64,000 bases of DNA, taken from assembly GCA_963848695.1 (NCBI GenBank), contig CAWKEI010000010.1, positions 4,905 through 68,904 on the forward strand, written 5' to 3'. This document shows, one piece after another, positions 1 to 64,000 of the stretch. The DNA comes from an uncultured Acidobacteriota bacterium (GTDB taxonomy: Bacteria; Actinomycetota; Acidimicrobiia; Spongiisociales; ZC4RG35). A program made the translations under genes and the position numbers. The notes beneath the pieces were generated by a model. That model was given only the letters and a program-made list of their open reading frames with translations. It made no database searches and was not told the origin of the DNA. How positions within the stretch are numbered: the first letter of the stretch is position 1; each line of letters starts with the position of its first letter.

Positions 1-672
1 GCCGGGCATCGATCTCCCGGAGCTGCCACATGCCACGAGCTCCAGGGTGGGGTCGACCGCCCTCATCGCATTGGCGGTCTCGAACGCAAGCCTCCCGTAC
101 TCCTCGGCGGACTTGTGGCCGATCTGCCAGGGGCCGTCCATCTCGTTTCCGAGGCACCAGGTCCTGACCCCATAGGGCTGTTCTCGACCGTGGCGGCGGC
201 GCAAATCCGAGAGCCTGGTCCCAGTGGCGACGTTGGCGTATTCGACCAACTCTGCGGCTTGCCGGGCACCTCGTGTCCCCAGATTGACCGCCAACATGAC
301 GTCGGTCCCCGCCTTGGCCGACCAACGGGCGAACTCGTCGAGGCCGAACACGTTGGGCTCGATGCTCCGCCACGCCCGGTCGAATCGAGCTGGGCGCCGC
401 CCAACCGGCCCCACGCCGTCCTCCCAGCGATAACCGGAGACGAAGTTCCCACCCGGGTAGCGGACGATGCTCACGCCCAACTCTCTCACCAGGGCCAGGA
501 CATCGGTGCGGTAGCCGTCTCCGTCGGCATGGGGATGATCCGGCTCGTACAGCCCCCCGTACACACCCCGGCCCATGTGCTCCACGAGCGAGCCAAAGAC
601 CCGACGGTTGACCTGGGCCGTGACGGCGTCCGGGTCGATGGTCATCGACACCCGCAGCGGCCCTTCCGGCAT
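1..672 (-). CDS. alpha-L-arabinofuranosidase (GH51) N-terminal fragment, gene continues beyond window start
   Basis: My translation of the minus strand from ATG at ~672 gives MPEGPLRVSMTIDPDAVTAQVNRRVFGSLVEHMGRGVYGGLYEPDHPHADGDGYRTDVLALVRELGVSIVRYPGGNFVSGYRWEDGVGP..., typical of the GH51 AbfA N-terminus. Not in the ORF track because no stop lies inside the window. The track ORFs 63..452(-) and 115..687(+) are out-of-frame shadows of it. Confidence 0.6.
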   Translation of the reverse strand, partial: MPEGPLRVSMTIDPDAVTAQVNRRVFGSLVEHMGRGVYGGLYEPDHPHADGDGYRTDVLALVRELGVSIVRYPGGNFVSGYRWEDGVGPVGRRPARFDRAWRSIEPNVFGLDEFARWSAKAGTDVMLAVNLGTRGARQAAELVEYANVATGTRLSDLRRRHGREQPYGVRTWCLGNEMDGPWQIGHKSAEEYGRLAFETANAMRAVDPTLELVACGSSGRSMPG

Positions 673-748
673 CGCCAGTCACGCTAACGGCTCACGTCGA
701 CGGGTGTCACAAGACATTTGGCTCGACGGCAAATAACGTTGAGCGGAG

Positions 749-1753
<1,005 letters not shown>

Positions 1754-1908
1754 CGGCTCGCACAGCGCACTGACCAGCGGCTTTAGCCCAGGACTGGCTC
1801 TGAAGTCCACGAGAAGTCCGCGGGGCTCGCGTCTGCTCGAACACGCCGACGAGTTCTACGGCCTGGAGACCTGTGGGCAGACTCGGAGAAGAGGGAGTCG
1901 AGTACCGC

Positions 1909-2397
1909 TCAGCTACCGCCGAGGGCCATCCCGGCGAGCGCAACTACGAACAGGTAGGCGATCACATTCCCGTAGCCGGCCATCCTGGCCTGCAGGCTCT
2001 GCATCTCCGCTGCCTGCTCGTCAGTAGGAGGACCACCCGCCGAGGCGATGGCGGCGCCGAGTTCCTGGACTCTCTTTCCTGCTGGCCGTTGTCGTGTGAT
2101 GCCGATCAACAAGGCCACGATGGCGGCCAGAGCTCCGAGGGTCAGGGCATAGTCCTGCCAGCGGGCGAAGGTCGGAGCCTCCAGAGCGAACAACCAGAGC
2201 CCGGCGGCGACCGTGACCACGCCGCTGCCGATGAGCCTCGCCGTCAGGTTTCTCTTCAAGAGTCCCTGCATGAACGGCCCCGCCGACGGCCCCACCTCTC
2301 GCGCGGTCGGAGTGACGAACCAGCCAATCAGGATCGCTGCACCGGCCCAGAAGCCCCCGGCGACAATATGGATGACGCGAAGCGTCGTGATCACCAT
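1909..2397 (-). CDS. hypothetical small integral membrane protein (4 predicted TM helices)
   Basis: 162-aa ORF with hydrophobic helices separated by short loops. No recognisable catalytic motifs. Confidence 0.4.
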   Translation of the reverse strand: MVITTLRVIHIVAGGFWAGAAILIGWFVTPTAREVGPSAGPFMQGLLKRNLTARLIGSGVVTVAAGLWLFALEAPTFARWQDYALTLGALAAIVALLIGITRQRPAGKRVQELGAAIASAGGPPTDEQAAEMQSLQARMAGYGNVIAYLFVVALAGMALGGS

Positions 2398-3011
2398 GTC
2401 GTTCTACCACAACGGTCGAGCCGACACGCCCCACGGGTGGCGCAACCCTGCCGGTTTTCCCCGCCGACCGGTTGACGACCGGAACGATGGGGAAATGGGT
2501 AGAAACGGATAGACCTAAACGCATAGCGTTTCTGCAGGTCAGAGGCCCTTTCTCGCCTGTTTCCGCTGGTCAATGAAAATGGTGGCTTCAGATGAGCTAC
2601 ATCGGCGGCTAGAGCGTCGCGCTGCCGAAAGACTCATCTCGATGGTCAGCGAATAGTCCCGCGGACCCAGGGTCAGGGCTTTCGGTTGGTGCATGCCCGC
2701 TCATATCATGGGTCCCGAGCGAAACATCGCTCACACCCATCTCACGGTTCCGCCGCCAAGCGCGCCCGAGGAGATGCCGATCTGGGCTTGAAGGCCCGGT
2801 CGACGACCAACGAAGAAATAGAGCATCACACCTATGAGCAACGAAGAAACCACTGGGCGCGAGAGCCCGCGACTTTTGAAGAGACTGCGGGCGAGCCTCG
2901 AAAGACCTCATGGCCACAAAGGACAGGTGCCCGGAGTTCGACAGGTCCCGCACCACCTTCATAACCCCGATGCGCTAGGACGGGCCACGGTTCGCTGAGC
3001 GAGGCCTCGGC

Positions 3012-3779
3012 TTACGTGTCGGGACGAGCTATATCGAAGGTTTCGCGTGCGGGGGCCCCGGTCGGAGCCGGCGCTCTCCGCCCGCCCGACGCCACCCGAT
3101 AGCCCGCCCAGATCAATGTCACCGCGGCGAGCAGCGACAACGCGAAGGCACTCGACTCGCCGAGGGCGAGACCGGTGCCGCCCGACGCTGCCGCCAGCGT
3201 GCCGGCGAGGATGAGCAGGTTCCCCCAGACGATGCGGCGGTTCTTCTTCCAGAATCGGAAGATCGAGACCACCGACAACACGGCCAGGATCGTGGCGCCC
3301 AATGCCCCCCCGATGATGGCGAACAGCCTCGGCCCGAATCCCGAGGCGAACACGTCATGGGGCACCCCGGTCTCAGGCAGGGGATTGGCGAATGGCACGG
3401 TGGCGGTCAGGGTCGTGGAGATGGCGGTGAAGGCGCCGAGCGCGATGGCCATGACATGACCCGACCGCTTCCCGACGACCAGGAACATCGAGCCCAGGGC
3501 CAGGAACGGGATGTTGAGGATGGCGCCGAATAGATAGAAGATTCGGTACATGGGCCCGGTCCAGCCGACGGTGACTCCCAGGAAGAACGCCCAGGTCGCG
3601 ATCGCGAACATCACCATGCCCGTCCCGTATGCCGCGATGTGGGGACGGGGCCGTCTTCGGTAGTCGAGCCAGAGATCGACGGCGAAGATCGACGCTGCCA
3701 GCGCCGCGACAAGGGCCAGAGCCGCATCCACTCCCGCCAGGCTAGAACGAGGCGGAAGCCCCGGCCGACCGGCGATCAA
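3012..3779 (-). CDS. polytopic membrane protein of unknown function, start overlaps ABC ATPase stop (co-transcribed)
   Basis: 255-aa ORF with ~7 hydrophobic segments. A 4-nt overlap with the upstream ATPase gene suggests translational coupling. Confidence 0.5.
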   Translation of the reverse strand: MIAGRPGLPPRSSLAGVDAALALVAALAASIFAVDLWLDYRRRPRPHIAAYGTGMVMFAIATWAFFLGVTVGWTGPMYRIFYLFGAILNIPFLALGSMFLVVGKRSGHVMAIALGAFTAISTTLTATVPFANPLPETGVPHDVFASGFGPRLFAIIGGALGATILAVLSVVSIFRFWKKNRRIVWGNLLILAGTLAAASGGTGLALGESSAFALSLLAAVTLIWAGYRVASGGRRAPAPTGAPARETFDIARPDT

Positions 3780-4798
3780 GACCGCGAGAAGATGCGGGCG
3801 TCGGTGGCGCGGACCCGGGCCGGCTGACCCACCCGGTAGAGGGGACGTGGGCCGATCCTGGCCCGGACCCGGGTGCCCTCGTGGAGGGCGAGCGTCACCA
3901 ACTGGTCATGACCGAAGAACTCGGACCCGGCCACCACTGCATTCGGCGTCTCGCCGAGAGAGATCTGGACGTTCTCCGGTCTGACAATCACGGACACGGT
4001 CCCATGGAGATCGGTCTCGAAGGCGCCAACCGGGGTGTCGACTCTTCCATTGCGCGCTACTGACTCCAGGACATCGGCATCACCCAGGAACTCAGCCACC
4101 CATTGGTCGGCCGGATTCGAGTAGAGATGGCCGGGGGTGTCGGCCTGCAACACGCGCCCTTCCCTCATCACGGCGACGATGTCGGATGTTGCCAGCGCCT
4201 CCTCCTGGTCGTGAGTGACGAACACTGCCGTGGTGCGTGCCTCGGTGAGGATGGTTCGCAGCTCACGGCGCACTCGGTCACGCAAACTGGCGTCGAGGTT
4301 GGAGAACGGCTCGTCGAGGAGGATCACCTCCGGCTTGGGGGCGAGGGCCCGGGCCAGGGCGACGCGCTGTTGTTGCCCGCCGGATAGCTCGTTCGGCATC
4401 CGGCCCTCCAATCCAGTCAATCCGACCAGTTCCAGAACCTCGGCCACACGTGGCCCTCGGTCGCCTCGGGGCAGCCCATAGGCGATGTTCCCGGCGACGG
4501 TCATGTGGGGGAAGAGGGCGTAGTCCTGGAACACCATTCCCACCCGACGCCGGTCCGGGGGGATGAACTCTCCCGGCCCGAGCACGGTCCTGCCATGGAT
4601 CTCGACCGATCCTCCGGCGGTCTCGAAGCCGGCGATGACCCGTAACGCGGTGGTCTTGCCACACCCCGAAGGCCCGAGGATGGTGACAACACCACCCTCC
4701 CAGACGTCCAGGCTGAAATGGTCCAGGGCCACGGCGTCGCCAAAGGACCTGGTCAGGTCCCGGGCGCGGATGGCGAGCCGGTCAGTCGCTGAGCTCAC
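3776..4798 (-). CDS. ABC transporter ATP-binding protein, FbpC/PotA-like with C-terminal TOBE-like domain (iron(III)-type importer)
   Basis: Walker A GPSGCGKTT, signature LSGGQQQRVALARAL, Walker B ILLDEPFSNLD. 340 aa with a C-terminal extension. Confidence 0.85.
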   Translation of the reverse strand: MSSATDRLAIRARDLTRSFGDAVALDHFSLDVWEGGVVTILGPSGCGKTTALRVIAGFETAGGSVEIHGRTVLGPGEFIPPDRRRVGMVFQDYALFPHMTVAGNIAYGLPRGDRGPRVAEVLELVGLTGLEGRMPNELSGGQQQRVALARALAPKPEVILLDEPFSNLDASLRDRVRRELRTILTEARTTAVFVTHDQEEALATSDIVAVMREGRVLQADTPGHLYSNPADQWVAEFLGDADVLESVARNGRVDTPVGAFETDLHGTVSVIVRPENVQISLGETPNAVVAGSEFFGHDQLVTLALHEGTRVRARIGPRPLYRVGQPARVRATDARIFSRS

Positions 4799-6356
4799 GT
4801 GACATCAGGAGGAAGAGTGGCACGATCGAGACCACGAGGAGCACGAGGCCGGCCGCCGAGGCTCTGGTCACAAAACCCTCGGCGGTCGAGCTCCAGATTC
4901 GGATTGCCAGCGTCTCGAAGCCGTTTGGGCGGAGCAGGAGCGTGGCAGGGAGCTCTTTCATCACGCTGAGAAAGACAAGAGCAGCCCCGGCCAGCAGCCC
5001 GGGCACGGCCAACGGGAGCGTCACCCTCATCAGTGTTGCCATGGCCCCCTTGCCCAGCCCCCGCGATGCATTCTCGAGATCCGGGCTCGCTCTGACCATG
5101 GCGTCCTGGGCCGCCCCTACCGCCTGGGGAAGGAAGATCGCCCCGTAGATGATCACCAGGTAGAGCAGGGTTTGATAGAGAGGCCGGGCCCAGGAGAGGG
5201 CGAAACCGACGGCAGCCACTCCGACGGTGATATGGGGGAGCGAGTAGGCGCCCCACATTGCGGACTCCACCCATCCCGAAAGCCGGCCCGGTCGGCGAGT
5301 GGTCACCATGGCGACCGGGAACGCGAGGATCACGGTGAGGAGAGCGGCGATCACCGCCACCCCCAGAGATCGTCCTGTCTCGGCACCCAGCGACCCGATG
5401 GTCTGGTCCGACGCGACCCCACGCCCGACGGAAACCGCCATCACCAGGAGTGGGATCCCGAGCGTGACCAGGGCGTAGACGGACAGTCCCGAGATCGAGA
5501 GAGCCCGGGGCCATCCGGTGAGGGCGATCAGGGGGCGCGACCGCCGCGGTCGCCGGGAGTGCAGGGCGATCCTGGCGCGATACCGGCGTTCGACCAGGAG
5601 GATCAGGATAGCGAGGATCATCAGGATGAGGGAAAGGGTCGCCGACGGCCTGCGATCGATCTGGCCCCGATACAGGGTGTAGATGGCCCGGGTGAAGGTG
5701 TCATATCGGAGCAGGGAGACAGCCCCGAAGTCCGAGATCGCGTAGAGGCCAACCAGAAGGGCGGAAGAGACGAGGGCGGGCTTCAACTGCGGCACGGTGA
5801 CCGTGCTGAACACCCTCCAGCGGCTCGCCCCGAGACCTGTGGCGGCCTCCTCGGTGGCCGGGTCGATCGCCCGCAACCCGGGGATGAGGGTGAGATGGGC
5901 CAGGGGTGCGGTGAACAACGACAGGACGAGCCACGACCCGACGAAGCCATAGGGCGTGGGCACTTCGACCAACACGCCGGAAGGCCCGGTGGCGGCGATG
6001 AGCGTGAGGGCTGCGACATAGGAGGGGACGACCAGGGGAAGCGCGGCGAGGGTCATCCAGCCTCTACGGAAGGGGAGCCTCACCCTGTTGGTGACCCAGG
6101 CTGTAGCCAATCCGATGGTGACCGCGGTGATCGTGACGGCGATGGACAGCATTGCCGTGTTCAGCAACAACTCGGCCAAACGCGCTGGGGGAATGGCGAG
6201 GGAGGTCCCGCTCCCCATCACCTGGAACAACAGGCTGATGGGGGGTATCAGCGAGGGGAGCAGGGCGATCCCTGCAGCCAGCCACCAGCCCCGACCTCCG
6301 GGATGCCGAACGGGCCGGGCGATAGGGCGCGGCGGGGCGATCGGCCGGATGGTCAA
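4782..6356 (-). CDS. ABC transporter permease, duplicated two-domain type (FbpB/ThiP-like)
   Basis: 524-aa protein with ~12 TM segments and two permease halves. Overlaps the ATPase and SBP genes. Confidence 0.8.
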   Translation of the reverse strand: MTIRPIAPPRPIARPVRHPGGRGWWLAAGIALLPSLIPPISLLFQVMGSGTSLAIPPARLAELLLNTAMLSIAVTITAVTIGLATAWVTNRVRLPFRRGWMTLAALPLVVPSYVAALTLIAATGPSGVLVEVPTPYGFVGSWLVLSLFTAPLAHLTLIPGLRAIDPATEEAATGLGASRWRVFSTVTVPQLKPALVSSALLVGLYAISDFGAVSLLRYDTFTRAIYTLYRGQIDRRPSATLSLILMILAILILLVERRYRARIALHSRRPRRSRPLIALTGWPRALSISGLSVYALVTLGIPLLVMAVSVGRGVASDQTIGSLGAETGRSLGVAVIAALLTVILAFPVAMVTTRRPGRLSGWVESAMWGAYSLPHITVGVAAVGFALSWARPLYQTLLYLVIIYGAIFLPQAVGAAQDAMVRASPDLENASRGLGKGAMATLMRVTLPLAVPGLLAGAALVFLSVMKELPATLLLRPNGFETLAIRIWSSTAEGFVTRASAAGLVLLVVSIVPLFLLMSRELSD

Positions 6357-6357
6357 C

Positions 6358-7362
6358 TCACACCAGGCCCGCCTCGGCCACGAGGCGGGTGGCGAGATCG
6401 AGAACGCCTGCCAGCTCGCCGAGATCGATATCAGGGGAAGCGATCTCGGACAAGGGCGGCACTCCCTCGGGTTGGGGCGTCCCCTCGACCAAGGGATATT
6501 CGAACGTCTCGGTTGCGAAGTAGGCCTGGGCGTCCTCAGCCAGCAGGAAATCGACGAATTCCTGCGCGATATCGGGGTCTTGGGTCGCGGACATCATCCC
6601 GACTCCCGCCGTCATCACCAGTGAGCCGACATCCCCTGCCGGGATGAAGTAGTTCTCGGTGTTCTCGCCCTGGCCTTCTGCTCGGAGACGCAGCAAGTAG
6701 TAGTGATTCACCAGACCTCCGGACAGCTCGCCGGTGTCGGTCGCGTCGACGATCGGAGCGTTTCCGTCGAACTCGACCGGGTCGTTGGCGGCCAGCGCCT
6801 CCAACCATTGACGGGTCCCGTCTTCGCCCCGTTCGAGGATCATCGCCGAGATGAAGGCAAGGAACGAGCCATTGGTCGGAGCCACGCCCAGTTGGCCCGC
6901 CCAAACCGGATCGACCGTGTCATCGATGGTCTGGGGGAGCGGGATGTCCGAGTCGATGTTGTGCGCCACGACCCGGACCCGCCCGGAGGTCCCGATCCAT
7001 TTTCCCTGACCATCCTGGAAACGAGGCTCGACCAGGCCGAGAGTCTGTGAGGGCAATTCCGACATGAGCTCGGCGGCCGCGCCCAGCGAGGCGGGGTCTT
7101 GGGCGAAGAAGATGTCGGCCTCGGTTGTCTCGCCTTCGGCGAGAAGGGTGGCGGCGAGCTCTCCGGAGTCGGCGTATCGGACTTCGACTTCGACACCCGA
7201 AGACGATTCGAAGTCTTCGATCAGCGGAGCCACCAGCTCCTCACTGCGCCCGGAGTAGATGACCAGAGAGTCTTGGGAGCCCCCCTCGCCTGAGCCTCCA
7301 CAGGCCGCCATGAGTGCCGCGGCGACGAGCGCACCGACGATCAACCTCTTCAAGGCCGCCAT
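6358..7362 (-). CDS. ABC transporter substrate-binding lipoprotein, iron(III)/FbpA-AfuA family
   Basis: Signal peptide plus lipobox (LMAAC GGS). VIYSGRSEELV motif typical of ferric-binding proteins. 334 aa. Confidence 0.72.
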   Translation of the reverse strand: MAALKRLIVGALVAAALMAACGGSGEGGSQDSLVIYSGRSEELVAPLIEDFESSSGVEVEVRYADSGELAATLLAEGETTEADIFFAQDPASLGAAAELMSELPSQTLGLVEPRFQDGQGKWIGTSGRVRVVAHNIDSDIPLPQTIDDTVDPVWAGQLGVAPTNGSFLAFISAMILERGEDGTRQWLEALAANDPVEFDGNAPIVDATDTGELSGGLVNHYYLLRLRAEGQGENTENYFIPAGDVGSLVMTAGVGMMSATQDPDIAQEFVDFLLAEDAQAYFATETFEYPLVEGTPQPEGVPPLSEIASPDIDLGELAGVLDLATRLVAEAGLV

Positions 7363-7406
7363 CCTCCAGATCGTTAGCTACCAAACAAATCGAGGAAAAT
7401 CTATTA

Positions 7407-7424
7407 GCACTACGGCCGTAGTGC
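7407..7424. promoter_or_regulatory. 18-bp perfect palindrome GCACTACGGCCGTAGTGC in AT-richer promoter region 45-62 nt upstream of the SBP start; candidate operator
   Basis: Read directly in the sequence. It sits in an unusually low-GC stretch (ccaaacaaatcgaggaaaatctatta...) immediately upstream of the divergent start of the importer operon. Confidence 0.3.
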
Positions 7425-7598
7425 AAAAGGTCGACAGTTTGAAGTCTGCCCATCAGGGGTATCGGCGAAAAGCAGGATCGAGTACTCGTCGGCCATGCGA
7501 TGCCGGGTTCCCAGAGTCCCCCCGCCCGGGCGTCGCATGGCCGACTCCGAAGGGCCTTCGCGATTGATCGGGGCCGCCCCTTTTCTAGGCCGTCACCG

Positions 7599-8279
7599 TC
7601 AAGGACGGAGCCGATTGGTCTCCAGATGTCTGCCCCTTGGGGTGACCGAGCGGCGAGAGCGTCCCCTGTCGTCCAACCAGGACGAGAGTGCCTCGAGAGG
7701 CGATAGACCGTTTTCGTGTTGCCACATCACACGTTCGGTTGGCGAACGCGGGCCGGGTCTGGTTCGAGCGGTGAATATCGTCGGTCCATGACGCCCCATC
7801 ACTCGCTCGGCGAGCTCCGCCTTTCGGGTTTCGCCTGCCTCAACCTCGATGGTGAGGCCGCCAACCGGATGGGCCAGGAGATCTTCACGACGAGGGGGAT
7901 GGGCGGTGGCTGCCATGGCGCTTCCAATCCAACCGGTGAGTGCCCCAACCACGGCGCCCAGCCCGGCGTAGAGCAACCAGTGCCTGCCATCGAGCCAGAC
8001 GATCGAGGCGAGAGCCGTGATCGTCCCCAGCGCCAATGCTCCGGTAGCGGCCGTGATCAATGGATGCTCGAACAGACGGCTGCGGGGGACGGGCAGGGAG
8101 GAGAGGGTCCATGGTCCCAATGGGGCTATGACCGTTGGATGTAGACCGGCCTTCTCCAGGTCGTCCACCACGGCGTTGGCGACCGAGGGGTCGGGATAGG
8201 CCGCGCTGAAGGTGCTGACCTGCTCTTCTTCGGGTGGTGCCTGGGTCGAGCGTTCGGAAAACGGCAGGTGTGACGACAT
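7599..8279 (-). CDS. hypothetical membrane protein
   Basis: 226-aa ORF with a central hydrophobic region. No motif recognised. Confidence 0.35.
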   Translation of the reverse strand: MSSHLPFSERSTQAPPEEEQVSTFSAAYPDPSVANAVVDDLEKAGLHPTVIAPLGPWTLSSLPVPRSRLFEHPLITAATGALALGTITALASIVWLDGRHWLLYAGLGAVVGALTGWIGSAMAATAHPPRREDLLAHPVGGLTIEVEAGETRKAELAERVMGRHGPTIFTARTRPGPRSPTERVMWQHENGLSPLEALSSWLDDRGRSRRSVTPRGRHLETNRLRP

Positions 8280-8306
8280 TTGATCGTTCCTGGATAGAGG
8301 TTGTGA

Positions 8307-8660
8307 CTACCCCTGATCCGACCCGTCGTAACCCCGACGGGCCGCCGCAAGACCCCGTGCCCGAGTCAGACCACGGTGGGCCCAACTATGACTCGGGGGC
8401 GCATCTGACGGGGGAAACGCACCGCGCAGCGTGACCGTCCCCTGGTCGATGTCGATATTCACGGTAGCCATCGGTGCCTCCCACTCATCGGATTTCAACG
8501 ACCGATGAGACGGACCAGCCGAGCCCGACCGCAAGCTGTCCACTGCTTTTGCGAATCGACGGGCCAACTGTCTCCGACGCTTCTTCCCCTGCGAGGGGTC
8601 GAAGAGATAGGCGGCCGAAGCTCCGATCACCGCGCCTCCGATCAGGCTGACACGGTTCAC
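8307..8660 (-). CDS. YtxH-like membrane-anchored small protein (start moved to GTG at ~8660, after the metallothionein stop)
   Basis: The segment LIGGAVIGASAAYLFDPSQGKKRRRQL resembles the YtxH/DUF948 motif. The first 29 codons of the track ORF 8307..8747 overlap the metallothionein ORF out of frame. Confidence 0.3.
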   Translation of the reverse strand: MNRVSLIGGAVIGASAAYLFDPSQGKKRRRQLARRFAKAVDSLRSGSAGPSHRSLKSDEWEAPMATVNIDIDQGTVTLRGAFPPSDAPPSHSWAHRGLTRARGLAAARRGYDGSDQG

Positions 8661-8812
8661 GACGGCCCGGATGCGGGAACCCGGCTCGCACGGCAAGTGG
8701 CGTGGTCGCAGCCACAGAAGCCGCCGGACATCGTGCCCACCTCGCAACTCTCGCTACAGAACTCGCCTTCCTCCATCACCAAGCAGGTGCAGGACTCATG
8801 AGCGCATTCCAT
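8657..8812 (-). CDS. bacterial metallothionein, SmtA/BmtA-like (51 aa, 10 Cys + 2 His)
   Basis: My translation: MECAHESCTCLVMEEGEFCSESCEVGTMSGGFCGCDHATCRASRVPASGPS. The pattern C-A-x3-C-x-C...F-C-S-E-x-C...G-C-x-H-x2-C matches SmtA (KCACEPCLC...YYCSEAC...GCGHTGCNC). GGGAGA RBS lies 5 nt upstream of the ATG at 8812; an alternative ATG is at 8824. Shorter than the track cutoff, so not listed. Confidence 0.55.
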   Translation of the reverse strand: MECAHESCTCLVMEEGEFCSESCEVGTMSGGFCGCDHATCRASRVPASGPS

Positions 8813-8881
8813 CGAATCTCCCATTGTCAGGTGGAAAGTTCATACCCATCAGGAACGTCGGCAAAACCGAAGCGGGCATCC

Positions 8882-9643
8882 TCAGGGCTCCCACACCGCG
8901 CTGGCTTCGATATCGGGGAAGCGGGCCGGCTCGATGCTCGTCAGTGGGGTGACGGTGACGAAGTTCTTGGCGCAGAGGGCGGTGTCGCTCCCCGGATCGG
9001 TCCCCGCAGACGACGACCCGACGACGAATTGGAGCTTTCTGTCCTCGACGTCGGCGTTGGCCACCCGGAAATAGCCGAAGTCGTCCAGATCCGCCCAGTG
9101 GATCCCGTTGACCTCAGAGATAGGGACTCCGGGAACGTTCACATTGAGCACATAAGGGCTCCCGGTGCGACCGAGGAGCCAGCGTGTCGCCGAAACACCG
9201 ACCTCGACTGCGGTGTCCCACTGCCACGGTTCGGACTGGGCGAGGCTCACCGCGATGCCGCGGCTGCGAAAGGTCCGCGCGGTGAGCGCGGCGCCAACCG
9301 TTCCCGAATGGATGATCGAGTGCCCGACGTTCATCCCTGCGTTCACTCCGGAAACCACCAGGTCGGGAAAGCGGCCGAACGCCCCGAGTGCTGCCGCCAT
9401 CACGGCCAGGCCCGGAGGTCCGGCGATGGTGTACGCCGTGATCCCGCCGAGATCGACTGTGGTGAGGTCCACCCCTCTGACCGGGTCGAAGCCACCGATT
9501 CCGGTGCCACTGCCGGACATATCGCTCGCCGGGGCAGCCACCACGACGTCGAATTCCTCTGCCAGCCTCGCGGCGAGCTTCCGGAGCCCCGGGGAATCGA
9601 TGCCATCGTCGTTGGTGACGATGACCCGGGGAAGGTCCTTCAT
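8882..9643 (-). CDS. surE: 5'/3'-nucleotidase SurE
   Basis: N-terminal VIVTNDDGIDSPGL motif, 253 aa. Confidence 0.9.
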   Translation of the reverse strand: MKDLPRVIVTNDDGIDSPGLRKLAARLAEEFDVVVAAPASDMSGSGTGIGGFDPVRGVDLTTVDLGGITAYTIAGPPGLAVMAAALGAFGRFPDLVVSGVNAGMNVGHSIIHSGTVGAALTARTFRSRGIAVSLAQSEPWQWDTAVEVGVSATRWLLGRTGSPYVLNVNVPGVPISEVNGIHWADLDDFGYFRVANADVEDRKLQFVVGSSSAGTDPGSDTALCAKNFVTVTPLTSIEPARFPDIEASAVWEP

Positions 9644-10588
9644 TGTGGCGTCCCGGCCAGGATCTCGATCTCTACCCGTTCGGCCAGTCGGGGGATCAGG
9701 TCGTCCGATGCGCTTCCCAGCCCGTGCCGGGTCACATTGGCAGCGCCCGCCCCCGAGGCCAGCCGCAGTGAATCCTCAGCCCCGATGCGCCGCCTCATCC
9801 CTGCGGCCAGGGCCGCAGTCATCGAGTCGCCGGCCCCCCGGTAGTCGGCGGGCTCCAGGTCGGGCCCGGTCACCCGGTAGGTCACATCATCCATCAGCGC
9901 CAGAGTCGGGCGAGTGCCCCGCGAGATGACCACATTCCTCGCTCCGGCCCGGATGAGTCGGTGTAGCTCGGCCAACGCGCTCGGGCTCCTCCTCGTCCGC
10001 CAGCAGGCCGTCTTCGATCAGGTCCTCGTCGCTGACCTTGAGCAGGTCGAGGTCGCCGCCTTCCAAGAAGGCATCGAGCTCGCGGCCGTGCAGGTCGCCC
10101 ACCACCCGGGCATCTGCCGCGGCCAGATCGTGACCGAGGCGACGATAGGTTGCGACCGGGACGATCTCTGTGCTCTGGCCCGTGATGACAACCACCTCTG
10201 AGCTGAGGGCATGGTCGAGGATCCTCCCGTAGGCGTCGTCCAGCTCGTGACGGGCCAGGCTGGGCATGGTCGCTTCCGCTATGGCGCTCCTGTCGCCCGA
10301 CCGCCGGTCCTGGACGATGGCCGGAGAGCTCTCCTGTACCTCCACCGGGCTCAGGTCGATTCCCCACTGGCTGATCAGGCTGCGAAGCACCCCGCCCGTC
10401 TCGCCTCCCACCGGGCCACAGAGCAACGGATTCTCTTTCAAATGTCGGAGCATTCGCGCCACCCAGAAGCCCTGGCCGCCGGGGTGGATGTGCACATCGG
10501 GTGGGCCGTCTTCCCGTCCTCTCTCGATGGTCACCGTGAGGCTGAGATGAGGGGCGAAAACGGTGATCCTGTGCCGGTCTTCACCCAT
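9640..10588 (-). pseudogene. PfkB-family sugar kinase (1-phosphofructokinase/ribokinase-like) split by a frameshift near 9960-9980
   Basis: The N-terminal 2/3 (9887..10588) and the C-terminal 1/3 with the GAGDSM anion-hole motif (9640..9975) are in different frames and overlap by ~90 nt. Combined length ~315 aa equals an intact PfkB kinase. Confidence 0.55.
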
Positions 10589-10595
10589 GAGCGGC

Positions 10596-10979
10596 TCAGC
10601 CTTCCCCGGATCCCTCGGTGCCGATCCTGTTGAAACTCCATTCGCCCAGACGCCACATGTCGTGGCCGCCGTGCTCCTCCAGGATGATTGCGGCTCGGGC
10701 CGCTTGCTCGTCGTCCACGTTTACGGATACCACCGAGCGTCCCCCCTCGAGGGCGCGCTCGAGCCGGTCCAGGATTCGGACCTCGTCACCGAAGGCCTGG
10801 GCAACCTTCTTGACCATCGCCGACAACCCTTCTTCATCCTTTGCGGTGAGGTGCGCCCTCCCCTCCTCGCCATGGAGGAGCTCGGCCGGGAATTCCTCCT
10901 GGGCAAGGGCGGCGACGGCCTGGCGGCCTTGTTCGGCATCGTCGATGATGGCCACCACAGTCCCGGTCAGGTCATGCAC
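10596..10979 (-). CDS. hypothetical acidic protein
   Basis: ORF 10596..11003, start uncertain. No motif recognised. Confidence 0.3.
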   Translation of the reverse strand: MHDLTGTVVAIIDDAEQGRQAVAALAQEEFPAELLHGEEGRAHLTAKDEEGLSAMVKKVAQAFGDEVRILDRLERALEGGRSVVSVNVDDEQAARAAIILEEHGGHDMWRLGEWSFNRIGTEGSGEG

Positions 10980-11033
10980 GGGCGGGCACCTACCCCCTGC
11001 CACTTGGGGCCAAACCGCAGGAGCAATATGCGG

Positions 11034-12116
11034 TCAACCAACGAGGAGCGGGATCTCGACCTCGTCCTGGGCGAGGCCACCGTGGTAGGCCCGAAGCCGC
11101 TTGTCGAACCCAGGGGGAAGGAGCACCTTGCCTGGCGGGGCAAGGAGGAGGGCGTCGCCTGACCTGGCGCGCGCCTCAAGGCCGGGTTCGGCGCCGAATT
11201 GGGTGAGAGGGTCGGTCAGCTCCACCCCGACATGTCGGGCGAGGGCATCGAGCAAATCGGGCTCTCCCCAGACATGAACCCCCCTCGGATCTCCCGCATA
11301 GCGGAGAGAATGGAACGGCTCCTGGCGGATGAGGACCTTGTCATCCTCGTTGTAGTCGATCAGCCCGTGGTCGGCTGTTCCCAGCACGGTGACGTCGGGC
11401 GGCATCCTCGAGACGATCTCCTCCCAGAGGTTGGCGGCGAGACGGACCGCCTCGGCAAACTCCGCAGAGGCGAGCCCATGGACATGGCCGGCGAAGTCGA
11501 CCGGCCAGAAGTACGTGAAGATGAGCCGGTTCGGCTCCGCAGCGAGCTGCACCGTGGCCTCCGCGAGATCGTGTTCGTCCCAGGTGCGTTCGAAGCGAGC
11601 GCCGCGGTAGAGCAAGCGGGAGAGAGGGCTGCCGGCGAAAGGCCCCGGCTGAACCGTGATCGGCTCGATGCCGGCCTGGCGAAGCCGTTCCCAGAGATTG
11701 GGTCGGGCCAGGAACGACCCGTAGTCATGATGGACCGGCTGGCCGGACAGATCCACCCATTTCAAGGTGTTCACCACGCGTCCCGCCTCCTCCAACCAGC
11801 AGAGATGGGAGATGAGACCGTGCTGCCCGGGCGCGAGCCCGGTGGCCACGGTGGCCAGAGCGACACTCGTCGTGGTTGGAAAGGGCGCTCGCAACGTCTC
11901 TCGATGCGATTCGCGCAAGGATCGGGCTGCCTCGTGGGCCAGTTGTGCAGTGCCGAGACCGTCGAACAGGATGAGGACATATGACCGCCCGTCAGGGATC
12001 GACCTGGCGATCGAGGGGTCGAGCGGAAGTGATGGCGAGTTGCCGATCAGCCTTGTCTCGAGCTCCGCGACGAGGTTGACCAGACCTGCGGAGTCTGGAG
12101 AGGGGGCGTCCGCCAT
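11034..12116 (-). CDS. alkaline-phosphatase superfamily protein (type I phosphodiesterase / nucleotide pyrophosphatase-like)
   Basis: Metal-site-like motifs LILFDGLG, FPTTTSVALATVATG (Thr nucleophile region) and VLGTADHGL. Confidence 0.55.
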   Translation of the reverse strand: MADAPSPDSAGLVNLVAELETRLIGNSPSLPLDPSIARSIPDGRSYVLILFDGLGTAQLAHEAARSLRESHRETLRAPFPTTTSVALATVATGLAPGQHGLISHLCWLEEAGRVVNTLKWVDLSGQPVHHDYGSFLARPNLWERLRQAGIEPITVQPGPFAGSPLSRLLYRGARFERTWDEHDLAEATVQLAAEPNRLIFTYFWPVDFAGHVHGLASAEFAEAVRLAANLWEEIVSRMPPDVTVLGTADHGLIDYNEDDKVLIRQEPFHSLRYAGDPRGVHVWGEPDLLDALARHVGVELTDPLTQFGAEPGLEARARSGDALLLAPPGKVLLPPGFDKRLRAYHGGLAQDEVEIPLLVG

Positions 12117-12174
12117 CGATCCAGGCTAGGGCCGGCTCCACAGTTTTTGCCGATGGCAGTTGGAGTTTCCAAAC

Positions 12175-12203
12175 TTCGACGGAAAAGGACCCGTGCGTAT
12201 ACT
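12175..12203 (+). promoter_or_regulatory. candidate sigma-70-type promoter of the nuo operon (TTCGAC-17 nt-TATACT)
   Basis: The -35/-10 hexamers with 17-nt spacing lie ~35 nt upstream of the nuoA ATG, and an AGAGG RBS precedes the start. Confidence 0.3.
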
Positions 12204-12236
12204 CGCCCGCGGTGGTGTCCATCGACCCGCAGAGGC

Positions 12237-12602
12237 ATGAGCCCTTACTTTGAGAGCTATCTGACGGTCGGCGCTTTCGCCGTACTGGGCGCCATCCTGG
12301 TGATGGTGATGCTCGGGGTCGCCGCTGTGCTTCGGCCCACCAATCCCACTACCGCCAAACGCCTCACCTATGAGTGCGGCGTTGACCCGGTCGGCTCAGG
12401 ATGGAGCCAGAGTTACGTCCGCTATTACGTCTACGGGCTCCTCTTCGTCATCTTCGACGTCGAGGCAGTGTTTATCTTCCCGTGGGCAATCGTGATCGAG
12501 CAGTTGGGCACCTTCGGTCTCGTCGAGATGTTCATCTTCATCGACATCCTGATCCTGGGTCTGGTCTACGCCGTTCGCAAGGGAGTGCTCCGGTGGGAGT
12601 AG
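12237..12602 (+). CDS. nuoA: NADH-quinone oxidoreductase subunit A
   Basis: 121-aa 3-TM protein with FPWAIV motif. Start taken at the internal ATG (MSPYFESY) after the promoter. Confidence 0.88.
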
Positions 12603-13090
12603 TCCAGAAGTTCGGGGCCCCGAAGCCGGTGACCTGGCTTCTCAATTGGTCCCGGAAATACTCCTTGTGGCTGTTCCAGTTCGGCCTCGCCTGCTGCGCC
12701 ATCGAGCTGATGGCCGCCTCGGGCCCGCGTTTCGACTTCATGCGGTTCGGGATCATCCCGCTGCCTGCCTCCCCCCGCCAGGCGGACTTGATGGTGGTGG
12801 CGGGCACTGTGACCGACAAGATGGCGCCCGCCATTCGCCGTCTCTACGACCAGATGCCCGATCCGAAATACGTGATCTCGATGGGATCCTGCGCCAACTG
12901 CGGCGGGCCTTATTGGGACTCGTACTCGGTCACCAAGGGGGTCGACCAGGTGATCCCGGTCGATGTCTACGTACCGGGCTGCCCGCCCCGCCCCGAGGCG
13001 CTGATGGACGGGATCGTCTTGCTCCAGCAGAAGATCCAAGGCGAGGACATCAAAGAGAAGTGGAGCAGGCGTGACCTCGAGCCCGTCTGA
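12593..13090 (+). CDS. nuoB: NADH-quinone oxidoreductase subunit B (N2 Fe-S subunit)
   Basis: [16 protein letters not shown] and [11 protein letters not shown] cluster-binding motifs. GTG start overlapping the nuoA stop. Confidence 0.9.
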
Positions 13091-13712
13091 GACCGAGGCT
13101 GCGGACTCGGAGGTTGGGGCCGCAGCCCCGCATCCGCTCCAAGAGTTCGCCGATCATGTGGCCGAGACGGTCGGGGGGTCGGCAACGATCACCTTCGACA
13201 CGGTCAAGGTGGAGGTGAGCCCGGACCATTGGGTATCGGCGCTGACCACGGCACGGGACGACCTGGGGCTCGTCTTCTTCTCCTGGCTCTCCGCCGTGGA
13301 CTGGTCGTCCGAAGTCGAGGTGGGCGACCCATTCCCCGAAGAGGTCGAGGATCGTGTGGAGCTCCTGGCCACGGTGGGCGACATCTCAGAGGGGCGGCGG
13401 GTGACATTCTCCACCACCTTGCCCAAGGAATCGCCCTCAGTCGCCAGCCTGGTCGAGGTCTACGCCGGGGCCAACTGGCACGAACGAGAAGCCCATGAGA
13501 TGTTCGGGATTGGTTTCGATGGGCATCCGAACCTCGCCCATCTCTATTTGCCCGACTCCTTTGAGGGGAATCCCCTGCGCAAGAGCTTTCCCCTTCTCAG
13601 CCGGGAGGTGAAGCCTTGGCCAGGCACCGTCGACGTCGAGAAGATGCCCGGTGACAGCGACGAGGAGGGCGAATCGGCGGACGGCCCCTCGGAAGAGAAC
13701 CCGGAGGCGTGA
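13071..13712 (+). CDS. nuoC: NADH-quinone oxidoreductase subunit C
   Basis: [22 protein letters not shown] and [14 protein letters not shown] motifs. Separate from nuoD (not fused). Confidence 0.85.
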
Positions 13713-13713
13713 C

Positions 13714-14904
13714 GTGGTATTAGATCAGGACCTCGTTCGCCATCTCTCCGAGTCGTCGGTCTCGGTGGAGCTCGAGACCGAGGACATGACTCTCAACATC
13801 GGCCCCCAGCATCCATCGACGCACGGTGTCCTCCGGCTCGTGGCCCGGGTCGACGGTGAGCGTGCCTTCGACATCCAGCCGGTGATCGGATACATGCATC
13901 GCGGGTACGAGAAGCTCTCCGAGGTGAGGACCTACCCCCAGATCACAACCCTCGTCAACCGGATCGACTGGGTATCGGGTTACGCAAACGAGATCCCATT
14001 CGTCGTCGCTGCGGAAAAGCTGCTCGGCCTCGAGGTGCCGGAGAGGGCGCAGTACATCAGGCTGATTCTCACCGAGATGGCCCGGATCTCCTCACATCTC
14101 ATCTTCATGGCCTCCTATCCGCTCGAATTGGGGGCGGCGACCCCTCTCTTCTTCGCCCTCAGGGAAAGGGAGCGAGTGCTCGATCTCCTCGAAGGTGTGA
14201 CCGGGGGCAGGTTCCACCCCAACTTCAACCGGATCGGCGGGGTCAAGCCCGCGTACGGGTCTGGCTCGAGCACCCGAAAAGTCATCCAGGACCTCCCAGC
14301 CGGGTTCTTCGCCGAGACCCGGGAGGCGATGGACAAGGTGTTGGAGGCGGTCGATGAGCTCGAGCAGCTGGTCGCCGACAACGAGATCATCCTGGCCCGC
14401 ACCAAAGGCGTCGGGGTCCTGCCTGCCGATGTGGCCGCGGCGTACGGAGTATCGGGCCCCAATCTCCGCGCCTCAGGCGTCGGTTTCGACCTGCGCAAGG
14501 TCGAGAACTACCTGCCATACCACTTGTTCGATTTCGAGATCCCGGTCGGGGAGAACGGGGACTGCTGGGATCGGTGGCATGTGCGCCTCCTCGAGATCCG
14601 CCAGTCGGTCCGAATCGTGCAGCAAGCCGTCGACGGCATCCCGTCGGGGCCGCTTCAGGCCAAGGTGCCCAAGGTCATCAAAGTCCCTCAGGGAGAGACC
14701 TACGTGAGGGCGGAGAACCCAAAGGGGGAGATGGGGTACTACCTCGTGTCCAATGGGAACCAGGGGCCATACCGGCTGAAGATCCGCTCCGCCAGCTTCT
14801 CCAACATCTCCATCCTCCCCTGGATCCTGGAGGGCGTGCTGGTCCCCGACATCATCGCCATCATGGGATCGCTGGATTTTGTGCTCGGGGACGTGGATCG
14901 ATGA
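13714..14904 (+). CDS. nuoD: NADH-quinone oxidoreductase subunit D
   Basis: NIGPQHPSTHGVLRL N-terminal signature, ~397 aa. GTG start just after the nuoC stop. Confidence 0.9.
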   Translation: MVLDQDLVRHLSESSVSVELETEDMTLNIGPQHPSTHGVLRLVARVDGERAFDIQPVIGYMHRGYEKLSEVRTYPQITTLVNRIDWVSGYANEIPFVVAAEKLLGLEVPERAQYIRLILTEMARISSHLIFMASYPLELGAATPLFFALRERERVLDLLEGVTGGRFHPNFNRIGGVKPAYGSGSSTRKVIQDLPAGFFAETREAMDKVLEAVDELEQLVADNEIILARTKGVGVLPADVAAAYGVSGPNLRASGVGFDLRKVENYLPYHLFDFEIPVGENGDCWDRWHVRLLEIRQSVRIVQQAVDGIPSGPLQAKVPKVIKVPQGETYVRAENPKGEMGYYLVSNGNQGPYRLKIRSASFSNISILPWILEGVLVPDIIAIMGSLDFVLGDVDR

Positions 14905-15908
14905 TTGAGTTCGTAACGGAGCTCTTCTCCAACTTCTGGGTCTCGCTGGCCGGGAAGCTGCTCCTAGTCGCCCTGATGATCCCGCTGGTGGGAATGGTCA
15001 TCGGCTTCGCCGAGATGAAGCTCTCCGCCAAGATGCAGGCCCGGGTCGGTCCCTATTTCGCCGGCGGGCGATGGGGGTGGGCACAGCTCATCGCCGATGG
15101 CGTCAAGTTCTTCCAGAAGGAGGACCTGGTCCCGGACGAAGCCGACCGCCCGGTGTTCAAGCTCGCCCCGGTGTTGGTGCTGGTGAGCACGGTCGCCCTG
15201 CTTGTGGTCATCCCATTCGGCCCGGACCTGATCTTCCGGGATCTGTCCGTTGGAATCTTCTTTGCCCTCGCCATCTCGTCGTTGAGCACCGTCGGCATCC
15301 TCATGGCCGGGTGGTCTTCGGGGAACAAGTACTCCTTGATGGGCGGGCTGCGTGCGGCCGGGCAGCTGATCGCCTATGAGTTGCCACTCGTGCTGGCCGT
15401 CATCGGGTCGGTCATCCTCGCCGGGACCATGAGCATGAGCGGGATCGTGGAAGCTCAGATTGCGGCTGGCTACCCCTACGTGATCCTCCAATTCATCGGC
15501 TTCGGGGTATTCATGATCGCCGCGCTTGCGGAGCTGAGCCGGATTCCCTTCGACATGCCGATCGCCGAGTCGGAACTGGTGATGGGCTATCTCACGGAGT
15601 ACTCGGGCTTCCGCTTCCTATTCTTCTTCCTCGCCGAGTTCGCCAACATGTTCTCCCTCTCGGCGATCGCGGTCACCCTGTTCCTCGGCGGGTACTGGCT
15701 GCCGGGCATACCCGAGGATGCCCTGGCCTATGCCGGGCCCGTCATCCTGCTCGGCAAGACGTTCCTTCTCGTCTTCACCATGATCTGGTTTCGCTGGACC
15801 TTCCCCCGGTTCCGTGAGGACCAACTGCAGAATCTGGCCTGGAAGTGGCTCATCCCCTTGGCCCTGGCCAACATCATCCTCACCGGGGCCTTCAAGGTGT
15901 ACTTGTGA
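14901..15908 (+). CDS. nuoH: NADH-quinone oxidoreductase subunit H, follows nuoD directly (no nuoE/F/G)
   Basis: [16 protein letters not shown]...[32 protein letters not shown], 8-TM. ATGA overlap with the nuoD stop. Confidence 0.9.
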
Positions 15909-15940
15909 CGACGACGAACAACCGTCGTGTGCTGCCCGGC

Positions 15941-16405
15941 ATGGGAATGGCCAAGGGGCTGTGGGTGACCATCTACACGATGTTCCGCACCATCTTCCGC
16001 CCCGGGAAGTACCTGGCCACGGTCAACTACCCCAAGGTCAAGGAGACCCCGGTGCCCCGGGCCCGAGGGGTGATCGCCCTCGACCAGGAGGCGTGCACGG
16101 TGTGCATGCTCTGCGCCCGAAACTGCCCCGACTGGTGCATCTATATCGAGGGACACAAGGAGGAGAAGGCGCCGGACAAGCCCGGCGGCCGGATCAAGGT
16201 TCGCAACACCCTCGACCGGTTCGATATCGACTACGCCCTGTGCATGTACTGCGGAATCTGTGTCGAGGTCTGCCCCTTCGACGCCCTGTTCTGGTCGCCG
16301 GAGTACGAGTACTCGGAGACCCATATGGGTGAGATGCTCCATGACATGGATCGGCTCCAGGACTGGTTGGAGACGGTGCCGGCAGACCCGGAGCTGGAGA
16401 AGTGA
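15941..16405 (+). CDS. nuoI: NADH-quinone oxidoreductase subunit I (2x[4Fe-4S])
   Basis: Two ferredoxin motifs [12 protein letters not shown] and [12 protein letters not shown]. Start may be the GTG 12 nt upstream. Confidence 0.88.
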
Positions 16406-16953
16406 GTTTGGGTGACTGGGTCTCGGCTCCGATCAACTGGGTTTTCGTCGTGGTCGGGGGTTTGACCCTGTTCTCATCGATCAAGGTGGTGACCTCCAAG
16501 AACGTGGTCCACGCCGCCCTGTACCTGATCGGCGCCCTCGGTGGCACCGCCGTCTTGTTCCTGATGCTCTCGGCCGAGTTCGTCGCATGGGTCCTGGTCC
16601 TGGTCTACATCGGTGCAGTCTTGGTCCTCTTCCTCTTCGGGATCATGATCACCCGAGCTCCCACCGGGAAGGACGTGGGGCTGGACTCGCCGAAGAAGGT
16701 ATTGCCCGCGATTCTCTCCGCAACCACCTTCGTCCTCCTCTCCTGGGCCTCCATCGATGGTTTCGGGTCCACCGAGATCGAAGGGCTGGGTGAGGCAACT
16801 TCGACCGAAGTGCTCGGGCTGTCGCTGTTGGGGCGGTTTGTCATCCCATTCGAGGTGGTGTCCTTCGTTCTCCTCGCCGCGCTCGTCGGCGGGATCACCA
16901 TCGCCCGGCGTGATCTGAGCCCTCTCGAAGAAGAACAGCGGGGGGCGGTCTGA
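16402..16953 (+). CDS. nuoJ: NADH-quinone oxidoreductase subunit J
   Basis: 183-aa membrane protein with NuoJ-like N-terminus. GTGA overlap with the nuoI stop. Confidence 0.85.
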
Positions 16954-17258
16954 TGTTGCTCAACCAGTTCCTGATCCTGGCGGCGGCGATGTTCTCCCTC
17001 GGCATCTATGGCCTGCTCGTCCGGCGCAACATCGTGTTGATCCTGCTCTCGGTGGAACTGATGCTGGCCGCGGTAAACATCAACTTGATCGCCTTCGAGT
17101 CGGTCCTCAGATCCCCCGATGCCATCGGCCAGGTCTTCACGGTGTTCGTCATCACAGTGGCCGCCGCCGAGGTCGGGATCGGGCTGGCCATCGTCCTGAT
17201 GATCTTCCGCAATAGGAAGTCTGCAAACGTCGACGAGCTCAATCTGATGAGATGGTGA
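16953..17258 (+). CDS. nuoK: NADH-quinone oxidoreductase subunit K
   Basis: 101 aa, [26 protein letters not shown]...ELMLAAVNINLIAF. Confidence 0.9.
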   Translation: MLLNQFLILAAAMFSLGIYGLLVRRNIVLILLSVELMLAAVNINLIAFESVLRSPDAIGQVFTVFVITVAAAEVGIGLAIVLMIFRNRKSANVDELNLMRW

Positions 17259-17270
17259 AAGTGGCTGTGT

Positions 17271-17372
17271 TTGATTGCCGGCCGACTTCGCCCTTCGGCA
17301 ACCCTCATGTCGCGAGGTGGGCCTCCTATCGCGTCATCACACCTCAGGGCGAACAGACGCCGGTCGGCCGGG
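17271..17372. repeat. ~100-nt hairpin-forming intergenic repeat, copy A, inserted between nuoK and nuoL
   Basis: The 24-nt 5' block TTGATTGCCGGCCGACTTCGCCCT and the 3' block GGGCGAACAGACGCCGGTCGGCCGG are shared with 55883..55986. The blocks can pair (CCGGCCGAC/GTCGGCCGG, TTCGCCC/GGGCGAA) around a ~52-nt variable loop. Confidence 0.5.
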
Positions 17373-17397
17373 GCTTCCGCCTCGCTGGAGATCGACC

Positions 17398-19425
17398 GTG
17401 AGCTGGATCATCGCGACTGAGGCGGAGCACGCGGTCGAGGCCGGTGTGACCGGTGGGTTCTGGGTGGACACCGCCGGGATCATGCTGCTCCTCCCCCTCG
17501 TCGCCTTCCTGCTCATCCTCGCTGTCGGGAAGAGGATGAAGTACCACGGAGCCGAGATCGCCATCGCGGCGCTCGCCATCAACAGCCTCTGGGCCACCGT
17601 CCTGTTCGTCATGAACATGACCGACGGCGTCCTCGCCCAGGAAACCTTCGAGATCGCCTCGATCGGGAGCAATCTCGTCTTCGAGCTGGGATGGGTGGTC
17701 GACGGTCTGTCGATCATGATGTACTTCTTGGTCAACGTGGTCGGCCTGATCGTGTTCATCTACGCGGTCGGCTACATGAAGGGCGACATCAGGGTCGATT
17801 GGTTCTTTGCCGCTTTCTCCCTTTTTGCCGGCTCGATGCTCATCCTGGTGGGCGCCCCCAACCTGATCCAGCTGATCATCGGGTGGGAGGGGGTCGGTCT
17901 CGCTTCCTACTTCCTGATCGGCTTCTACTGGGAGGACATGGCCAACGTGAACGCGGGCAACAAGGCGTTCATGGTCAACAAAGTGGCCGACGTCGGGCTG
18001 ATCCTGGGGGCGATCATCCTCGGGCTCGCCATCGGCACGTTTGACTTCTTCGACATGAGCACGGCTGCCTTCGAGCACTCCGAGCCCCTTGGCGCAGTTG
18101 CCGTCGTCGGTGGAGCCCTGCTCTTCTTTGGAGCGATGGGCAAGAGTGCCCAATTCCCCCTTCACATCTGGCTCCCCGACGCGATGGCCGGCCCGACCCC
18201 GGTCTCGGCGCTGATGCACGCGGCCACCATGGTCACTGCCGGGATCTATCTGATGGGTCGGGTGTTCCCCCTCTTCGAGTACCTCGCCTTCGACATCAGG
18301 CCCTGGATGGTGGCGATCGGGGCCATCACGCTCTTCGGCGTCGGTCTCCTCGCCCTGGTGGCCGACGACATCAAGAAGGTGCTCGCCTATTCCACCGTCT
18401 CCCAGCTCGGGTACATGATGACCGCGGTGGCAGCGGGCGGCTACACGGCCGGCCTCTTCCACCTCTTCACCCACGCCTTCTTCAAGGCACTTCTCTTCCT
18501 TGGGGCCGGGGCGGTGATCCACGCCGTCCATTCCAACAACATGAGCGACATGGGAGGTCTGCGCAAGGCGATGCCCCGCACCTACTGGACCTTTGTCGTC
18601 GGCTCCCTCTCTCTAGCTGGGATCATCCCCCTGGCCGGGTTCTGGTCCAAGGACGAGATCCTGGTTGCCCTGGGTCACGAGGGTTACGTCGCCGTGATGT
18701 GGATCGCCATCGCCGGCGCCTTCGTCACGGCTTTCTACATGACCCGAGCGGTGGCCCTCACCTTCCACGGGGAGTACAAGGGCCAGGGCCACCCCCACGA
18801 GGCACCCGCCATCATGACCGTGCCTTTGGTCTTCTTGGCCATACCGTCGATCCTCTTCGGGTTTTTCAATGTCCCCGGCTGGGAGATCCCCGGCATCGGG
18901 AACTTCAGCCAATGGCTGGCGGTGCGGGTAGTCCCGATGGGCGACGAGCACGCCGAGGCGATCGATCTGGTTCTGGCCGGGAGCGGGTTGTTCGCCGCGC
19001 TCCTCGGCATCGCTCTGGGGTGGATGGTCTGGGGCAAGGACCGGGCGACTCAGGCGGAGCGGGACCGCTTCGAGGTCCCGGCGCTCTATCCGCTGCTGCG
19101 CAACAAGTACTACGTCGACGACCTCGCCGATGGGATCACCGCCGGGACGATGGGCCCGGTGGCCCGGTTCATCAACTGGGTCAACGACTACGTGATCGAC
19201 TGGATCGTCAACGGTGTGGCCTTCCTCACCAAGGGTCTGGGCTCTTTCGTCTACGGCGTGGTCGATCAGCGCGGGGTCGACGGTGTGATCCATGGTCTTG
19301 GCGCCGGGGCGGACGGCGCCGGATCGGCCCTACGGCGATTGCAGACGGGCCGGATTCAGCAGTACGCGGCGTCGTTCGTCGGGGGCGCCCTGGTCTTGAT
19401 CGTCCTGTTCGTGTTCGTGATATAG
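17398..19425 (+). CDS. nuoL: NADH-quinone oxidoreductase subunit L (antiporter-like)
   Basis: 676 aa from GTG (VSWIIATEAE). The upstream part of track ORF 17275.. is translation of the repeat element. Typical NuoL TM architecture with C-terminal long helix region. Confidence 0.9.
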   Translation: MSWIIATEAEHAVEAGVTGGFWVDTAGIMLLLPLVAFLLILAVGKRMKYHGAEIAIAALAINSLWATVLFVMNMTDGVLAQETFEIASIGSNLVFELGWVVDGLSIMMYFLVNVVGLIVFIYAVGYMKGDIRVDWFFAAFSLFAGSMLILVGAPNLIQLIIGWEGVGLASYFLIGFYWEDMANVNAGNKAFMVNKVADVGLILGAIILGLAIGTFDFFDMSTAAFEHSEPLGAVAVVGGALLFFGAMGKSAQFPLHIWLPDAMAGPTPVSALMHAATMVTAGIYLMGRVFPLFEYLAFDIRPWMVAIGAITLFGVGLLALVADDIKKVLAYSTVSQLGYMMTAVAAGGYTAGLFHLFTHAFFKALLFLGAGAVIHAVHSNNMSDMGGLRKAMPRTYWTFVVGSLSLAGIIPLAGFWSKDEILVALGHEGYVAVMWIAIAGAFVTAFYMTRAVALTFHGEYKGQGHPHEAPAIMTVPLVFLAIPSILFGFFNVPGWEIPGIGNFSQWLAVRVVPMGDEHAEAIDLVLAGSGLFAALLGIALGWMVWGKDRATQAERDRFEVPALYPLLRNKYYVDDLADGITAGTMGPVARFINWVNDYVIDWIVNGVAFLTKGLGSFVYGVVDQRGVDGVIHGLGAGADGAGSALRRLQTGRIQQYAASFVGGALVLIVLFVFVI

Positions 19426-19441
19426 GAGAGGTAGAGAGCAA

Positions 19442-21058
19442 ATGGAATTGTTCGAAACGTGGGCCCTCACCCTCATCGTGTTCTTGCCGCTGGCCGGTGT
19501 GCTCCTGATCGGCATCATCCCGAAGACGAACGAGATGGCCCTGAAAGGCACGGCACTGCTGGTCAGCGTGGCCGCGTTTCTTCTCTCCCTGGCGGTGATC
19601 TCACAATTCGATTTCTCGGGGGTCCCCTACAACACCTACCAGTTCGAAGTCAACGAAACCTGGATCGGGGCGATCAACGCCAACTATCACCTCGGTGTCG
19701 ACGGGATCAGCCTTCCCCTCCTCGTCCTCTCCACATTCGTGATGGTGCTGTCGGTCATCTACAGCTGGAACCACTGGGAGGAGCCGCACAACCCCAAGGC
19801 CTTCCTGATCCTCATGCTGATCCTCGCCACCGGGCTCAACGGCACCTTCCTCGCCCTCGATCTGGTCCTCTTCTTCATTTTCTTCGAAGTGGTGCTGCTC
19901 CCGATGTACTTCATGATCGGGATCTGGGGCGATCGCAGCCCGCGGGCGATCCCCGGTTACGGGCGTGAGGTGCAGACCCGTCTCTACGCCGCGATCAAGT
20001 TCTTCCTCTTCACACTGTTCGGTTCCGCCTTCATGCTGCTGGGGTTCCTCGCCCTCTATTTCGAGTCGGGCAACTCGGGCGGCGAGCGCACCTTCGACAT
20101 CACGCAACTGACCGAGCTCGGGGCCTCCGGCGCCTTCACCGGGAGATTCGCCTTCCTGGTCTTTTTCGCCATGTTCCTCGGGTTCGCGGTGAAGGTCCCG
20201 ATGTGGCCACTCCACACCTGGCTGCCCGACGCCCATACCGCTGCACCGACGGTGGGGTCGGTCCTCCTCGCCGCCATCATGCTGAAGCTCGGGTCATACG
20301 GATTCATCAGGATCTCCCTGCCCATCCTCCCCGAGGAGGCGGCCAGTTGGGCCCCCGCCATAGCCATCCTGGCCGTGATCGGCATCATCTATGGGTCGCT
20401 GGCCTGTCTCGCTCAGACCGACATGAAGCGGCTGATCGCGTTCTCCTCGGTCGGTCACATGGGCTTTGTGATGCTCGGGATCGCGACGATGACCGATGTC
20501 GGCATCAACGCCGCCATCATCGGGATGGTGGCCCATGGGCTCATCACCGGACTGCTCTTCTTCCTGGCCGGCTCGATGTCACATCGGTACCACACGAGAG
20601 AGATGTCCCGTCTCGGCGGCAACATGAAGCTGATGCCGGTCATGGGTGGGATCCTGGCCTTCACCGCCATGGCTTCCCTCGGGCTCCCCGGGTTGGCCGG
20701 CTTCTGGGGTGAGTTCATGTCGCTGATCGGCGCCTACAACCCCTTGGCGGGGCTGTCGTTGGGTGTTTTCCGCACCGCGATGGTGATCGGCGCGATCGGG
20801 ACGGTGCTGACGGCCGCGTACATGCTCTACCTGCTCCAGCAGGTCAACCTCGGTGAGCCGGGGGAGGAGTGGCAGGGACACAAGTTCCACGACGTCGACC
20901 GTTTCGAGATGACGGCGTGGGTCCCACTCATCGTCCTGATCGTGGTGATCGGTTTCTATCCCAAGGTCATCTTCAACGCCACCACGGATTCCGTCGTGTC
21001 GCTCGTGGACATGGTGTTCGGTTCCGACACCGTGGCATCCGTTGGGCGGGGAGGCTGA
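19442..21058 (+). CDS. nuoM: NADH-quinone oxidoreductase subunit M
   Basis: 538-aa antiporter-like subunit with conserved WLPDAHTAAPTVGSVLLAAIMLKLG segment. Confidence 0.9.
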   Translation: MELFETWALTLIVFLPLAGVLLIGIIPKTNEMALKGTALLVSVAAFLLSLAVISQFDFSGVPYNTYQFEVNETWIGAINANYHLGVDGISLPLLVLSTFVMVLSVIYSWNHWEEPHNPKAFLILMLILATGLNGTFLALDLVLFFIFFEVVLLPMYFMIGIWGDRSPRAIPGYGREVQTRLYAAIKFFLFTLFGSAFMLLGFLALYFESGNSGGERTFDITQLTELGASGAFTGRFAFLVFFAMFLGFAVKVPMWPLHTWLPDAHTAAPTVGSVLLAAIMLKLGSYGFIRISLPILPEEAASWAPAIAILAVIGIIYGSLACLAQTDMKRLIAFSSVGHMGFVMLGIATMTDVGINAAIIGMVAHGLITGLLFFLAGSMSHRYHTREMSRLGGNMKLMPVMGGILAFTAMASLGLPGLAGFWGEFMSLIGAYNPLAGLSLGVFRTAMVIGAIGTVLTAAYMLYLLQQVNLGEPGEEWQGHKFHDVDRFEMTAWVPLIVLIVVIGFYPKVIFNATTDSVVSLVDMVFGSDTVASVGRGG

Positions 21059-21061
21059 TCC

Positions 21062-22546
21062 TTGCCGTTCGAGATCGACTATCTGGCGCTCGCTCCGGAG
21101 CTGGTGGTGGTGGCCACCATGCTCGGTGTATTCGCCCTCGATCTCGTCCTTCCCCGGTCCAAGAAGTTCTGGACGGCGACCCTGGCAGTTGCGGGCACCG
21201 CTCTGGCCGCTGTCCCGCTGGTGATCCTGGCCGCCGAAGGGACGGTCAGGTCGATGTTCGACGGCTCCTATGTCGTCGACGAATTCGCAGTGATCCTCAA
21301 AGGCGTCTTCATCGTCTCGGCGTACATCGTGCTCCTTATGTCGCACCACTACATCGAGTCCGATCGCTACTACCAGGGCGAGTACTACTTCCTGCTGCTG
21401 GCGTCGGTGCTCGGCTCGCTGGTGATGGCATCGTCTCGCGACCTCATCATCCTGTTCATCGGCCTCGAGCTCACCACCGGCCCGCTCTATCTGCTCGCTG
21501 GTTGGAGGAAGGGCGACGCCAAGTCCAACGAAGCCTCGATGAAGTACTTCATCCTCGGGGTTCTCTCCACCGCGATCCTGCTCTACGGCATGTCGCTGCT
21601 GTACGGGCTCACCGGTGAGGTCACTTTCGCCGGTCTCGCCGAAGCGACCGCCGGCCTCGCCGACGAGCCGATCATGGTGGTGGCCCTCTTCGGGCTGATC
21701 GTCGGGTTCGGATTCAAGATCTCGGCGGTTCCGTTCCACTTCTGGGCACCCGACACGTATGAGGGCGCTCCCACCCCGGTGGCCGCCTATCTATCGGTCA
21801 ACTCGAAGGCAGCCGGCTTCGTCGCCTTCCTCCTGATCATGTACCAGGCATTGCCCGACATCTCCGAGGTGTGGGCGCCGGCCTTGTGGATCCTGGCGGT
21901 GGCCTCGATGACGGTCGGCAATCTGGCGGCTCTGCGCCAGACCAACATCGTCAGGCTGCTCGCCTATTCGTCCATCGCCCAGGCCGGGTTCATGCTGGTC
22001 CCCTTCGCCTCGGCCGCCGTGGCCGGCGCCGACCTGGCCGAGGCGTTTTCGGCGACCCTGGTCTACCTGGTGATCTATGCCGTGATGAACCTGGGGGCAT
22101 TCGCCGTGGTCATCGCCGGGGCGAGGAAGACCCGATCCGGAGAGATAGCGGATTGGGCGGGCCTCGCCCAGGTCGACGTCAGGCTGGGTGTCCTCGTGGC
22201 GGTGTTCTTCTTCAGTCTCGCCGGCATCCCGCCCCTGGCGGGCTGGTTCGCCAAGTTCGCCATGTTCCGCTCGGTGATCATCGCCGGCGGTACCGCCACA
22301 GTGGTCCTCGCCGCCATTGCCGCGGTGAACTCGGTGATCGCGTTCTACTACTACGCCCGGGTGGTGAAGTCGGTCTGGCTCGACGACCCGATCCGCGAAT
22401 TCGCTCCTGAGGCCGAGGCGGCGCCGGCCGGCTCGCTCCGGCTGGCCCTGCTGGTGTCTCTGACGATCACGGTCCTGGTCGGGTTCTTCCCGGCGATCGC
22501 CACTTTCATCGGAGAAGCCAGCCGGGTCATCGCCAGCGGCGGCTGA
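21062..22546 (+). CDS. nuoN: NADH-quinone oxidoreductase subunit N
   Basis: 494-aa antiporter-like subunit with FHFWAPDTYEGAPTPVAAYLSV motif. Last gene of the operon. Confidence 0.9.
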   Translation: MPFEIDYLALAPELVVVATMLGVFALDLVLPRSKKFWTATLAVAGTALAAVPLVILAAEGTVRSMFDGSYVVDEFAVILKGVFIVSAYIVLLMSHHYIESDRYYQGEYYFLLLASVLGSLVMASSRDLIILFIGLELTTGPLYLLAGWRKGDAKSNEASMKYFILGVLSTAILLYGMSLLYGLTGEVTFAGLAEATAGLADEPIMVVALFGLIVGFGFKISAVPFHFWAPDTYEGAPTPVAAYLSVNSKAAGFVAFLLIMYQALPDISEVWAPALWILAVASMTVGNLAALRQTNIVRLLAYSSIAQAGFMLVPFASAAVAGADLAEAFSATLVYLVIYAVMNLGAFAVVIAGARKTRSGEIADWAGLAQVDVRLGVLVAVFFFSLAGIPPLAGWFAKFAMFRSVIIAGGTATVVLAAIAAVNSVIAFYYYARVVKSVWLDDPIREFAPEAEAAPAGSLRLALLVSLTITVLVGFFPAIATFIGEASRVIASGG

Positions 22547-22556
22547 GACTTCAGGC

Positions 22557-23183
22557 CTACCCGGGTCCCTCGGGGTCGGGGACGGTCTGCTGAACCAGGG
22601 GGCCCGCCGGGCGGTACTTCGACACGGTCACTCCAGCATCGGTCGCCTCGGTGCTGACCAGGGTCATGGTGGCCGGCTGGGTTCCCTCCCCGAAGAGCCG
22701 CTTTCCGTCACCGACCACGACGGGGAAGACAAAGACATTGAACTCGTCCACCAGCCCGCGGGCGAGGAGGGTCTGGATCAACCCGTGGCTGCCGTGCACC
22801 TGGAGCTCGCCTCCCGGCCGGCTCTTCAGCTGGACGATGGCACCAGCCACGTCACCGGTGATCGGGTGGCTGTTCGCCCAGGCGAGATCGTCCGGACGAC
22901 TGGTGACCACATGCTTGGGCAGCCCGTTCAAGGCCGCCGCTACCACGTCATCGGCGGCGGTGACCTGGGACCAATAGGGAAACATCAGGTCGTAGGTGGT
23001 GCGCCCGAGCAGGATCGCCTCAGCCCGTTCGAAGACCTCGGTGATGTGGCGCCCGAAGTCGTCGTCGGCGAAGGGCATCACCCACCCGCCCAATGCGAAC
23101 CCGTGGCTCGGGTCCTCGCCGACCCCGCCGGGGCCTTGCATCACGCCATCGACTGTGACGAAGGTGGTGACCGTCAGTTTCAT
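22557..23183 (-). CDS. dihydrofolate-reductase-like protein (RibD C-terminal domain family)
   Basis: MKLTVTTFVTVDGVMQGPGG...LLGRTTYD...RLFGEG. Start moved to the internal ATG at ~23183; the 122-codon upstream extension in the track ORF is Arg/Pro-rich with no homology. Confidence 0.7.
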   Translation of the reverse strand: MKLTVTTFVTVDGVMQGPGGVGEDPSHGFALGGWVMPFADDDFGRHITEVFERAEAILLGRTTYDLMFPYWSQVTAADDVVAAALNGLPKHVVTSRPDDLAWANSHPITGDVAGAIVQLKSRPGGELQVHGSHGLIQTLLARGLVDEFNVFVFPVVVGDGKRLFGEGTQPATMTLVSTEATDAGVTVSKYRPAGPLVQQTVPDPEGPG

Positions 23184-23280
23184 GGTTGCTCCCTTCCGAG
23201 CCTCGTTCGGTATCACTACGAACCGAACACGCCCAGATCGACAGCCCTGATACGGCTTTCTCCCCGGTACCGTTGGGCTG

Positions 23281-23760
23281 GTGAAGTTCATTCTCGGGTT
23301 TTCGCTCATCGCCCTCGCCGAGATGGCGACATTCGTCTGGGTGGGTTCCCAGATCGGGTTTGGTTGGGCCCTCGGTCTCGCCTTGATCACTGCGTTGCTG
23401 GGTGGCTTTCTGGTCCAGCGCGCCGGTGTGTCGACCTTCGGCCGGATCCGGAGCGAGTTGAGGCAGGGACGGCTCCCCGGTCGGGGGCTCACCGACGCTG
23501 CCGCGATCCTCGTCTCGGGAGCCTTCCTCATCTCCCCTGGCTTCATCACCGATACTCTGGGATTTCTCCTGCTGGTTCCGGCGGTGCGGGGCCTGGTTCA
23601 TCGGACGCTCTCCACCAGGCTCTCTCCCCGCGTCTCTGTCTTCATTCCCGGCAGCTGGCGGGTGCGTCGGGATCAACCCGACGGTGAGGTGATCGACGTG
23701 ATCGACGTGGAGGGAATCGAGCAACTCGACGCGTCGACTGACCGGACGACCAGCCACTAA
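23281..23760 (+). CDS. fxsA: FxsA-family cytoplasmic membrane protein
   Basis: FLISPGFITDTLGFLLLVP motif characteristic of FxsA, N-terminal TM helices. Confidence 0.65.
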   Translation: MKFILGFSLIALAEMATFVWVGSQIGFGWALGLALITALLGGFLVQRAGVSTFGRIRSELRQGRLPGRGLTDAAAILVSGAFLISPGFITDTLGFLLLVPAVRGLVHRTLSTRLSPRVSVFIPGSWRVRRDQPDGEVIDVIDVEGIEQLDASTDRTTSH

Positions 23761-23765
23761 CGGCA

Positions 23766-24824
23766 TCAATCCCGGGGGTCGGGCAGACGCAGTTCCTCCG
23801 CGATCCTTTGCGTCGCCGGCCATGCTCCCTGATCCTGGTTGCAGAGGACGACCACGGCGACTCCCTCGGCCACGTAATTCGACACCATGGTCGAAACCCC
23901 TGGGTCGGCGCCGCTGTGGCCGTAGATGGTGATCTCGCCCCCGGAAACGACCAGCTCCATCCCGTATCCGTACGCCTCGGGGCTGTCCTCTTCGACTCCG
24001 TGGGGGGTCAGCATCGATGCGACGGTCTCCTCCGCCAGGATCCTCCCCGAGCGGAGAGCATCGAGGAAACCGGCCAGGTTGGAGGCCGTGGTGATCATCC
24101 CACCATCGGGCATCCCGCCGGCAGGGACGCTGTAGATGTTGGACCGCCAGCTTTCCGGGGGATTCTCGGATGTGATGTAGCCGGTGGCGAGGCGATCAGG
24201 GGCGAGATCGAGGTCGGCAAACATCGACCTCTCCATCCCGGCAGGCTCCAACACCTCGGCGGTCGCGACTTCGGCGAATGTTCGGCCCGTCACCCATTCG
24301 ATGAGGACCCCGACGAGGATGTAGTTGGAGTCGGAGTACCTGAACTCGCCGAGATCCCCCGCGGGCGGCAGATCGATGAAGAGGGGCAACACATCGGCAG
24401 GGCCTCTGGCGTGATAGACCGGGACTCGGTCCCACGCGCTGGTGAATGAAGCCCACGTCTCGTCTTCATCGTCGTGATAGTTGGCCAGCCCGGACGTGTG
24501 GCTGAGGAGATGATGCAGGGTGTGGCGGTCGTCGAGCCCGGCGGGCCTGAAATGGGGTGGGAGAAACCCGGTCAGTGGCTTCTCCAGGCTGAGGCTTCCC
24601 TTCTCCACCAGGCGGAGTGCAGTGGCCGCGGTGATCATCTTGGTGACAGAGGCGATTTGGAAGCGGGTATCGGCCTCGTTGCGGAGCTGGTGTCCCCGAT
24701 CCGCCCAGCCGCCGGCATAGACGAAGGCCGGGGCGCCATCGGCCCAAACCAGAGCCACCCCACTGAAGTCGGCAGATTCGACCCGCGGATCGAACCAGGG
24801 GCGAAGACCTTCGAGGTCCTTCAT
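23766..24824 (-). CDS. serine hydrolase, beta-lactamase/transpeptidase-like family
   Basis: S-x-x-K active-site motif IASVTKMITAATAL, 352 aa. Confidence 0.75.
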   Translation of the reverse strand: MKDLEGLRPWFDPRVESADFSGVALVWADGAPAFVYAGGWADRGHQLRNEADTRFQIASVTKMITAATALRLVEKGSLSLEKPLTGFLPPHFRPAGLDDRHTLHHLLSHTSGLANYHDDEDETWASFTSAWDRVPVYHARGPADVLPLFIDLPPAGDLGEFRYSDSNYILVGVLIEWVTGRTFAEVATAEVLEPAGMERSMFADLDLAPDRLATGYITSENPPESWRSNIYSVPAGGMPDGGMITTASNLAGFLDALRSGRILAEETVASMLTPHGVEEDSPEAYGYGMELVVSGGEITIYGHSGADPGVSTMVSNYVAEGVAVVVLCNQDQGAWPATQRIAEELRLPDPRD

Positions 24825-25405
24825 CGGCTACCGCGCACCTCGCCACGGCGTATGGCCCTGAACTCGCGATCGAGGAGCGACCAGAGGGAGTGGTCGACCC
24901 AATTGCCCCGGATGAGGAGTTCCTCGCGAAGCACTCCCTCGCGGGTGAACCCGAGCTTCTCGGCCACCCGATCCGATGCGTGGTTGCCAATCGCGATCCT
25001 GAGTGTCACCTTGTGATAGCCGAGGGAGTTGAATGCCTCCTCCAGGAGGCGATCGACGGCCTCCGTGCAGATGCCCTTCGAGTGCTCGTCGGTGCGGACC
25101 CAGTATCCGAACTCCGCGATCTTTCCGAGTTTGGAGACGGTCCACAGCGACACGCTCCCGACATGGCGCTCCGGGTCTTCTTTGAACCGGACCGAGTAAT
25201 CCCAGGCCCGATCCTCCTTCCACGCTTGTATCGACTCTCGGATGAAGGCGGTGGTGTCACCGTGCTCGTAGTCGAGGCGTGCCCAGGGAAGCCATTGGTT
25301 GAGCTCGGGCAACGATGCTCGCGCCGCATCGTCGTACGTCGTGTGATCACGGCGACTGAATTTCTGCAGCCGGAGACGTTCTGTCTCGAGCAGTGGCTTC
25401 GGCAC
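24821..25405 (-). CDS. GNAT family N-acetyltransferase (RimJ/RimL-like)
   Basis: 194 aa with the typical N-terminal ETERLRLQKFSRRDHTTYDDAARA-type segment and GNAT core. Confidence 0.72.
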   Translation of the reverse strand: MPKPLLETERLRLQKFSRRDHTTYDDAARASLPELNQWLPWARLDYEHGDTTAFIRESIQAWKEDRAWDYSVRFKEDPERHVGSVSLWTVSKLGKIAEFGYWVRTDEHSKGICTEAVDRLLEEAFNSLGYHKVTLRIAIGNHASDRVAEKLGFTREGVLREELLIRGNWVDHSLWSLLDREFRAIRRGEVRGSR

Positions 25406-25441
25406 CGGTTCAGGTTATCGGCGGGCTTAACCTGAAGGTCG

Positions 25442-25984
25442 ATGTGGGATCGGCTTCATTTGGTTCAGGACATCGAGCTGAGCGAGGGCGTTCACCTCGC
25501 CGCGGTCCTCGCCCCGCTGTACGAGGATGATGCCGGCGAGGTCAGGGTCGTGCTCACCAAGAGGCCAGAGACGATGCCCACTCACGCCGGGCACATCTCG
25601 TTCCCTGGCGGAAGGGCTCATCCAGATGACGCCGGACCCGTCGAGACCGCGCTCCGGGAGGCTCACGAGGAGGTGGGCATCGAGCCGGAGCGGGTGGAAG
25701 TGCTTGGCTTCCTACCCCCGATAGACACTGTCGAGTTCAAGCCGTGGGTGATCCCGGTGGTGGGACGAGTCGCCGTCCCGCTCAACCTGGTTCCAAGCGC
25801 CCGGGAAGTCGCCAGAATCCACACCCCACTCTTGAAGGATCTCGCCGACGCGGAGCGTTGGTGGCACGTCCCATGGAATGGCCGCCAGGTCTGGTACTAC
25901 GACCTCGAGGGCGACACCCTCTGGGGAGCCACAGCTCACATGGTGCGCTCGCTCCTCGGACTGCCGGAGTTCGTCAACAGCTAG
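25442..25984 (+). CDS. NUDIX hydrolase, CoA pyrophosphatase (NudL-like)
   Basis: Nudix box GPVETALREAHEEVGIE preceded by the HAGHISFPGG NudL-type motif. Confidence 0.7.
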   Translation: MWDRLHLVQDIELSEGVHLAAVLAPLYEDDAGEVRVVLTKRPETMPTHAGHISFPGGRAHPDDAGPVETALREAHEEVGIEPERVEVLGFLPPIDTVEFKPWVIPVVGRVAVPLNLVPSAREVARIHTPLLKDLADAERWWHVPWNGRQVWYYDLEGDTLWGATAHMVRSLLGLPEFVNS

Positions 25985-26045
25985 GTTTCCTTTCCACAGA
26001 TTCGTCGCCTCGTCAGTGTCTTAGAATGGGCGACTCCGGGTATCT

Positions 26046-27107
26046 GTGAGCCAACCTGTGAAAAAGCGTCTGATCATCATCGGTGCGGTTGTCGCCGTAC
26101 TGCTCCTCGGGACAGGAGCATTCTTTGCCATGTCCACCTGGGGAGATGTCAATCGGGTCAGCCTCGACCAAGAGCGGCCTCAGATCCAGGTTCCAGAGGA
26201 GGACGCGTCCGTCGACGAGTCGGATGCCGAAACCGACCTTCTGGGCTCCGCTCCGGCAGGCACCGAGGTGTACCTCCTGGTCGGCTCGGACTCGAGAGAT
26301 CATCTCGAGAGCGTCGAGGGTTTTGGCGACTTCGCCGGGCAGAGGGCCGACGTCGTGATGGTGCTGATTCGCCCCGCCGACGGGTCGAGAGCCGCCCTCC
26401 TGTCCCTTCCTCGAGATCTCCTCGTCGACAATGTCTGCCAACAGGGAGGCGAGCATCGTCTCAACGATGCCCTCCAGGGATGCTCGGCGGTCAACGGGGC
26501 CACGGCCCTGGCCATGACCGTGGAGTCGGTCATTGGCCAAAACGTGGATCATTTCGCATTGGTCGACCTGGCTGGTTTCCAGGAGGCTGTCGATGCGGTA
26601 GGCGGATACGAGATATGTGTCGAACGGGCGGTCCGCGATCAGAGGTCGCTGCTCGAGTTGCCGGCCGGGTGCACACTCGCCACCGGGGCCGAGACATTGG
26701 CTTGGTTGCGCTCGCGGAGCACCGAGGAGCTGACCGCCGAAGGATGGCGGGTCATGCCCGGTGTCAATGATCTGACCAGGAACCAGCGTCAGAGGGAATT
26801 CCTTCTCACCATGATGGGCCAGCTGTCCGATTTCGGTAGCCCCACCGCCATCGCCGATGCGGCGTCGACGATCGCGCCCTTCATCACTGTCGACTCCGAG
26901 CTGTCCTTCCTGGATGCGGTAGATCTGGCTTGGACGATGCGTGGGCTGAGCCGAGGCCACATCGACGAGCTGGAGATACCGGTCTCAGACGCGACCACGG
27001 CGTCTGGCGCAGCCGTACTCGTTGCTGGTGTGGACATCGCCGACCTGGTCGACGACTACCTCGCCCCGGAGATCGCCGAGGACGACTCCGGCGCTTTCGC
27101 TGGTTGA
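26046..27107 (+). CDS. LytR-CpsA-Psr (LCP) family cell-envelope phosphotransferase
   Basis: N-terminal TM anchor, YLLVGSDSRD and ADVVMVLIRP...LLSLPRDLLV LCP core motifs. Confidence 0.8.
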   Translation: MSQPVKKRLIIIGAVVAVLLLGTGAFFAMSTWGDVNRVSLDQERPQIQVPEEDASVDESDAETDLLGSAPAGTEVYLLVGSDSRDHLESVEGFGDFAGQRADVVMVLIRPADGSRAALLSLPRDLLVDNVCQQGGEHRLNDALQGCSAVNGATALAMTVESVIGQNVDHFALVDLAGFQEAVDAVGGYEICVERAVRDQRSLLELPAGCTLATGAETLAWLRSRSTEELTAEGWRVMPGVNDLTRNQRQREFLLTMMGQLSDFGSPTAIADAASTIAPFITVDSELSFLDAVDLAWTMRGLSRGHIDELEIPVSDATTASGAAVLVAGVDIADLVDDYLAPEIAEDDSGAFAG

Positions 27108-28099
27108 GGCTCCCGCCCGGTCAGATCGAGACCAAGCGATTCCCCATCGTCGGCGAGCGAACGCCATCGGCCGAGCTGGCCGACCCAGGGTGGTGGCGGC
27201 TCGACCTGACCGGGTCCGTCCACAGCCCGATCACCCTCGATCTCGATGCCTTCCTCGCCCGCGCGGTCCAGGAGCTCGTGTTCGACATCCATTGCGTCAC
27301 GAGCTGGTCTCGCTTCGGCTCCACCTGGACCGGGCTCCCGTTGGGAATCCTCCTCGACGAAGCCGGGCTCCTCGAGCAGGCTCGTTTCGTCTCCTTCGAG
27401 GCCTACTCGGAGCGCGGCCACCACACGTCGCTTCCACTCGATGTGGCGCGGGATGACAGCTGGCTGGTGCATTCGTTCGAAGGGAAACCACTCGAGGTCG
27501 GCCACGGTGGGCCGGTAAGGGTCGTCACCCCCAGCCGTTACTTCTACAAGTCGATCAAGTGGGTGCGGCGCATCGTGGTTCTCGAGGAAGACCGGCTCGG
27601 GTGGTGGGAGGAGGGCTCCTATTACCACAACAACGCCGATCCTTGGGCGGGCGACGAACGATTCACCACCGGCTCGATCCGCCCCGACCAATTGGACCGG
27701 TTCGTCCATGCCCGGTCTTACGACAAATACCGGAGCCGGGTGATGATGGGGCTCGATCTGCGAGGTTGGGTGCCCGCCAAAATGGACCTGCGACGTCTCT
27801 ATCTGAAGAACTGCGACATCCGCGGCGTCGATCTGGCCGGGGCGGATCTGCGTGAGTCGAATCTCTCCCTCAGCGACCTGCGGGGGGCTGATTTGCGGGG
27901 CGCCGATCTCTCCGGTTCCGATCTCGAAGGAGTCAATTTCTCCGGAGCCAACCTGGCCGGGTCCGATCTGAGCGCGACGGCTCTCTCCGCTACTCGTTTC
28001 GTCGACGAAACAGGTGGCGCCATCCTCGAGGGCGCCAGGTTCGACGGCTCGTATGGGCTGGTCGAAGCCCAAGAGGAGTACGTCGCCAGTCGCGCCTAG
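27104..28099 (+). CDS. sulfite-oxidase-like molybdopterin-binding oxidoreductase domain fused to a C-terminal pentapeptide-repeat domain
   Basis: The N-terminal ~200 aa carry the Mo-site motif HCVTSWSRFGSTWTGLPL (Cys ligand) and RVVTPSRYFYKSIKWVRRIVV. The C-terminal ~90 aa are tandem A(D/N)LxG pentapeptides (DLRGADLRGADLSGSDLEGVNFSGANLAGSDL). The start (TTG overlapping the LCP stop) is uncertain. Confidence 0.6.
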   Translation: MRLPPGQIETKRFPIVGERTPSAELADPGWWRLDLTGSVHSPITLDLDAFLARAVQELVFDIHCVTSWSRFGSTWTGLPLGILLDEAGLLEQARFVSFEAYSERGHHTSLPLDVARDDSWLVHSFEGKPLEVGHGGPVRVVTPSRYFYKSIKWVRRIVVLEEDRLGWWEEGSYYHNNADPWAGDERFTTGSIRPDQLDRFVHARSYDKYRSRVMMGLDLRGWVPAKMDLRRLYLKNCDIRGVDLAGADLRESNLSLSDLRGADLRGADLSGSDLEGVNFSGANLAGSDLSATALSATRFVDETGGAILEGARFDGSYGLVEAQEEYVASRA

Positions 28100-28154
28100 G
28101 CAGGGCGCCGGATGCCGCGTTGCGGACCGGATCGAGAGGGGCAAGAATCGTCAG

Positions 28155-29135
28155 ATGGGACCGAAACGTGTGTTCTCGGGCATTCAGCCCACCGGCGACT
28201 TCCATGTCGGCAGCTATGTGGGCGCCCTGAGGAACTGGGTGTCGCTGCAGGACGAGTACGACGAGACGATCTATTGCGTAGTCGACCTGCATGCCATGAC
28301 CATCCCCTATGACGCGGCGGACCTGAGAGCGGGCCGTCACGAATCCGCCAAGATGCTGCTCGCGGTGGGCGTCGATCCCGATCGATCGCTCCTCTACTAC
28401 CAGTCCGAGGTGCCCCAGCACGTCGAGCTGGCGTGGATTCTGGGGACGCTGGCCGGTCTCGGGCAGCTGGAACGGATGACCCAGTTCAAGGAAAAGTCAG
28501 ATCGTGCCCGCCAGAACCTGGGGATCTTCGCCTATCCGGTTCTGCAGGCGGCCGACATCCTGGTCCACAAGGCGCACGCGGTACCCGTCGGGGATGACCA
28601 GGCCCAGCATCTCGAGCTGACCAGAGACCTGGCCCAGCGCTTCAACACTCGGTTCGGCGAGGAGTTCCCTCTTCCCGAGACGATCACCCCTGAGATCGGC
28701 GCCCGCATCATGTCGCTGACGGATCCCACGGCGAAGATGTCGAAGTCGGATCCGAGCCCGCGCTCCCGAATCCTCCTCAAGGACTCACCCGAGGAGATCG
28801 CCAAGAAGGTCAAGGCGGCAGTAACGGACACAGGCACCGATGTCGCCTATGACTGGGAGTCGAAGCCGGGCGTCTCGAACCTCCTCGAGCTCTTCAGCGT
28901 GTTCGCCAAACGGCCCATCGCCGATCTGGTCGCTGAGTACTCCGGTGCCGGTTACGGCGTTTTCAAGGTGGCGGCCGCCGAGGCGATCGCCGACGGCCTG
29001 TCGCCGGTACGGGAGGCATATCAGGCTCTCGACGACAAAGACGTGGCCGACGTGATGGCTCGGGGGGCTGCTACCGCTCGAGACCGGGCAGAGACCGCGA
29101 TGAAGACGGTCCGGGAGAAGGTCGGGATCATTTAG
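28155..29135 (+). CDS. trpS: tryptophan--tRNA ligase
   Basis: HIGH-class motif GIQPTGDFHVGSYVGAL and KMSKSDP motif, ~326 aa from the internal ATG. Confidence 0.9.
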   Translation: MGPKRVFSGIQPTGDFHVGSYVGALRNWVSLQDEYDETIYCVVDLHAMTIPYDAADLRAGRHESAKMLLAVGVDPDRSLLYYQSEVPQHVELAWILGTLAGLGQLERMTQFKEKSDRARQNLGIFAYPVLQAADILVHKAHAVPVGDDQAQHLELTRDLAQRFNTRFGEEFPLPETITPEIGARIMSLTDPTAKMSKSDPSPRSRILLKDSPEEIAKKVKAAVTDTGTDVAYDWESKPGVSNLLELFSVFAKRPIADLVAEYSGAGYGVFKVAAAEAIADGLSPVREAYQALDDKDVADVMARGAATARDRAETAMKTVREKVGII

Positions 29136-29144
29136 TGGCACCCT

Positions 29145-29879
29145 CTAGCTAACCGGCTCGAGGAGCTCGGAGGGCACCAGCAGCACGAGCGCCGCCAGCA
29201 GATTGAAACCGGAATGGATGAAAATCGCCGGCCCGAGGCGGCCGGTCCGCTGGGTGACCCAGGCCAACACCAGACCCACCAGGAAGATGGTCGGCACTAC
29301 GACCGCCGCCGCCTCGAGAAAATGGTCGGCCGGGAGCCCGAGCATGTGAAACGCGGCGAAAGCCAGCGAGCTGAGGATCATTGCACCGCGCCGCCCCATG
29401 TTCCCGAGGGACTTGAGCAACACACCGCGGAACGTCAGCTCCTCGGTGACCGGTGCGATCACGACGGCGGTGAGCACCGCTGCCACCAGCGCCGGGGTGC
29501 CTTCCAGATCGGCGATGGCGTTGGAGACCTCCTGTGCCGACTCGCCCTCCGGGAAGAACAACGTGGTCAGCGGGAGGAAGAGGACAGCCAGTGCGATCTG
29601 GAGGAGGAGCCCGATCCCCAGGTAGAGGACATCTGATCCGAGAATGGAAAAGCCGAGATCCTCGCGCTTGCGGGCCAAAAGCCACAGCACCACGAGGTGG
29701 CCGGCGTATTGCGCGGCCAGGCCGAGCACGAGGGCAGATTCGCCACCGCCCAGCAACGCCCCGATGGCTATGGCCAGACCCGCACCCAACAATCCGCCCA
29801 GGAAGACGAGGAAGAAGTCGGGGAGCGACCAAGGCCTGGGCACGTGCCGTGAGCCTAATGATTGGCCCTGGGTCGCCAC
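29145..29879 (-). CDS. CPBP family intramembrane glutamic endopeptidase (CAAX protease/Abi)
   Basis: EELTFRG, FAAFH and HSGFN motifs. Confidence 0.7.
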   Translation of the reverse strand: MATQGQSLGSRHVPRPWSLPDFFLVFLGGLLGAGLAIAIGALLGGGESALVLGLAAQYAGHLVVLWLLARKREDLGFSILGSDVLYLGIGLLLQIALAVLFLPLTTLFFPEGESAQEVSNAIADLEGTPALVAAVLTAVVIAPVTEELTFRGVLLKSLGNMGRRGAMILSSLAFAAFHMLGLPADHFLEAAAVVVPTIFLVGLVLAWVTQRTGRLGPAIFIHSGFNLLAALVLLVPSELLEPVS

Positions 29880-29918
29880 TGTTACGCTGGCTGGAGCGCT
29901 GTTCGGAGGTCAGTCGGA

Positions 29919-31076
29919 GTGGAGATCGACATCGGGATCGGGAAATCGGGTCGTCAGGGGTACGGCTTCGATGACATAGCCATCGTCCCCTCGAGACGGA
30001 CCCGGGATCCCGACGACGTCGACATCTCCTGGCAGCTCGACGCCTTCAAGTTCAGCCTCCCCATGATGGGCTCGGCCATGGACTCGGCCATCAGCCCCTC
30101 GACTGCGATCCAGATCGGGCGGCTGGGAGGTCTGGCGGTACTCAACCTCGAGGGTCTGTGGACCCGATACGAAGACCCTGACCCGTATTTCGAGGAAATA
30201 GCGGAGCTACCCGCGGAAAAGGCCACGCTCCGGATGCAGGAGATCTATCTCGAGCCGGTGAACCCCGATTTGATCGGGCAGAGGGTGGCGGAGATCAAGG
30301 CAGCCGGCGTGGTGACCGCAGCCAGCCTGACTCCGCAGAGGGTGCGGGGCTGGGCATCTCACGCCTTGAGCGCCGGTCTCGATGTGCTGGTGATCCAGGG
30401 GACGGTGGTCTCTGCCGAGCACGTCTCGAGCAGGGAGGAGCCCCTCGATCTCAAGCAGTACATTGCAAGCAGCGACGTGCCGGTCATCGTCGGCGGTTGT
30501 GCCAGCTATTCGACTGCGCTTCATCTCATGCGCACTGGCGCGATCGGCATCCTGGTCGGAGTCGGCCCGGGGGCGGCCTGCACGACTCGGGGCGTGCTCG
30601 GCGTAGGGGTACCGCAGGCCACGGCGATAGCCGACGCTGCGGGCGCAAGGATCCGCTATCTCGACGAAACAGGCCGGTATGTCCATGTGATCGCCGACGG
30701 CGGGATGCGCACAGGTGGGGATGTCGCCAAGGCCATCGCCTGCGGGGCGGACGCCGTCATGATCGGGTCCCCGCTGGCATCGGCCACTGAAGCTCCGGGC
30801 CGGGGGTACCACTGGGGGATGGCCACCTTCCATCCGACCTTGCCTCGCGGGGCCCGGGTGGAGGTTGGCGACAGGGGCACCCTGGAGCAGATCCTGGTTG
30901 GCCCGGCCCATGAGAACGACGGCAAGCTGAATCTGTTCGGCGCCTTGCAGGTCTCGATGGCCACCACCGGCTTCTCCGATGTCAAGGAGTTCCAGAAGGC
31001 CGAGGTGATGATCGCTCCGTCCCTCCAGACCGAGGGCAAGAGCCTGCAGCGATCGCAACGGGTGGGAATGGGATGA
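29919..31076 (+). CDS. IMP dehydrogenase family protein without CBS pair (GuaB3-like)
   Basis: N-terminus GYGFDDIAIVPSRRTRDPDDVDISWQLDAFKFSLPMM closely resembles mycobacterial GuaB3; GVGPGAACTTR loop. Start taken at the GTG (VEIDIGIG). Confidence 0.7.
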   Translation: MEIDIGIGKSGRQGYGFDDIAIVPSRRTRDPDDVDISWQLDAFKFSLPMMGSAMDSAISPSTAIQIGRLGGLAVLNLEGLWTRYEDPDPYFEEIAELPAEKATLRMQEIYLEPVNPDLIGQRVAEIKAAGVVTAASLTPQRVRGWASHALSAGLDVLVIQGTVVSAEHVSSREEPLDLKQYIASSDVPVIVGGCASYSTALHLMRTGAIGILVGVGPGAACTTRGVLGVGVPQATAIADAAGARIRYLDETGRYVHVIADGGMRTGGDVAKAIACGADAVMIGSPLASATEAPGRGYHWGMATFHPTLPRGARVEVGDRGTLEQILVGPAHENDGKLNLFGALQVSMATTGFSDVKEFQKAEVMIAPSLQTEGKSLQRSQRVGMG

Positions 31077-31198
31077 AGCGTGCTGGAAGTGTCCGGAATC
31101 GTGAGACGAGGCGGTAGCCCCGGCCGACCGGCGTCTGTTTGCCCGACGTCAACAGCTTGGATCGGGTCGGCCCTTCCGTGGTCCCCGGCTCCGAGGAC

Positions 31199-32764
31199 AT
31201 GAGTCCCGACGGAGACACACGGGCAAAGTCGGCCGGCAGTGAAACAGTTCTGGTGCTCGACTTTGGCGCCCAATACGCCCAGCTGATCGCGCGACGGGTG
31301 CGAGAGAGTCATGTTCGGTCTGAGATCGTCTCCCGGGAGATCAGCCGTGAAGAGATCAGGAGTCGCAACCCGATCGGTCTCATCCTCTCCGGCGGGCCGG
31401 CATCGGTGTATGCAGCGGATGCCTATCGGATGGATCCCGCCATCCTCGAAATGGGGATTCCGGTGCTCGGGATTTGTTACGGCCACCAACTTCTGGCCGA
31501 TCTCGCCGGGGGAACGGTGGCCAACACCGGTAGCGCCGAATACGGGAACACCTCTTTGGAGATGACCGGGGATTCGGTGCTGCTGAAAGACCTTCCCAAG
31601 CAGCAGCAGGTCTGGATGTCGCATCAAGACCAGGTGACCGAGCCCCCGGAAGGATTTGTCGCGGTCGCCACCTCCGATGGTGCCCGGGTGGCGGCGATGG
31701 AGGATCGCGATCGAGGGCTGTATGGGGTCCAGTTCCACCCCGAGGTCGCCCACACCCCCAGGGGCGCCGAGATCCTGAGACGCTTCCTCTATGACGTGTG
31801 CGGCGCCGCCCCGTCGTGGACCTCCCATTCGATCATCGAATCACAGGTCGAGTCGATCAGAGCCCAGGTCGGGGATGGGAAGGTGATCTGTGGCCTGTCC
31901 GGGGGAGTCGACTCTGCGGTGGCCGCCGCCCTCGTCCACGAGGCGATCGGTGACCAGCTCACCTGCATATTCGTCGATCACGGCCTGCTGCGGTCTGGGG
32001 AGGCGGAGCAGGTTGAGGAGACCTTCCGCTCCCATTTCGAGGTCGATTTCGTCCACGTCAAGGCGGCCGATCGGTTTCTCGAGCTCCTCGCTGGTGTCAT
32101 CGATCCCGAGCAGAAGCGCCGGATCATCGGCGAGACGTTCATCCGAGTCTTCGAGGAGGCGGTTGGGCCTCTAGGTGACGCCCGCTTCCTGGTCCAGGGA
32201 ACGCTGTACCCCGACGTGATCGAGTCGGGGTCGGCCAGCGCGGCGACGATCAAGACTCATCACAACGTCGGCGGCCTGCCCGACGACATGAAGTTCGAGC
32301 TGGTCGAGCCGCTGCGCGATCTGTTCAAGGACGAGGTGAGGGCGATTGGGGAAGAGCTGGGGCTGCCTGAGGAGATCGTGTGGCGCCAGCCTTTCCCCGG
32401 GCCGGGGCTTGCGGTGCGGGTGATCGGCGAGGTGACCCGGGAGCGACTGGAGCTGCTCCGAGCCGCCGACCTGATCGTGACCGAGGAGATCAAACGGGCT
32501 GGTCTCTACCGTGAGATCTGGCAGGCATTCGCCGTTCTCCCCTCGGTCCGGACGGTTGGAGTCCAAGGGGATCTCCGCACCTACGCGTATCCACTGGTGG
32601 TTCGGGCCGTCACCTCCGAGGATGCCATGACGGCGGATTGGGCCCGATTGCCCTACGAAGTCCTGGAGCGGATCTCCAGCAGGGTGATCAACGAGGTCCC
32701 CGGGATAAACCGGGTCGCCTACGACATCTCGAGCAAACCACCCGCCACCATCGAGTGGGAATAG
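31199..32764 (+). CDS. guaA: GMP synthase (glutamine-hydrolysing)
   Basis: GATase ICYGHQLL Cys motif, PP-loop [11 protein letters not shown]-terminal dimerisation domain ending ...IEWE. Confidence 0.9.
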
Positions 32765-32885
32765 GAGAGTTCTCCCCGCATCAACCGGGGGTTGCCGAAG
32801 GGCGAAGTGGGCCGGCAACAACAGAGGCGAGCTTTCAGTACGTATGTTGAGTTGCCGATAAGACCTGACAAGTCCAGGGAGCCAG

Positions 32886-34916
32886 TTGGACCTCAACACC
32901 CCCGAGCTGATGCGGATATTCCGCGACGAGCTGGAAGATCGTTCCGGTCGCTTGGTCGCGGGCGCGATCGCTCTTCGCCAAAACGATCTCGATGATGCAC
33001 GCCTCCAGAACCTGATCCGGGACGCCCACACCATCAAGGGCTCGGCGGGCCTGCTCGGATACGACGACATCAGACAGGTCGCCGCACGTCTCGAGCATCT
33101 CTGGAAGCAGATCTCCGAGGGATACTCGCCGCCCAGCGACGTTATCGTGGCCATGGAGGCAGGTGCCGGGCGTCTTCTTCCTTCGCTCGATGGGGACGAT
33201 GCTGATCTCGCCTCCATCGCCGACAAGCTCCTGCTTGCAGAGCGACCCGAGGACATGGGCGAGGGAGCTGATTGGTCCCCGCCGGCCGAGGTCATCCCAT
33301 TGCGGCGTCCCGAGCCAGGCAGTCTCGGGGGGCTACTCACCTCCGTGTCCGACTCCCTGCTCGGCGGGTCGACCCGGGTCGACACCGGTGAGCTCTACCG
33401 CCTCATCAACCGCATCGTCGAGGTCTCGCTCGATTCCGAAGCGCTGGCCGACCTCTCACTGCTCTCGATCGAGGGATCGGACCCGGCTCTCTTCAGGAAA
33501 TCCTGGCGTCAGCAATTGGAGAGGCTCGCCGCCTCCGTCTCCGAGATCCAGGATCAGGCCGTTGCCCTGGCCAACATCCCGTTCCGGGAAGCCACTGCCA
33601 CCTTCCCCCAATTCGTTCGTTACCTGGGCCGACGGATGGGCAAAGACGTCCGCTTCGAGCTCGTGGGCGACGACGTGCAACTCGATCGGCAGATCGTCGA
33701 CCTACTCCGCGAGCCGCTGCGCCACCTCCTGGTCAATGCCATCGACCATGGGATCGAGCCCACGCAGGTCCGTGTCGCCGCCGGGAAGAGGGCAACCGGG
33801 ACGGTGAGTGTCGGCGCCGAGATCATCGACGAGCGAGTCGAGGTGTCGGTCTCGGACGACGGCCGCGGGATCGATTGGGACAAGGTGGCCGACGTGGCCA
33901 CCGAGCGAGCCATCCCCTTCGTCTTCTCCGACCTGAGCCCCGTTCTGTTCCAACCCGGCTTCACGACTGCCGACCTGGTCACCGACTTCTCCGGTGCGGG
34001 TGACGGGCTGGCGGCAGTGCGGGACATCGTGGAGAAGGTCAACGGCGTGGTCCACGTCGAGAGCCCCGAGGGCATGGGGACACGCGTCACCATGACGCTG
34101 CCCCTCTCAATGGTGCTGCAGAACGTGGTGGTGGTCGCTACCGGGGACCAGTTCTGGGGTCTTCCCGAGGCGTCGATCGAGGCGGCCATGCCGCTCACCC
34201 GGGCCGAGATCAGCCCAACCGATGGCGGCCGGGAGGTCAGATTCCAGAGCAGGGAGATCCCATGTGTCTCGTTGGCGAAGGCAATGGGTGTGACCAACCC
34301 GGGAGATGAGTCCGAGCTGTTGGTCATCAACACCAGGTTCGGGCTGGTGGCCATCACCGTCAGCGAGCTCATCGATCGTCGTCGTGTTGCGGTGAAGAAC
34401 CTCGGCCCGATCCTGGAAGGAAGCGGCCACGTGACCGGAGCGGCCCTGCTCGGAGGTGGCCAGGTCCTCGTTGTCCTCGACCCGAATTTCCTTGGCTATC
34501 TCGCCAAGCGGCGCCCAGGCGTCGTTGGGCGCCGCCCCCGGATCCTGGTTGTCGACGATTCGGCCGGCGTCCGCCAGCTCCTCTCGGCCACCCTGAACGG
34601 GGCCGGCTTCGAGGTCGAGGTGGCCGCAGGGGCACGTGAGGCGATGATGGCAATGGTCAATGTGGGTTTCGAGGCGATGGTCATCGACTTTTCGATGCCC
34701 CGGTCCAACGGCGTCGAGCTGGTTAGGGCGATGCGCGCCTCCGACCAGAATGTCCCCATCGTCATGGTCTCTGGTGTTGCGACTCAGGACGAGAAGCAGG
34801 CGGCTTGGGAAGCCGGGGTTGATGCGTACCTGGACAAGTTCGACCTTCGCCAGGGCGTGCTCACCGAGACCCTGCGCCGGATGATCGGCGTCGACGAGGG
34901 TGCCGACGCCGGCTGA
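32886..34916 (+). CDS. CheA-like hybrid histidine kinase: Hpt - HATPase_c - CheW-like - receiver domain
   Basis: Hpt HTIKGSAGLLGY. N-box LVNAIDHGIE, G1 DDGRGID, G2 GAGDGL. CheW-like block (VVVATGDQFWGLPEASIEAA...VAITVSELIDRRRVAVKNLG). C-terminal REC domain (ILVVDDS...MVIDFSMP...AYLDKF). Confidence 0.75.
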   Translation: MDLNTPELMRIFRDELEDRSGRLVAGAIALRQNDLDDARLQNLIRDAHTIKGSAGLLGYDDIRQVAARLEHLWKQISEGYSPPSDVIVAMEAGAGRLLPSLDGDDADLASIADKLLLAERPEDMGEGADWSPPAEVIPLRRPEPGSLGGLLTSVSDSLLGGSTRVDTGELYRLINRIVEVSLDSEALADLSLLSIEGSDPALFRKSWRQQLERLAASVSEIQDQAVALANIPFREATATFPQFVRYLGRRMGKDVRFELVGDDVQLDRQIVDLLREPLRHLLVNAIDHGIEPTQVRVAAGKRATGTVSVGAEIIDERVEVSVSDDGRGIDWDKVADVATERAIPFVFSDLSPVLFQPGFTTADLVTDFSGAGDGLAAVRDIVEKVNGVVHVESPEGMGTRVTMTLPLSMVLQNVVVVATGDQFWGLPEASIEAAMPLTRAEISPTDGGREVRFQSREIPCVSLAKAMGVTNPGDESELLVINTRFGLVAITVSELIDRRRVAVKNLGPILEGSGHVTGAALLGGGQVLVVLDPNFLGYLAKRRPGVVGRRPRILVVDDSAGVRQLLSATLNGAGFEVEVAAGAREAMMAMVNVGFEAMVIDFSMPRSNGVELVRAMRASDQNVPIVMVSGVATQDEKQAAWEAGVDAYLDKFDLRQGVLTETLRRMIGVDEGADAG

Positions 34917-34971
34917 GGATCGAAATCGCGCCCCTTCAGGTAGCTTTTGAGCAGAGCGAAAGAGACGTGAG

Positions 34972-35877
34972 TTGCCCCAGATACCGGATTCACTGAGCTG
35001 GCTGTCCCTCGCCCTCGCCGTGGTGGGTGTGGTGGGCGTCGTCTGGGCCATCGCCATCACCCGTCAGGGCCGGCAGCGCGAGCGTGAGGTGATGCGTCTC
35101 TCCGAGGAGGCGCACCGGATCAAAGACGAGTTCGTGGCCATGGTGAGCCATGAGCTGCGAACTCCCTTGACCTCGATCGCCGGATTCGCCGACACATTGG
35201 TGGAGTCGTGGAAGGACCTGCCCGACGAAGAGGTCGACGAGTTCCTCGGGATCATCAACCGCCAGTCGATATACCTGAGCGACCTGGTGGAGGACGTTCT
35301 GGTCATCCCGCGTCTCGAGGCGGACCGGCTCCGCTTCCACCCCGAGTTGTTCGATCTCGGCGATCTCCTCGGCGATGTTGCCAAGATGGTGTTCCCGACC
35401 GGCGGGAGGAAGAGCGCAGTCGTCTCGCTTCCCGACGGGGTGAGGGTCCGGGCCGATCGCCGCAGAGTTCAACAGGTGATCCGGAACCTGATGGAAAACG
35501 CCCGCAAGTACGGCGGAGATCAGGTGATGGTCGAAGGCTTCGTCCTCGGGGATCAATACCTCGTTGTCATATCCGACAACGGGCCCGGCGTCCCCGACGA
35601 AGAGACACAGCGTGTGTTCGAGAACTTCGAACAGGTATCGAAGGGCGACAGCAGGGAGGCGACCGGGATCGGCTTGGGTCTTCCCATCGCCCGGCGACTC
35701 GCACGCGCCATGGGAGGAGAGGTTTGGTATGAGCGCCGGTTCCCGACAGGTGCCCGCTTCTGCTTCTCACTTCCGCTGCGTCGCCGGTCGGTCATGGGCG
35801 AGGACGAGGTGCAGGAGGTGGTCGATCTGGATGCCACCGCCTCGGTGGAGTTCGACGACACGGTGCTCGCCAACTGA
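34972..35877 (+). CDS. membrane-anchored sensor histidine kinase (HisKA + HATPase_c)
   Basis: One N-terminal TM helix, H-box VSHELRTPLTSI, N/G boxes NLMENARKYGG and DNGPGVP...GIGLGL. Confidence 0.8.
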   Translation: MPQIPDSLSWLSLALAVVGVVGVVWAIAITRQGRQREREVMRLSEEAHRIKDEFVAMVSHELRTPLTSIAGFADTLVESWKDLPDEEVDEFLGIINRQSIYLSDLVEDVLVIPRLEADRLRFHPELFDLGDLLGDVAKMVFPTGGRKSAVVSLPDGVRVRADRRRVQQVIRNLMENARKYGGDQVMVEGFVLGDQYLVVISDNGPGVPDEETQRVFENFEQVSKGDSREATGIGLGLPIARRLARAMGGEVWYERRFPTGARFCFSLPLRRRSVMGEDEVQEVVDLDATASVEFDDTVLAN

Positions 35878-35924
35878 TCACACACGTGTGATTCGTCGCT
35901 GGTCACCGGTACCATCCATCTTCG

Positions 35925-38153
35925 ATGCAAGCAGAGTGGTTCATCGACGACGTACCCGCGGAGTCTCCGCTCTTCGCCGACCTCAACCCATCGCAGCGTG
36001 AAGCCGTGGCGGCAACCGAGGGCCCGGTGCTCGTTGTCGCCGGGGCCGGTTCCGGGAAGACCCGCGTCCTCACCTACCGGATCGCCCACCTGATCCGGGA
36101 TCTGAGGGTGGCACCCGACGCCATCCTCGCCATCACCTTCACCAACAAGGCTGCCGACGAGATGAGGAACCGGGTGGGGGCGCTGGTGGGTGGCGCTATC
36201 CGATCTATGTGGGTCTCCACCTTCCATTCGGCCTGTGTCCGCATTCTCCGTCGGGAGGCGTCACGACTCGGTTACCGCTCAGGGTTCTCCATCTACGACG
36301 ATGCCGATTCGCTGCGTTTGATCAACCTCGTCCTGAAAGATCTCGATGTCGATCCGAAGCGCTTCCCACCCAAGGCCATGCGGGCGGTGATTTCCAAGGC
36401 CAAGAACGAGCTGGTCGACTACGAGGCCTTCGCCGACCAGGGCGACGGGTTCTATCACGAGCAGGTTGCCGACGTCTATCGCCTGTATCAGCAGCGCCTG
36501 CTCGAGGCCTCGGCGATGGATTTCGATGATCTCCTCATGGTCACGGTGGAGCTGTTCGGCGCATTTCCCGAGGTGCTGGCCGCCTACCAGGACCGCTTCC
36601 GTTACGTCCTCGTCGACGAGTACCAGGACACCAATCGGGCCCAGTACATGCTGGTCAAGCAGCTCACCGCGAGTCATCGCAATGTGTGTGTGGTGGGCGA
36701 TTCCGACCAGTCGATCTACCGGTTCCGCGGGGCCGATATCCGCAATATCCGCGATTTCGAAGTCGACTACCCCGACGCCCGCATCGTCATCCTCGATCAG
36801 AACTACCGCTCCACCGAGACGATCCTCGATGCAGCCAACTCGGTCATCGCCAACAACACCAAGCGGACTCCCAAAAACCTGTGGTCGGATCGGGGACGCG
36901 GTGTGCCAATTCTTCGCTTCGAGGCGGAAGACGAGCACGACGAGGCCGGTTATTTGGCGGACGAGATGGAGCGGCTCCAGGGCGAGGGTTTCAATCTCTC
37001 CGACATGGCCGTCTTCTATCGCACCAACGCCATGTCCCGTGTGATCGAAGACGTGCTGGTGAGAAGGGGCGTGCCCTACACCGTGGTCGGCTCGGTCAAG
37101 TTCTACGATCGCAAGGAGATCAAGGACGCCAATGCCTATCTCCGCGCAGTGGTCAACCCGGCGGACGAAGTTTCCTTGAAGCGAATCATCAACGAGCCGA
37201 GGCGGGGGATCGGTGACACCACGATTGCCCATATCGACCGGTTCAGCCAGAGCCAGAGGATCGGTTTTGCCGAGGGCCTGCGGCGGGCACCGGAGATCCA
37301 TCAGCTCAACGCCAGGGCGCAGACAGCCATCGCCGAGTTCGTGGCGATCATGGACAAGCTCCGCGAAGTGACCGAGGACGAGGGGGTGAGAGCCGGGGTC
37401 GAGTCGGTCCTCGTCGACACCGGGATGCTGGCGGCCCTGGAGGCGGAGAAGACGATCGAAGCCATGGGCAGGGTGGAAAACCTGCGTGAGCTGGTCGGCG
37501 TGGCATCCGAGTTCGAGACCTCGAACGAGGGAGCGGTGATCGGAGACGATGAGTTCGACTCACTCGACAACCTGCGCCGCCTCGAGGTGTTCCTGGAGGC
37601 CACTGCGTTGGTCGCCGACATCGATGAGTGGGAGGAAGGCGCCGGCGCGGTCACCTTGATGACCCTGCACACAGCCAAGGGTCTGGAGTTCCCTGTCGTG
37701 TTCATCGTGGGCATGGAGGACGGGGTCTTTCCTCACATGAGATCGCTCGGTGACCCGAGCGAGCTGGAAGAGGAGCGGCGGCTCGCCTATGTCGGGATAA
37801 CCCGAGCCCAGGACCGGCTGTACCTCACCTCGGCCTGGAGCAGGATGCTGTTCGGAGGGTCCAACTACAACCCGCCATCGAGATTCCTCACCGAGGTCCC
37901 GGACGGGCTCATGGAGAAAGCGGGGAAACGCCAGCGGCGGACTGCCTCAGAGCGAGCCGCGGCCAACGGCCCACGCACCACCGTCGACGCGACCCAGATC
38001 GGGCCCGGGGATCGGGTTCGACACGACAAATGGGGTTTGGGCACGGTACGTGAAGTCGTGGGGAGCGGGGAGCTCGCCGAGGCCGAGGTCATGTTCGACA
38101 CCCAGGGCAAAAAACGCCTGCTCCTGGCGTGGGCGCCACTGGAGCGGGCCTGA
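35925..38153 (+). CDS. pcrA: ATP-dependent DNA helicase PcrA/UvrD
   Basis: Walker A AGAGSGKT, helicase motifs (DEYQDTN, TLHTAKGLEFPVVF), 742 aa. Confidence 0.9.
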   Translation: MQAEWFIDDVPAESPLFADLNPSQREAVAATEGPVLVVAGAGSGKTRVLTYRIAHLIRDLRVAPDAILAITFTNKAADEMRNRVGALVGGAIRSMWVSTFHSACVRILRREASRLGYRSGFSIYDDADSLRLINLVLKDLDVDPKRFPPKAMRAVISKAKNELVDYEAFADQGDGFYHEQVADVYRLYQQRLLEASAMDFDDLLMVTVELFGAFPEVLAAYQDRFRYVLVDEYQDTNRAQYMLVKQLTASHRNVCVVGDSDQSIYRFRGADIRNIRDFEVDYPDARIVILDQNYRSTETILDAANSVIANNTKRTPKNLWSDRGRGVPILRFEAEDEHDEAGYLADEMERLQGEGFNLSDMAVFYRTNAMSRVIEDVLVRRGVPYTVVGSVKFYDRKEIKDANAYLRAVVNPADEVSLKRIINEPRRGIGDTTIAHIDRFSQSQRIGFAEGLRRAPEIHQLNARAQTAIAEFVAIMDKLREVTEDEGVRAGVESVLVDTGMLAALEAEKTIEAMGRVENLRELVGVASEFETSNEGAVIGDDEFDSLDNLRRLEVFLEATALVADIDEWEEGAGAVTLMTLHTAKGLEFPVVFIVGMEDGVFPHMRSLGDPSELEEERRLAYVGITRAQDRLYLTSAWSRMLFGGSNYNPPSRFLTEVPDGLMEKAGKRQRRTASERAAANGPRTTVDATQIGPGDRVRHDKWGLGTVREVVGSGELAEAEVMFDTQGKKRLLLAWAPLERA

Positions 38154-38590
38154 GCTTCAGGGCGGTCATCGAGTCGGCGCCGCGGGGTGGCGCGTATGTG
38201 CGCATCCCCAAAGACCAGGTCGATGGGCTCGGCGGAGGCGGGAGGATCCCGGTGCGGGCCAGCTTCGACGGAGTCGAGTATCGGGGCAGCATCGTCCGCA
38301 TGGGTGGGGAATCGGTGCTCGGGGTTCTCAAGGAGATCCGAGAGGGGCTGGGCAAGGGCCCCGGCGATGAGGTCGAGGTGACAGTTGAGCTCGATGTCGA
38401 AGAGCGTGAGGTCGAGGTCCCGGTCGAGTTGGCGCGGCTGCTCGCGGCCAACCCGGCGGCCCGCAAGGCATTCGAGAGTCTGAGCTATTCCCATCGTCGC
38501 GAGCATGCCCAACACGTAGCGGAGGCCAAGCAGGCGGAGACCAGGGACCGCCGGGCCTACAAGACCGTTGAGGACCTCACTCGAGGTTGA
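38129..38590 (+). CDS. DUF1905/YdeI-like small protein
   Basis: FRAVIESAPRGGAYVRIP...FDGVEYRGSIVRMGG pattern of DUF1905 beta-barrel proteins. Start uncertain. Confidence 0.4.
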   Translation: MGATGAGLSFRAVIESAPRGGAYVRIPKDQVDGLGGGGRIPVRASFDGVEYRGSIVRMGGESVLGVLKEIREGLGKGPGDEVEVTVELDVEEREVEVPVELARLLAANPAARKAFESLSYSHRREHAQHVAEAKQAETRDRRAYKTVEDLTRG

Positions 38591-38628
38591 TGCCGGGCGG
38601 GGGGTGCTGCCGGTTCTAACTTGTCGAT

Positions 38629-38955
38629 GTGTTTCGGGATCTTGTCAGGACTTTGCGGGAGGTGTGGGCAGAGCCGGCGGGCCGGGTCTTGGTCTTCGGT
38701 GTCATGGCGATCGTCGCCACGGGGACGACCTTCTACAGCATCGTGGAGAAGTGGTCGATCATCGACGCCCTCTACTTCACCGTGATCACCCTGACCACCA
38801 TCGGGTACGGCGACCTCCATCCCACCAACGACGTCTCCAAGATCTTCACAATTTTCTTCGTCCTCGCTGGGGTGAGCTTCATCCTCGGCTTCCTCAACTT
38901 CATCATCGGCCGCACCGTCAAGGACCGAGTCGATAGGAAGCAGAAGGAGCAGTAG
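38629..38955 (+). CDS. minimal two-TM potassium channel (108 aa), canonical TTIGYGD selectivity filter, no regulatory domain
   Basis: TM1 VLVFGVMAIVATGTTFYSIV, pore helix WSIIDALYFTVITL, filter TTIGYGD, TM2 IFTIFFVLAGVSFILGFLNFIIG, 15-aa basic C-tail. Confidence 0.75.
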   Translation: MFRDLVRTLREVWAEPAGRVLVFGVMAIVATGTTFYSIVEKWSIIDALYFTVITLTTIGYGDLHPTNDVSKIFTIFFVLAGVSFILGFLNFIIGRTVKDRVDRKQKEQ

Positions 38956-38962
38956 GCGGCGG

Positions 38963-40876
38963 CTACTGGCTGTCCGAGGCGACCCGGCCCATCGAGCCCA
39001 CCTGACCGGCGTCGTTACCTGCCTTGATCCTTGCCCCACGATCGAGCTCGCGCCGAACAAGGGTGCCATGCAGGTCCGACATCTGCGTGTCGGTCACCTC
39101 GGGAAGGTCGAAAGCGGCGCGGACGAAGGCCGCGGTGTCGGCCCGGTAGTCGTGGCCGAAAGACTTGAACTCACCGGGAACCGTCACCATGGCGTTCATT
39201 GCGTCGACGATGACCTGGGTGAACGTGATGACCGGGGACCACTTCATCGACTCCGGCACCCCCCTTCCCCGCCGGCCGTCGAGCCACGGCGGTCGCTTCA
39301 CCGCCATCCGCAGCGACATCTGTGCGATCGGGTCGTTGTCGTGATCGACGATCACCGATCGCAGGTTCTTCCGCTCTTCCTCGCCCAAAGCCTGGTATTG
39401 CTCGAAATGGTCGAAGGGGACCACTGTGCCCGCAGGGGTGAGCGGGTTGCGCCCTTCCCGCATCCCGGTCTTGGACCACCGGGCCAACCCGGGCAGACCG
39501 AACCAGAGGGCCCGGTGGATGCCGTAATGATCGAACCCCTCGATCCCCTGATGCATCACGACATCCGAGCTGGACCATGCCCCGAGACTCTCTCCGAACA
39601 CGAGGACCTTTGGCCGCTTCTCCTCGGGGACCGACCGGAGTCGTTGTTTGACGCCCCACAGCAACTGCCTGAATTGGGCTCGCCCCAGTGAGACGCCCTG
39701 CACCTCGAGGAACGAGGGAGCCTTGCCATACTGGATGCACGCTGTGGCGATGTCGCCTCGGGTGAGGATCTCGGCCGACTCGATCACGGTGTGATCCACC
39801 CAGCCGGTCCCGGTGGGGGACACCAGCAGCAGATAGCTCCGATCGAATGCGCCGAGCCGCTCCATCTCGTTGAGGGCGAGCTCCGACCTGCCGGTGGCAT
39901 AGATCGGTTCGTTGTCGACGCCGACATAGGCCCGAATCGGATGGGCGATGGCAGGTTTTCCCATCGTTTGTTCGATGACCTCCGGCGTGACGACCTCGGA
40001 TGCGTACCTTCGTCCCTGGAGGCCCATTTGGTCATAGGGGGAGATGCTGTTGGGGCCGCCGGATACGTGCTCATTGCTGGGCGGTGTGGCGAAAGCCGGC
40101 TCGATCTTGGAGTTGGCTCGGGAGATCTTCGTCACCAGCCCTCGGTAGAGCGCCACGGCGCCGACCCCCCACAGTGCGAGGTTGAGACCCCTCCCGATGA
40201 CCGCGTGACCCGCCCCGCTACCCATGTAACTCACCATCGAGTTTCTGGAACTGGCATAGCCCCGGCCCATGAGGCGTCCCCCGTTGGCCACCAGCGCTGC
40301 GATGCCAACCGACGCGAAGATGTTGGCCGGCTTGTCGTCATCGGTCCACTTGGCCACGACTCCTTGCCGGGTCTCCAGCTCCTTGGACCATCTCGTCATC
40401 GCGTATCCGAAACCACCGAGGCCGGTGACGATCGGCACGATCGGAGTCTCGATCTTCTCGCTGACATCGGTCGCTGCCTCATAGATGATCCCGCCGACGG
40501 CAGCCACGTTTATCAGCTTGCCGGCTGTGCGAAGCGATGCCCTGCCGGTGGACTCGTCCTCGGTCTCGGAGATCCGTCCCAGGGCTGCGCCTCCAACGGC
40601 CATCGCGGCGCGGGCGCCTATCCGCCAGGCCAGAGGGGAGGTCTCGGGGGCGAATCGACGGGCGATCGCATCGACGCTGGTGCCGATGGCGCGTGCCGAG
40701 ATCACCGCCAGGCCTCCGGCAATGCCCTGGTGGACTGAGGAGCGCGGCATCAAGGAGGGCCCGAACGAGTCGAGGGCGGCGCCTGTTATGAGCGGTGCTG
40801 CGGGCCCGCTGGTCAATGGGTTGAGCCGGTCGGCCAGTTTGAGCAGCCAGTTGAGATACGCGGAGGTGTCGGCCAT
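38963..40876 (-). CDS. membrane-associated alpha/beta-hydrolase family protein (Abhydrolase_9-like, N-terminal multi-TM domain)
   Basis: 637 aa. N-terminal hydrophobic domain then hydrolase fold with nucleophile elbow VFGESLGAW (G-x-S-x-G). Confidence 0.55.
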   Translation of the reverse strand: MADTSAYLNWLLKLADRLNPLTSGPAAPLITGAALDSFGPSLMPRSSVHQGIAGGLAVISARAIGTSVDAIARRFAPETSPLAWRIGARAAMAVGGAALGRISETEDESTGRASLRTAGKLINVAAVGGIIYEAATDVSEKIETPIVPIVTGLGGFGYAMTRWSKELETRQGVVAKWTDDDKPANIFASVGIAALVANGGRLMGRGYASSRNSMVSYMGSGAGHAVIGRGLNLALWGVGAVALYRGLVTKISRANSKIEPAFATPPSNEHVSGGPNSISPYDQMGLQGRRYASEVVTPEVIEQTMGKPAIAHPIRAYVGVDNEPIYATGRSELALNEMERLGAFDRSYLLLVSPTGTGWVDHTVIESAEILTRGDIATACIQYGKAPSFLEVQGVSLGRAQFRQLLWGVKQRLRSVPEEKRPKVLVFGESLGAWSSSDVVMHQGIEGFDHYGIHRALWFGLPGLARWSKTGMREGRNPLTPAGTVVPFDHFEQYQALGEEERKNLRSVIVDHDNDPIAQMSLRMAVKRPPWLDGRRGRGVPESMKWSPVITFTQVIVDAMNAMVTVPGEFKSFGHDYRADTAAFVRAAFDLPEVTDTQMSDLHGTLVRRELDRGARIKAGNDAGQVGSMGRVASDSQ

Positions 40877-40916
40877 TACCTAGACGGTATACCGATCATC
40901 CGACGATGGGTGTCGA

Positions 40917-42081
40917 TCAGCCTAAGTGGTTGGGGTCCGGGCTTGAGAGGTGGGGAGAAGGGGAAACTGTTCCGGTCCAATCAGGAGGTGCCCGGTTGAC
41001 CCGGCGGAATCTGATTCGTCCGTGGTCGGGGTGGTGGTAGGGCTGGAAGCCTTGTTGGTGGATGACGATCTGGTGGTGGTACCAGCAGAGGGTGATCAGA
41101 TTGTCGGGGTCGGTGGGTCCGCCTTGTGACCAGGGGATGAGATGGTGGATTTGGAGCCGGTTTCGGCTGTCGCATCCGTCGGCGCGGCAGGTGTTGTGGT
41201 CGCGGTGGAGGATGGCCCGTCGGAGGGCGGGTGGGATGGTCCTGTTGCTGTCGTCCGTAACGCATCGGGGTGCCGTCTTCGGCCCGGGCGGTGATCTCGG
41301 TGATGGCATCGCAGAGGATGGCTTCTAGAGCGTCCCGGCCGATCCTGGGCCCGGCCTCCAGCACCACACCTGCTTGACCGTTGGAGGGGCCGGCTTGGGT
41401 GGCGTCGACGAATACGGTGAGTTGGGCCGGGGGCGGCTCGTCGCTGACACAGAGCTCGGCGAGGGCGAGTGCTTTCCGCCATGAGCTATCCCCTCGGCTC
41501 CCGTCGGGGAGGAGAGGCAGCTGGTCGGCTTTCTCTGAGATCACCTTGTCGACCAGGGCACCGGTGGCTCCGTCCAATCCTCCCCACAGTCTCCACCAGG
41601 ATTCGTCCAGGGAGGGTTGCATCACCAGAAACTGGTCTTTGGTGGTCCGGTGTTCGTCCTCGGCGCTGATCCGGGCCCGGTGGGCTGCTTCTCGACGGAC
41701 TCCGGCCACATCGAGATGCTCCAGTAGCCCAACGTTCTCGGGGATCCGGGAGAGGGCTTCGAGACGGTCGAAGCTGATCTCACCCGAAGCCAACGCTTCC
41801 CTCAGCTCGGGTCGGTCCACCGTCCGTCGCATCGTCCGCACCAGGTTCTTCGCCGAATCGGGATGGAAATCGAGCCGAGCTGTCGTCCACTCCGACAGGT
41901 TCCGGCAACCATCCGCAGTTGCCACCTGCCGGTAGTCGAGCTCCTCGAGATCCAGTATCTGATCGTGGGTGAGCCGGCTGATCTCGGCCTGGCGAGCCAA
42001 CATTCGCTGTTCCAGCTGGTCGGTCGAAAGTAGCGTGCGCTCCATACCTCCGAACATACGTTCGGGGTGGGACAGAAACAA
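40917..42081 (-). pseudogene. DUF222 / HNH endonuclease (actinobacterial 13E12-repeat-like gene) disrupted by a frameshift at ~41241-41250
   Basis: DUF222 N-domain in ORF 40981..42081, whose last ~75 aa are Pro/Arg-rich nonsense. The HNH motif (CRADGCDSRNRLQIHHLIPWSQGGPTDPDNLITLCWYHH) lies in the other frame (40917..41309). Removing one A from CAGCAACAGG restores ...GRQHRTIPPALRRAILHRD... Confidence 0.6.
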
Positions 42082-42135
42082 GGGGTTCGTATGCCGATTT
42101 GGGAGATTTCTTTGAAGACGGCGCCGACTTGGTTG

Positions 42136-43233
42136 CTACGCCTTCTCCACCTCATCCAAGAGCTCGTGCCAGCTCTTGGTGAACTTCTCCACTCCCTCGT
42201 CTTCGAGCACTTGGACCACGTCGTCGTAGTCGACCCCCACCTCGGCGAGCCGGGCCAGATCGGCCTCGGCCAACTGGATGTCGGGGTCGGTGAACGGCTC
42301 GGGAGCCGGGTTGCCATGATCCTGGTAGGCGTCGATGGTGTCCAGGGGCATGGTGTTTACCGTGTCCGACGCCACCAGATTCTCCACATAGAGGAGATCG
42401 GGATAGTCGGGGTTCTTGGTCGACGTCGAGGCCCAGAGCGGCTTCTGCACCCGGGCACCTTTGTCGGCGAGGGCGCGGAATCGCTCCGTCTGGAATTCCT
42501 GAAGGAACCGGCCGTAGGCGACCCGGGCGTTGGCCACGGCGGTGATTCCCCTCAAGGCAAGGGCTTGGGGGGTGCCGATCTCCTCCAAGCGCTTGTCGGT
42601 CTCGGTGTCGACCCGGGAGACGAAGAACGAGGCGACCGAGGCCATCTTGCTCAGATCGCCGCCTGACGCGTCGAACTCCTCCAATCCGGAGAGGTAGGCG
42701 TCCATCACCTGGCTGTATCGCTCCAGGGAGAAGATCAGGGTGATGTTCACCGAGATCCCTTCGGCGAGCAGACGTCTGATCGCCGGGATGCCCTCCGGGG
42801 TGGCGGGGATCTTCACCAACAAGTTGGGCCGATCGATCTGCTTCACCCAATCCCGGGCCTCGGCCACGCTCGCGTCGGTGTCCCCGGCAAGAGTCGGCGC
42901 CACCTCCACCGAGACGAATCCGTCCGTCCCCTGACTCCTCTCGAATACGCCGAGCAGCTCCTCGCAAGCTCGTTTCAGGTCGGTGGCCATGAGGGTCTTG
43001 GCGATCTCCTCGGTGGAGACTCCACCGGCCTTCAAGTCACGGAGCTGGTCGTCGTACTCCGAGGAGCCGACAATCGCCCCCGCGAAGATCGTGGGGTTGG
43101 AGGTGACCCCGGTCACGGCATCATCGGCGATCCGGCGGGCCAGCTCACCGGAATCGAGCATGGCCTTGGAGATCTGGTCCGACCAGATGGAGACTCCGGC
43201 TGCGGCCAGGCCGTGAAGGTTGGAAGCGCTCAT
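42136..43233 (-). CDS. tal: transaldolase (long actinobacterial type)
   Basis: MSASNLHGLAAAGVSIWSDQISKAML...TSNPTIF transaldolase N-terminus. Start moved to the internal ATG; the upstream 59 codons are Arg/Pro-rich. Confidence 0.85.
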   Translation of the reverse strand: MSASNLHGLAAAGVSIWSDQISKAMLDSGELARRIADDAVTGVTSNPTIFAGAIVGSSEYDDQLRDLKAGGVSTEEIAKTLMATDLKRACEELLGVFERSQGTDGFVSVEVAPTLAGDTDASVAEARDWVKQIDRPNLLVKIPATPEGIPAIRRLLAEGISVNITLIFSLERYSQVMDAYLSGLEEFDASGGDLSKMASVASFFVSRVDTETDKRLEEIGTPQALALRGITAVANARVAYGRFLQEFQTERFRALADKGARVQKPLWASTSTKNPDYPDLLYVENLVASDTVNTMPLDTIDAYQDHGNPAPEPFTDPDIQLAEADLARLAEVGVDYDDVVQVLEDEGVEKFTKSWHELLDEVEKA

Positions 43234-43289
43234 GCCGCAAGGGTAGGACGGTCGCTGCATTCGGGTTCTCGACCGCATAGCCTCGTGGC

Positions 43290-43943
43290 GTGAGCCTGGT
43301 TGTCGTCGAGCCAGAGGGGCCGACCACCTCGGGAACGCCGGCGCCGCGGCGCTCGCCGGCTGCGAGGCATTGGGCGTTGGCCGCGATCGTGGGGGTCCTC
43401 GCCGCAACAACGTTCGCCATAGGGGAGAGTGGCGGCATCGAGCTTGCGACGGGCTCAGACCGACGGCTCATCGAAGCCCATCTCGCTGCTTGGTACGGCG
43501 GCGATTTCGATGCAGCAAACGCACTCCGAGCGCCCGAACGGCTTCGAACCGGTCCGTCGGAGGAGAGGGCACGGGAAGAGGTGGCTTATCAAGCAGCCTT
43601 GGAAGCCGGCACAGAGCTCCTCGACTGCGAGCGGCTACCTCCGTCGACGCTGCGATGCGACGTTGCCTATTCCAACGCCCTCAATGACGCCGCAGACATG
43701 CCGCCTGCGATCGTCTCCCAGCAATTCGGCATCGAGGACGAGCGGGTCCTTTTTGTCGCCGGGCCCTATCTCGAAGACGAGGCGTTGACCGCTTCGTTTC
43801 GCAGATTCGCCGAGGCCGAATTTCCCGTGGAGTACTCGGATGCCTGCTTCGAGGAGCCCAACTACCAAACAGTCGCTTGCGCCGAGCTGAAGCTGGCTCA
43901 TCTCGAGGAATGGGCAGCCTGGCACCGGATTGAAGAAGGCTGA
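43290..43943 (+). CDS. hypothetical membrane-anchored/secreted protein
   Basis: N-terminal TM/signal-like helix (HWALAAIVGVLAATTFAI). No known motif. Confidence 0.35.
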   Translation: MSLVVVEPEGPTTSGTPAPRRSPAARHWALAAIVGVLAATTFAIGESGGIELATGSDRRLIEAHLAAWYGGDFDAANALRAPERLRTGPSEERAREEVAYQAALEAGTELLDCERLPPSTLRCDVAYSNALNDAADMPPAIVSQQFGIEDERVLFVAGPYLEDEALTASFRRFAEAEFPVEYSDACFEEPNYQTVACAELKLAHLEEWAAWHRIEEG

Positions 43944-44003
43944 TCCATAGTGGCCCGTCGCCCTATTTCTGCGACAGACCACTAGCTACCCTTCGGCTCC
44001 GGC

Positions 44004-44399
44004 ATGCCCCGACGCATCCTCATCGCCAAACCAGGTCTAGATGGTCACGATCGCGGAGCGAAGGTGATCGCCCGGGCCCTGCGTGACGCAGGCTTCGAGG
44101 TCATCTACTCGGGGCTGCACCAGACGCCGGCCCAAATCGCCGAGGCTGCAGTCCAGGAGGATGTCGATGCCGTCGGTCTCTCCTCCCTCTCCGGGGCTCA
44201 CAAGACCCTCTTCCCCCAGGTGGTCGAGGAGCTTGCCGCCAGGGACGGCTCCGACATCATGGTGTTCGGGGGCGGAGTGATCCCGGAGGCCGATTTCCAG
44301 GGATTGCTCGATGCGGGTTTGGCCACGATCTTCACCCCGGGGACGCCGCTCGATGCCATCACGTCGTGGGCCGAGTCCAACGTCCCATCCAAGGTCTAG
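44004..44399 (+). CDS. cobalamin (B12)-binding domain protein, methylmalonyl-CoA-mutase small-subunit-like
   Basis: [32 protein letters not shown] with the DxHxxG B12-binding motif, 131 aa. Confidence 0.7.
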
Positions 44400-44418
44400 T
44401 GTCCCACTGGAGCGCCGT

Positions 44419-45642
44419 TTGAAGATCCATGAGCACCAGGCCAAGCAGATCATGGCCGAACGGGGGATAGCCGTTCCTCTCGGCCGGATGGCCACGACGG
44501 TGGAGGATGCCGTCGCTGCAGTTCGGCCGCTTATCGAGGAGTCGGGCAAGCCGGTGGTAGTGCTCAAGTCGCAAATCCACGCCGGCGGGCGGGGCAAGGG
44601 CACCTTCAAGGAGTACCCGGACCTGCGCGGGGTCAATGTGATCACCGAGGGCATCGAAGGCGGACCCGCCGCTGCAGAGGAAAGGGTCCGCGAGCTCGCC
44701 GGCAAGATGCTCGGCTCGACCCTCGTCACCGTGCAGACCGGGCCCGAGGGCAAGGTGGTGAACCGTGTCTATCTCGAGCAGGGGATCGACATCGCCCGAG
44801 AGCTCTATCTAGCCGTCCTGCTCGACCGCTCGGCGAGCCGGAACATCGTCATGGCCTCCACCGAAGGGGGGATGGAGATCGAGAAGGTCGCTGCGGAGAC
44901 TCCGGAGAAGATCTTGCGACAGGAGATCGACCCCGTAATCGACCTGGCGGACTTCCAGGCCAATGAGCTGGCTCACGGCCTCGGCATCGAGGGCGATACC
45001 ACTGGCGACTTCATCAGGTTCGTCAAAGCCCTCGACCGGGCTGCTACCGAGCTCGACACCGATCTGATCGAGATAAACCCTCTGGTCATCACCGGCTCGG
45101 GGCAGGTAATGGCCCTCGACGGGAAGATGGCCTTCGACGACAACGCCCTGTTCCGCCATCCGGATATCGCAGCGATGCGCGACGAAACCGAGGAGGACCC
45201 GGCCGAGGTGGAAGCCAAGGAGGCAGGGCTCAGCTACATCAAACTCGACGGGACGATCGGATGCCTGGTCAACGGGGCGGGGCTGGCCATGGCCACCATG
45301 GACACGATCAAACACGTTGGCGGCGAGCCGGCCAACTTTCTCGACGTCGGGGGCGGCGCCGACGAGCAACAGGTGACCACCGCCTTCCAGATCATCACCA
45401 AAGACCCGGCGGTGAGGGGCATATTCGTGAACATCTTCGGTGGGATCATGCGCTGCGATGTCATTGCCGCCGGGATCGTGGCCGCGGTCAAGAGCGTTGG
45501 GCTGGCGGTGCCGCTGGTGGTCCGACTGGAGGGAACCAACGTCGAAGAGGGCAAGAGCATCCTGCGGGACTCGGGGCTCGACCTGGTGGCGGCGGACAGT
45601 CTGAAGGACGGTGCTGAGAAGATCGTGGAGCTGGTCCGATGA
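44419..45642 (+). CDS. sucC: succinate--CoA ligase (ADP-forming) beta subunit
   Basis: From TTG: (M)[22 protein letters not shown]-grasp N-terminus; C-terminal [14 protein letters not shown] motif. Confidence 0.9.
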
Positions 45643-46562
45643 GCATCCTCGTTGGCAAGGACACCCGTGTCTTGATCCAGGGGCTGGGCAAGACGGGCCA
45701 ATTCCACACCGACAAGGCCATTGCCTACGGGACTCAGATGGTCGGAGCGGTTCATCCATCGCGGCAGGGGACCATTGCCCACTTCGAGGGCGAGACCGAT
45801 CACTCTGGCGTGCCCGGGCGTGACGAAACATATTCGGTCGATCTCCCGGTGTTCGCCACGGTGTCCGAGGCTGTGGCCGCAACAGGGGCCAACGCCTCGG
45901 TTGTCTACGTCCCACCTCCCTTCGCTGCCGATGCCATCATGGAGGCCGCCGCAGCCGGCCTCGACCTGGTGGTGGCCATCACCGAAGGTGTCCCCGTCAC
46001 CGACATGATCGAGGCCAAGCGATACCTGGCGGACAAGCCAACCCGTCTCATCGGCCCCAATTGCCCGGGTGTGATCACTCCGGGGGAGTGCAAGATCGGG
46101 ATCATGCCCGGCTATATCCACGAGCGGGGAAGAGTCGGGGTGATCTCGCGCTCGGGGACTCTCACCTATGAGGCGGTCTATCAGCTGACGCTGAATGGGC
46201 TGGGGCAGACCACAGCTGTGGGGATCGGAGGGGACCCGGTCAACGGCACCAATTTCGTCGACATGCTTCGCATGTTCGAAGACGACCCCGAGACCGACGG
46301 AGTGATCATGATCGGTGAGATCGGGGGCACGGCGGAGGAGGATGCCGCCGACTTCGTCTCGGCTTCCATGACCAAACCGGTCGCCGGGTTCATCGCCGGG
46401 ACTACGGCGCCGCCCGGGAAGAGGATGGGCCACGCCGGCGCCATCGTCTCCGGAGGCAGGGGCACTGCGGCGGCCAAGATCGAGGCCATGAACAAGGCCG
46501 GCATCGTCATGGCCGAGACTCCCAGCGACATGGGCGAGGCCATGGCCCGTGCTCTCGGCTGA
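45639..46562 (+). CDS. sucD: succinate--CoA ligase alpha subunit
   Basis: [24 protein letters not shown], catalytic His loop [10 protein letters not shown], 4-nt overlap with sucC. Confidence 0.92.
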
Positions 46563-47211
46563 GCATCTAGAGGCGATTCGCTCCGCCGGCGAGCGCATCC
46601 TCGAGTTGGCCCGCAGGGATCGGGAGCGCCCGGTACCTCAGTATCCCGGTTGGAAGGTCACCGATTTGGTGTCGCATCTGGCCTCGATTCATGGCCGGAC
46701 GACACTCATCTGCCGGGAGCTCCCCGAAGAGCGGCCCTCGGCCCCGCGTCTTCTGGAGGGCGCCGACGTCCTCGACTGGTATGCGTCGAACCTGGCCGAG
46801 ATGCTCGCCACTCTCGAGCGGGCCGACCCGGACACCCTGGTCTGGGGGTTCTGGCCACGCTCCACCCTCGGGCTGTGGGAGCGAAGGATGGTGATCGAGA
46901 CCGGTGTCCATCGTTGGGATGCGGAGCAGGCATTCGGCGACCCGGGACCACTGACCGAGCTGGTCGCCCTGTCCGGCTTGAACGAGTTTGGCGAGATGTG
47001 GTTGCCCCGCTTGGGCGAGCTGCCCGTGTTGGAGGTGAAAGCCTCGGATCTGGGTCGCAGCTGGGTGTTTGCCTCCGGGTCGCCGTTGCGGACGGTGGAC
47101 GGGACCGCGTCGGACATCTACTTGCGGCTCATGTCGCGTCCATCGCCTGTCGAGCTTCCTCGCCAATGGGCGGCGGCCGTAGACGCCCTGGAGCCGCCCC
47201 CGAAGCGGTAG
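46549..47211 (+). CDS. DinB/mycothiol-dependent maleylpyruvate isomerase N-terminal-domain family protein
   Basis: The N-terminal ~130 aa resemble the metal-binding DinB-like domain of actinobacterial TIGR03083-type proteins. Functional assignment tentative. Confidence 0.45.
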
Positions 47212-47922
47212 TCAGAAGCGGGCCAAGTCGGCCTCGGCGTAGCCGGCCACAGCGACGTCGGCCGTGGTGACCTGACGCAGGGCCGCGACCAGCCCATCGA
47301 CTCGATTCCCGGGCACGGCCACTGTGAGCTCGTCGTCGCCCATCCCGGTGCGGGCCCGGGAGAGGGCACAGCCCATCGACGCCGCGATCACACCATCGTT
47401 GGCTGCCCTGGGCAGGATCTGGCACTGCGGCTTGCCCGACCAGTCCACCTCGACCGAATCATTGATCTCCATCATCTGCCGGGGGGTGACCCGGAGGAGC
47501 ACGACGTCGGGGACCAATCCCGCCTCAGCCAGCGGCCCATATCGCACGCCCTTGGGGCGGCGGGAGAGGGCGGCCACCCCGGCGAACGCCTCCATCGTCA
47601 CCCAACCGACTTCGAGGAGTGCGGCCACATCACTCTTGTCCAGGATGTCTTCGGCGTCGGCGAGCCCGTGAGTGAACCTCCCTACCGAGCAGTTGCCGTG
47701 GTCCTCCGCCACAGTGTCGAACGTTCGTTGTTGGGCGTGCATCCAGAACACGCACGGCGCGGCGGCCCGGCCTGATCGCCCGTCCTCGGTCGGCTGCGAC
47801 ATCGGCTCGTCGAACCTGGGCACACCGTCATTGGGTAGTTCATCGTGGAAAGTGATCGCAATCGGCGCATGTTCGAGGCCGAGCAGGTCGGTCAAGGCGT
47901 CGGAGAGGGCGGTTGGGCTCAT
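47212..47922 (-). CDS. hypothetical protein (DUF169-like)
   Basis: ~236 aa from the internal ATG (MSPTALSDALTDLLGLEHAPIAITF). Weak resemblance only. Confidence 0.3.
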   Translation of the reverse strand: MSPTALSDALTDLLGLEHAPIAITFHDELPNDGVPRFDEPMSQPTEDGRSGRAAAPCVFWMHAQQRTFDTVAEDHGNCSVGRFTHGLADAEDILDKSDVAALLEVGWVTMEAFAGVAALSRRPKGVRYGPLAEAGLVPDVVLLRVTPRQMMEINDSVEVDWSGKPQCQILPRAANDGVIAASMGCALSRARTGMGDDELTVAVPGNRVDGLVAALRQVTTADVAVAGYAEADLARF

Positions 47923-47953
47923 CGTTTCCTCGGCTAGGGGGTCGTCGGCGAAC

Positions 47954-48337
47954 TTAGCCGATCTTCTGGAACCCGATTCTCTGGTCGAAGAAGAGGGCGA
48001 TGACCTCCAAGTCGGGAAACCTCCCGGAGACCACGTCCACTGCCCTGAGCAGTTGTTGCTTCTGTTTCTCATCGGGGACGGGGTTGCCTGCGCAGTCGGA
48101 GTGAGCAGTCAGAGCAACCTGGTTGGTCCCGTGGGCTCGAATTGACACCTCCAGACTGCCGAGGAGACCTTCGCCGGTGGGGCTCACCGTCCCGTCCAGA
48201 TGCTGGACGGCTCCGGTCGACGTGATGTTGTCCACGTAGCGCACCCCGAATCGGGTCATCACTTGATCGAGGGTCCGGGTCTGGATCCTCCCGTCCATGC
48301 AGCCGATGACGGCGCCGAACTTCCCTTGCGAGGTCAT
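47954..48337 (-). CDS. small hypothetical protein with beta-carbonic-anhydrase-like zinc-ligand motifs (C-x-D-x-R ... H-x-D-C-x-G)
   Basis: GCMDGRIQ and LTAHSDCAGN resemble the two beta-CA zinc-site motifs, but the protein is only ~127 aa. Confidence 0.3.
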   Translation of the reverse strand: MTSQGKFGAVIGCMDGRIQTRTLDQVMTRFGVRYVDNITSTGAVQHLDGTVSPTGEGLLGSLEVSIRAHGTNQVALTAHSDCAGNPVPDEKQKQQLLRAVDVVSGRFPDLEVIALFFDQRIGFQKIG

Positions 48338-48396
48338 TCCCCCATTCTGGCGCGGAGATCTCCGCGCCAAAACGGTTGCCTCTACACTGCCCGGCC

Positions 48397-48951
48397 ATGG
48401 ATCTCATCTGGATCGTCGTGATCGTCGTCCTGGCGATCCTGTTATTCGCCTTCATCGGCATCTACAACGGGCTAGTCCAATCACGGAACCGGGTCGACAA
48501 CTCCTGGGCCCAGGTCGACGTGCAGCTCAAGCGTCGTTACGACCTGATCCCCAATCTCGTCGAGACGGTCAAGGGATACGCCTCTCACGAGCGGGAGACC
48601 TTCGAGCGAGTGACCCAGGCGAGGAGTGCGGCTCAGTCGGCCACCGGCCCGGCCGAGCAAGCCCAGGCCGAAGGCTTTCTGACCCAGGCCCTCCGTCAGC
48701 TGTTTGCGGTCGCCGAGGCATACCCGGAGCTGAGGGCGACGGAGAACTTCCAGAACCTGCAGAACGAGCTGGCCGAGACTGAGAACAAGATCGCTGTCTC
48801 CCGTCAGATCTACAACGACACCGTGCTGACTTACAACAACAAGGTGCAGCAGATCCCCACCAACATCGTGGCTTCGATGACCGGGTTCGACATCCGGGAG
48901 TTCTTCGAGGCCGGGCCCGAGGCGGTAGAGGCCCCGACCGTCGATTTCTGA
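48397..48951 (+). CDS. LemA family membrane protein
   Basis: N-terminal TM helix then NGLVQSRNRVDNSWAQVDVQLKRRYDLIPNLVETVKGYA. Confidence 0.75.
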   Translation: MDLIWIVVIVVLAILLFAFIGIYNGLVQSRNRVDNSWAQVDVQLKRRYDLIPNLVETVKGYASHERETFERVTQARSAAQSATGPAEQAQAEGFLTQALRQLFAVAEAYPELRATENFQNLQNELAETENKIAVSRQIYNDTVLTYNNKVQQIPTNIVASMTGFDIREFFEAGPEAVEAPTVDF

Positions 48952-48952
48952 G

Positions 48953-50815
48953 TTGCGCAAGCTCGCCCGGGCTCTGATCGTCTTCCTGCTGGTCGCGGCC
49001 CCGGCGACGGCGGTCTTCGCCAAGTCGTTCTGGATGAGCAACGCCGATGTCGACATCGTCGTGAACGACGACGGATCGCTGTCGGTCACAGAGAGATTGA
49101 CGTTCGACTTCGATGGGGATTTCGCCGGCGCTTATCGAGACATCCCCCTCCGACCGGGCGAGACCATCTCAGGCGTCACCGTCAGTGACGAGTCGGTCAC
49201 CTACGAGCCGGGGGCATGTACCGAGCTCGGCTGCTCGTCGCCTCCGGGCTCGTTTGGAGTGGAGGAGCAGAGCGATCTGGTCCGGATCGTGTGGCATCAC
49301 AGCTCGTTCAGCGAGCAGCGGACCTTCGAGATCAGCTACGTGATGACTGGTCTCACCATTGCCCACGACGACGTCGTCGACGTGAATGTCCAGGTGTGGG
49401 GCGACCAGTGGGCGGTTGGCCTCCAGGAGCTCGCCGCCAGGATGACCCTGCCCGCTGGGGCGGAGCCCGGCGAGGTCCGTGTCTACGGCCATCCCTACGG
49501 AGTCGACGGGGAGACCTCGCTCGGGGCCGACCAGATAACCCCGTCTCTGGTGGCGAGCAACGTGCCCGCCTATCAATGGGTCGAATTGCGCGCGGTATTC
49601 CCCAGGTCTGTGCTCACATCGACCGAGGGCGCAACAGTCGTCCCCGGAGAAGGTCTGCCCGGCATCATCGCCGAGGAAGACGAATTCGCCCGGGAGGCGT
49701 CCGACGCCACCACCGCGGCCCGGTCGGGGCTGATCTGGGGCTCGGTCCTGGCCCTGGGGCTGTCCGCGGGCCTCGGGGGCCTCGTGTACCTCCGGTACGG
49801 AAAGGAGCCGCGGGTCGACTACGACCGGGAGTACGAACAGGAACCGCCGACCGAGTTGAAACCGGCGGAAGTCGGGGCCCTCCTCACCCAGGGGGCGGTG
49901 AGCGAGAAGGAGTTCACCGCCACCATGTTCGATCTGATCCGGCAGGGCGCGATCAAGGCCACCCCGTCGCAGGTCGAGCGGAGCACCTGGGGCGGGCTTC
50001 GCGAAGAGACGATCACCGACCTGGTGCTCGAGCTCACCGACAAGGACACCGGCTACCGGGACTACGAGCAGTCGGTGCTTTCGGTCGTCGGCCGCGTCCT
50101 CGACGAAGGGCCAAGACCGCTTCATGAGTTCAAGGAGCGAATCCGTGACGATGCTTCGGAGAACGCATCGAGCTACCAGAGCTTCAGGAGCAAGGTGTCC
50201 TCGGCGATCAAGCGAGGCGGTCTGCTCGACGAGACCGGCAACGGCGTGGCGTGGTTCGTGGCCATCGCGGTCGGGCTCCTCGTCTTCGGTGCGATCGTGT
50301 TCCTGCCCGACCTGCTCAGACGCCGTCCCGGCGGCCAGACCATGGCCATCTTCATCGTGATCGGGATGGTGATCGGCGCCCTCGCTCTCTACATACTCCT
50401 GTTCTTCCGCCGGGTGCGGGTCCGACGGACCAAGGAGGGGGCACTCGAGGCCGAACGCTGGGACGCGTTCAGGCGCTATCTGACCGATTTCTCCCGGCTC
50501 GAGGAAGCCCCACCGATCTCACTCGCGCTCTGGGACAAATTCCTGATCTACGCCATCGTGTTCGGGGTGGCGGAGGAGGTGTTGCAACAGGCGCGGATCC
50601 ACGCCCCACCCGAGTTGGAACAGACCTCGTCGATCTATTGGTTCGGGAACTACGGATATTCGGGAGGCCACACCGAGAATGCCTTTGCCGGTCTGAACTC
50701 TGCTCTCACAGGTGCTTTCAGCCCGCCTTCGTCGAGCGGTGGTGGCGGCGGGTTCTCCGGCGGAGGGGGAGGCGGTGGCGGTGGAGGAGGCGGCGGGGGT
50801 GGAGGCGCCTGGTAG
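48953..50815 (+). CDS. DUF2207 domain membrane protein with C-terminal poly-glycine tail (LemA partner)
   Basis: Signal peptide, large extracytoplasmic domain, 3 TM helices near residues 420-480. Ends in SSGGGGGFSGGGGGGGGGGGGGGGGAW. Adjacent to LemA with a 1-nt gap. Confidence 0.65.
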   Translation: MRKLARALIVFLLVAAPATAVFAKSFWMSNADVDIVVNDDGSLSVTERLTFDFDGDFAGAYRDIPLRPGETISGVTVSDESVTYEPGACTELGCSSPPGSFGVEEQSDLVRIVWHHSSFSEQRTFEISYVMTGLTIAHDDVVDVNVQVWGDQWAVGLQELAARMTLPAGAEPGEVRVYGHPYGVDGETSLGADQITPSLVASNVPAYQWVELRAVFPRSVLTSTEGATVVPGEGLPGIIAEEDEFAREASDATTAARSGLIWGSVLALGLSAGLGGLVYLRYGKEPRVDYDREYEQEPPTELKPAEVGALLTQGAVSEKEFTATMFDLIRQGAIKATPSQVERSTWGGLREETITDLVLELTDKDTGYRDYEQSVLSVVGRVLDEGPRPLHEFKERIRDDASENASSYQSFRSKVSSAIKRGGLLDETGNGVAWFVAIAVGLLVFGAIVFLPDLLRRRPGGQTMAIFIVIGMVIGALALYILLFFRRVRVRRTKEGALEAERWDAFRRYLTDFSRLEEAPPISLALWDKFLIYAIVFGVAEEVLQQARIHAPPELEQTSSIYWFGNYGYSGGHTENAFAGLNSALTGAFSPPSSSGGGGGFSGGGGGGGGGGGGGGGGAW

Positions 50816-50861
50816 GGCGATCGGCAGCCAAATCGCGGCATCGGTTTAGCGTGTCAACGGG

Positions 50862-51683
50862 ATGAGATCGTCACTCGCCATCGTCGCCATGGTCATCGGG
50901 ACCGCATTTCCACCGTCGGCGCAGACCGCGGAAGTGGAGTTTCCCGTATACACGGGCGACGAGTTCAAGGCTCTCTACGACCATGCGGTGCGGCGTGTCC
51001 TCCCCAACTTGGTGCCCCCGGCCGGCCGTCAGCCGATCACGGGCGACCCGGGCCTGGACGAGCGGATCTGGGAGATCGCCACCGCTCGCGGCTACGTCCT
51101 CAGACCTGTGGCGGGGCCTGATCTGGCCGGCGCCGACGGCGTGCCGATGCAACCGCAGGCTGCGGCCGCGTGGCTGGAGCTGAAAGAGGCGGCGCGTGCC
51201 GCCGGCCACGGTTTCATCGTCTCCTCGGCGTACCGCTCACCTGACGCCCAGCGGACGCAGTTCAATTCGAAGCTCAGGGGGGGCAGCGACGAGGCCATCG
51301 ACGCCGCCCTGACCTGGTATTCGATCCCGGGCACCTCTAAACACCACAGCGGATACGCCCTCGACTTTCGCTATGCCAACGGGACGTTCGGTGAGTTTCG
51401 GAACACGTCCGACTACGCCTGGCTGGCTGCGGACAACTTTTACAACGCCAAGCGATTCGGCTTCATCCCCTCGTACCCGGACGACGTGGCCGCCCAGGGC
51501 CCCAACCCCGAGCCGTGGGAGTTCGTTTGGGTGGGGGTCGACTTGATCCGTTGTGGGAATCCCTGCGTCGATGCGGCGACCGGACCGGACTCCCGCCATC
51601 CCGGCACCGTCACCCCTGCCGATCTGGGCCTGGATCGAAGTGGGCGCCGCCGGCACTGGCGGGCGCCGGCCGTTATCGGCTGA
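50862..51683 (+). CDS. M15 family D-Ala-D-Ala carboxypeptidase (VanY-like)
   Basis: Signal peptide; zinc-site motifs SSAYRSPDAQ and SKHHSGYALDF. Confidence 0.7.
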   Translation: MRSSLAIVAMVIGTAFPPSAQTAEVEFPVYTGDEFKALYDHAVRRVLPNLVPPAGRQPITGDPGLDERIWEIATARGYVLRPVAGPDLAGADGVPMQPQAAAAWLELKEAARAAGHGFIVSSAYRSPDAQRTQFNSKLRGGSDEAIDAALTWYSIPGTSKHHSGYALDFRYANGTFGEFRNTSDYAWLAADNFYNAKRFGFIPSYPDDVAAQGPNPEPWEFVWVGVDLIRCGNPCVDAATGPDSRHPGTVTPADLGLDRSGRRRHWRAPAVIG

Positions 51684-52722
51684 GCAGAAAGAACGCCGAG
51701 AACCTGTTGGTGATCTCGTCCAGTGGCCGGAACGTGCCAAAGCCTGCCTGCCCGGCGAGCTCCTCGGCTCGCTCACGGCCCCACGCCGCACCCAGGCCAA
51801 CGCCACCGCGAGCCAGGGACTGGGTCATGCAGTGCAGGGTCGAGATCCCGTACAACATCGCGCCTCGGGGATCGAGATTGTCCTCCAGCTTGGACCCGGC
51901 GTTGGGCTCCATCATGAGGTACACCCCGTCGTCGGCCAGGGACTCGCGGATGCGACGGAGCCCTGCCAGGGGGTCGGCCAGATCGTGGATCACATCGAAG
52001 CTGGTGATCAGCCCGAACGGCGGCTCCGTGGGGATCTCGGTGACATCATGTCCGAGAAAATCGACGTTGTCGGCGTGGTCTGCTCGGCCCCGGGCGACGG
52101 CAATCGATTCGGGGGAGACATCGAAACCGATCACCTGAGACTTGGGGAAGGCCTCGCCCATGAGCAATGCGGCCGTGCCGGACCCGCAGCCGACGTCGGC
52201 AACCCTGATTCCCTTCTCCAGATTCGGGACCAGGCCAGGCACCGCAGGCAGCCATTTGGGGATGAGAAATGTCCTCTGGGAAGGCGTGTTCCCCCGGTCG
52301 ATTCCCCGAATAATGACGTCGCCGTACTCTTCGAACCCAACGCCGCCCCCCTGCGCCGTCGCCACCGCAACCCGATCGACCTGGGCGAGTACCGCGGGAA
52401 GCAGGTCGAGGAAACCGCCCATGAAATACGGGCTGGAGTCGTCCGACAAGAACAAGGCATGCTCGGCCGGCAGGTTGAACCGCCCCGACTCCGGCTCGTA
52501 GTCGACGACACCCGCCGCGGCCAGCCCGGAGAGGATCTCCTCGACATAGCGGGTCTGGAGCGCGGCGCCGCGGGCCAGCTCATCGGCGGTTCCTCCGCCC
52601 GACTCGTCGAGATATCGAGTCAGGCCGCTGCGGTCGGCGACAGCGAGCAGGCCGACGGTGGTAGCTCCCGAGGCGAACTCGAGGAACCTCTCGAGGAAGG
52701 TCTCGATCTTGGCGCGGTCCAC
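51673..52722 (-). CDS. class I SAM-dependent O-methyltransferase with N-terminal winged-helix dimerisation domain
   Basis: SAM motif I VADVGCGSG, acidic motif II FDVIH, 349 aa. Lies 10 nt downstream of hutI on the same strand. Confidence 0.65.
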   Translation of the reverse strand: MDRAKIETFLERFLEFASGATTVGLLAVADRSGLTRYLDESGGGTADELARGAALQTRYVEEILSGLAAAGVVDYEPESGRFNLPAEHALFLSDDSSPYFMGGFLDLLPAVLAQVDRVAVATAQGGGVGFEEYGDVIIRGIDRGNTPSQRTFLIPKWLPAVPGLVPNLEKGIRVADVGCGSGTAALLMGEAFPKSQVIGFDVSPESIAVARGRADHADNVDFLGHDVTEIPTEPPFGLITSFDVIHDLADPLAGLRRIRESLADDGVYLMMEPNAGSKLEDNLDPRGAMLYGISTLHCMTQSLARGGVGLGAAWGRERAEELAGQAGFGTFRPLDEITNRFSAFFLLSR

Positions 52723-52731
52723 CCGCGGAAG

Positions 52732-53925
52732 CTAGTGACCGGAGACGACCTTGCCCGCCTTGATCGTCATCCGCACCAGGTTGGTCCCCGGCCGGTAGGG
52801 GAGATGGGCCGGCGAGGGCGCGTTCAGGACCACGACGTCGCCTGCCGATCCCGGCGCGATCAACCCATGATCACCCATCCCCAAGGCGAGTGCCCCTCCT
52901 CTAGTCGCGGCGTGGATCGCCTGCTCCACGGACAACCCCATCTGGACCACGGCCAGACTGATCACCGCGCCGAGCGACTCGAAGTAGGACGTGCCCGGAT
53001 TGCAGTCCGTGGCCAGGGCCACCGTGACCCGGTGGTCGAGGAGCATCGGCCCGGGCGCTTGTGGGGAGCGCAACATGTAGGAAGCACCAGGCGCGAGCAC
53101 GGCAACCACACCGGCCTCGGCTAGCGCCCGGGCGTCGTCCTCAATCACGTGATCGAGGTGGTCGGCGCTGGCCGCCCCGATCTCGGCAGCAAGGGCCGCC
53201 CCACCGGAGTGGGAGAGCTGCTCGGCGTGTACCCGGGCTCCCAACCCGAGCCCCTGGGCTGCGGCGAAGATCCGCCGCGCCTCCTCCACCGAGAAGGCGC
53301 CTTCCTCGACGAATACATCGCAGAAATCGGACAGTGGGGCGGCAGCGGGGAGCATCTCCTCGACCAGCAGGTCGACATAGCCGGCTCGGTCGTTGCCGAA
53401 CTCGACGGGCACCGTGTGGGCACCGAGGAAGGTGGTCTTGACCGAGACCGGCAGATCGGCGGCGATCCTCCTGGCGACCCGGAGCAGGGTCAATTCGGTG
53501 TCGAGATCCAGCCCGTAGCCGGATTTGATCTCCACGCTGGTTGTCCCTGCCCCGATCATCCGGCGCACCCTGGTTGCAGCCGACGTGAACAGGTCGTCCT
53601 CGGACGAGGAACGGGTGGCGGCCACCGTCGACAGGATCCCACCACCAGCCTCTGCCACTTCGGCATAGGAGGCACCGGCCATCTTCATGGCGAACTCATC
53701 GGCGCGGTCACCCCCGAACACGAGATGGGTGTGGCTGTCCACGAACCCGGGGATCACCGCCTGGCCAAGACAGTCGACTCGCTCAGCCAGGCGCTGATCC
53801 GGAGCGTCGGACTCCGGCCCGGCGTAAACGATTGTCCCGCTCTCGATCTTCACCGCCGCTTCGGCGATGGGGTCGCCGACGTTGGTGGTGAGATGGCCGA
53901 TGCCGGTGAGGAGAACGTCGGTCAC
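52732..53925 (-). CDS. hutI: imidazolonepropionase
   Basis: Amidohydrolase fold with GFVDSHTHLVFGG metal-binding motif and HutI-like length (397 aa). Confidence 0.8.
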   Translation of the reverse strand: MTDVLLTGIGHLTTNVGDPIAEAAVKIESGTIVYAGPESDAPDQRLAERVDCLGQAVIPGFVDSHTHLVFGGDRADEFAMKMAGASYAEVAEAGGGILSTVAATRSSSEDDLFTSAATRVRRMIGAGTTSVEIKSGYGLDLDTELTLLRVARRIAADLPVSVKTTFLGAHTVPVEFGNDRAGYVDLLVEEMLPAAAPLSDFCDVFVEEGAFSVEEARRIFAAAQGLGLGARVHAEQLSHSGGAALAAEIGAASADHLDHVIEDDARALAEAGVVAVLAPGASYMLRSPQAPGPMLLDHRVTVALATDCNPGTSYFESLGAVISLAVVQMGLSVEQAIHAATRGGALALGMGDHGLIAPGSAGDVVVLNAPSPAHLPYRPGTNLVRMTIKAGKVVSGH

Positions 53926-55430
53926 GCGTAGGCGGCGGCGGTCACCGACCCATCGGCGATGAGTTCCGCCACGAGCTCGATCTCATCAGTCAGGGAACGG
54001 TCATCGGTCAACGAAGGCACATGTGCGCGTACCAGGTCGACGATCACACCTGTCCCTGGGGCGGGCCGCAGAGGCCGGCGATACTCGATCCCCTGCGAGG
54101 CGCAGAGGATCTCGATGGCGATCACCCTACGTGTATTTCCCAGCACTTGATTCAGCTTGAGGCCGGCGCCCCATCCCATGGAGACGTGGTCTTCCTGGTT
54201 GCCCGAGGTGGGGATGGTGTCGACAGAAGCTGGATGGGCGAGCACCTTGTTTTCGGCGACCAGCGCCGCTTGGGTGTACTGGCCGATCATGTAGCCGGAC
54301 TGGACCCCGGGTCTGACCGCGAGGAAGGGGGGCAGGCCGCGGGATCGGGCCGGATCGAGGAGGCGGTCGGTGCGGCGCTCGGAGATGGAGGCCAGCTCGC
54401 TGACGGCAATGGCGGCGAAGTCGAGCACGAAGGCGAGGGGCTGGCCATGGAAGTTGCCCGCGGATACGACTTCGGAGGTATCCGGAAAGACGATCGGGTT
54501 GTCGACGACGGACCCAAGCTCCCGGGACAAGACGTCTTCCATGTGGTCCAGGGTGTCGGAGACGGCACCATGGACCTGTGGGGCGCAGCGCAGTGAATAG
54601 GCGTCCTGCACGGCGTGGTCGAAGTCGTCCTGATGACTGGCGCCGATCGGGCTGTCCTCGATCAGTGCAGCGATGCGCCCGGCGGAGGCGATCTGCCCGG
54701 GATGGGGGCGAAGTCGATGTATGTCCTCACGGAAGGGACGGGCGCTGCCCATCATGGCCTCGATGGTCATGGCGCAGGCCGCATCGGCCGCAATGAGGAG
54801 CTGGCGCGCCTCGTGCAAAGACAGTGCCCCCATGGCGGCCATCCCCTCGGTCCCGTTGAGGAGTGAGAGGCCTTCTTTTGCCTGGAGTGCGAGGGGGACG
54901 AGGTCGGCTTCGCTCGCAGGGACGATCGCGCCGTCGATCTTCACCTTGCCTTGGCCGATCAGGGGCAATGCCATGTGGGCAAATGGGGCGAGGTCACCTG
55001 ACGCACCCACCGAGCCCCGGGATGGGATGACGGGAAGGATGTCCCGATCGAGCATCTCGAGGATTCGCTCCACGACGAGCGGTCGGACCCCGGAGTGGCC
55101 CTGGGCGAGGGTCCTGGCCCGGAGCAAGAGGATGGCCCGCACCAACGGATCAGGCAGTGGAGCCCCGACGCCCGATGCATGCGACCTGATGAGGTTGTAC
55201 TGGAGGGCCTCGGCCTCGTCTCGATCGATCCGGGTCGAGGCGAGAGCGCCGAATCCGGTGGTGATCCCATAGACGATTTCGCCTGATTCCACCGCCGCCT
55301 CGACCACGGCTCGGGCCGGTTCCATCCGAGAGGCCAGGTCGGGCCCGGGGATTGCCCGCGCCCGCCGATAGGCGACTTCAACCACCTGGTCGGGAGTTAG
55401 TGGTCCGCCATCGACGACAACTTCCGTCAC
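53922..55430 (-). CDS. hutH: histidine ammonia-lyase (MIO-dependent aromatic amino acid lyase family)
   Basis: ASGDLAPFAHMALPLIGQG with the Ala-Ser-Gly MIO-forming triad. ~502 aa from the GTG (VTEVVVDGGPLTP). Confidence 0.85.
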   Translation of the reverse strand: MTEVVVDGGPLTPDQVVEVAYRRARAIPGPDLASRMEPARAVVEAAVESGEIVYGITTGFGALASTRIDRDEAEALQYNLIRSHASGVGAPLPDPLVRAILLLRARTLAQGHSGVRPLVVERILEMLDRDILPVIPSRGSVGASGDLAPFAHMALPLIGQGKVKIDGAIVPASEADLVPLALQAKEGLSLLNGTEGMAAMGALSLHEARQLLIAADAACAMTIEAMMGSARPFREDIHRLRPHPGQIASAGRIAALIEDSPIGASHQDDFDHAVQDAYSLRCAPQVHGAVSDTLDHMEDVLSRELGSVVDNPIVFPDTSEVVSAGNFHGQPLAFVLDFAAIAVSELASISERRTDRLLDPARSRGLPPFLAVRPGVQSGYMIGQYTQAALVAENKVLAHPASVDTIPTSGNQEDHVSMGWGAGLKLNQVLGNTRRVIAIEILCASQGIEYRRPLRPAPGTGVIVDLVRAHVPSLTDDRSLTDEIELVAELIADGSVTAAAYA

Positions 55431-55490
55431 GCTGGCACGGTAACGGGTTGATTCCCGGCAATGTGGGCGGGCCGATACCGTGCCTGGCAC

Positions 55491-55886
55491 ATGATGACCG
55501 ACCTGACCCCACTTCTCTCCGAGCCCGACGCCTCGATCGCAGTGATCGGCGCAACCGATCATGCCGGGAAGTACGGCGGGATCATCTATCGGGATCTAAA
55601 GCGGAGGGGGTATCGGGTCTTCGCTGTCAACCCCTACCGCGAGGCCGTCGACGGCGATCAGTGCTGGAAGACCGTGCTCGACCTTCCCGAGACTCCGACC
55701 ATCGCCGATTTCGTCATCCCGGCCCGGCGGGGACTCGATGTGCTCGACGAATGCCAGCAGGCCGGGATCCTCAACATCTGGCTCCAGCCCGGAGCAGAGT
55801 CACCTGAGCTGATGGAGAAGCTGGACACCGGGCCGTTCAATTGGCTGGCCCACGCCTGCATCATGGTGAGAGCTGCGCTGTCTTGA
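55491..55886 (+). CDS. CoA-binding domain protein (YccU-like)
   Basis: SIAVIGATDHAGKYGGIIYRDLKRRGYRVFAVNP Rossmann-type CoA-binding motif. Confidence 0.65.
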   Translation: MMTDLTPLLSEPDASIAVIGATDHAGKYGGIIYRDLKRRGYRVFAVNPYREAVDGDQCWKTVLDLPETPTIADFVIPARRGLDVLDECQQAGILNIWLQPGAESPELMEKLDTGPFNWLAHACIMVRAALS

Positions 55887-56021
55887 TTGCCGGCCGACTT
55901 CGCCCTGGAGCGCCACCCCGGCCGCATGACCAACTCTGTTTAGCCGGACGGGCACGGTCTTGGGCGAACAGACGCCCGGTCGGCTGAGGGTGCCGCACGA
56001 AGGCAAGGCGTTGGCAATCAA
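55883..56021. repeat. ~140-nt hairpin-forming intergenic repeat, copy B, with 9-bp terminal inverted repeats TTGATTGCC / GGCAATCAA (MITE-like)
   Basis: Shares the 24-nt 5' block and the GGGCGAACAGACGCC(C)GGTCGGC 3' block with copy A at 17271..17372. Lies between convergent genes and its ends overlap both stop codons. Confidence 0.5.
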
Positions 56022-57157
56022 AGTCGCCCGTCGAACAGCTCCCGGGCGATGATGTTGCGCTGGATCTCGGAAGTGCCCTCGTAGATGCGGGGCGCGCGGA
56101 CCTCGAGGTAGAGATGGGCCAGGGTGGAGTCGGCCTCGAGCCCTCTCGCCCCCATCACCTGGATCGCGGTGTCGACCGCTCGTTGCGCGGTCTCGGTGGC
56201 GTGGAGCTTGGCCATCGCCGCCTTCCCGGTCAGGGACTCGGTATCGCCGCTGTCGTGAGCAGCGGCGGCGGAGTACACGAGCAACTCGGCTGCCTCGATG
56301 TCGAGTCGGACGTTGGCCAACTGGTGGGAGACCCCCTGGAAATCGGAGATCGGCGTCCCGAATGCGGTGCGGGTTACCGCATGGCCGGCGGCGATGCGAA
56401 GCGCCGATTCCGCCATGCCCAGGGCGAAAGCGCCGACGCTGGGCCGGAAGAGATCCAGGGTTTGCATGGCAACCCGGAAGCCGTGGTCGACCTCGCCGAG
56501 GACGTTGGCAGAAGGCACAAACACACCATCGAGGTGGAGTCGGCCCAGTGGGTGCGGGGAGAGCATCGGGATCGGCTCCCCGCTCAGCCCTTCCATCTCG
56601 CTGCTCACGACGAACGCGGTGATTCCTCGGGAGCCGGCCCCGTCGGTGGTGCGGGCGAAAAGGGTGTAGACGTCGGCGTCGGGAGCATTGGAGATGTAGG
56701 CCTTCTCTCCGCTGATCCGAAATCCTTCACCATCGGGCTCGGCGATGGTGGAGAGGGCGGCGGCATCGGAGCCGGCACCGGGCTCGGTCAGGGCGAAGGC
56801 CGCAACCGTCTCCCCGTTCCGGATACCCGGCATGATCCGGTCTCTCAATTGGTCGTTTTCGGAGAGATGAATCGGTATCGCTCCGAGACCCTGCACGGCG
56901 AAGGCGGTCTCGGCCTCTGTGGACACCCGGGCCAGCCCTTGTCGAACGGAGCACAGCTCGGTGGCCGTGATGGTCTGCTCGGCGAAGAGGCGCTCGAAGA
57001 GCCCATGGTGGGCCAGGGCACCGACCAGTTTCCGGTTGACTCGCCCGGGGACACCGCCGTCGGCGATCTCGATCAGGGCATGCCCGAGACGCTCGGATTC
57101 CTCGACCAGCGGCCTGCTCATGACCCCAGTATGAGCCGTGCCATCGGCGGGTGCCAT
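56018..57157 (-). CDS. acyl-CoA dehydrogenase
   Basis: 379 aa with ACAD N-terminal, middle and C-terminal domains (catalytic-region motifs YTLFARTTDG and GGSNYEIQRN-like). Confidence 0.88.
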   Translation of the reverse strand: MAPADGTAHTGVMSRPLVEESERLGHALIEIADGGVPGRVNRKLVGALAHHGLFERLFAEQTITATELCSVRQGLARVSTEAETAFAVQGLGAIPIHLSENDQLRDRIMPGIRNGETVAAFALTEPGAGSDAAALSTIAEPDGEGFRISGEKAYISNAPDADVYTLFARTTDGAGSRGITAFVVSSEMEGLSGEPIPMLSPHPLGRLHLDGVFVPSANVLGEVDHGFRVAMQTLDLFRPSVGAFALGMAESALRIAAGHAVTRTAFGTPISDFQGVSHQLANVRLDIEAAELLVYSAAAAHDSGDTESLTGKAAMAKLHATETAQRAVDTAIQVMGARGLEADSTLAHLYLEVRAPRIYEGTSEIQRNIIARELFDGRL

Positions 57158-57231
57158 GAGAGGGCCGATTTGACCGCCCGCGGCTTGCCTTCGCTGACAT
57201 AATCCGGGGACCCCGAGAGAAGGGATGATCC

Positions 57232-58428
57232 ATGGGAGCGATGCCGTCCGGTGTGCGCAACCTGTTCCGCGCCGCGTTGGTCATCTTCGTCATCACCGTG
57301 GTGATCGGGATACTGAACGGGCTCGACGTGTGGGAGCCACCCCGAAACACCCTCCTCACCCACGTTCACGCCGGCACCCTGGGATGGATCACCTTGTCGG
57401 TGTTCGGCGGGGCGATCTGGATGTTCGGCTCGGCAGATGACCGATCGAGCAATCTGCTCGCCAATCTGTCGATCGCGGCCCTGGCCCTCTATGTGCTGGC
57501 GTTCTGGTCGGTGGACCTGACCACTTCGAGCGTTCAGCGGCCCATCGGGGGCACGCTCGCCTTCATCGCCATCGTTTGGATGTTCGTATGGGTGTTGCGG
57601 GCGCACCGCGGCAAGACCTGGACCGTCTCGGAGTACGGCATGGCCCTGGCCCTTCTCTTCCTGGTGATCGGAGCGGTGCTCGGGGTGGCGCTGGGCCTCC
57701 AGCTGGCTGACGTCGAGGTCGTTCCCGCGGAGAATGCCGATTCTCTCGGCGAGGCCCATCCGGCCGCCATGGTGGTCGGGTATGTGATTCTCGCCGCCGT
57801 CGCCATGGTGGAATGGCTGCTCCGGGGAGGGCGGGTGCCCACAGTCTCCGAGGCCAAGTCCGGTGTGGTCCAGATGAGCCTCATCTTCCTGGCCGGCGTT
57901 CTTGGGATGCTCGGCCTGCTCCTGGACAACGACGCGATGCTCCAAGCCAATGTGCCTCTGGAAGTGATCGGGCTGATCATCCTGATCTGGAGGCTCCGGT
58001 CCCTTCTCGCCCCGTCGCAGTGGGGCGGGCCGATACCGGGCATCATGGCCCGCACCGCAGTGGTCGGGTTGATCCTCGGTGTGGCGCTGCTCGCCTACGT
58101 CGTGTCCCTATTCGTGTCGGGGGCTGAGTTCGAGGAGGTTGCCCCCTGGTTGTTGGCGATGGACCACATCAACTTCATCATGGTCATGACCAATCTGATC
58201 TTCGCCATGATGGCCACCGCGTCGTTGGTCTCGGACACAGCCAATCGTCTCATCTTCTGGGGGGCGAACACGGGTGTGCTCGGCTTTGCAGTCGGGCTGT
58301 TCACCGAGAACGCGACCTTGAAGCGGATCTTCACCCCCATCCTCGGCGCCGCCCTCCTCTTCGGGATCTACACCTATCTCACCGCCAAGGAAGCCCGACC
58401 GGTCGTCGCGCAGGAGGTAGGCGTCTAG
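57232..58428 (+). CDS. hypothetical polytopic membrane protein (~11 TM)
   Basis: 398-aa highly hydrophobic ORF with positive GC-frame signal. No motif recognised. Confidence 0.45.
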   Translation: MGAMPSGVRNLFRAALVIFVITVVIGILNGLDVWEPPRNTLLTHVHAGTLGWITLSVFGGAIWMFGSADDRSSNLLANLSIAALALYVLAFWSVDLTTSSVQRPIGGTLAFIAIVWMFVWVLRAHRGKTWTVSEYGMALALLFLVIGAVLGVALGLQLADVEVVPAENADSLGEAHPAAMVVGYVILAAVAMVEWLLRGGRVPTVSEAKSGVVQMSLIFLAGVLGMLGLLLDNDAMLQANVPLEVIGLIILIWRLRSLLAPSQWGGPIPGIMARTAVVGLILGVALLAYVVSLFVSGAEFEEVAPWLLAMDHINFIMVMTNLIFAMMATASLVSDTANRLIFWGANTGVLGFAVGLFTENATLKRIFTPILGAALLFGIYTYLTAKEARPVVAQEVGV

Positions 58429-58438
58429 GCGCGTCTCT

Positions 58439-59266
58439 GTGAGCCCCTACCGCGCCTCGGCCGGCTTCACCGAGAGCTGGGATCACTTCGGGCTCGAGAT
58501 CGGAGATGGGGTGGCAACTGTCACCTTCAACCGACCCGAGAAGCTCAACGCCCTGACCTTCGACGTCTACGCAGACCTGCGTGACCTGATCGCCGAGATC
58601 GAGCATCGCGAGGACGTGCGGGTCCTCGTCCTCATCGGGACAGGGCGGGGATTCTGTTCCGGCGGGGACGTCAACGAGATCATCGGCCCTCTCCTCGAAA
58701 TGGACTCGAAAGGCCTGCTCGAGTTCACCCGCATGACCGGCTCGGTGGTGGAGCGGATCCGGCGGCTTCCGATGCCGGTCATTGCGGCGGTCAATGGGGT
58801 GGCCGCGGGGGCAGGGGCGGTGATCGCCCTCGCTGCCGACCTGAGGGTCCTTGCCGAATCCGCATCGTTCAGCTTCCTGTTCACCAAGGTCGGGCTTGCC
58901 GGAGCCGATATGGGCTCGGCGTACCTCCTGCCACGGGTGATCGGTCTGGGTCGGGCGACAGAGCTGCTGCTTCTGGGCGAAACGGTCGACGCGGATCGAG
59001 CGGTGACCATTGGTCTTGCCTCCAGGCTCGTGGCCGACGACGAGTTGAAAGAGGCGGCCGGGTCGCTGGCCCGGGAGCTTGCCTCGGGCCCTGCCCTGGC
59101 CTACGGAGCCACCAAGGTGCTGATCAGCCGCGAGCTGGACATGGACCTCGGCTCGGCCATTGAACTGGAGGCGTTCACCCAGGCGTTGTTGATGACGACC
59201 GAGGATCACAGCGAGTTCTATCGAGCCTTCACCGGCAAGCGCCCTCCGGAATGGAAGGGCCGATGA
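58439..59266 (+). CDS. enoyl-CoA hydratase/isomerase family protein
   Basis: Crotonase fold with oxyanion-hole motifs IAAVNGVAAGAG and GLAGADMGSAYLLPRVIG. Confidence 0.85.
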   Translation: MSPYRASAGFTESWDHFGLEIGDGVATVTFNRPEKLNALTFDVYADLRDLIAEIEHREDVRVLVLIGTGRGFCSGGDVNEIIGPLLEMDSKGLLEFTRMTGSVVERIRRLPMPVIAAVNGVAAGAGAVIALAADLRVLAESASFSFLFTKVGLAGADMGSAYLLPRVIGLGRATELLLLGETVDADRAVTIGLASRLVADDELKEAAGSLARELASGPALAYGATKVLISRELDMDLGSAIELEAFTQALLMTTEDHSEFYRAFTGKRPPEWKGR

Positions 59267-59658
59267 GCCGGCATCGTCTCGTGAATCCAGGCGACCTGGC
59301 GCCGGCCCTTGGCTTCTCCCATGGCGCCGTTCCGGCCGATGGTCGGACCATCTACGTCGCCGGCCAAACCGGTCACTATCAAGACATGACCATCGACGAT
59401 GGGATCGTCGAACAGTTCGCCCGGGCCTGTCGTGCGGTGGCCACCGTGATCGAAGAGGCGGGAGGGGCGCCGGACGATTTGGTATCGATGACGATCTACA
59501 CGACCGATGTCACCGGATACCAGGGGGCTCTGGGGCCGATCGGGGAGGCTTATCGGGAGGTGTTCGGCAAGCACTTCCCGCCGATGGCCCTGATTGGGGT
59601 CGCCGAGCTCTTCGACCCCAAGGCGAAGGTGGAGCTGGTCTGTGTCGCGGTGGTTTGA
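59263..59658 (+). CDS. RidA/YjgF family reactive-intermediate deaminase
   Basis: ~131 aa, YVAGQTG...DMTIY..D RidA pattern. 4-nt overlap with the crotonase gene. Confidence 0.8.
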   Translation: MSRHRLVNPGDLAPALGFSHGAVPADGRTIYVAGQTGHYQDMTIDDGIVEQFARACRAVATVIEEAGGAPDDLVSMTIYTTDVTGYQGALGPIGEAYREVFGKHFPPMALIGVAELFDPKAKVELVCVAVV

Positions 59659-59702
59659 AAACGGGGTGCCGCTCGGCCGGGGCTGCCGCTCCGAGGCAAG
59701 AC

Positions 59703-60827
59703 CTAGAGCAGCTCCAGGAGACGGTCGACGTCTTCTTCGTCGTGATAGACCCCGAAGCCGATGCGGAGCCGGTCACCGCGGAAGTCGGTGATGACTCCCT
59801 TGTCGTGCAGTTGCTGGTAGATCTCTCCGGCGCTGTCGGACCGGAAGGTGAGGAAGTTCCCCCTTCGGCCGGCGTCGCTGACCAACAATTCGCCCAGTGG
59901 CGGGTTGCCGCCGAGGAACCTCTCCTGGAGAGAGACGGCATGGCGGTGGATGTCGGAAGGGGTGACTCCCTCGGACTCGAGCCATTCCAGCACCGCCTCC
60001 ATTCGATAGATCCCCGATGGGTCGAAGGTGGCCCCGAAGAATCTGGATCCGTCGGAGCCATATGGGATGACCTCGCTGACACCCGATTCGAGCTGGCCAA
60101 AGCCGGCATACCAACCGGTATCGAGGGGTCTTGGGCCATACCCGGGAGGCGAATGCAGAAAGCAAGCGCCCTCGCCCGCCATGGCGTATTTGTACCCGCC
60201 GGCCAGGAAGAAGACCCGGTCCTGGATCGCCCCCAGATTGACGGGCAGGGCCATGAAGGCGTGATACCCGTCGATGACGATGAAGGTGCGGTTCTCCGGG
60301 ACCGATGAGACGACCTGGTCGAGGTCGGGCACCGCGAACCCCGAGTCGAACAGCACCTGGCTCAGATAGATCAGGTCATGGGCCCCGGCCCTGGCCTCCC
60401 GGGTGAATCGGTCGCCGAACGACTCGAATGGCTCGGTCGGGATTCGATCGACGATGGCGAGCCCGGATTCCTCCCATCGCCGCGACTGCCGGTGGAAAGA
60501 GTGGAATTCGGCGTCGGTCGACAGGACGCGAACGGGTGGCTCGAGACAGGAGAAGATCCGGAGTAGGAACGAGTGGGTATTCGGCCCAAAGGCGAGGGTT
60601 TCGGGGTCGGCTAGACCGAGGATGTCGGCGACTCTCGAACCGGCGCCTGGGATCACTTGGGCGAAGATGTGCTCCCACTTGTCGTCCATCATCTCAGCCG
60701 CGTCGAGCCAGGCTTGTTGCTGTGCATCGAAGCTGATATCCGGCCAGGGATGGTGGGAGTGCGCCGCGAAATGAAGAAGATCCGGTCTGGCCCCGAGGAA
60801 CCGGGAGAAGTGAGGCTTGAGGTTCAT
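59703..60827 (-). CDS. kynU: kynureninase (PLP-dependent, class V aminotransferase fold)
   Basis: LAGGYKYAMAGEGACFLHS segment with the PLP-lysine in the YKY context, 374 aa. 4-nt overlap with the TDO gene. Confidence 0.65.
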   Translation of the reverse strand: MNLKPHFSRFLGARPDLLHFAAHSHHPWPDISFDAQQQAWLDAAEMMDDKWEHIFAQVIPGAGSRVADILGLADPETLAFGPNTHSFLLRIFSCLEPPVRVLSTDAEFHSFHRQSRRWEESGLAIVDRIPTEPFESFGDRFTREARAGAHDLIYLSQVLFDSGFAVPDLDQVVSSVPENRTFIVIDGYHAFMALPVNLGAIQDRVFFLAGGYKYAMAGEGACFLHSPPGYGPRPLDTGWYAGFGQLESGVSEVIPYGSDGSRFFGATFDPSGIYRMEAVLEWLESEGVTPSDIHRHAVSLQERFLGGNPPLGELLVSDAGRRGNFLTFRSDSAGEIYQQLHDKGVITDFRGDRLRIGFGVYHDEEDVDRLLELL

Positions 60828-61909
60828 CCCTCGTACTTGAACCGCATCGACTCCACGATGCCGTCGGGTAGTGGAGGTCGATCGGCTCTAGGGATGAGGA
60901 AGGTGGAGAGGTTGTACAGGTCGGCGAAGATCCGGCTTCGCTCCGCCGATTTCTCCAGGTACTTGGCTCCGGCCGACCCGCCGGTGCCGATTCGCCGCCC
61001 GATCATTCGCAGGACCATCTGGGCGTGCCGATAGCGCCACGAGGTGAATCCCTCATCGATGTCCATGAGCAACTCGAGAAGCCGGTAGGGCTCCTGGAGG
61101 GCCGGTTGGTCGCGGTAGAGAGTGATGAATAGCGCCGCCTGGAAAGCCCGGTGAGAGAGGCGTCGCTTCCCGGCGGCCTGCTGTTCGGCGTGCTTGGCGG
61201 GATCGAACAGCGCCTCGTACTGCTCCATCGTCGACTCGAAGTCCTTGAGCTGGTTTGCCTTCTCCTCGGCCGTCAACCTCGGGTTGGTCTCGACCACCTC
61301 CCGGTCGGCCTCCAACCGCTGCTTCACCGCCTTTTGGAAGGCGTCCCAGAATGAGAAGTCCTTGTGGTCGAGGAACGGCGTGCGCTCCAGCCAGCCCTCC
61401 ACCAGGTCGAACACCGATGGCTCACTCTCGCTGGCTGCCACGGCCGCCATGTCGTCGGGGTTGAAGCGGGAGGTGTAAACGGCGCCTCCCAACTTCATCC
61501 GGTCTCCTGAACGGAGGCCGAGTTTGTTCTCCACCACGCGGAATTGAGCGGACTGGAAGCCCGAGGCCGGGAAGAGGTAGTCGCGGAAGTCGAGGAAATC
61601 GAGGGGGGTCATCGTCTCGAGGACCGACACCTGCTGGATGAGGAGCTTCTGGATCTCGGAGATGCGGCGCAGCAGTGAGACAGCCGAGCCCATGTCGGCC
61701 TCGTCGACGATGCCCTGGCCGAAGATGCGTCTCACCTCGTCCAGCTCCCAGAGAATCTGTTTGAACCAGAGCTCGTAGGCCTGGTGGACCACGATGAACA
61801 GCATCTCGTCGTGGACCGTGTTTCCGGCCCTCGTGCTCTCCAGGTCCTGGGCGTCGAGGAGCTTTTCGAGTCTGAGATAGCTCCCGTAATACAGGTCCCG
61901 GTCCATCAC
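60824..61909 (-). CDS. kynA: tryptophan 2,3-dioxygenase, long eukaryote-like form
   Basis: YGSYLRLEKLLDAQ, HDEMLFIVVHQAYELWFKQILWELD, TMTPLDFLDFRDYLFPASGFQSAQFRVVENKLG and WRYRHAQMVLRMIGRRIGTGGS align almost residue-for-residue with animal TDO2. Confidence 0.9.
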   Translation of the reverse strand: MMDRDLYYGSYLRLEKLLDAQDLESTRAGNTVHDEMLFIVVHQAYELWFKQILWELDEVRRIFGQGIVDEADMGSAVSLLRRISEIQKLLIQQVSVLETMTPLDFLDFRDYLFPASGFQSAQFRVVENKLGLRSGDRMKLGGAVYTSRFNPDDMAAVAASESEPSVFDLVEGWLERTPFLDHKDFSFWDAFQKAVKQRLEADREVVETNPRLTAEEKANQLKDFESTMEQYEALFDPAKHAEQQAAGKRRLSHRAFQAALFITLYRDQPALQEPYRLLELLMDIDEGFTSWRYRHAQMVLRMIGRRIGTGGSAGAKYLEKSAERSRIFADLYNLSTFLIPRADRPPLPDGIVESMRFKYEG

Positions 61910-61954
61910 CCGGACGGTACCCGTCTGTCTACCTGCTCCACCGCTTGCGAGAGC

Positions 61955-62818
61955 TCACGTCGCCAAGCCTCCAGGCTCTGTCGTCCTGTCGATGAACTCG
62001 ATGATCGTCGCCCAGTATCGGTCAGGCGTGTCCATCCACGTGAAGTGGCCGGCTCCCTCGAAGATCTCGAGCTGCGCAATGCCTTCGGGCAAGGCGCCGA
62101 CGATCTCCTCGGCCGCGGCGACAGGTGTGACCGGGTCGAGATCGCCGACCGAAACCATCGTCGGAGATTCAATACGACGGAGCTGAGCGACGATGTCGAG
62201 TTGGCGGACGAGGTCCATACCGAGCGAATTGAGCTCGAGGTTCTTTGGCGTATTCGCCTTGCGCTCTTTGTCCGGCAGGTGTGGGCCGAAGGCGGTGAAG
62301 ACGCGATCCCACTCCTCGTCGCTTACCGACTCGCCGGCGTAGCTGCGCCTCGCGATCTCCGCGACCTCGTCGCCCGCGACCCGGCGGAACCCCTCGACCA
62401 CTCGGGCTGCGTCCCAACGGGCAAATCCCGATTGAACGACCAGCCCCGCGGCATGACCAGGGTGACGGGCGCCGTAGAGGAGGACGATCGGTGCGCCCAT
62501 CGAGTGCCCCAGGACGATGGGCCCGGCTATTCCGAGCGCGTCGCAGAACAGGCGAATGTCATCGGCGCATGCTTCAAGACTCCACGCGTCTGTGTCGCCC
62601 CAATCCGACCGCCCGTGCCCGCGCTGATCGAGGTAGACGACCTGGGCATGGTTGGCGAGCCGGCTGAAGTCCGGCTTGAAGTACGTGTGGTCATAGGTGC
62701 CGGGGCCGCCATGGACCAGCAGCACGGTCGGCCGCTGCCGCATCTCGCTGCCATCCGGCACCAACGCCGGCCCCTCCGAGTCGAACCACAATCGGATGCC
62801 ATTCACGTCGATGTGCAT
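61955..62818 (-). CDS. alpha/beta hydrolase (proline-iminopeptidase-like fold)
   Basis: HGGPG oxyanion motif, nucleophile elbow GHSMGA. First gene of the TDO-kynureninase operon. Confidence 0.75.
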   Translation of the reverse strand: MHIDVNGIRLWFDSEGPALVPDGSEMRQRPTVLLVHGGPGTYDHTYFKPDFSRLANHAQVVYLDQRGHGRSDWGDTDAWSLEACADDIRLFCDALGIAGPIVLGHSMGAPIVLLYGARHPGHAAGLVVQSGFARWDAARVVEGFRRVAGDEVAEIARRSYAGESVSDEEWDRVFTAFGPHLPDKERKANTPKNLELNSLGMDLVRQLDIVAQLRRIESPTMVSVGDLDPVTPVAAAEEIVGALPEGIAQLEIFEGAGHFTWMDTPDRYWATIIEFIDRTTEPGGLAT

Positions 62819-62840
62819 CAGCGTTGATACCGCCTATCAC

Positions 62841-63650
62841 TCATGTCCCGTCCGCCTGTCCGCACCACTCGTCCGACCGCTCCCACAGCTCCCGGGCCAG
62901 GTCGTCGTCTTGGGCTTGGGCCGAGGGAGGAAGCCGGGATCGCTGTTGGTAGTAATGGCCGCTCTCCGATGCCACCGCCTGGGAGAGGGCGCACCAGAGC
63001 ACAGTGTCTGCACCCTGTTCCGGAGTGAGCATGCTGGAGCCTGAGAAGGCCCGGACCGGACCGGGTATCAGCCGGGTTCGAACCAGACCGGGATGGACGG
63101 CATAGGCGCGTAGCGCGGGGTTGCGGCGGGCCAATTCCCTGATGAAAAGGACGTTTGCCAGCTTCGATACCGCGTATTCGGCCAGCCCGATGAGAGCGGT
63201 CGGTCGCCGCACTCGAGCGAAATCGACGCCATCGGCTCGGAAGTGCATGGCACTGGTCAGCGACACGACCCGGCTTCCTGGTCTCAGATGGGGGAGGAGC
63301 TCTCGGGTCAGGAGAAAGTGGCCTAGATGGTTGATCCCGAAATGGGCTTCAAACCCATCCTCGGTGAGCCCGCGGCGATTGACCCCGATCCCGGCATTAT
63401 TGACCAGGATGTCGAGATCCCGGCCCATGTCGGCGACGCTCTGTGCGGCCGTCCGCACCGAGGTCATGGAGGCGAGATCGAGCTCGAGGAACTCTGCGCT
63501 TCCCCCTCGCGCCGTTATCTCGTCCAGGACCGGCCGGACGCGCTCCGCCGAGCGACCGGCCGCGATCACATGTGCGCCCCCATCGGCCAACCCGATCGCG
63601 GTGGCGCGGCCGATCCCGGAATTGGCACCGGTGACCAGGGCGATCGGCAT
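62841..63650 (-). CDS. short-chain dehydrogenase/reductase (SDR)
   Basis: TGANSGIGRATA cofactor motif, catalytic Y-x3-K (YAVSKLAN), 269 aa. Confidence 0.85.
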   Translation of the reverse strand: MPIALVTGANSGIGRATAIGLADGGAHVIAAGRSAERVRPVLDEITARGGSAEFLELDLASMTSVRTAAQSVADMGRDLDILVNNAGIGVNRRGLTEDGFEAHFGINHLGHFLLTRELLPHLRPGSRVVSLTSAMHFRADGVDFARVRRPTALIGLAEYAVSKLANVLFIRELARRNPALRAYAVHPGLVRTRLIPGPVRAFSGSSMLTPEQGADTVLWCALSQAVASESGHYYQQRSRLPPSAQAQDDDLARELWERSDEWCGQADGT

Positions 63651-63708
63651 CGCGGCAACCTAGCCCCCAACTGACTGGCCAATCCATGGCCCCGCATAGC
63701 CTGTTCCG

Positions 63709-64000
63709 GTGCACATCACCGCCGACAAGTTGGTCGACGCCTTGAGCGACCGTGGATATCGGATCACCAATGCCCGTCGTGCGGTATGCGAGGTGGTGGC
63801 GGCGGCCCACGATGAGCATCTCAGCGCCGCCGACATCTACGACCGGGCGCGGTCCATGAGCGAGACTCGTATCGACCGGTCCACCGTGTACCGGACCCTC
63901 GAGGCTCTCGAGGATTCCGGGTTGCTCGCCCATTCGCACATGGGCCACGGGCCGTCGGTATATCACCTGGCCGAAGATTCCGGTCATCAGCATCTGATCT
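63709..64000 (+). CDS. Fur-family metalloregulator, N-terminal part (gene continues beyond window end)
   Basis: My translation from GTG: VHITADKLVDALSDRGYRITNARRAVCEVVAAAHDEHLSAADIYDRARSMSETRIDRSTVYRTLEALEDSGLLAHSHMGHGPSVYHL... Fur/Zur wHTH plus His-rich metal site. Divergent from the SDR gene. Confidence 0.6.
   Translation, partial: MHITADKLVDALSDRGYRITNARRAVCEVVAAAHDEHLSAADIYDRARSMSETRIDRSTVYRTLEALEDSGLLAHSHMGHGPSVYHLAEDSGHQHLI

Follow-up and report, generated by a model that had tools for sequence, protein, structure and literature searches.

A CheA-type kinase with a fused receiver at a conserved housekeeping locus of Acidimicrobiia and its changing companion genes

What does a CheA-type histidine kinase do when no chemosensory genes lie beside it? 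CheA itself lacks a sensor domain and senses through dedicated chemoreceptors (PMC10782961), and a chemosensory system is recognized by a core of receptor, CheW, CheA and CheY (PMC10746217). The window, by which we mean the whole 64-kb stretch of DNA analysed here, carries a CheA-type gene with a fused receiver domain (CheA-REC) followed by the gene of a small histidine kinase (HK301). The pair lies between the GMP synthase gene (guaA) on its 5′ side and a PcrA/UvrD helicase gene (pcrA) on its 3′ side. A sequence-only reading of this DNA had already placed both open reading frames and their housekeeping neighbours; the frames were recovered where it put them (Table 1), and a Pfam scan confirmed the setting.

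A CheA-type kinase and its small neighbour

The 676-aa product is a complete CheA-type kinase, apparently active, which consists of P1, P3, P4 and P5, lacks P2 and ends in a receiver domain. Its proposed composition, an Hpt domain with the motif HTIKGSAG, a HATPase_c domain, a CheW-like domain and a fused receiver, was borne out by four Pfam matches, all above the gathering cut-offs: Hpt (residues 7-73, E 4e-12, 46.6 bits against a cut-off of 24.6), HATPase_c (residues 274-408, E 2e-18, 67.2 bits), CheW (residues 414-534, E 2e-10, 40.9 bits against a cut-off of 23.5) and Response_reg (residues 553-651, E 1e-20). The CheW match and a modelled beta-barrel show that the middle region, on which the earlier interpretation had staked itself, is indeed CheW-like. 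Pfam H-kinase_dim does not match the protein at E up to 0.01 and appears, below threshold, in the relative L010 only (E 0.011); the dimerisation domain is recognized by alignment and as a modelled hairpin. With it, all the core CheA domains as defined in PMC10782961 (Hpt with its histidine, P3, P4 and P5) are present.

Comparison with known CheA proteins points the same way. Residues 160-537 align with residues 261-641 of E. coli CheA and, residue by residue, with the P3-P4-P5 core of T. maritima CheA (E ~1e-50); P5 aligns with the P5 of 1b3q, and the top Foldseek matches are CheA core structures, with TM values of 0.83-0.90 to P4 structures. The AlphaFold model orders the protein as a five-helix P1, a disordered linker, the P3 hairpin, P4, P5 and REC. 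No P2/CheY-binding domain is seen in the modelled linker (residues 118-167), which is the least conserved region of the family and varies in length within it. Such an architecture is not unusual: more than half of CheAs lack P2, and about 34% have a REC (PMC10782961).

The putative phospho-acceptor His48 (codon 33027-33029) lies within HTIKGSAG and is invariant across the family in alignments of 12, 24 and 32 sequences (A1, A2 and A3). The P4 motifs are intact (N box HLLVNAIDHGIE, G1 DDGRGID, F box FQPGFTT, G2 GAGDG), and the receiver has D557, D558, the phospho-acceptor D601 (codon 34686-34688), S629 and K651. Judged by these residues, the elements predicted to serve ATP binding (P4), dimerisation (P3), autophosphorylation of His48 and phosphate acceptance at Asp601 are all present. 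Within the family REC is the most conserved of all domains and P5 is conserved equally to P4. The CheW-like domain is under purifying selection, and we rejected a decaying relic, since the catalytic residues are all invariant and P5 is kept as well as P4. At the 5′ end of the gene, a GGGAG Shine-Dalgarno-like motif stands just before the TTG start codon, whose position is consistent with the N-termini of homologues. Neither a sigma-70-like promoter nor a terminator was called in the intergenic region behind guaA, and promoter and terminator scans around the kinase pair gave nothing above shuffled expectation.

The downstream gene had been described as a membrane HisKA-type kinase, and rightly so. 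HK301 has a single N-terminal hydrophobic helix (approximately residues 11-29, nt 35002-35058) and Pfam matches to HisKA (residues 51-117, 64.6 bits) and HATPase_c (residues 162-270, 89.5 bits). Its H-box, HELRTP, with His60 (codon 35149-35151), is conserved in six lineages, and the H-box histidine together with HATPase_c makes it a classical HisKA kinase. It keeps the H-box residues linked to both kinase and phosphatase activity, two activities that the available part of one source ties to the HisKA E/DxxT/N motif (PMC3510030). The helix begins within about 10 residues of the N-terminus and lies about 30 residues ahead of the H-box; Pfam detected no sensor or input domain (periplasmic/extracytoplasmic, PAS, GAF or HAMP) in HK301, and no Response_reg.

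Table 1. Coordinates of the kinase pair, its domains and the adjoining spacers in the window.
Feature	Position	Strand	Details
Intergenic region, guaA stop to CheA-REC start codon	32765..32885	+	121 nt; sequence read
CheA-REC hybrid kinase gene	32886..34916	+	676 aa
P1 (Hpt) five-helix bundle, residues 6-114	32901..33227	+	Pfam; AlphaFold helices, pLDDT ~90
P1-P3 linker, residues 118-167, disordered and variable	33237..33386	+	pLDDT <50
P3 dimerisation helical hairpin, residues 167-229	33384..33572	+	E. coli CheA alignment; AlphaFold, two long helices
P4 ATP-binding catalytic domain, residues 230-408	33573..34109	+	Pfam, alignment, Foldseek
P5 CheW-like domain, residues 411-531	34116..34478	+	Pfam; beta-barrel in AlphaFold model
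Receiver domain, residues 552-667	34539..34886	+	Pfam, alignments
Spacer between CheA-REC and HK301 genes	34917..34971	+	55 nt
Small membrane-tethered HisKA histidine kinase gene, HK301	34972..35877	+	301 aa

A fixed locus with changing companions

Pfam scans of the called genes, combined with local HMMs run on all six-frame ORFs, found no MCP, CheW, CheB, CheR, flagellar or pilus gene and no second receiver domain in the window: it encodes one REC and one HisKA kinase only. Rfam and tRNA scans of the same 64 kb were empty. We applied the same HMMs to the family loci and to 73 non-family CheA-REC control loci, viewing homologue loci within 10 kb either side of the CheA-REC gene. A che partner gene occurs in the flanks of 0 of 19 family loci (296 kb in total) versus 67 of 73 controls, and in 47 of the 48 controls of at least 15 kb. 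MCP and CheW genes clustered with CheA were found neither in the window nor at the other 18 family loci. The absence of che partners, first remarked for this one neighbourhood, is real and systematic at the local scale.

By sequence, the window protein belongs to a large clade distinct from generic CheA-REC proteins, the family being about 30% identical to anything outside it. Among the matches listed, its members come from uncultured Acidimicrobiia MAGs only, and a scan of genome contigs gave at least seven family loci, all of them in MAGs. The order guaA, CheA-REC, pcrA is kept in 19 of the 19 loci examined, at 36-100% identity, and the whole region around the kinase pair is strongly syntenic. 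A basal-clade MAG also keeps the module, on a contig of 1.70 Mb that encodes UCG40571.1; besides the assembly of the window, GCA_028285585.1, GCA_024228555.1 and ENA bins with 1.1-Mb contigs carry the family.

The companions of the CheA-REC gene vary by lineage: the small kinase (window clade and basal clade), a REC-GAF regulator, both, or none. The small kinase adjoins CheA-REC in the window clade, L009, L010 and the basal L086, and the two reading frames overlap by 11 nt in L009 and by 14 nt in L086. The pairing noted earlier is evolutionarily conserved; in the window and basal lineages the two genes form an apparent operon. The subclades L085, L087, L088, L090 and L091 keep CheA-REC and have no small kinase, which is therefore not essential to the CheA-REC kinase. 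In the sister lineages L010, L084, L085 and L090 it is the REC-GAF gene that is translationally coupled to CheA-REC, with the order CheA-REC, REC-GAF, HK in L010; the HK-bearing loci have no further REC except this one. No REC-GAF homologue was found in the window, nor in the flanking 10 kb on each side in L001, L002, L007, L008, L009 and L086, and in most lineages the occurrence of HK is independent of that of REC-GAF. The earlier remark that recognisable output partners are lacking has to be qualified in view of the REC-GAF gene of the sister lineages.

The GAF assignment of the C-terminal half of REC-GAF comes from weak or precomputed matches only, and this half has no match in PDB or NCBIfam. 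Weak tblastn matches to REC-GAF beside non-family CheA-REC genes (L018, L048, L063 and L066) proved, where checked, to be the REC of REC-GGDEF proteins. Helix alpha-1 of the fused receiver reads RQL..A.L in HK-bearing lineages versus.QV..G.L in HK-less ones; we rejected this difference as evidence of co-evolution because both groups are probably monophyletic and it amounts to about one event.

Known systems and competing explanations

Among the matches listed, the top-scoring relatives outside the family are WspE-type genes and Wsp-like ACF clusters of Chloroflexia and Actinomycetota (29-34% identity), which fits a non-motility reading. Pseudomonas WspE, of the ACF class, shares the layout of Hpt, P3, P4, P5 and C-terminal REC, and the Wsp system controls a non-motility output, as we propose for the family. 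Wsp-type loci, however, place an MCP, two CheW, CheR, CheB and a REC-GGDEF output beside the kinase, a gene set that is complete in L018, L048 and L080 and wholly absent from the family loci; the window has a HisKA kinase instead, and sister lineages have REC-GAF.

Joining a CheA-REC to a second histidine kinase had been considered unconventional, yet experimental precedents exist (PMC3868531, PMC3147164), although both sit inside full che clusters. In Rhodospirillum centenum Che3, a CheA-REC hybrid (CheA3) works alongside a second classical kinase (CheS3): phosphate moves from CheA3 to the CheS3 receiver, CheS3 then phosphorylates CheY3, and the output is not motility (PMC3868531). Unlike the family loci, these genes are described, in the accessible part of PMC4436063, as clustered with MCP3, CheW, CheR3 and CheB3. 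Moreover, CheS3 has its own receiver domain and HK301 has none, which sets the window pair apart from the CheA3/CheS3 type and means that any transfer would have to run from HK301 to the CheA-fused REC. In Myxococcus xanthus, Che3 and CrdS/CrdA show a CheA and a classical kinase jointly setting the phosphorylation of one regulator (PMC3147164), an arrangement that the gene order of L010 resembles. There, the regulator is an NtrC-type transcription factor and the system has MCPs, CheW, CheB and CheR, whereas the window is without any stand-alone regulator. The CheAY proteins of Helicobacter and Campylobacter (F3 class) are likewise P2-less with a C-terminal receiver, in their case a phosphate sink (PMC10782961), but they serve flagellar chemotaxis together with CheW or CheV and MCPs, a setting that is absent here, and they are distant in sequence from the family.

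We tentatively favour, at somewhat short of an even chance, a lineage-specific and vertically inherited Acidimicrobiia module built around an intact CheA-REC, operating as a non-motility phosphorelay of two kinases, the small one acting on the receiver that is fused to CheA. Like an ACF-type pathway, the module would control an output that is not flagellar motility, and the two kinases would communicate via the fused receiver, which is the sole receiver encoded for tens of kilobases around. HK301 would add phosphate to Asp601 or remove it; the state of Asp601 would then determine how active the CheA core is, or drain or feed the phosphoryl group on His48 of P1. From P1 the phosphate may then reach a response regulator whose gene lies elsewhere; in the sister lineages the recipient is probably the translationally coupled REC-GAF. 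We infer the step from HK301 to the receiver solely from the adjacency of their genes, and the order seen in L010 is equally compatible with REC-GAF being the cognate regulator of the HK.

That order leads to an unlikely competitor, modelled on M. xanthus Che3, in which both kinases converge on one stand-alone regulator, REC-GAF or similar, encoded elsewhere in the window lineage; there would be no cross-talk between them and the fused REC would be a phosphate sink only. In L010 the genes read as a classical regulator-kinase pair beside a CheA-like gene, the translational coupling in four lineages ties REC-GAF to CheA-REC, CrdS/CrdA/CheA3 supplies the precedent (PMC3147164), and a sink is the commonest reported role of CheA-fused receivers (PMC10782961). 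Against it stand the lack of REC-GAF in the window and near CheA-REC in the six loci named above, as well as the mostly independent occurrence of HK and REC-GAF across lineages. If, on the contrary, the two genes are mere neighbours, HK301 would be an orphan kinase with its own distant regulator, and the two would lie together merely because the syntenic block is stable. Synteny of the whole region, the 55-nt gap in the window and the loss of HK from several subclades without loss of CheA-REC are all in keeping with this. We nevertheless consider it the least probable of the explanations weighed here: the adjacency holds from 36% to 100% CheA-REC identity, basal clade included, frames overlap in two lineages, no terminator-like hairpin was found in the 34917..34971 spacer, no other receiver is encoded nearby, and HK301 itself has no sensor domain, so that it depends on a membrane cue or on another protein as its partner.

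That P5 is so strongly conserved points to a surviving partner, a CheW or something receptor-like. The general statement that many Actinobacteria lack chemotaxis, invoked earlier, does not transfer to this class: 41-91% of Acidimicrobiia are flagellated and they commonly carry an F5 chemosensory system (PMC10746217), so that MCP and CheW could be encoded elsewhere in the genome. The protein could accordingly be a working, or second, chemotaxis CheA whose P5 reaches CheW and MCPs from other loci in the service of flagellar or pilus motility, with REC as a sink and HK301 an unrelated neighbour. Its four intact core domains and the purifying selection on P5 would agree with such a role, and P2-less, REC-fused CheAs are found in the flagellar classes F3 and F5 (PMC10782961). 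We rate this as quite unlikely, however. CheA genes nearly always lie beside che partners, as the control loci show and the family loci do not; the family is a separate clade whose closest relatives are Wsp-like and not F-class; and the NCBIfam CheA equivalogs NF041336 and NF007835 score far below their cut-offs (246.8 bits against 950 and 155.2 against 793). F5 kinases have two CheW domains (PMC10746217), and CheA-REC has one, on which ground we rejected an F5-class CheA. A housekeeping position fixed over deep divergence, with retention on the 1.70-Mb contig, is also unlike an accessory motility gene. At the opposite extreme, the genome would have neither MCP nor CheW and P5 would dock on the membrane-tethered HK301, whose dimeric DHp four-helix bundle would stand in for a receptor tip, or on REC-GAF in the sister lineages, the result being a receptor-independent, minimal two-kinase switch that acts as a core non-motility regulator across a class-level lineage. 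We regard this as improbable.

Implications for the family

In the literature we found no description of this CheA-REC family or of a cluster-less CheA in Acidimicrobiia. The design of the protein is ordinary; its stripped-down, deeply conserved setting is not previously described. How much this matters depends on the rest of the genome: if receptors are encoded elsewhere, what is left is an accessory chemosensory kinase in an unusual place, and if the receptor-independent reading were true, a CheA-type kinase would for the first time have been shown to function outside an array of chemoreceptors. In either case, the analysis flags an abundant signalling family, annotated only generically ("response regulator", "CheA"), in widespread but uncultured environmental Actinomycetota. 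An intact CheA-type kinase at a fixed housekeeping site, with no receptor, adaptor or adaptation genes beside it and with companions that are swapped between lineages, is a natural test case for the question whether anything but a chemoreceptor array can drive a CheA core, and for the reduction and rewiring of chemosensory parts into ordinary two-component circuits.

Architecture and conservation of the kinase

Both kinase genes occupy the positions assigned to them by the sequence-only reading, and the CheA-type architecture with a fused C-terminal receiver that it proposed for the first of them (CheA-REC, 676 aa) is borne out, with Hpt, HATPase_c, CheW-like and receiver domains all scoring above the Pfam curated cut-offs. 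Annotation resolved P1 (Hpt), P3 (dimerisation), P4 (ATP-binding catalytic), P5 (CheW-like) and REC; the middle region is indeed CheW-like, and there is no P2 (CheY-binding) domain. Residues 160-537 align with residues 261-641 of E. coli CheA and with the P3-P4-P5 crystal construct of T. maritima CheA (E ~1e-50). All ATP-site motifs are present in the alignment: N box HLLVNAIDHGIE, G1 (DDGRGID), F (FQPGFTT) and G2 (GAGDG). The top Foldseek matches in the PDB to an AlphaFold2 model built from 32 family sequences (mean pLDDT 75.8) are the CheA cores 3ja6, 6s1k and 1b3q (E ~1e-27, target TM ~0.70).

Coordinates of the two kinase genes and of the CheA-REC domains
Feature	Position	Source
CheA-REC gene	32886-34916 (+)	ORF
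HK301 gene (301-aa HisKA kinase)	34972-35877 (+)	ORF
Hpt	residues 7-73	Pfam
HATPase_c	residues 274-408	Pfam
CheW-like domain	residues 414-534	Pfam
Receiver domain	residues 553-651	Pfam
P1, five-helix bundle	residues 6-114	AlphaFold2 model
Disordered linker, no P2 domain	residues 118-167	AlphaFold2 model
P3, helical hairpin	residues 167-229	AlphaFold2 model
P4	residues 230-408	AlphaFold2 model
P5, beta-barrels	residues 411-531	AlphaFold2 model
Receiver fold	residues 552-667	AlphaFold2 model

The family alignments show no variation at His48, at the acidic pair D557/D558, at the phospho-acceptor D601 or at S629 and K651, and conservation within the protein is highest in REC. Mean pairwise identity is 0.78 for P5 versus 0.72 for P4 in the window clade, and 0.56 versus 0.63 among distant members. 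These alignments show a conserved, intact kinase core and receiver, and P5 is conserved like P4; CheA-REC is therefore not a relic, and P5 must still have a function.

HK301, whose gene starts 55 nt downstream of CheA-REC, has one N-terminal hydrophobic helix that leads almost directly into HisKA (H-box HELRTP, His60) and then HATPase_c; no extracytoplasmic, HAMP or PAS domains were found in it. The pair is flanked by a GMP synthase gene upstream and a PcrA/UvrD helicase gene downstream.

Extent and neighbourhood of the family

All of the closest proteins to CheA-REC (68-100% identity) belong to MAGs of uncultured Acidimicrobiia, with taxonomy at class level, and are labelled at source as "response regulator", "hybrid sensor histidine kinase/response regulator" or "CheA". 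Searched exhaustively with HMMER, 1.84 billion cluster representatives yielded a graded series of ~55 clusters, from 65% down to ~35% identity (911 to ~285 bits). Below these the scores level off at ~250 bits with generic CheA-REC hybrids; neighbour-joining groups the series as a single clade, apart from the generic proteins. A profile search built on distant members again returned almost only Acidimicrobiia MAGs, and one basal-clade member was found on a 1.70-Mb contig (n = 1).

CheA-REC lies between guaA and pcrA in all family loci fetched. Contigs that are long enough carry the block trpS, (Rce1-like), IMPDH-like, guaA, the module, pcrA, B12-binding, sucC and sucD, and guaA keeps ~72% identity at loci where CheA-REC has dropped to 42-50%. 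We infer that HK301 is co-inherited with the CheA-REC gene and translationally coupled to it in two lineages.

Companion genes at homologous loci (L numbers), with identity to the window CheA-REC
Loci	Identity	Companion	Gene positions
L001-L008 (window clade)	68-73%	small HK	
L009	50%	small HK, 11-nt overlap	
L086 (basal)	36%	small HK, 14-nt overlap	
L010	42%	REC-GAF then HK	REC-GAF: 4973-5965
L084, L085, L090	~40%	REC-GAF, 4-nt overlap; L084 contig stops before any HK visible	REC-GAF: L084 2131-2304; L085 3296-4282; L090 12106-13101
L087, L088/L089, L091	~39%	none	CheA-REC: L087 607-2979; L088 10001-12427; L091 10001-12490

CheA-REC reaches 790-829 aa at the companion-less loci because its Pro/Ala-rich P1-P3 linker is longer, by 100-150 residues. 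REC-GAF, the response regulator of sister lineages, has ~330 aa and a GAF-like C-terminal domain, and overlaps the CheA-REC stop codon by 4 nt. Its source annotations are inconsistent (PleD, OmpR-family, PilG/PilH or CheY-like), and Acidimicrobiia metagenomes are rich in it (1136 matches at E ≤1e-5 among the candidates scored).

Other features of the window

The genes scanned in a nuo-type row (12147-22546) are, in order, A, C, D, H, I, J, K, L, M and N; E, F and G are missing between D and H, and nuoB would be expected in the gap at 12602-13071. The row would be a complex-I-like operon that, at this locus, lacks the NADH-oxidising module. A GAF-HisKA-HATPase kinase of 583-585 aa lies upstream of the LytR-family gene in two window-clade loci, L001 (1433-3184) and L002 (1252-3009, between NUDIX and LytR); the NUDIX-LytR gap of the window is just 61 nt (25985-26045), so this kinase is missing there. 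The protein at 26930-28099 joins a molybdopterin-binding oxidoreductase domain to C-terminal pentapeptide repeats, a combination kept in L001 and L002. Its true start probably lies downstream of that of the longest ORF, which shares 178 nt with the end of the preceding LytR-family gene and is matched by homologues from residue 65 onwards only.

The stretch from pcrA to the transaldolase gene (38129-40876) is variable among relatives: it holds a DUF1905/OmdA protein, a small Ion_trans_2 K+ channel and a 637-aa Abhydrolase_9 membrane protein in the window, only the channel and a hypothetical gene in L001, and nothing in L002, while B12-binding and sucCD genes directly follow pcrA in L090 and L091. 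At 40917-42081 (-), an HNH endonuclease domain (PF01844, E 2.4e-10) is encoded by a 130-aa ORF, which lies in another frame across the 3′ part of an ORF of 366 aa without Pfam match; L001 and L002 have no HNH-type gene between pcrA and transaldolase. The arrangement resembles a mobile gene of HNH type that has suffered a frameshift, of the DUF222-HNH kind seen in L090, and its insertion would be private to this genome.

Missing che partners and the possible signalling route

The window encodes a nuo operon, an ABC transporter, trpS, guaB3-like, guaA, pcrA, sucCD, histidine and tryptophan catabolism and similar functions. Pfam, run on essentially all likely genes, and local HMMs for MCP signalling, CheW, CheB methylesterase and CheR, trained on verified examples and run on six-frame ORFs of at least 60 aa, found no chemotaxis, flagellar or pilus genes in the 64 kb, so that the claimed lack of nearby che partners holds across it. 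It contains exactly one receiver domain, the CheA-fused one, and exactly one HisKA kinase; no tRNA genes or Rfam matches were found in it.

The same HMMs were applied to a control set of 73 non-family CheA-REC loci among the matches listed in the genome scan. At least one MCP, CheW, CheB or CheR gene flanks 67 of these 73, and 47 of the 48 listed that span at least 15 kb, versus 0 of 19 family loci (296 kb in total). The lack of partners is therefore a real, distinguishing property of the family and not a detection failure. The best-scoring outsiders among the matches listed, L018 and L048 (Chloroflexia) and L080 (Actinomycetota), are Wsp-like clusters (MCP, CheW, CheA-REC, CheB, CheR, CheW, REC-GGDEF), which, unlike the family loci, hold MCP, CheW, CheB and CheR beside the kinase. 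Another non-family locus, L011, combines a PilB-like ATPase, MCP, CheA-REC and CheB.

CheA-REC may still serve conventional chemotaxis through partners encoded elsewhere in the genome. The class carries the F5 system and is among the actinobacterial classes with flagellar gene clusters in 41-91% of species, although both are missing in some genera (Ilumatobacter, Desertimonas, Microthrix) (PMC10746217). F5 CheAs have an extra CheW domain (PMC10746217), so CheA-REC was rejected as the F5 kinase. The only receiver within reach of HK301, which has neither a receiver gene of its own nearby nor a sensor domain, is the CheA-fused REC. In the simplest model, HK301 would phosphorylate or dephosphorylate Asp601 of this REC, thereby adjusting the activity of the CheA core or trading phosphate with His48 of P1; P1 would pass phosphate to an unlinked regulator, probably REC-GAF in sister lineages. 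The main alternative, drawn by analogy with M. xanthus, is that HK301 and CheA-REC would both act on one stand-alone regulator, with the fused REC as a sink. The gene order of L010 suggests such convergence, and a phosphate sink is the commonest role of CheA-fused receivers (PMC10782961).

The domain layout of CheA-REC is ordinary, since more than half of CheAs lack P2 and about 34% carry a REC (PMC10782961), and cooperation with a second histidine kinase is known from other systems. The R. centenum CheA3 phosphorylates the receiver on kinase CheS3, and CheS3 in turn phosphorylates CheY3 (PMC3868531); in M. xanthus, CrdA is under joint control of CheA3 and kinase CrdS (PMC3147164). Both are embedded in che clusters, whereas the family loci lack che partners. 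The sequence-only interpretation stands in part: the architecture and the partner-less locus were confirmed, but the layout is common, two-kinase pairing has precedents, and the premise that the host probably has no chemotaxis is weak, Acidimicrobiia being often flagellated and carrying F5. What is unusual is that the housekeeping position stays fixed across deep divergence, that no partner genes at all are clustered with the kinase gene and that the companions are interchangeable. We found no description of the family in the literature searched. This CheA-REC family is cluster-less and specific to Acidimicrobiia; its companion varies and is a sensor-less HisKA kinase in the window lineage, and its interest as a family would rise sharply if complete genomes turn out to be without receptors and CheW.

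Follow-up and report, generated by a model that had tools for sequence, protein, structure and literature searches.

A probable REPIN/ERIC/MITE-like family of hairpin-forming intergenic repeats at gene ends and operon junctions of Acidimicrobiia

The element situated between a CoA-binding-domain gene and a convergent acyl-CoA dehydrogenase (ACAD) gene at positions 55879–56006 (+ strand) of the window, by which we mean the whole 64-kb stretch of DNA that was analysed, is probably a member of a large, non-autonomous, hairpin-forming family of intergenic repeats of Acidimicrobiia (Actinomycetota) that resembles REPIN, ERIC and MITE elements, a reading to which we give a probability of roughly 0.6. 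The unit of this family is 120–145 bp long, is able to form a hairpin and, in genomes of Acidimicrobiia, occupies the ends of genes and the junctions of operons. At such gene 3′ ends and operon junctions the elements are gained and lost at the DNA level, with amplification in tandem and decay to solo halves. The kind of repeat is already known, and the family itself is apparently undescribed: a literature search by sequence and by taxon returned no description of intergenic repeats from Acidimicrobiia.

A preliminary description of the window had recognized two copies of this repeat, referred to here as A and B, and had proposed that they represent a dispersed family rather than a local duplication. 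Both copies are real. They have in common a 24-nt block, TTGATTGCCGGCCGACTTCGCCCT, which lies exactly at 17271–17294 in A and at 55883–55906 in B (both + strand; no match in 100 shuffles), and a 3′ block, GGGCGAACAGACGCC, at 17347–17361 and 55962–55976, and their interiors differ, as had been stated, to the extent that they cannot be aligned. The resemblance is not that of a chance pair: when 75 other copies are used to build a covariance model, the scores are 111.7 bits for A, 79.2 bits for C and 73.5 bits for B (E = 7.5e-20 for B). The proposal of a dispersed family is borne out by six copies or remnants within the window, at least ~130 copies elsewhere and a conserved, covarying structure. 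Missing from the preliminary description were the full copy C, the half-copy D and the reduced forms E and F, which emerged from repeat finding, pattern searches and the covariance model, and with which the 64 kb contain three full (A, B, C) and three partial (D, E, F) copies.

Copy A, a full short-type element (17267–17390, + strand), is inserted in the sense orientation between the nuoK stop codon (17256–17258) and the nuoL start codon (GTG at 17398), and copy C, a full long-type element (31101–31247, − strand), lies antisense between an IMPDH-family gene that ends at 31076 and guaA. Just past the guaA stop, and likewise antisense, is copy D (~32789–32826, − strand), a 5′ half in which the leader and the 5′ strands of stems P1 and P2 are followed by the first part of the interior, and of which 30 nt are 97% complementary to positions 17275–17304 of copy A. 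Copy E (3742–3783, − strand; covariance-model match of 24.3 bits, E = 2.8e-5) is collapsed to a leader, the outer part of P1 and a tail, without an interior; an ABC-transporter ATPase gene has its stop codon in the TGA of this leader (3778–3776). Copy F (59655–59699, + strand; covariance-model E = 0.0065) is a solo tail form (TTTGAAAACGGGGTGCCGCTCGGCCGGGGCTGCCGCTCCGAGGCAAG) placed between the stop of a RidA-family gene (59656–59658) and that of a convergent gene (59703). Two further sequences that resemble the 5′ block, at 11489–11505 and at 45326, were rejected as chance matches, both being inside coding sequence. Open reading frames run into or through the elements of the window: an ORF of 46 codons spans copy A, beginning 3 nt past the nuoK stop and overlapping the nuoL start with a terminal GTGA, a 716-aa “nuoL” ORF begins at 17275, and another ORF occupies 3012–3779.

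Read from 5′ to 3′ on the + strand, copy B consists of a leader (CTTGATTG, 55881–55889) that follows the family logo, the 5′ strand of an outer stem, P1 (CCGGCCGACT, 55890–55899), the 5′ strand of an inner stem, P2 (TCGCCCT, 55900–55906), a variable interior that is unrelated in sequence to that of copy A (55907–55961), the 3′ strand of P2 (GGGCGAA, 55962–55968; assigned from the 3′-block match and the P2 pair counts), a conserved asymmetric bulge (CAGACGCC(C), 55969–55977; assigned from the logo and the covariance model), the 3′ strand of P1 (GGTCGGCTGA, consensus GGTCGGCCGG, 55978–55987; assigned from the sequence and the covariance model) and a tail (GGGTGCCGCACGAAGGCAAGG, 55988–56008) that is a variant of the family tail GGRGCTNCCGCYNC(..GGCAAG). 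This full short-type element is slightly degenerate, in that its bulge contains one extra C, before GGTCGGC, and the 3′ arm of its P1 contains two mismatches.

In the family as a whole, position logos anchored on the 5′ and 3′ blocks indicate that conservation spans approximately −12 to +30, with conserved positions extending ~8–12 nt beyond the 5′ arm and ~13 nt beyond the 3′ arm. A T-rich leader, TTTGATT (GCYnnTTTKATT in its fuller logo form), precedes a 5′ arm of the form GCCGGCCGACTT then YGSCC, and the 3′ arm takes the form GGSCRAA-CAGACGCC-GGTCGGCCGG. Together the arms build the near-invariant, 10-bp outer stem P1 (CCGGCCGACU/GGUCGGCCGG), which is separated from P2 by a conserved bulge of 8–9 nt, (A)CAGACGCC, on the 3′ arm; they are followed by the tail GGRGCTNCCGCY, whose logo form is RGCTNCCGCYNC. 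Two size classes are apparent when the distance is measured from the 5′ block to CAGACG, one of 77–80 nt (70+ copies), in which the interior usually carries ..CAACCCTCA.., and one of 98–104 nt (~45 copies), in which it carries ..GGCTCC-hairpin-GGGGAYYAC... The palindromes of the arms are limited to GCCGGC and CCGG..CCGG micro-palindromes; GTAG is absent, and the sole CGTC is located on the bulge complement. A candidate closing helix, P0 (TTGCC/GGCAA), is confined to one tail subfamily (..CCAAGGCAAG).

Both termini of the repeat at the copy B locus had been described as overlapping stop codons, and this is correct. The upstream CoA-binding-domain gene (ORF 55461–55886) ends with a TGA at 55884–55886, inside the leader of B, and the convergent ACAD gene (ORF 56018–57157, − strand) ends at 56018–56020, where the + strand reads TCA. 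The terminal inverted repeat that had suggested a MITE exists as a sequence, since GGCAATCAA at 56013–56021 is the exact reverse complement of 55883–55891, and TTGATTGCC occurs three times in the 64 kb, compared with an expectation of 0.31. As a MITE end, however, it does not stand: GGCAATCAA is an inverted copy of the family leader alone (CTTTGATTGCC on the − strand), and the real inverted repeats of the family are the internal arms P1 and P2. This solo 5′ leader (TTGATTGCC on the − strand, 56013–56021), the TGA of which (56020–56018) is the ACAD stop, is what is left of a second copy, in inverted orientation, and has been kept because it now provides that stop codon. This arrangement, in which a full element is accompanied by an inverted solo 5′ block that provides the stop codon of the convergent gene, was seen at three additional loci (L135, L128 and L200), and the site occupied by copy B is also filled in L129 and L227. 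Copy B folds more stably than A or C solely through the extra inverted leader.

Two pattern scans recovered at least ~130 further copies from Acidimicrobiia metagenome-assembled genomes (MAGs) and from soil and sediment metagenomes. Because the query of the genome scan, a 17-mer, was too short and was degenerate at two positions, ~111 of the 120 loci listed were chance matches from unrelated phyla; among these 120 matches, complete elements are present at nine loci, which belong to seven MAGs, and are absent from the other 111. The seven MAGs are labelled Acidimicrobiia, Acidimicrobiaceae or Actinomycetota, apart from one that is labelled Acidobacteriota. A 20-mer from the 3′ block matched at least 120 metagenome loci, and at least 151 3′ blocks were retrieved, of which 136 are preceded by a 5′ block. 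Viral contigs gave no match to this 20-mer, and plasmid and phage collections gave no blastn match to the element. Many of the element-bearing loci are syntenic with the window at 72–86% nucleotide identity, which places the window in a related, Acidimicrobiia-like organism. Among the loci, tandem arrays with junctions at variable points, solo halves and units devoid of a 5′ arm are common. That the 3′ arm does not vary in the metagenome set results in part from the search itself, for which the 3′ block was the query pattern; nevertheless, conservation persists in the 5′ arm, which lay outside the metagenome query, and in the 3′ arm, which lay outside the genome query. The bulge, although likewise covered by the metagenome query, is identical as well in the nine genome loci that were retrieved via the 5′ block alone.

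The secondary structure, which was obtained with RNAalifold and explicit pair counting, is distinguished by a P1 stem that is paired in 98.7% of cells with almost no sequence change and by a P2 stem of 7–11 bp in which both sides change at 10 of 11 pairs (e.g. C-G 46 vs U-A 26, G-C 49 vs A-U 18 and C-G 37 vs G-C 22). Cells with double changes in P2 number 138, against 67 ± 6 in shuffles and 22–44 in controls with a slid partner column. The P1/P2 pattern recurs in the long type together with an additional helix, P3 (CUCC/GGGG), which contains a conserved U.G wobble (34/42) and at its base alternates between G-C and G-U; both U.G and G-U would mispair on the other strand. A hairpin considered for the tail, GGRGC-UNCC-GCYYC, was rejected, as it is without covariation and its R18/Y27 positions combine A with C in 20 copies vs A with T in 5. 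The strand test of P1/P2 found G.T and A.C mispairs in equal numbers (11 vs 11 in the first 7 bp of P2). Both are thus equally rare, and complementarity is therefore kept symmetrically on the two strands.

Gene orientations, which were assigned with a crude GC3-based gene finder, place 28 elements between co-directional genes in sense (++), 17 between co-directional genes in antisense (−−), 24 between convergent genes and 5 between divergent genes. There is a weak orientation bias toward sense, and promoter regions are strongly avoided, as they are by REP-type repeats. The upstream gene is in sense in 65 cases and in antisense in 31. A T(G/A)A of the leader is the stop codon of the upstream gene in 16 of the 65 sense-upstream cases, and in about as many more the stop is within the leader; in the window, the leader is used in this way at B, at E and, inverted, at the ACAD gene. 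In 10 of 43 sense cases the downstream start codon falls within a cluster at +44 to +50. A Shine-Dalgarno sequence in the tail was considered but did not emerge, SD-like 4-mers being present in 40% of the copies that precede a sense downstream gene vs 33% of those that precede an antisense one. The sense-strand frames are mildly stop-poor, all three being open in 29% of the elements vs 18% after shuffling of the interior.

A possible but unlikely explanation of these structural and contextual features is that the element is a functional structured RNA module that has been multiplied in the genome, with P1, the bulge and the tail as its active core, and that it acts in cis on processing, stability or translation coupling, or is possibly a self-cleaving ribozyme. 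The strong covariation of P2 and the invariance of the junction and bulge nucleotides speak for such a module, as do the P3 helix of the long type, with its conserved U.G wobble and its G-C/G-U base, the preponderance of sense copies relative to upstream genes (65 vs 31) and between co-directional ones (28 vs 17), the conservation of the arms above that of flanking coding DNA at shared sites, the open sense frames and the ORF across copy A, which is similar to those of MIRU elements. On the other hand, 17 of the 45 co-directional copies, including C and D in the window, are antisense, the counts of G.U and A.C in P1/P2 are symmetric, and the folding energy of the whole element is ordinary for its composition (z = −0.76 for A and −1.22 for C). 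Furthermore, the neighboring genes are functionally unrelated, the elements are polymorphic in their presence at orthologous sites, half-copies are common and the tail hairpin does not covary. Rfam 15 yielded no match at gathering thresholds across the whole window and, around A and C at E ≤ 10, only chance snoRNA/lncRNA matches (E 0.3–9). Against the reading as a DNA repeat, it may be observed that covariation, the bulge and the P3 U.G wobble also fit a functional RNA, and that the 100% conservation of the arms could reflect an RNA or protein function and not mobility.

The distribution of the elements at orthologous sites bears directly on their mobility. In an alignment of the nuo-operon junctions, presence/absence polymorphism is evident: nuoK|nuoL is filled in the window and in L213, L083, L082 (short type) and L158 (long type), and it is empty in L195, L051, L186 and L202, where stop and start are only a few nt apart. 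Conversely, nuoG|H, nuoI|J and nuoM|N are empty in the window and filled in other genomes, sometimes in antisense. Three short-type copies at nuoK|L share a subtype, consistent with their common descent, and the different subtypes found there in L082 and L158 suggest re-insertion or replacement. At shared sites the identity of the arms is 84–100%, that of the flanking genes 77–83% and that of the interiors 52–75%, in comparison with a random-pair baseline of 61 ± 5%.

Flanking target-site duplications, which the preliminary description had named as something to look for, do occur, although neither their lengths nor the ends of the inserts are fixed. The insert in L213 is flanked by a perfect 35-bp duplication that comprises the SD and the first eight nuoL codons, and other duplications measure 48 bp with 5 mismatches (L154), 22 bp (L147) and 13 bp (L126), so that clear examples are present at four independent loci among ~117 copies outside tandem arrays. 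The boundaries of the inserts vary from −7 to −10 on the 5′ side and from +32 to +51 on the 3′ side. Because the duplications are few and the ends imprecise, insertion may not be transposition at all. IS1549 of Mycobacterium smegmatis and IS1634 generate long target duplications of variable length (8–514 bp; PMC2266710), and by analogy the 13–48-bp duplications of the family would fit either transposition of the IS1549/IS1634 kind or template switching at hairpins. It is also conceivable, but quite doubtful, that the elements are functional RNA or single-stranded DNA machines and not passive selfish DNA, either as new self-cleaving or RNase-guided processing modules, with the invariant P1 stem, bulge and tail as their core and present in hundreds per genome, that cut or stabilize polycistronic mRNA where genes adjoin, or as the substrate of a new insertion mechanism that leaves long, variable duplications.

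We consider it very unlikely that the elements are classical MITEs, a kind to which the preliminary description had tentatively assigned them. Such a MITE would be an internally deleted insertion sequence (IS) whose terminal inverted repeats (TIRs) are recognized by a DDE transposase acting in trans. The elements are indeed small, dispersed and polymorphic, they possess inverted arms and at some loci they are flanked by target duplications, and IS1549 and IS1634 demonstrate that an actinobacterial transposase with such duplication behavior is known (8–514 bp; PMC2266710). Nevertheless, the arms are not terminal, since leader and tail lie outside them, the insert ends vary as described above, and the apparent TIR of B is the inverted leader remnant. 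The inner arms covary among copies of one genome, which is not the behavior of fixed transposase sites, and the interiors are unrelated between copies, unlike those of descendants of one parent IS. Tandem-array junctions fall at variable points, and target duplications have no fixed length (13, 22, 35 and 48 bp) and are not detectable at most copies. Neither the window nor ~0.87 Mb of element-bearing loci revealed a long element with the same ends or a pair of 5′ and 3′ blocks with an ORF between them, and there was no transposase between the oppositely oriented blocks of L126. The cognate transposase envisaged in the preliminary description likewise failed to appear, in that the 0.87 Mb of element-bearing fragments yielded neither a transposase nor a RAYT nor any other partner gene.

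The idea that the element is an intrinsic, and perhaps bidirectional, terminator of convergent genes is scarcely credible: B and F do lie between convergent genes, convergent arrangements exceed divergent ones in the family (24 vs 5) and the hairpin is long and G+C-rich, but neither strand of A or B showed a U-tract or a terminator-like site when scanned for terminators, C lies within the IMPDH-family/guaA pair, and A stands in sense within the complex I operon, at the nuoK|nuoL junction, while related genomes have copies at nuoG|H, I|J and M|N, where efficient termination would cause the loss of essential downstream subunits.

The reading of the family as REPIN/ERIC/MITE-like DNA repeats places it beside several known systems. 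REPINs (REP-BIMEs) of Proteobacteria are REP doublets that are mobilised by RAYT transposases. Like these, the family has two conserved inverted arms and a less conserved spacer that form a long imperfect hairpin of ~100–130 bp, a high copy number in both orientations with a preference for gene 3′ ends and convergent pairs, and singlet remnants, clusters, compensatory arm changes and persistence at orthologous sites (PMC3337134, PMC3116915, PMC3184786). The architecture of a REPIN is found in the P1/P2 arms and variable interior of the full elements, and singlets, the decay products of REPINs, have their counterpart in D, E and F and in numerous solo blocks of the other loci. A REP arm, however, is defined as an imperfect palindrome of 20–40 nt with GTAG or CGTC at one end (PMC3733652), whereas the arms of the family are not clear short palindromes, are without GTAG and have CGTC on the bulge complement, not at the end of a stem. 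In addition, no RAYT was seen in the 0.87 Mb of fragments, and some copies exhibit long target duplications, which are not produced by single-strand transposition of the IS200/RAYT type. In PMC3733652, REPs of the GTAG and CGTC kinds were not reported from Actinomycetota, the host phylum of the family.

ERIC elements (~127 bp) are similar to the family in being imperfect palindromes that occupy transcribed intergenic regions, including those of operons, in either orientation, and that affect mRNA at the RNA level (PMC3184786). They differ from it in that ERIC copies share their whole sequence, while copies of the family share only arms, bulge and tail, and the TIRs and TA duplications of the ERIC type were not seen in the family. 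ERIC, like the family, also comes in size variants, which result from internal insertions, as Wilson and Sharp reportedly described in 2006. MIRUs are intercistronic operon repeats of actinobacteria, 40–100 bp in length, that are co-transcribed, sometimes tandem and endowed with small ORFs that overlap the flanking stop and start codons (PMC3184786), a feature to which the ORF across copy A is similar, and the leader TGA of the family is often the stop of the upstream gene. In contrast to the family, which is often antisense (as in C and D; 17 of 45 co-directional copies), MIRUs are oriented with their operons; they also lack a long bulged hairpin and number ~40–50 copies per genome. Finally, MITEs that are moved by transposases of the IS1634/IS1549 family are small and non-autonomous, and that IS family generates duplications of 8–514 bp (PMC2266710), which may be compared with those of 13–48 bp at L126, L147, L213 and L154, but the family is without TIRs at its true ends, its ends are imprecise, its arms covary and no parent IS was found. 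The family thus works like REPIN/REP-BIME, ERIC, MIRU and MITE elements and yet lacks what defines each of them, because it has no GTAG- or CGTC-tagged palindrome, has neither terminal TIRs nor fixed duplications and is not always co-oriented with the operon.

We propose that copies of this REPIN/ERIC/MITE-like family may survive where they are harmless, i.e. where the leader can give a stop codon to a truncated upstream frame, where no terminator is introduced and where a downstream start codon is close. When transcribed in either direction, the 20-bp bulged hairpin would probably act as REP and ERIC hairpins do, on mRNA processing or on the stability of 3′ ends, an effect that is plausible by analogy with these elements. 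The near-invariant P1 stem and the bulge would most likely serve as the recognition site of a protein by which the elements are copied or maintained.

Acidimicrobiia, a class that has seen little cultivation, abound in soils, sediments, waters and sludge. In these organisms a family as dense as this one, with six copies or remnants in 64 kb, affects gene calling, through ORFs that enter or cross the elements, as well as operon annotation and the assembly of MAGs, the last because many contigs end inside a copy. The family is also usable as a lineage marker. By virtue of junctions that are shared at ~75–85% gene identity and that combine invariant arms, covarying stems and randomised interiors, it constitutes a natural dataset for weighing selection, gene conversion and re-insertion against one another, and the same dataset is suited to finding the enzyme behind the long and variable target duplications.

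Copy A of the hairpin-forming intergenic repeat (17267-17390, + strand) lies between nuoK and nuoL. A 46-codon ORF (GTG to TGA; 17261-17401) spans the whole of this copy; it begins 3 nt past the nuoK stop codon, and its own stop overlaps the nuoL start codon as GTGA. In the family as a whole, stop codons are somewhat scarce in the frames of the sense strand; all three frames were open in 29%, versus 18% when the interior was shuffled. In locus L129, from a related genome, the copy orthologous to copy B (the copy between the CoA-binding and ACAD genes) has its leader TGA out of the frame of the upstream gene, which continues into the element. A further orthologue of copy B, in L227, carries a duplicated leader (TTTGATTCCGG CTGTCTGATTCCGGCCGAC; L227:60-110).

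The gene junctions of the complex I operon and the flanks of the element also hold other repeats. A second repeat, unrelated to the main element (..GTTTCCTCCCCCAGGRGCGAAGCGAC..TTGGGGGAGGTGGC.CGGAGGGCCGGAG..), fills the nuoG|H junction in L051 (1150-1270) and, at L123 (~1090) and L126 (~2440-2500, - strand), directly adjoins copies of the main element; the 64-kb window lacks it. Short tandem repeats of the GCGTATT/GTTCACC type are a further kind of junction filler in the related genome of L083, where they occur at the nuoG|H junction and 3′ of the nuoK|L element (4010-4140 and 6800-6830). Within the window, a 36-nt direct repeat, AGATGAGCTACATCGGCGG(G/C)TAG.., found at 1731-1766 and 2590-2625 (83% identity, 859 nt apart), seems to reflect similarity between the 3′ ends of two adjacent genes, and a GGCGGn tandem repeat at 50758-50807 (periods of 6, 15 and 18 nt, ~3 copies) is probably a glycine-rich coding tract.

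A canonical copy of the main element (101.5 bits) is present in L094 (CAVRWT010000015.1), which comes from a MAG labelled 'uncultured Acidobacteriota'. The label or the binning of this MAG may be wrong; alternatively, the family could extend beyond the Actinomycetota.

The mechanically called ORFs of nuoL (17275-19425) and of a membrane protein (3012-3779) both run upstream through the repeat, acquiring N-terminal stretches derived from it. Wrong start calls by gene callers are likely for genes that lie beside copies of the main element.
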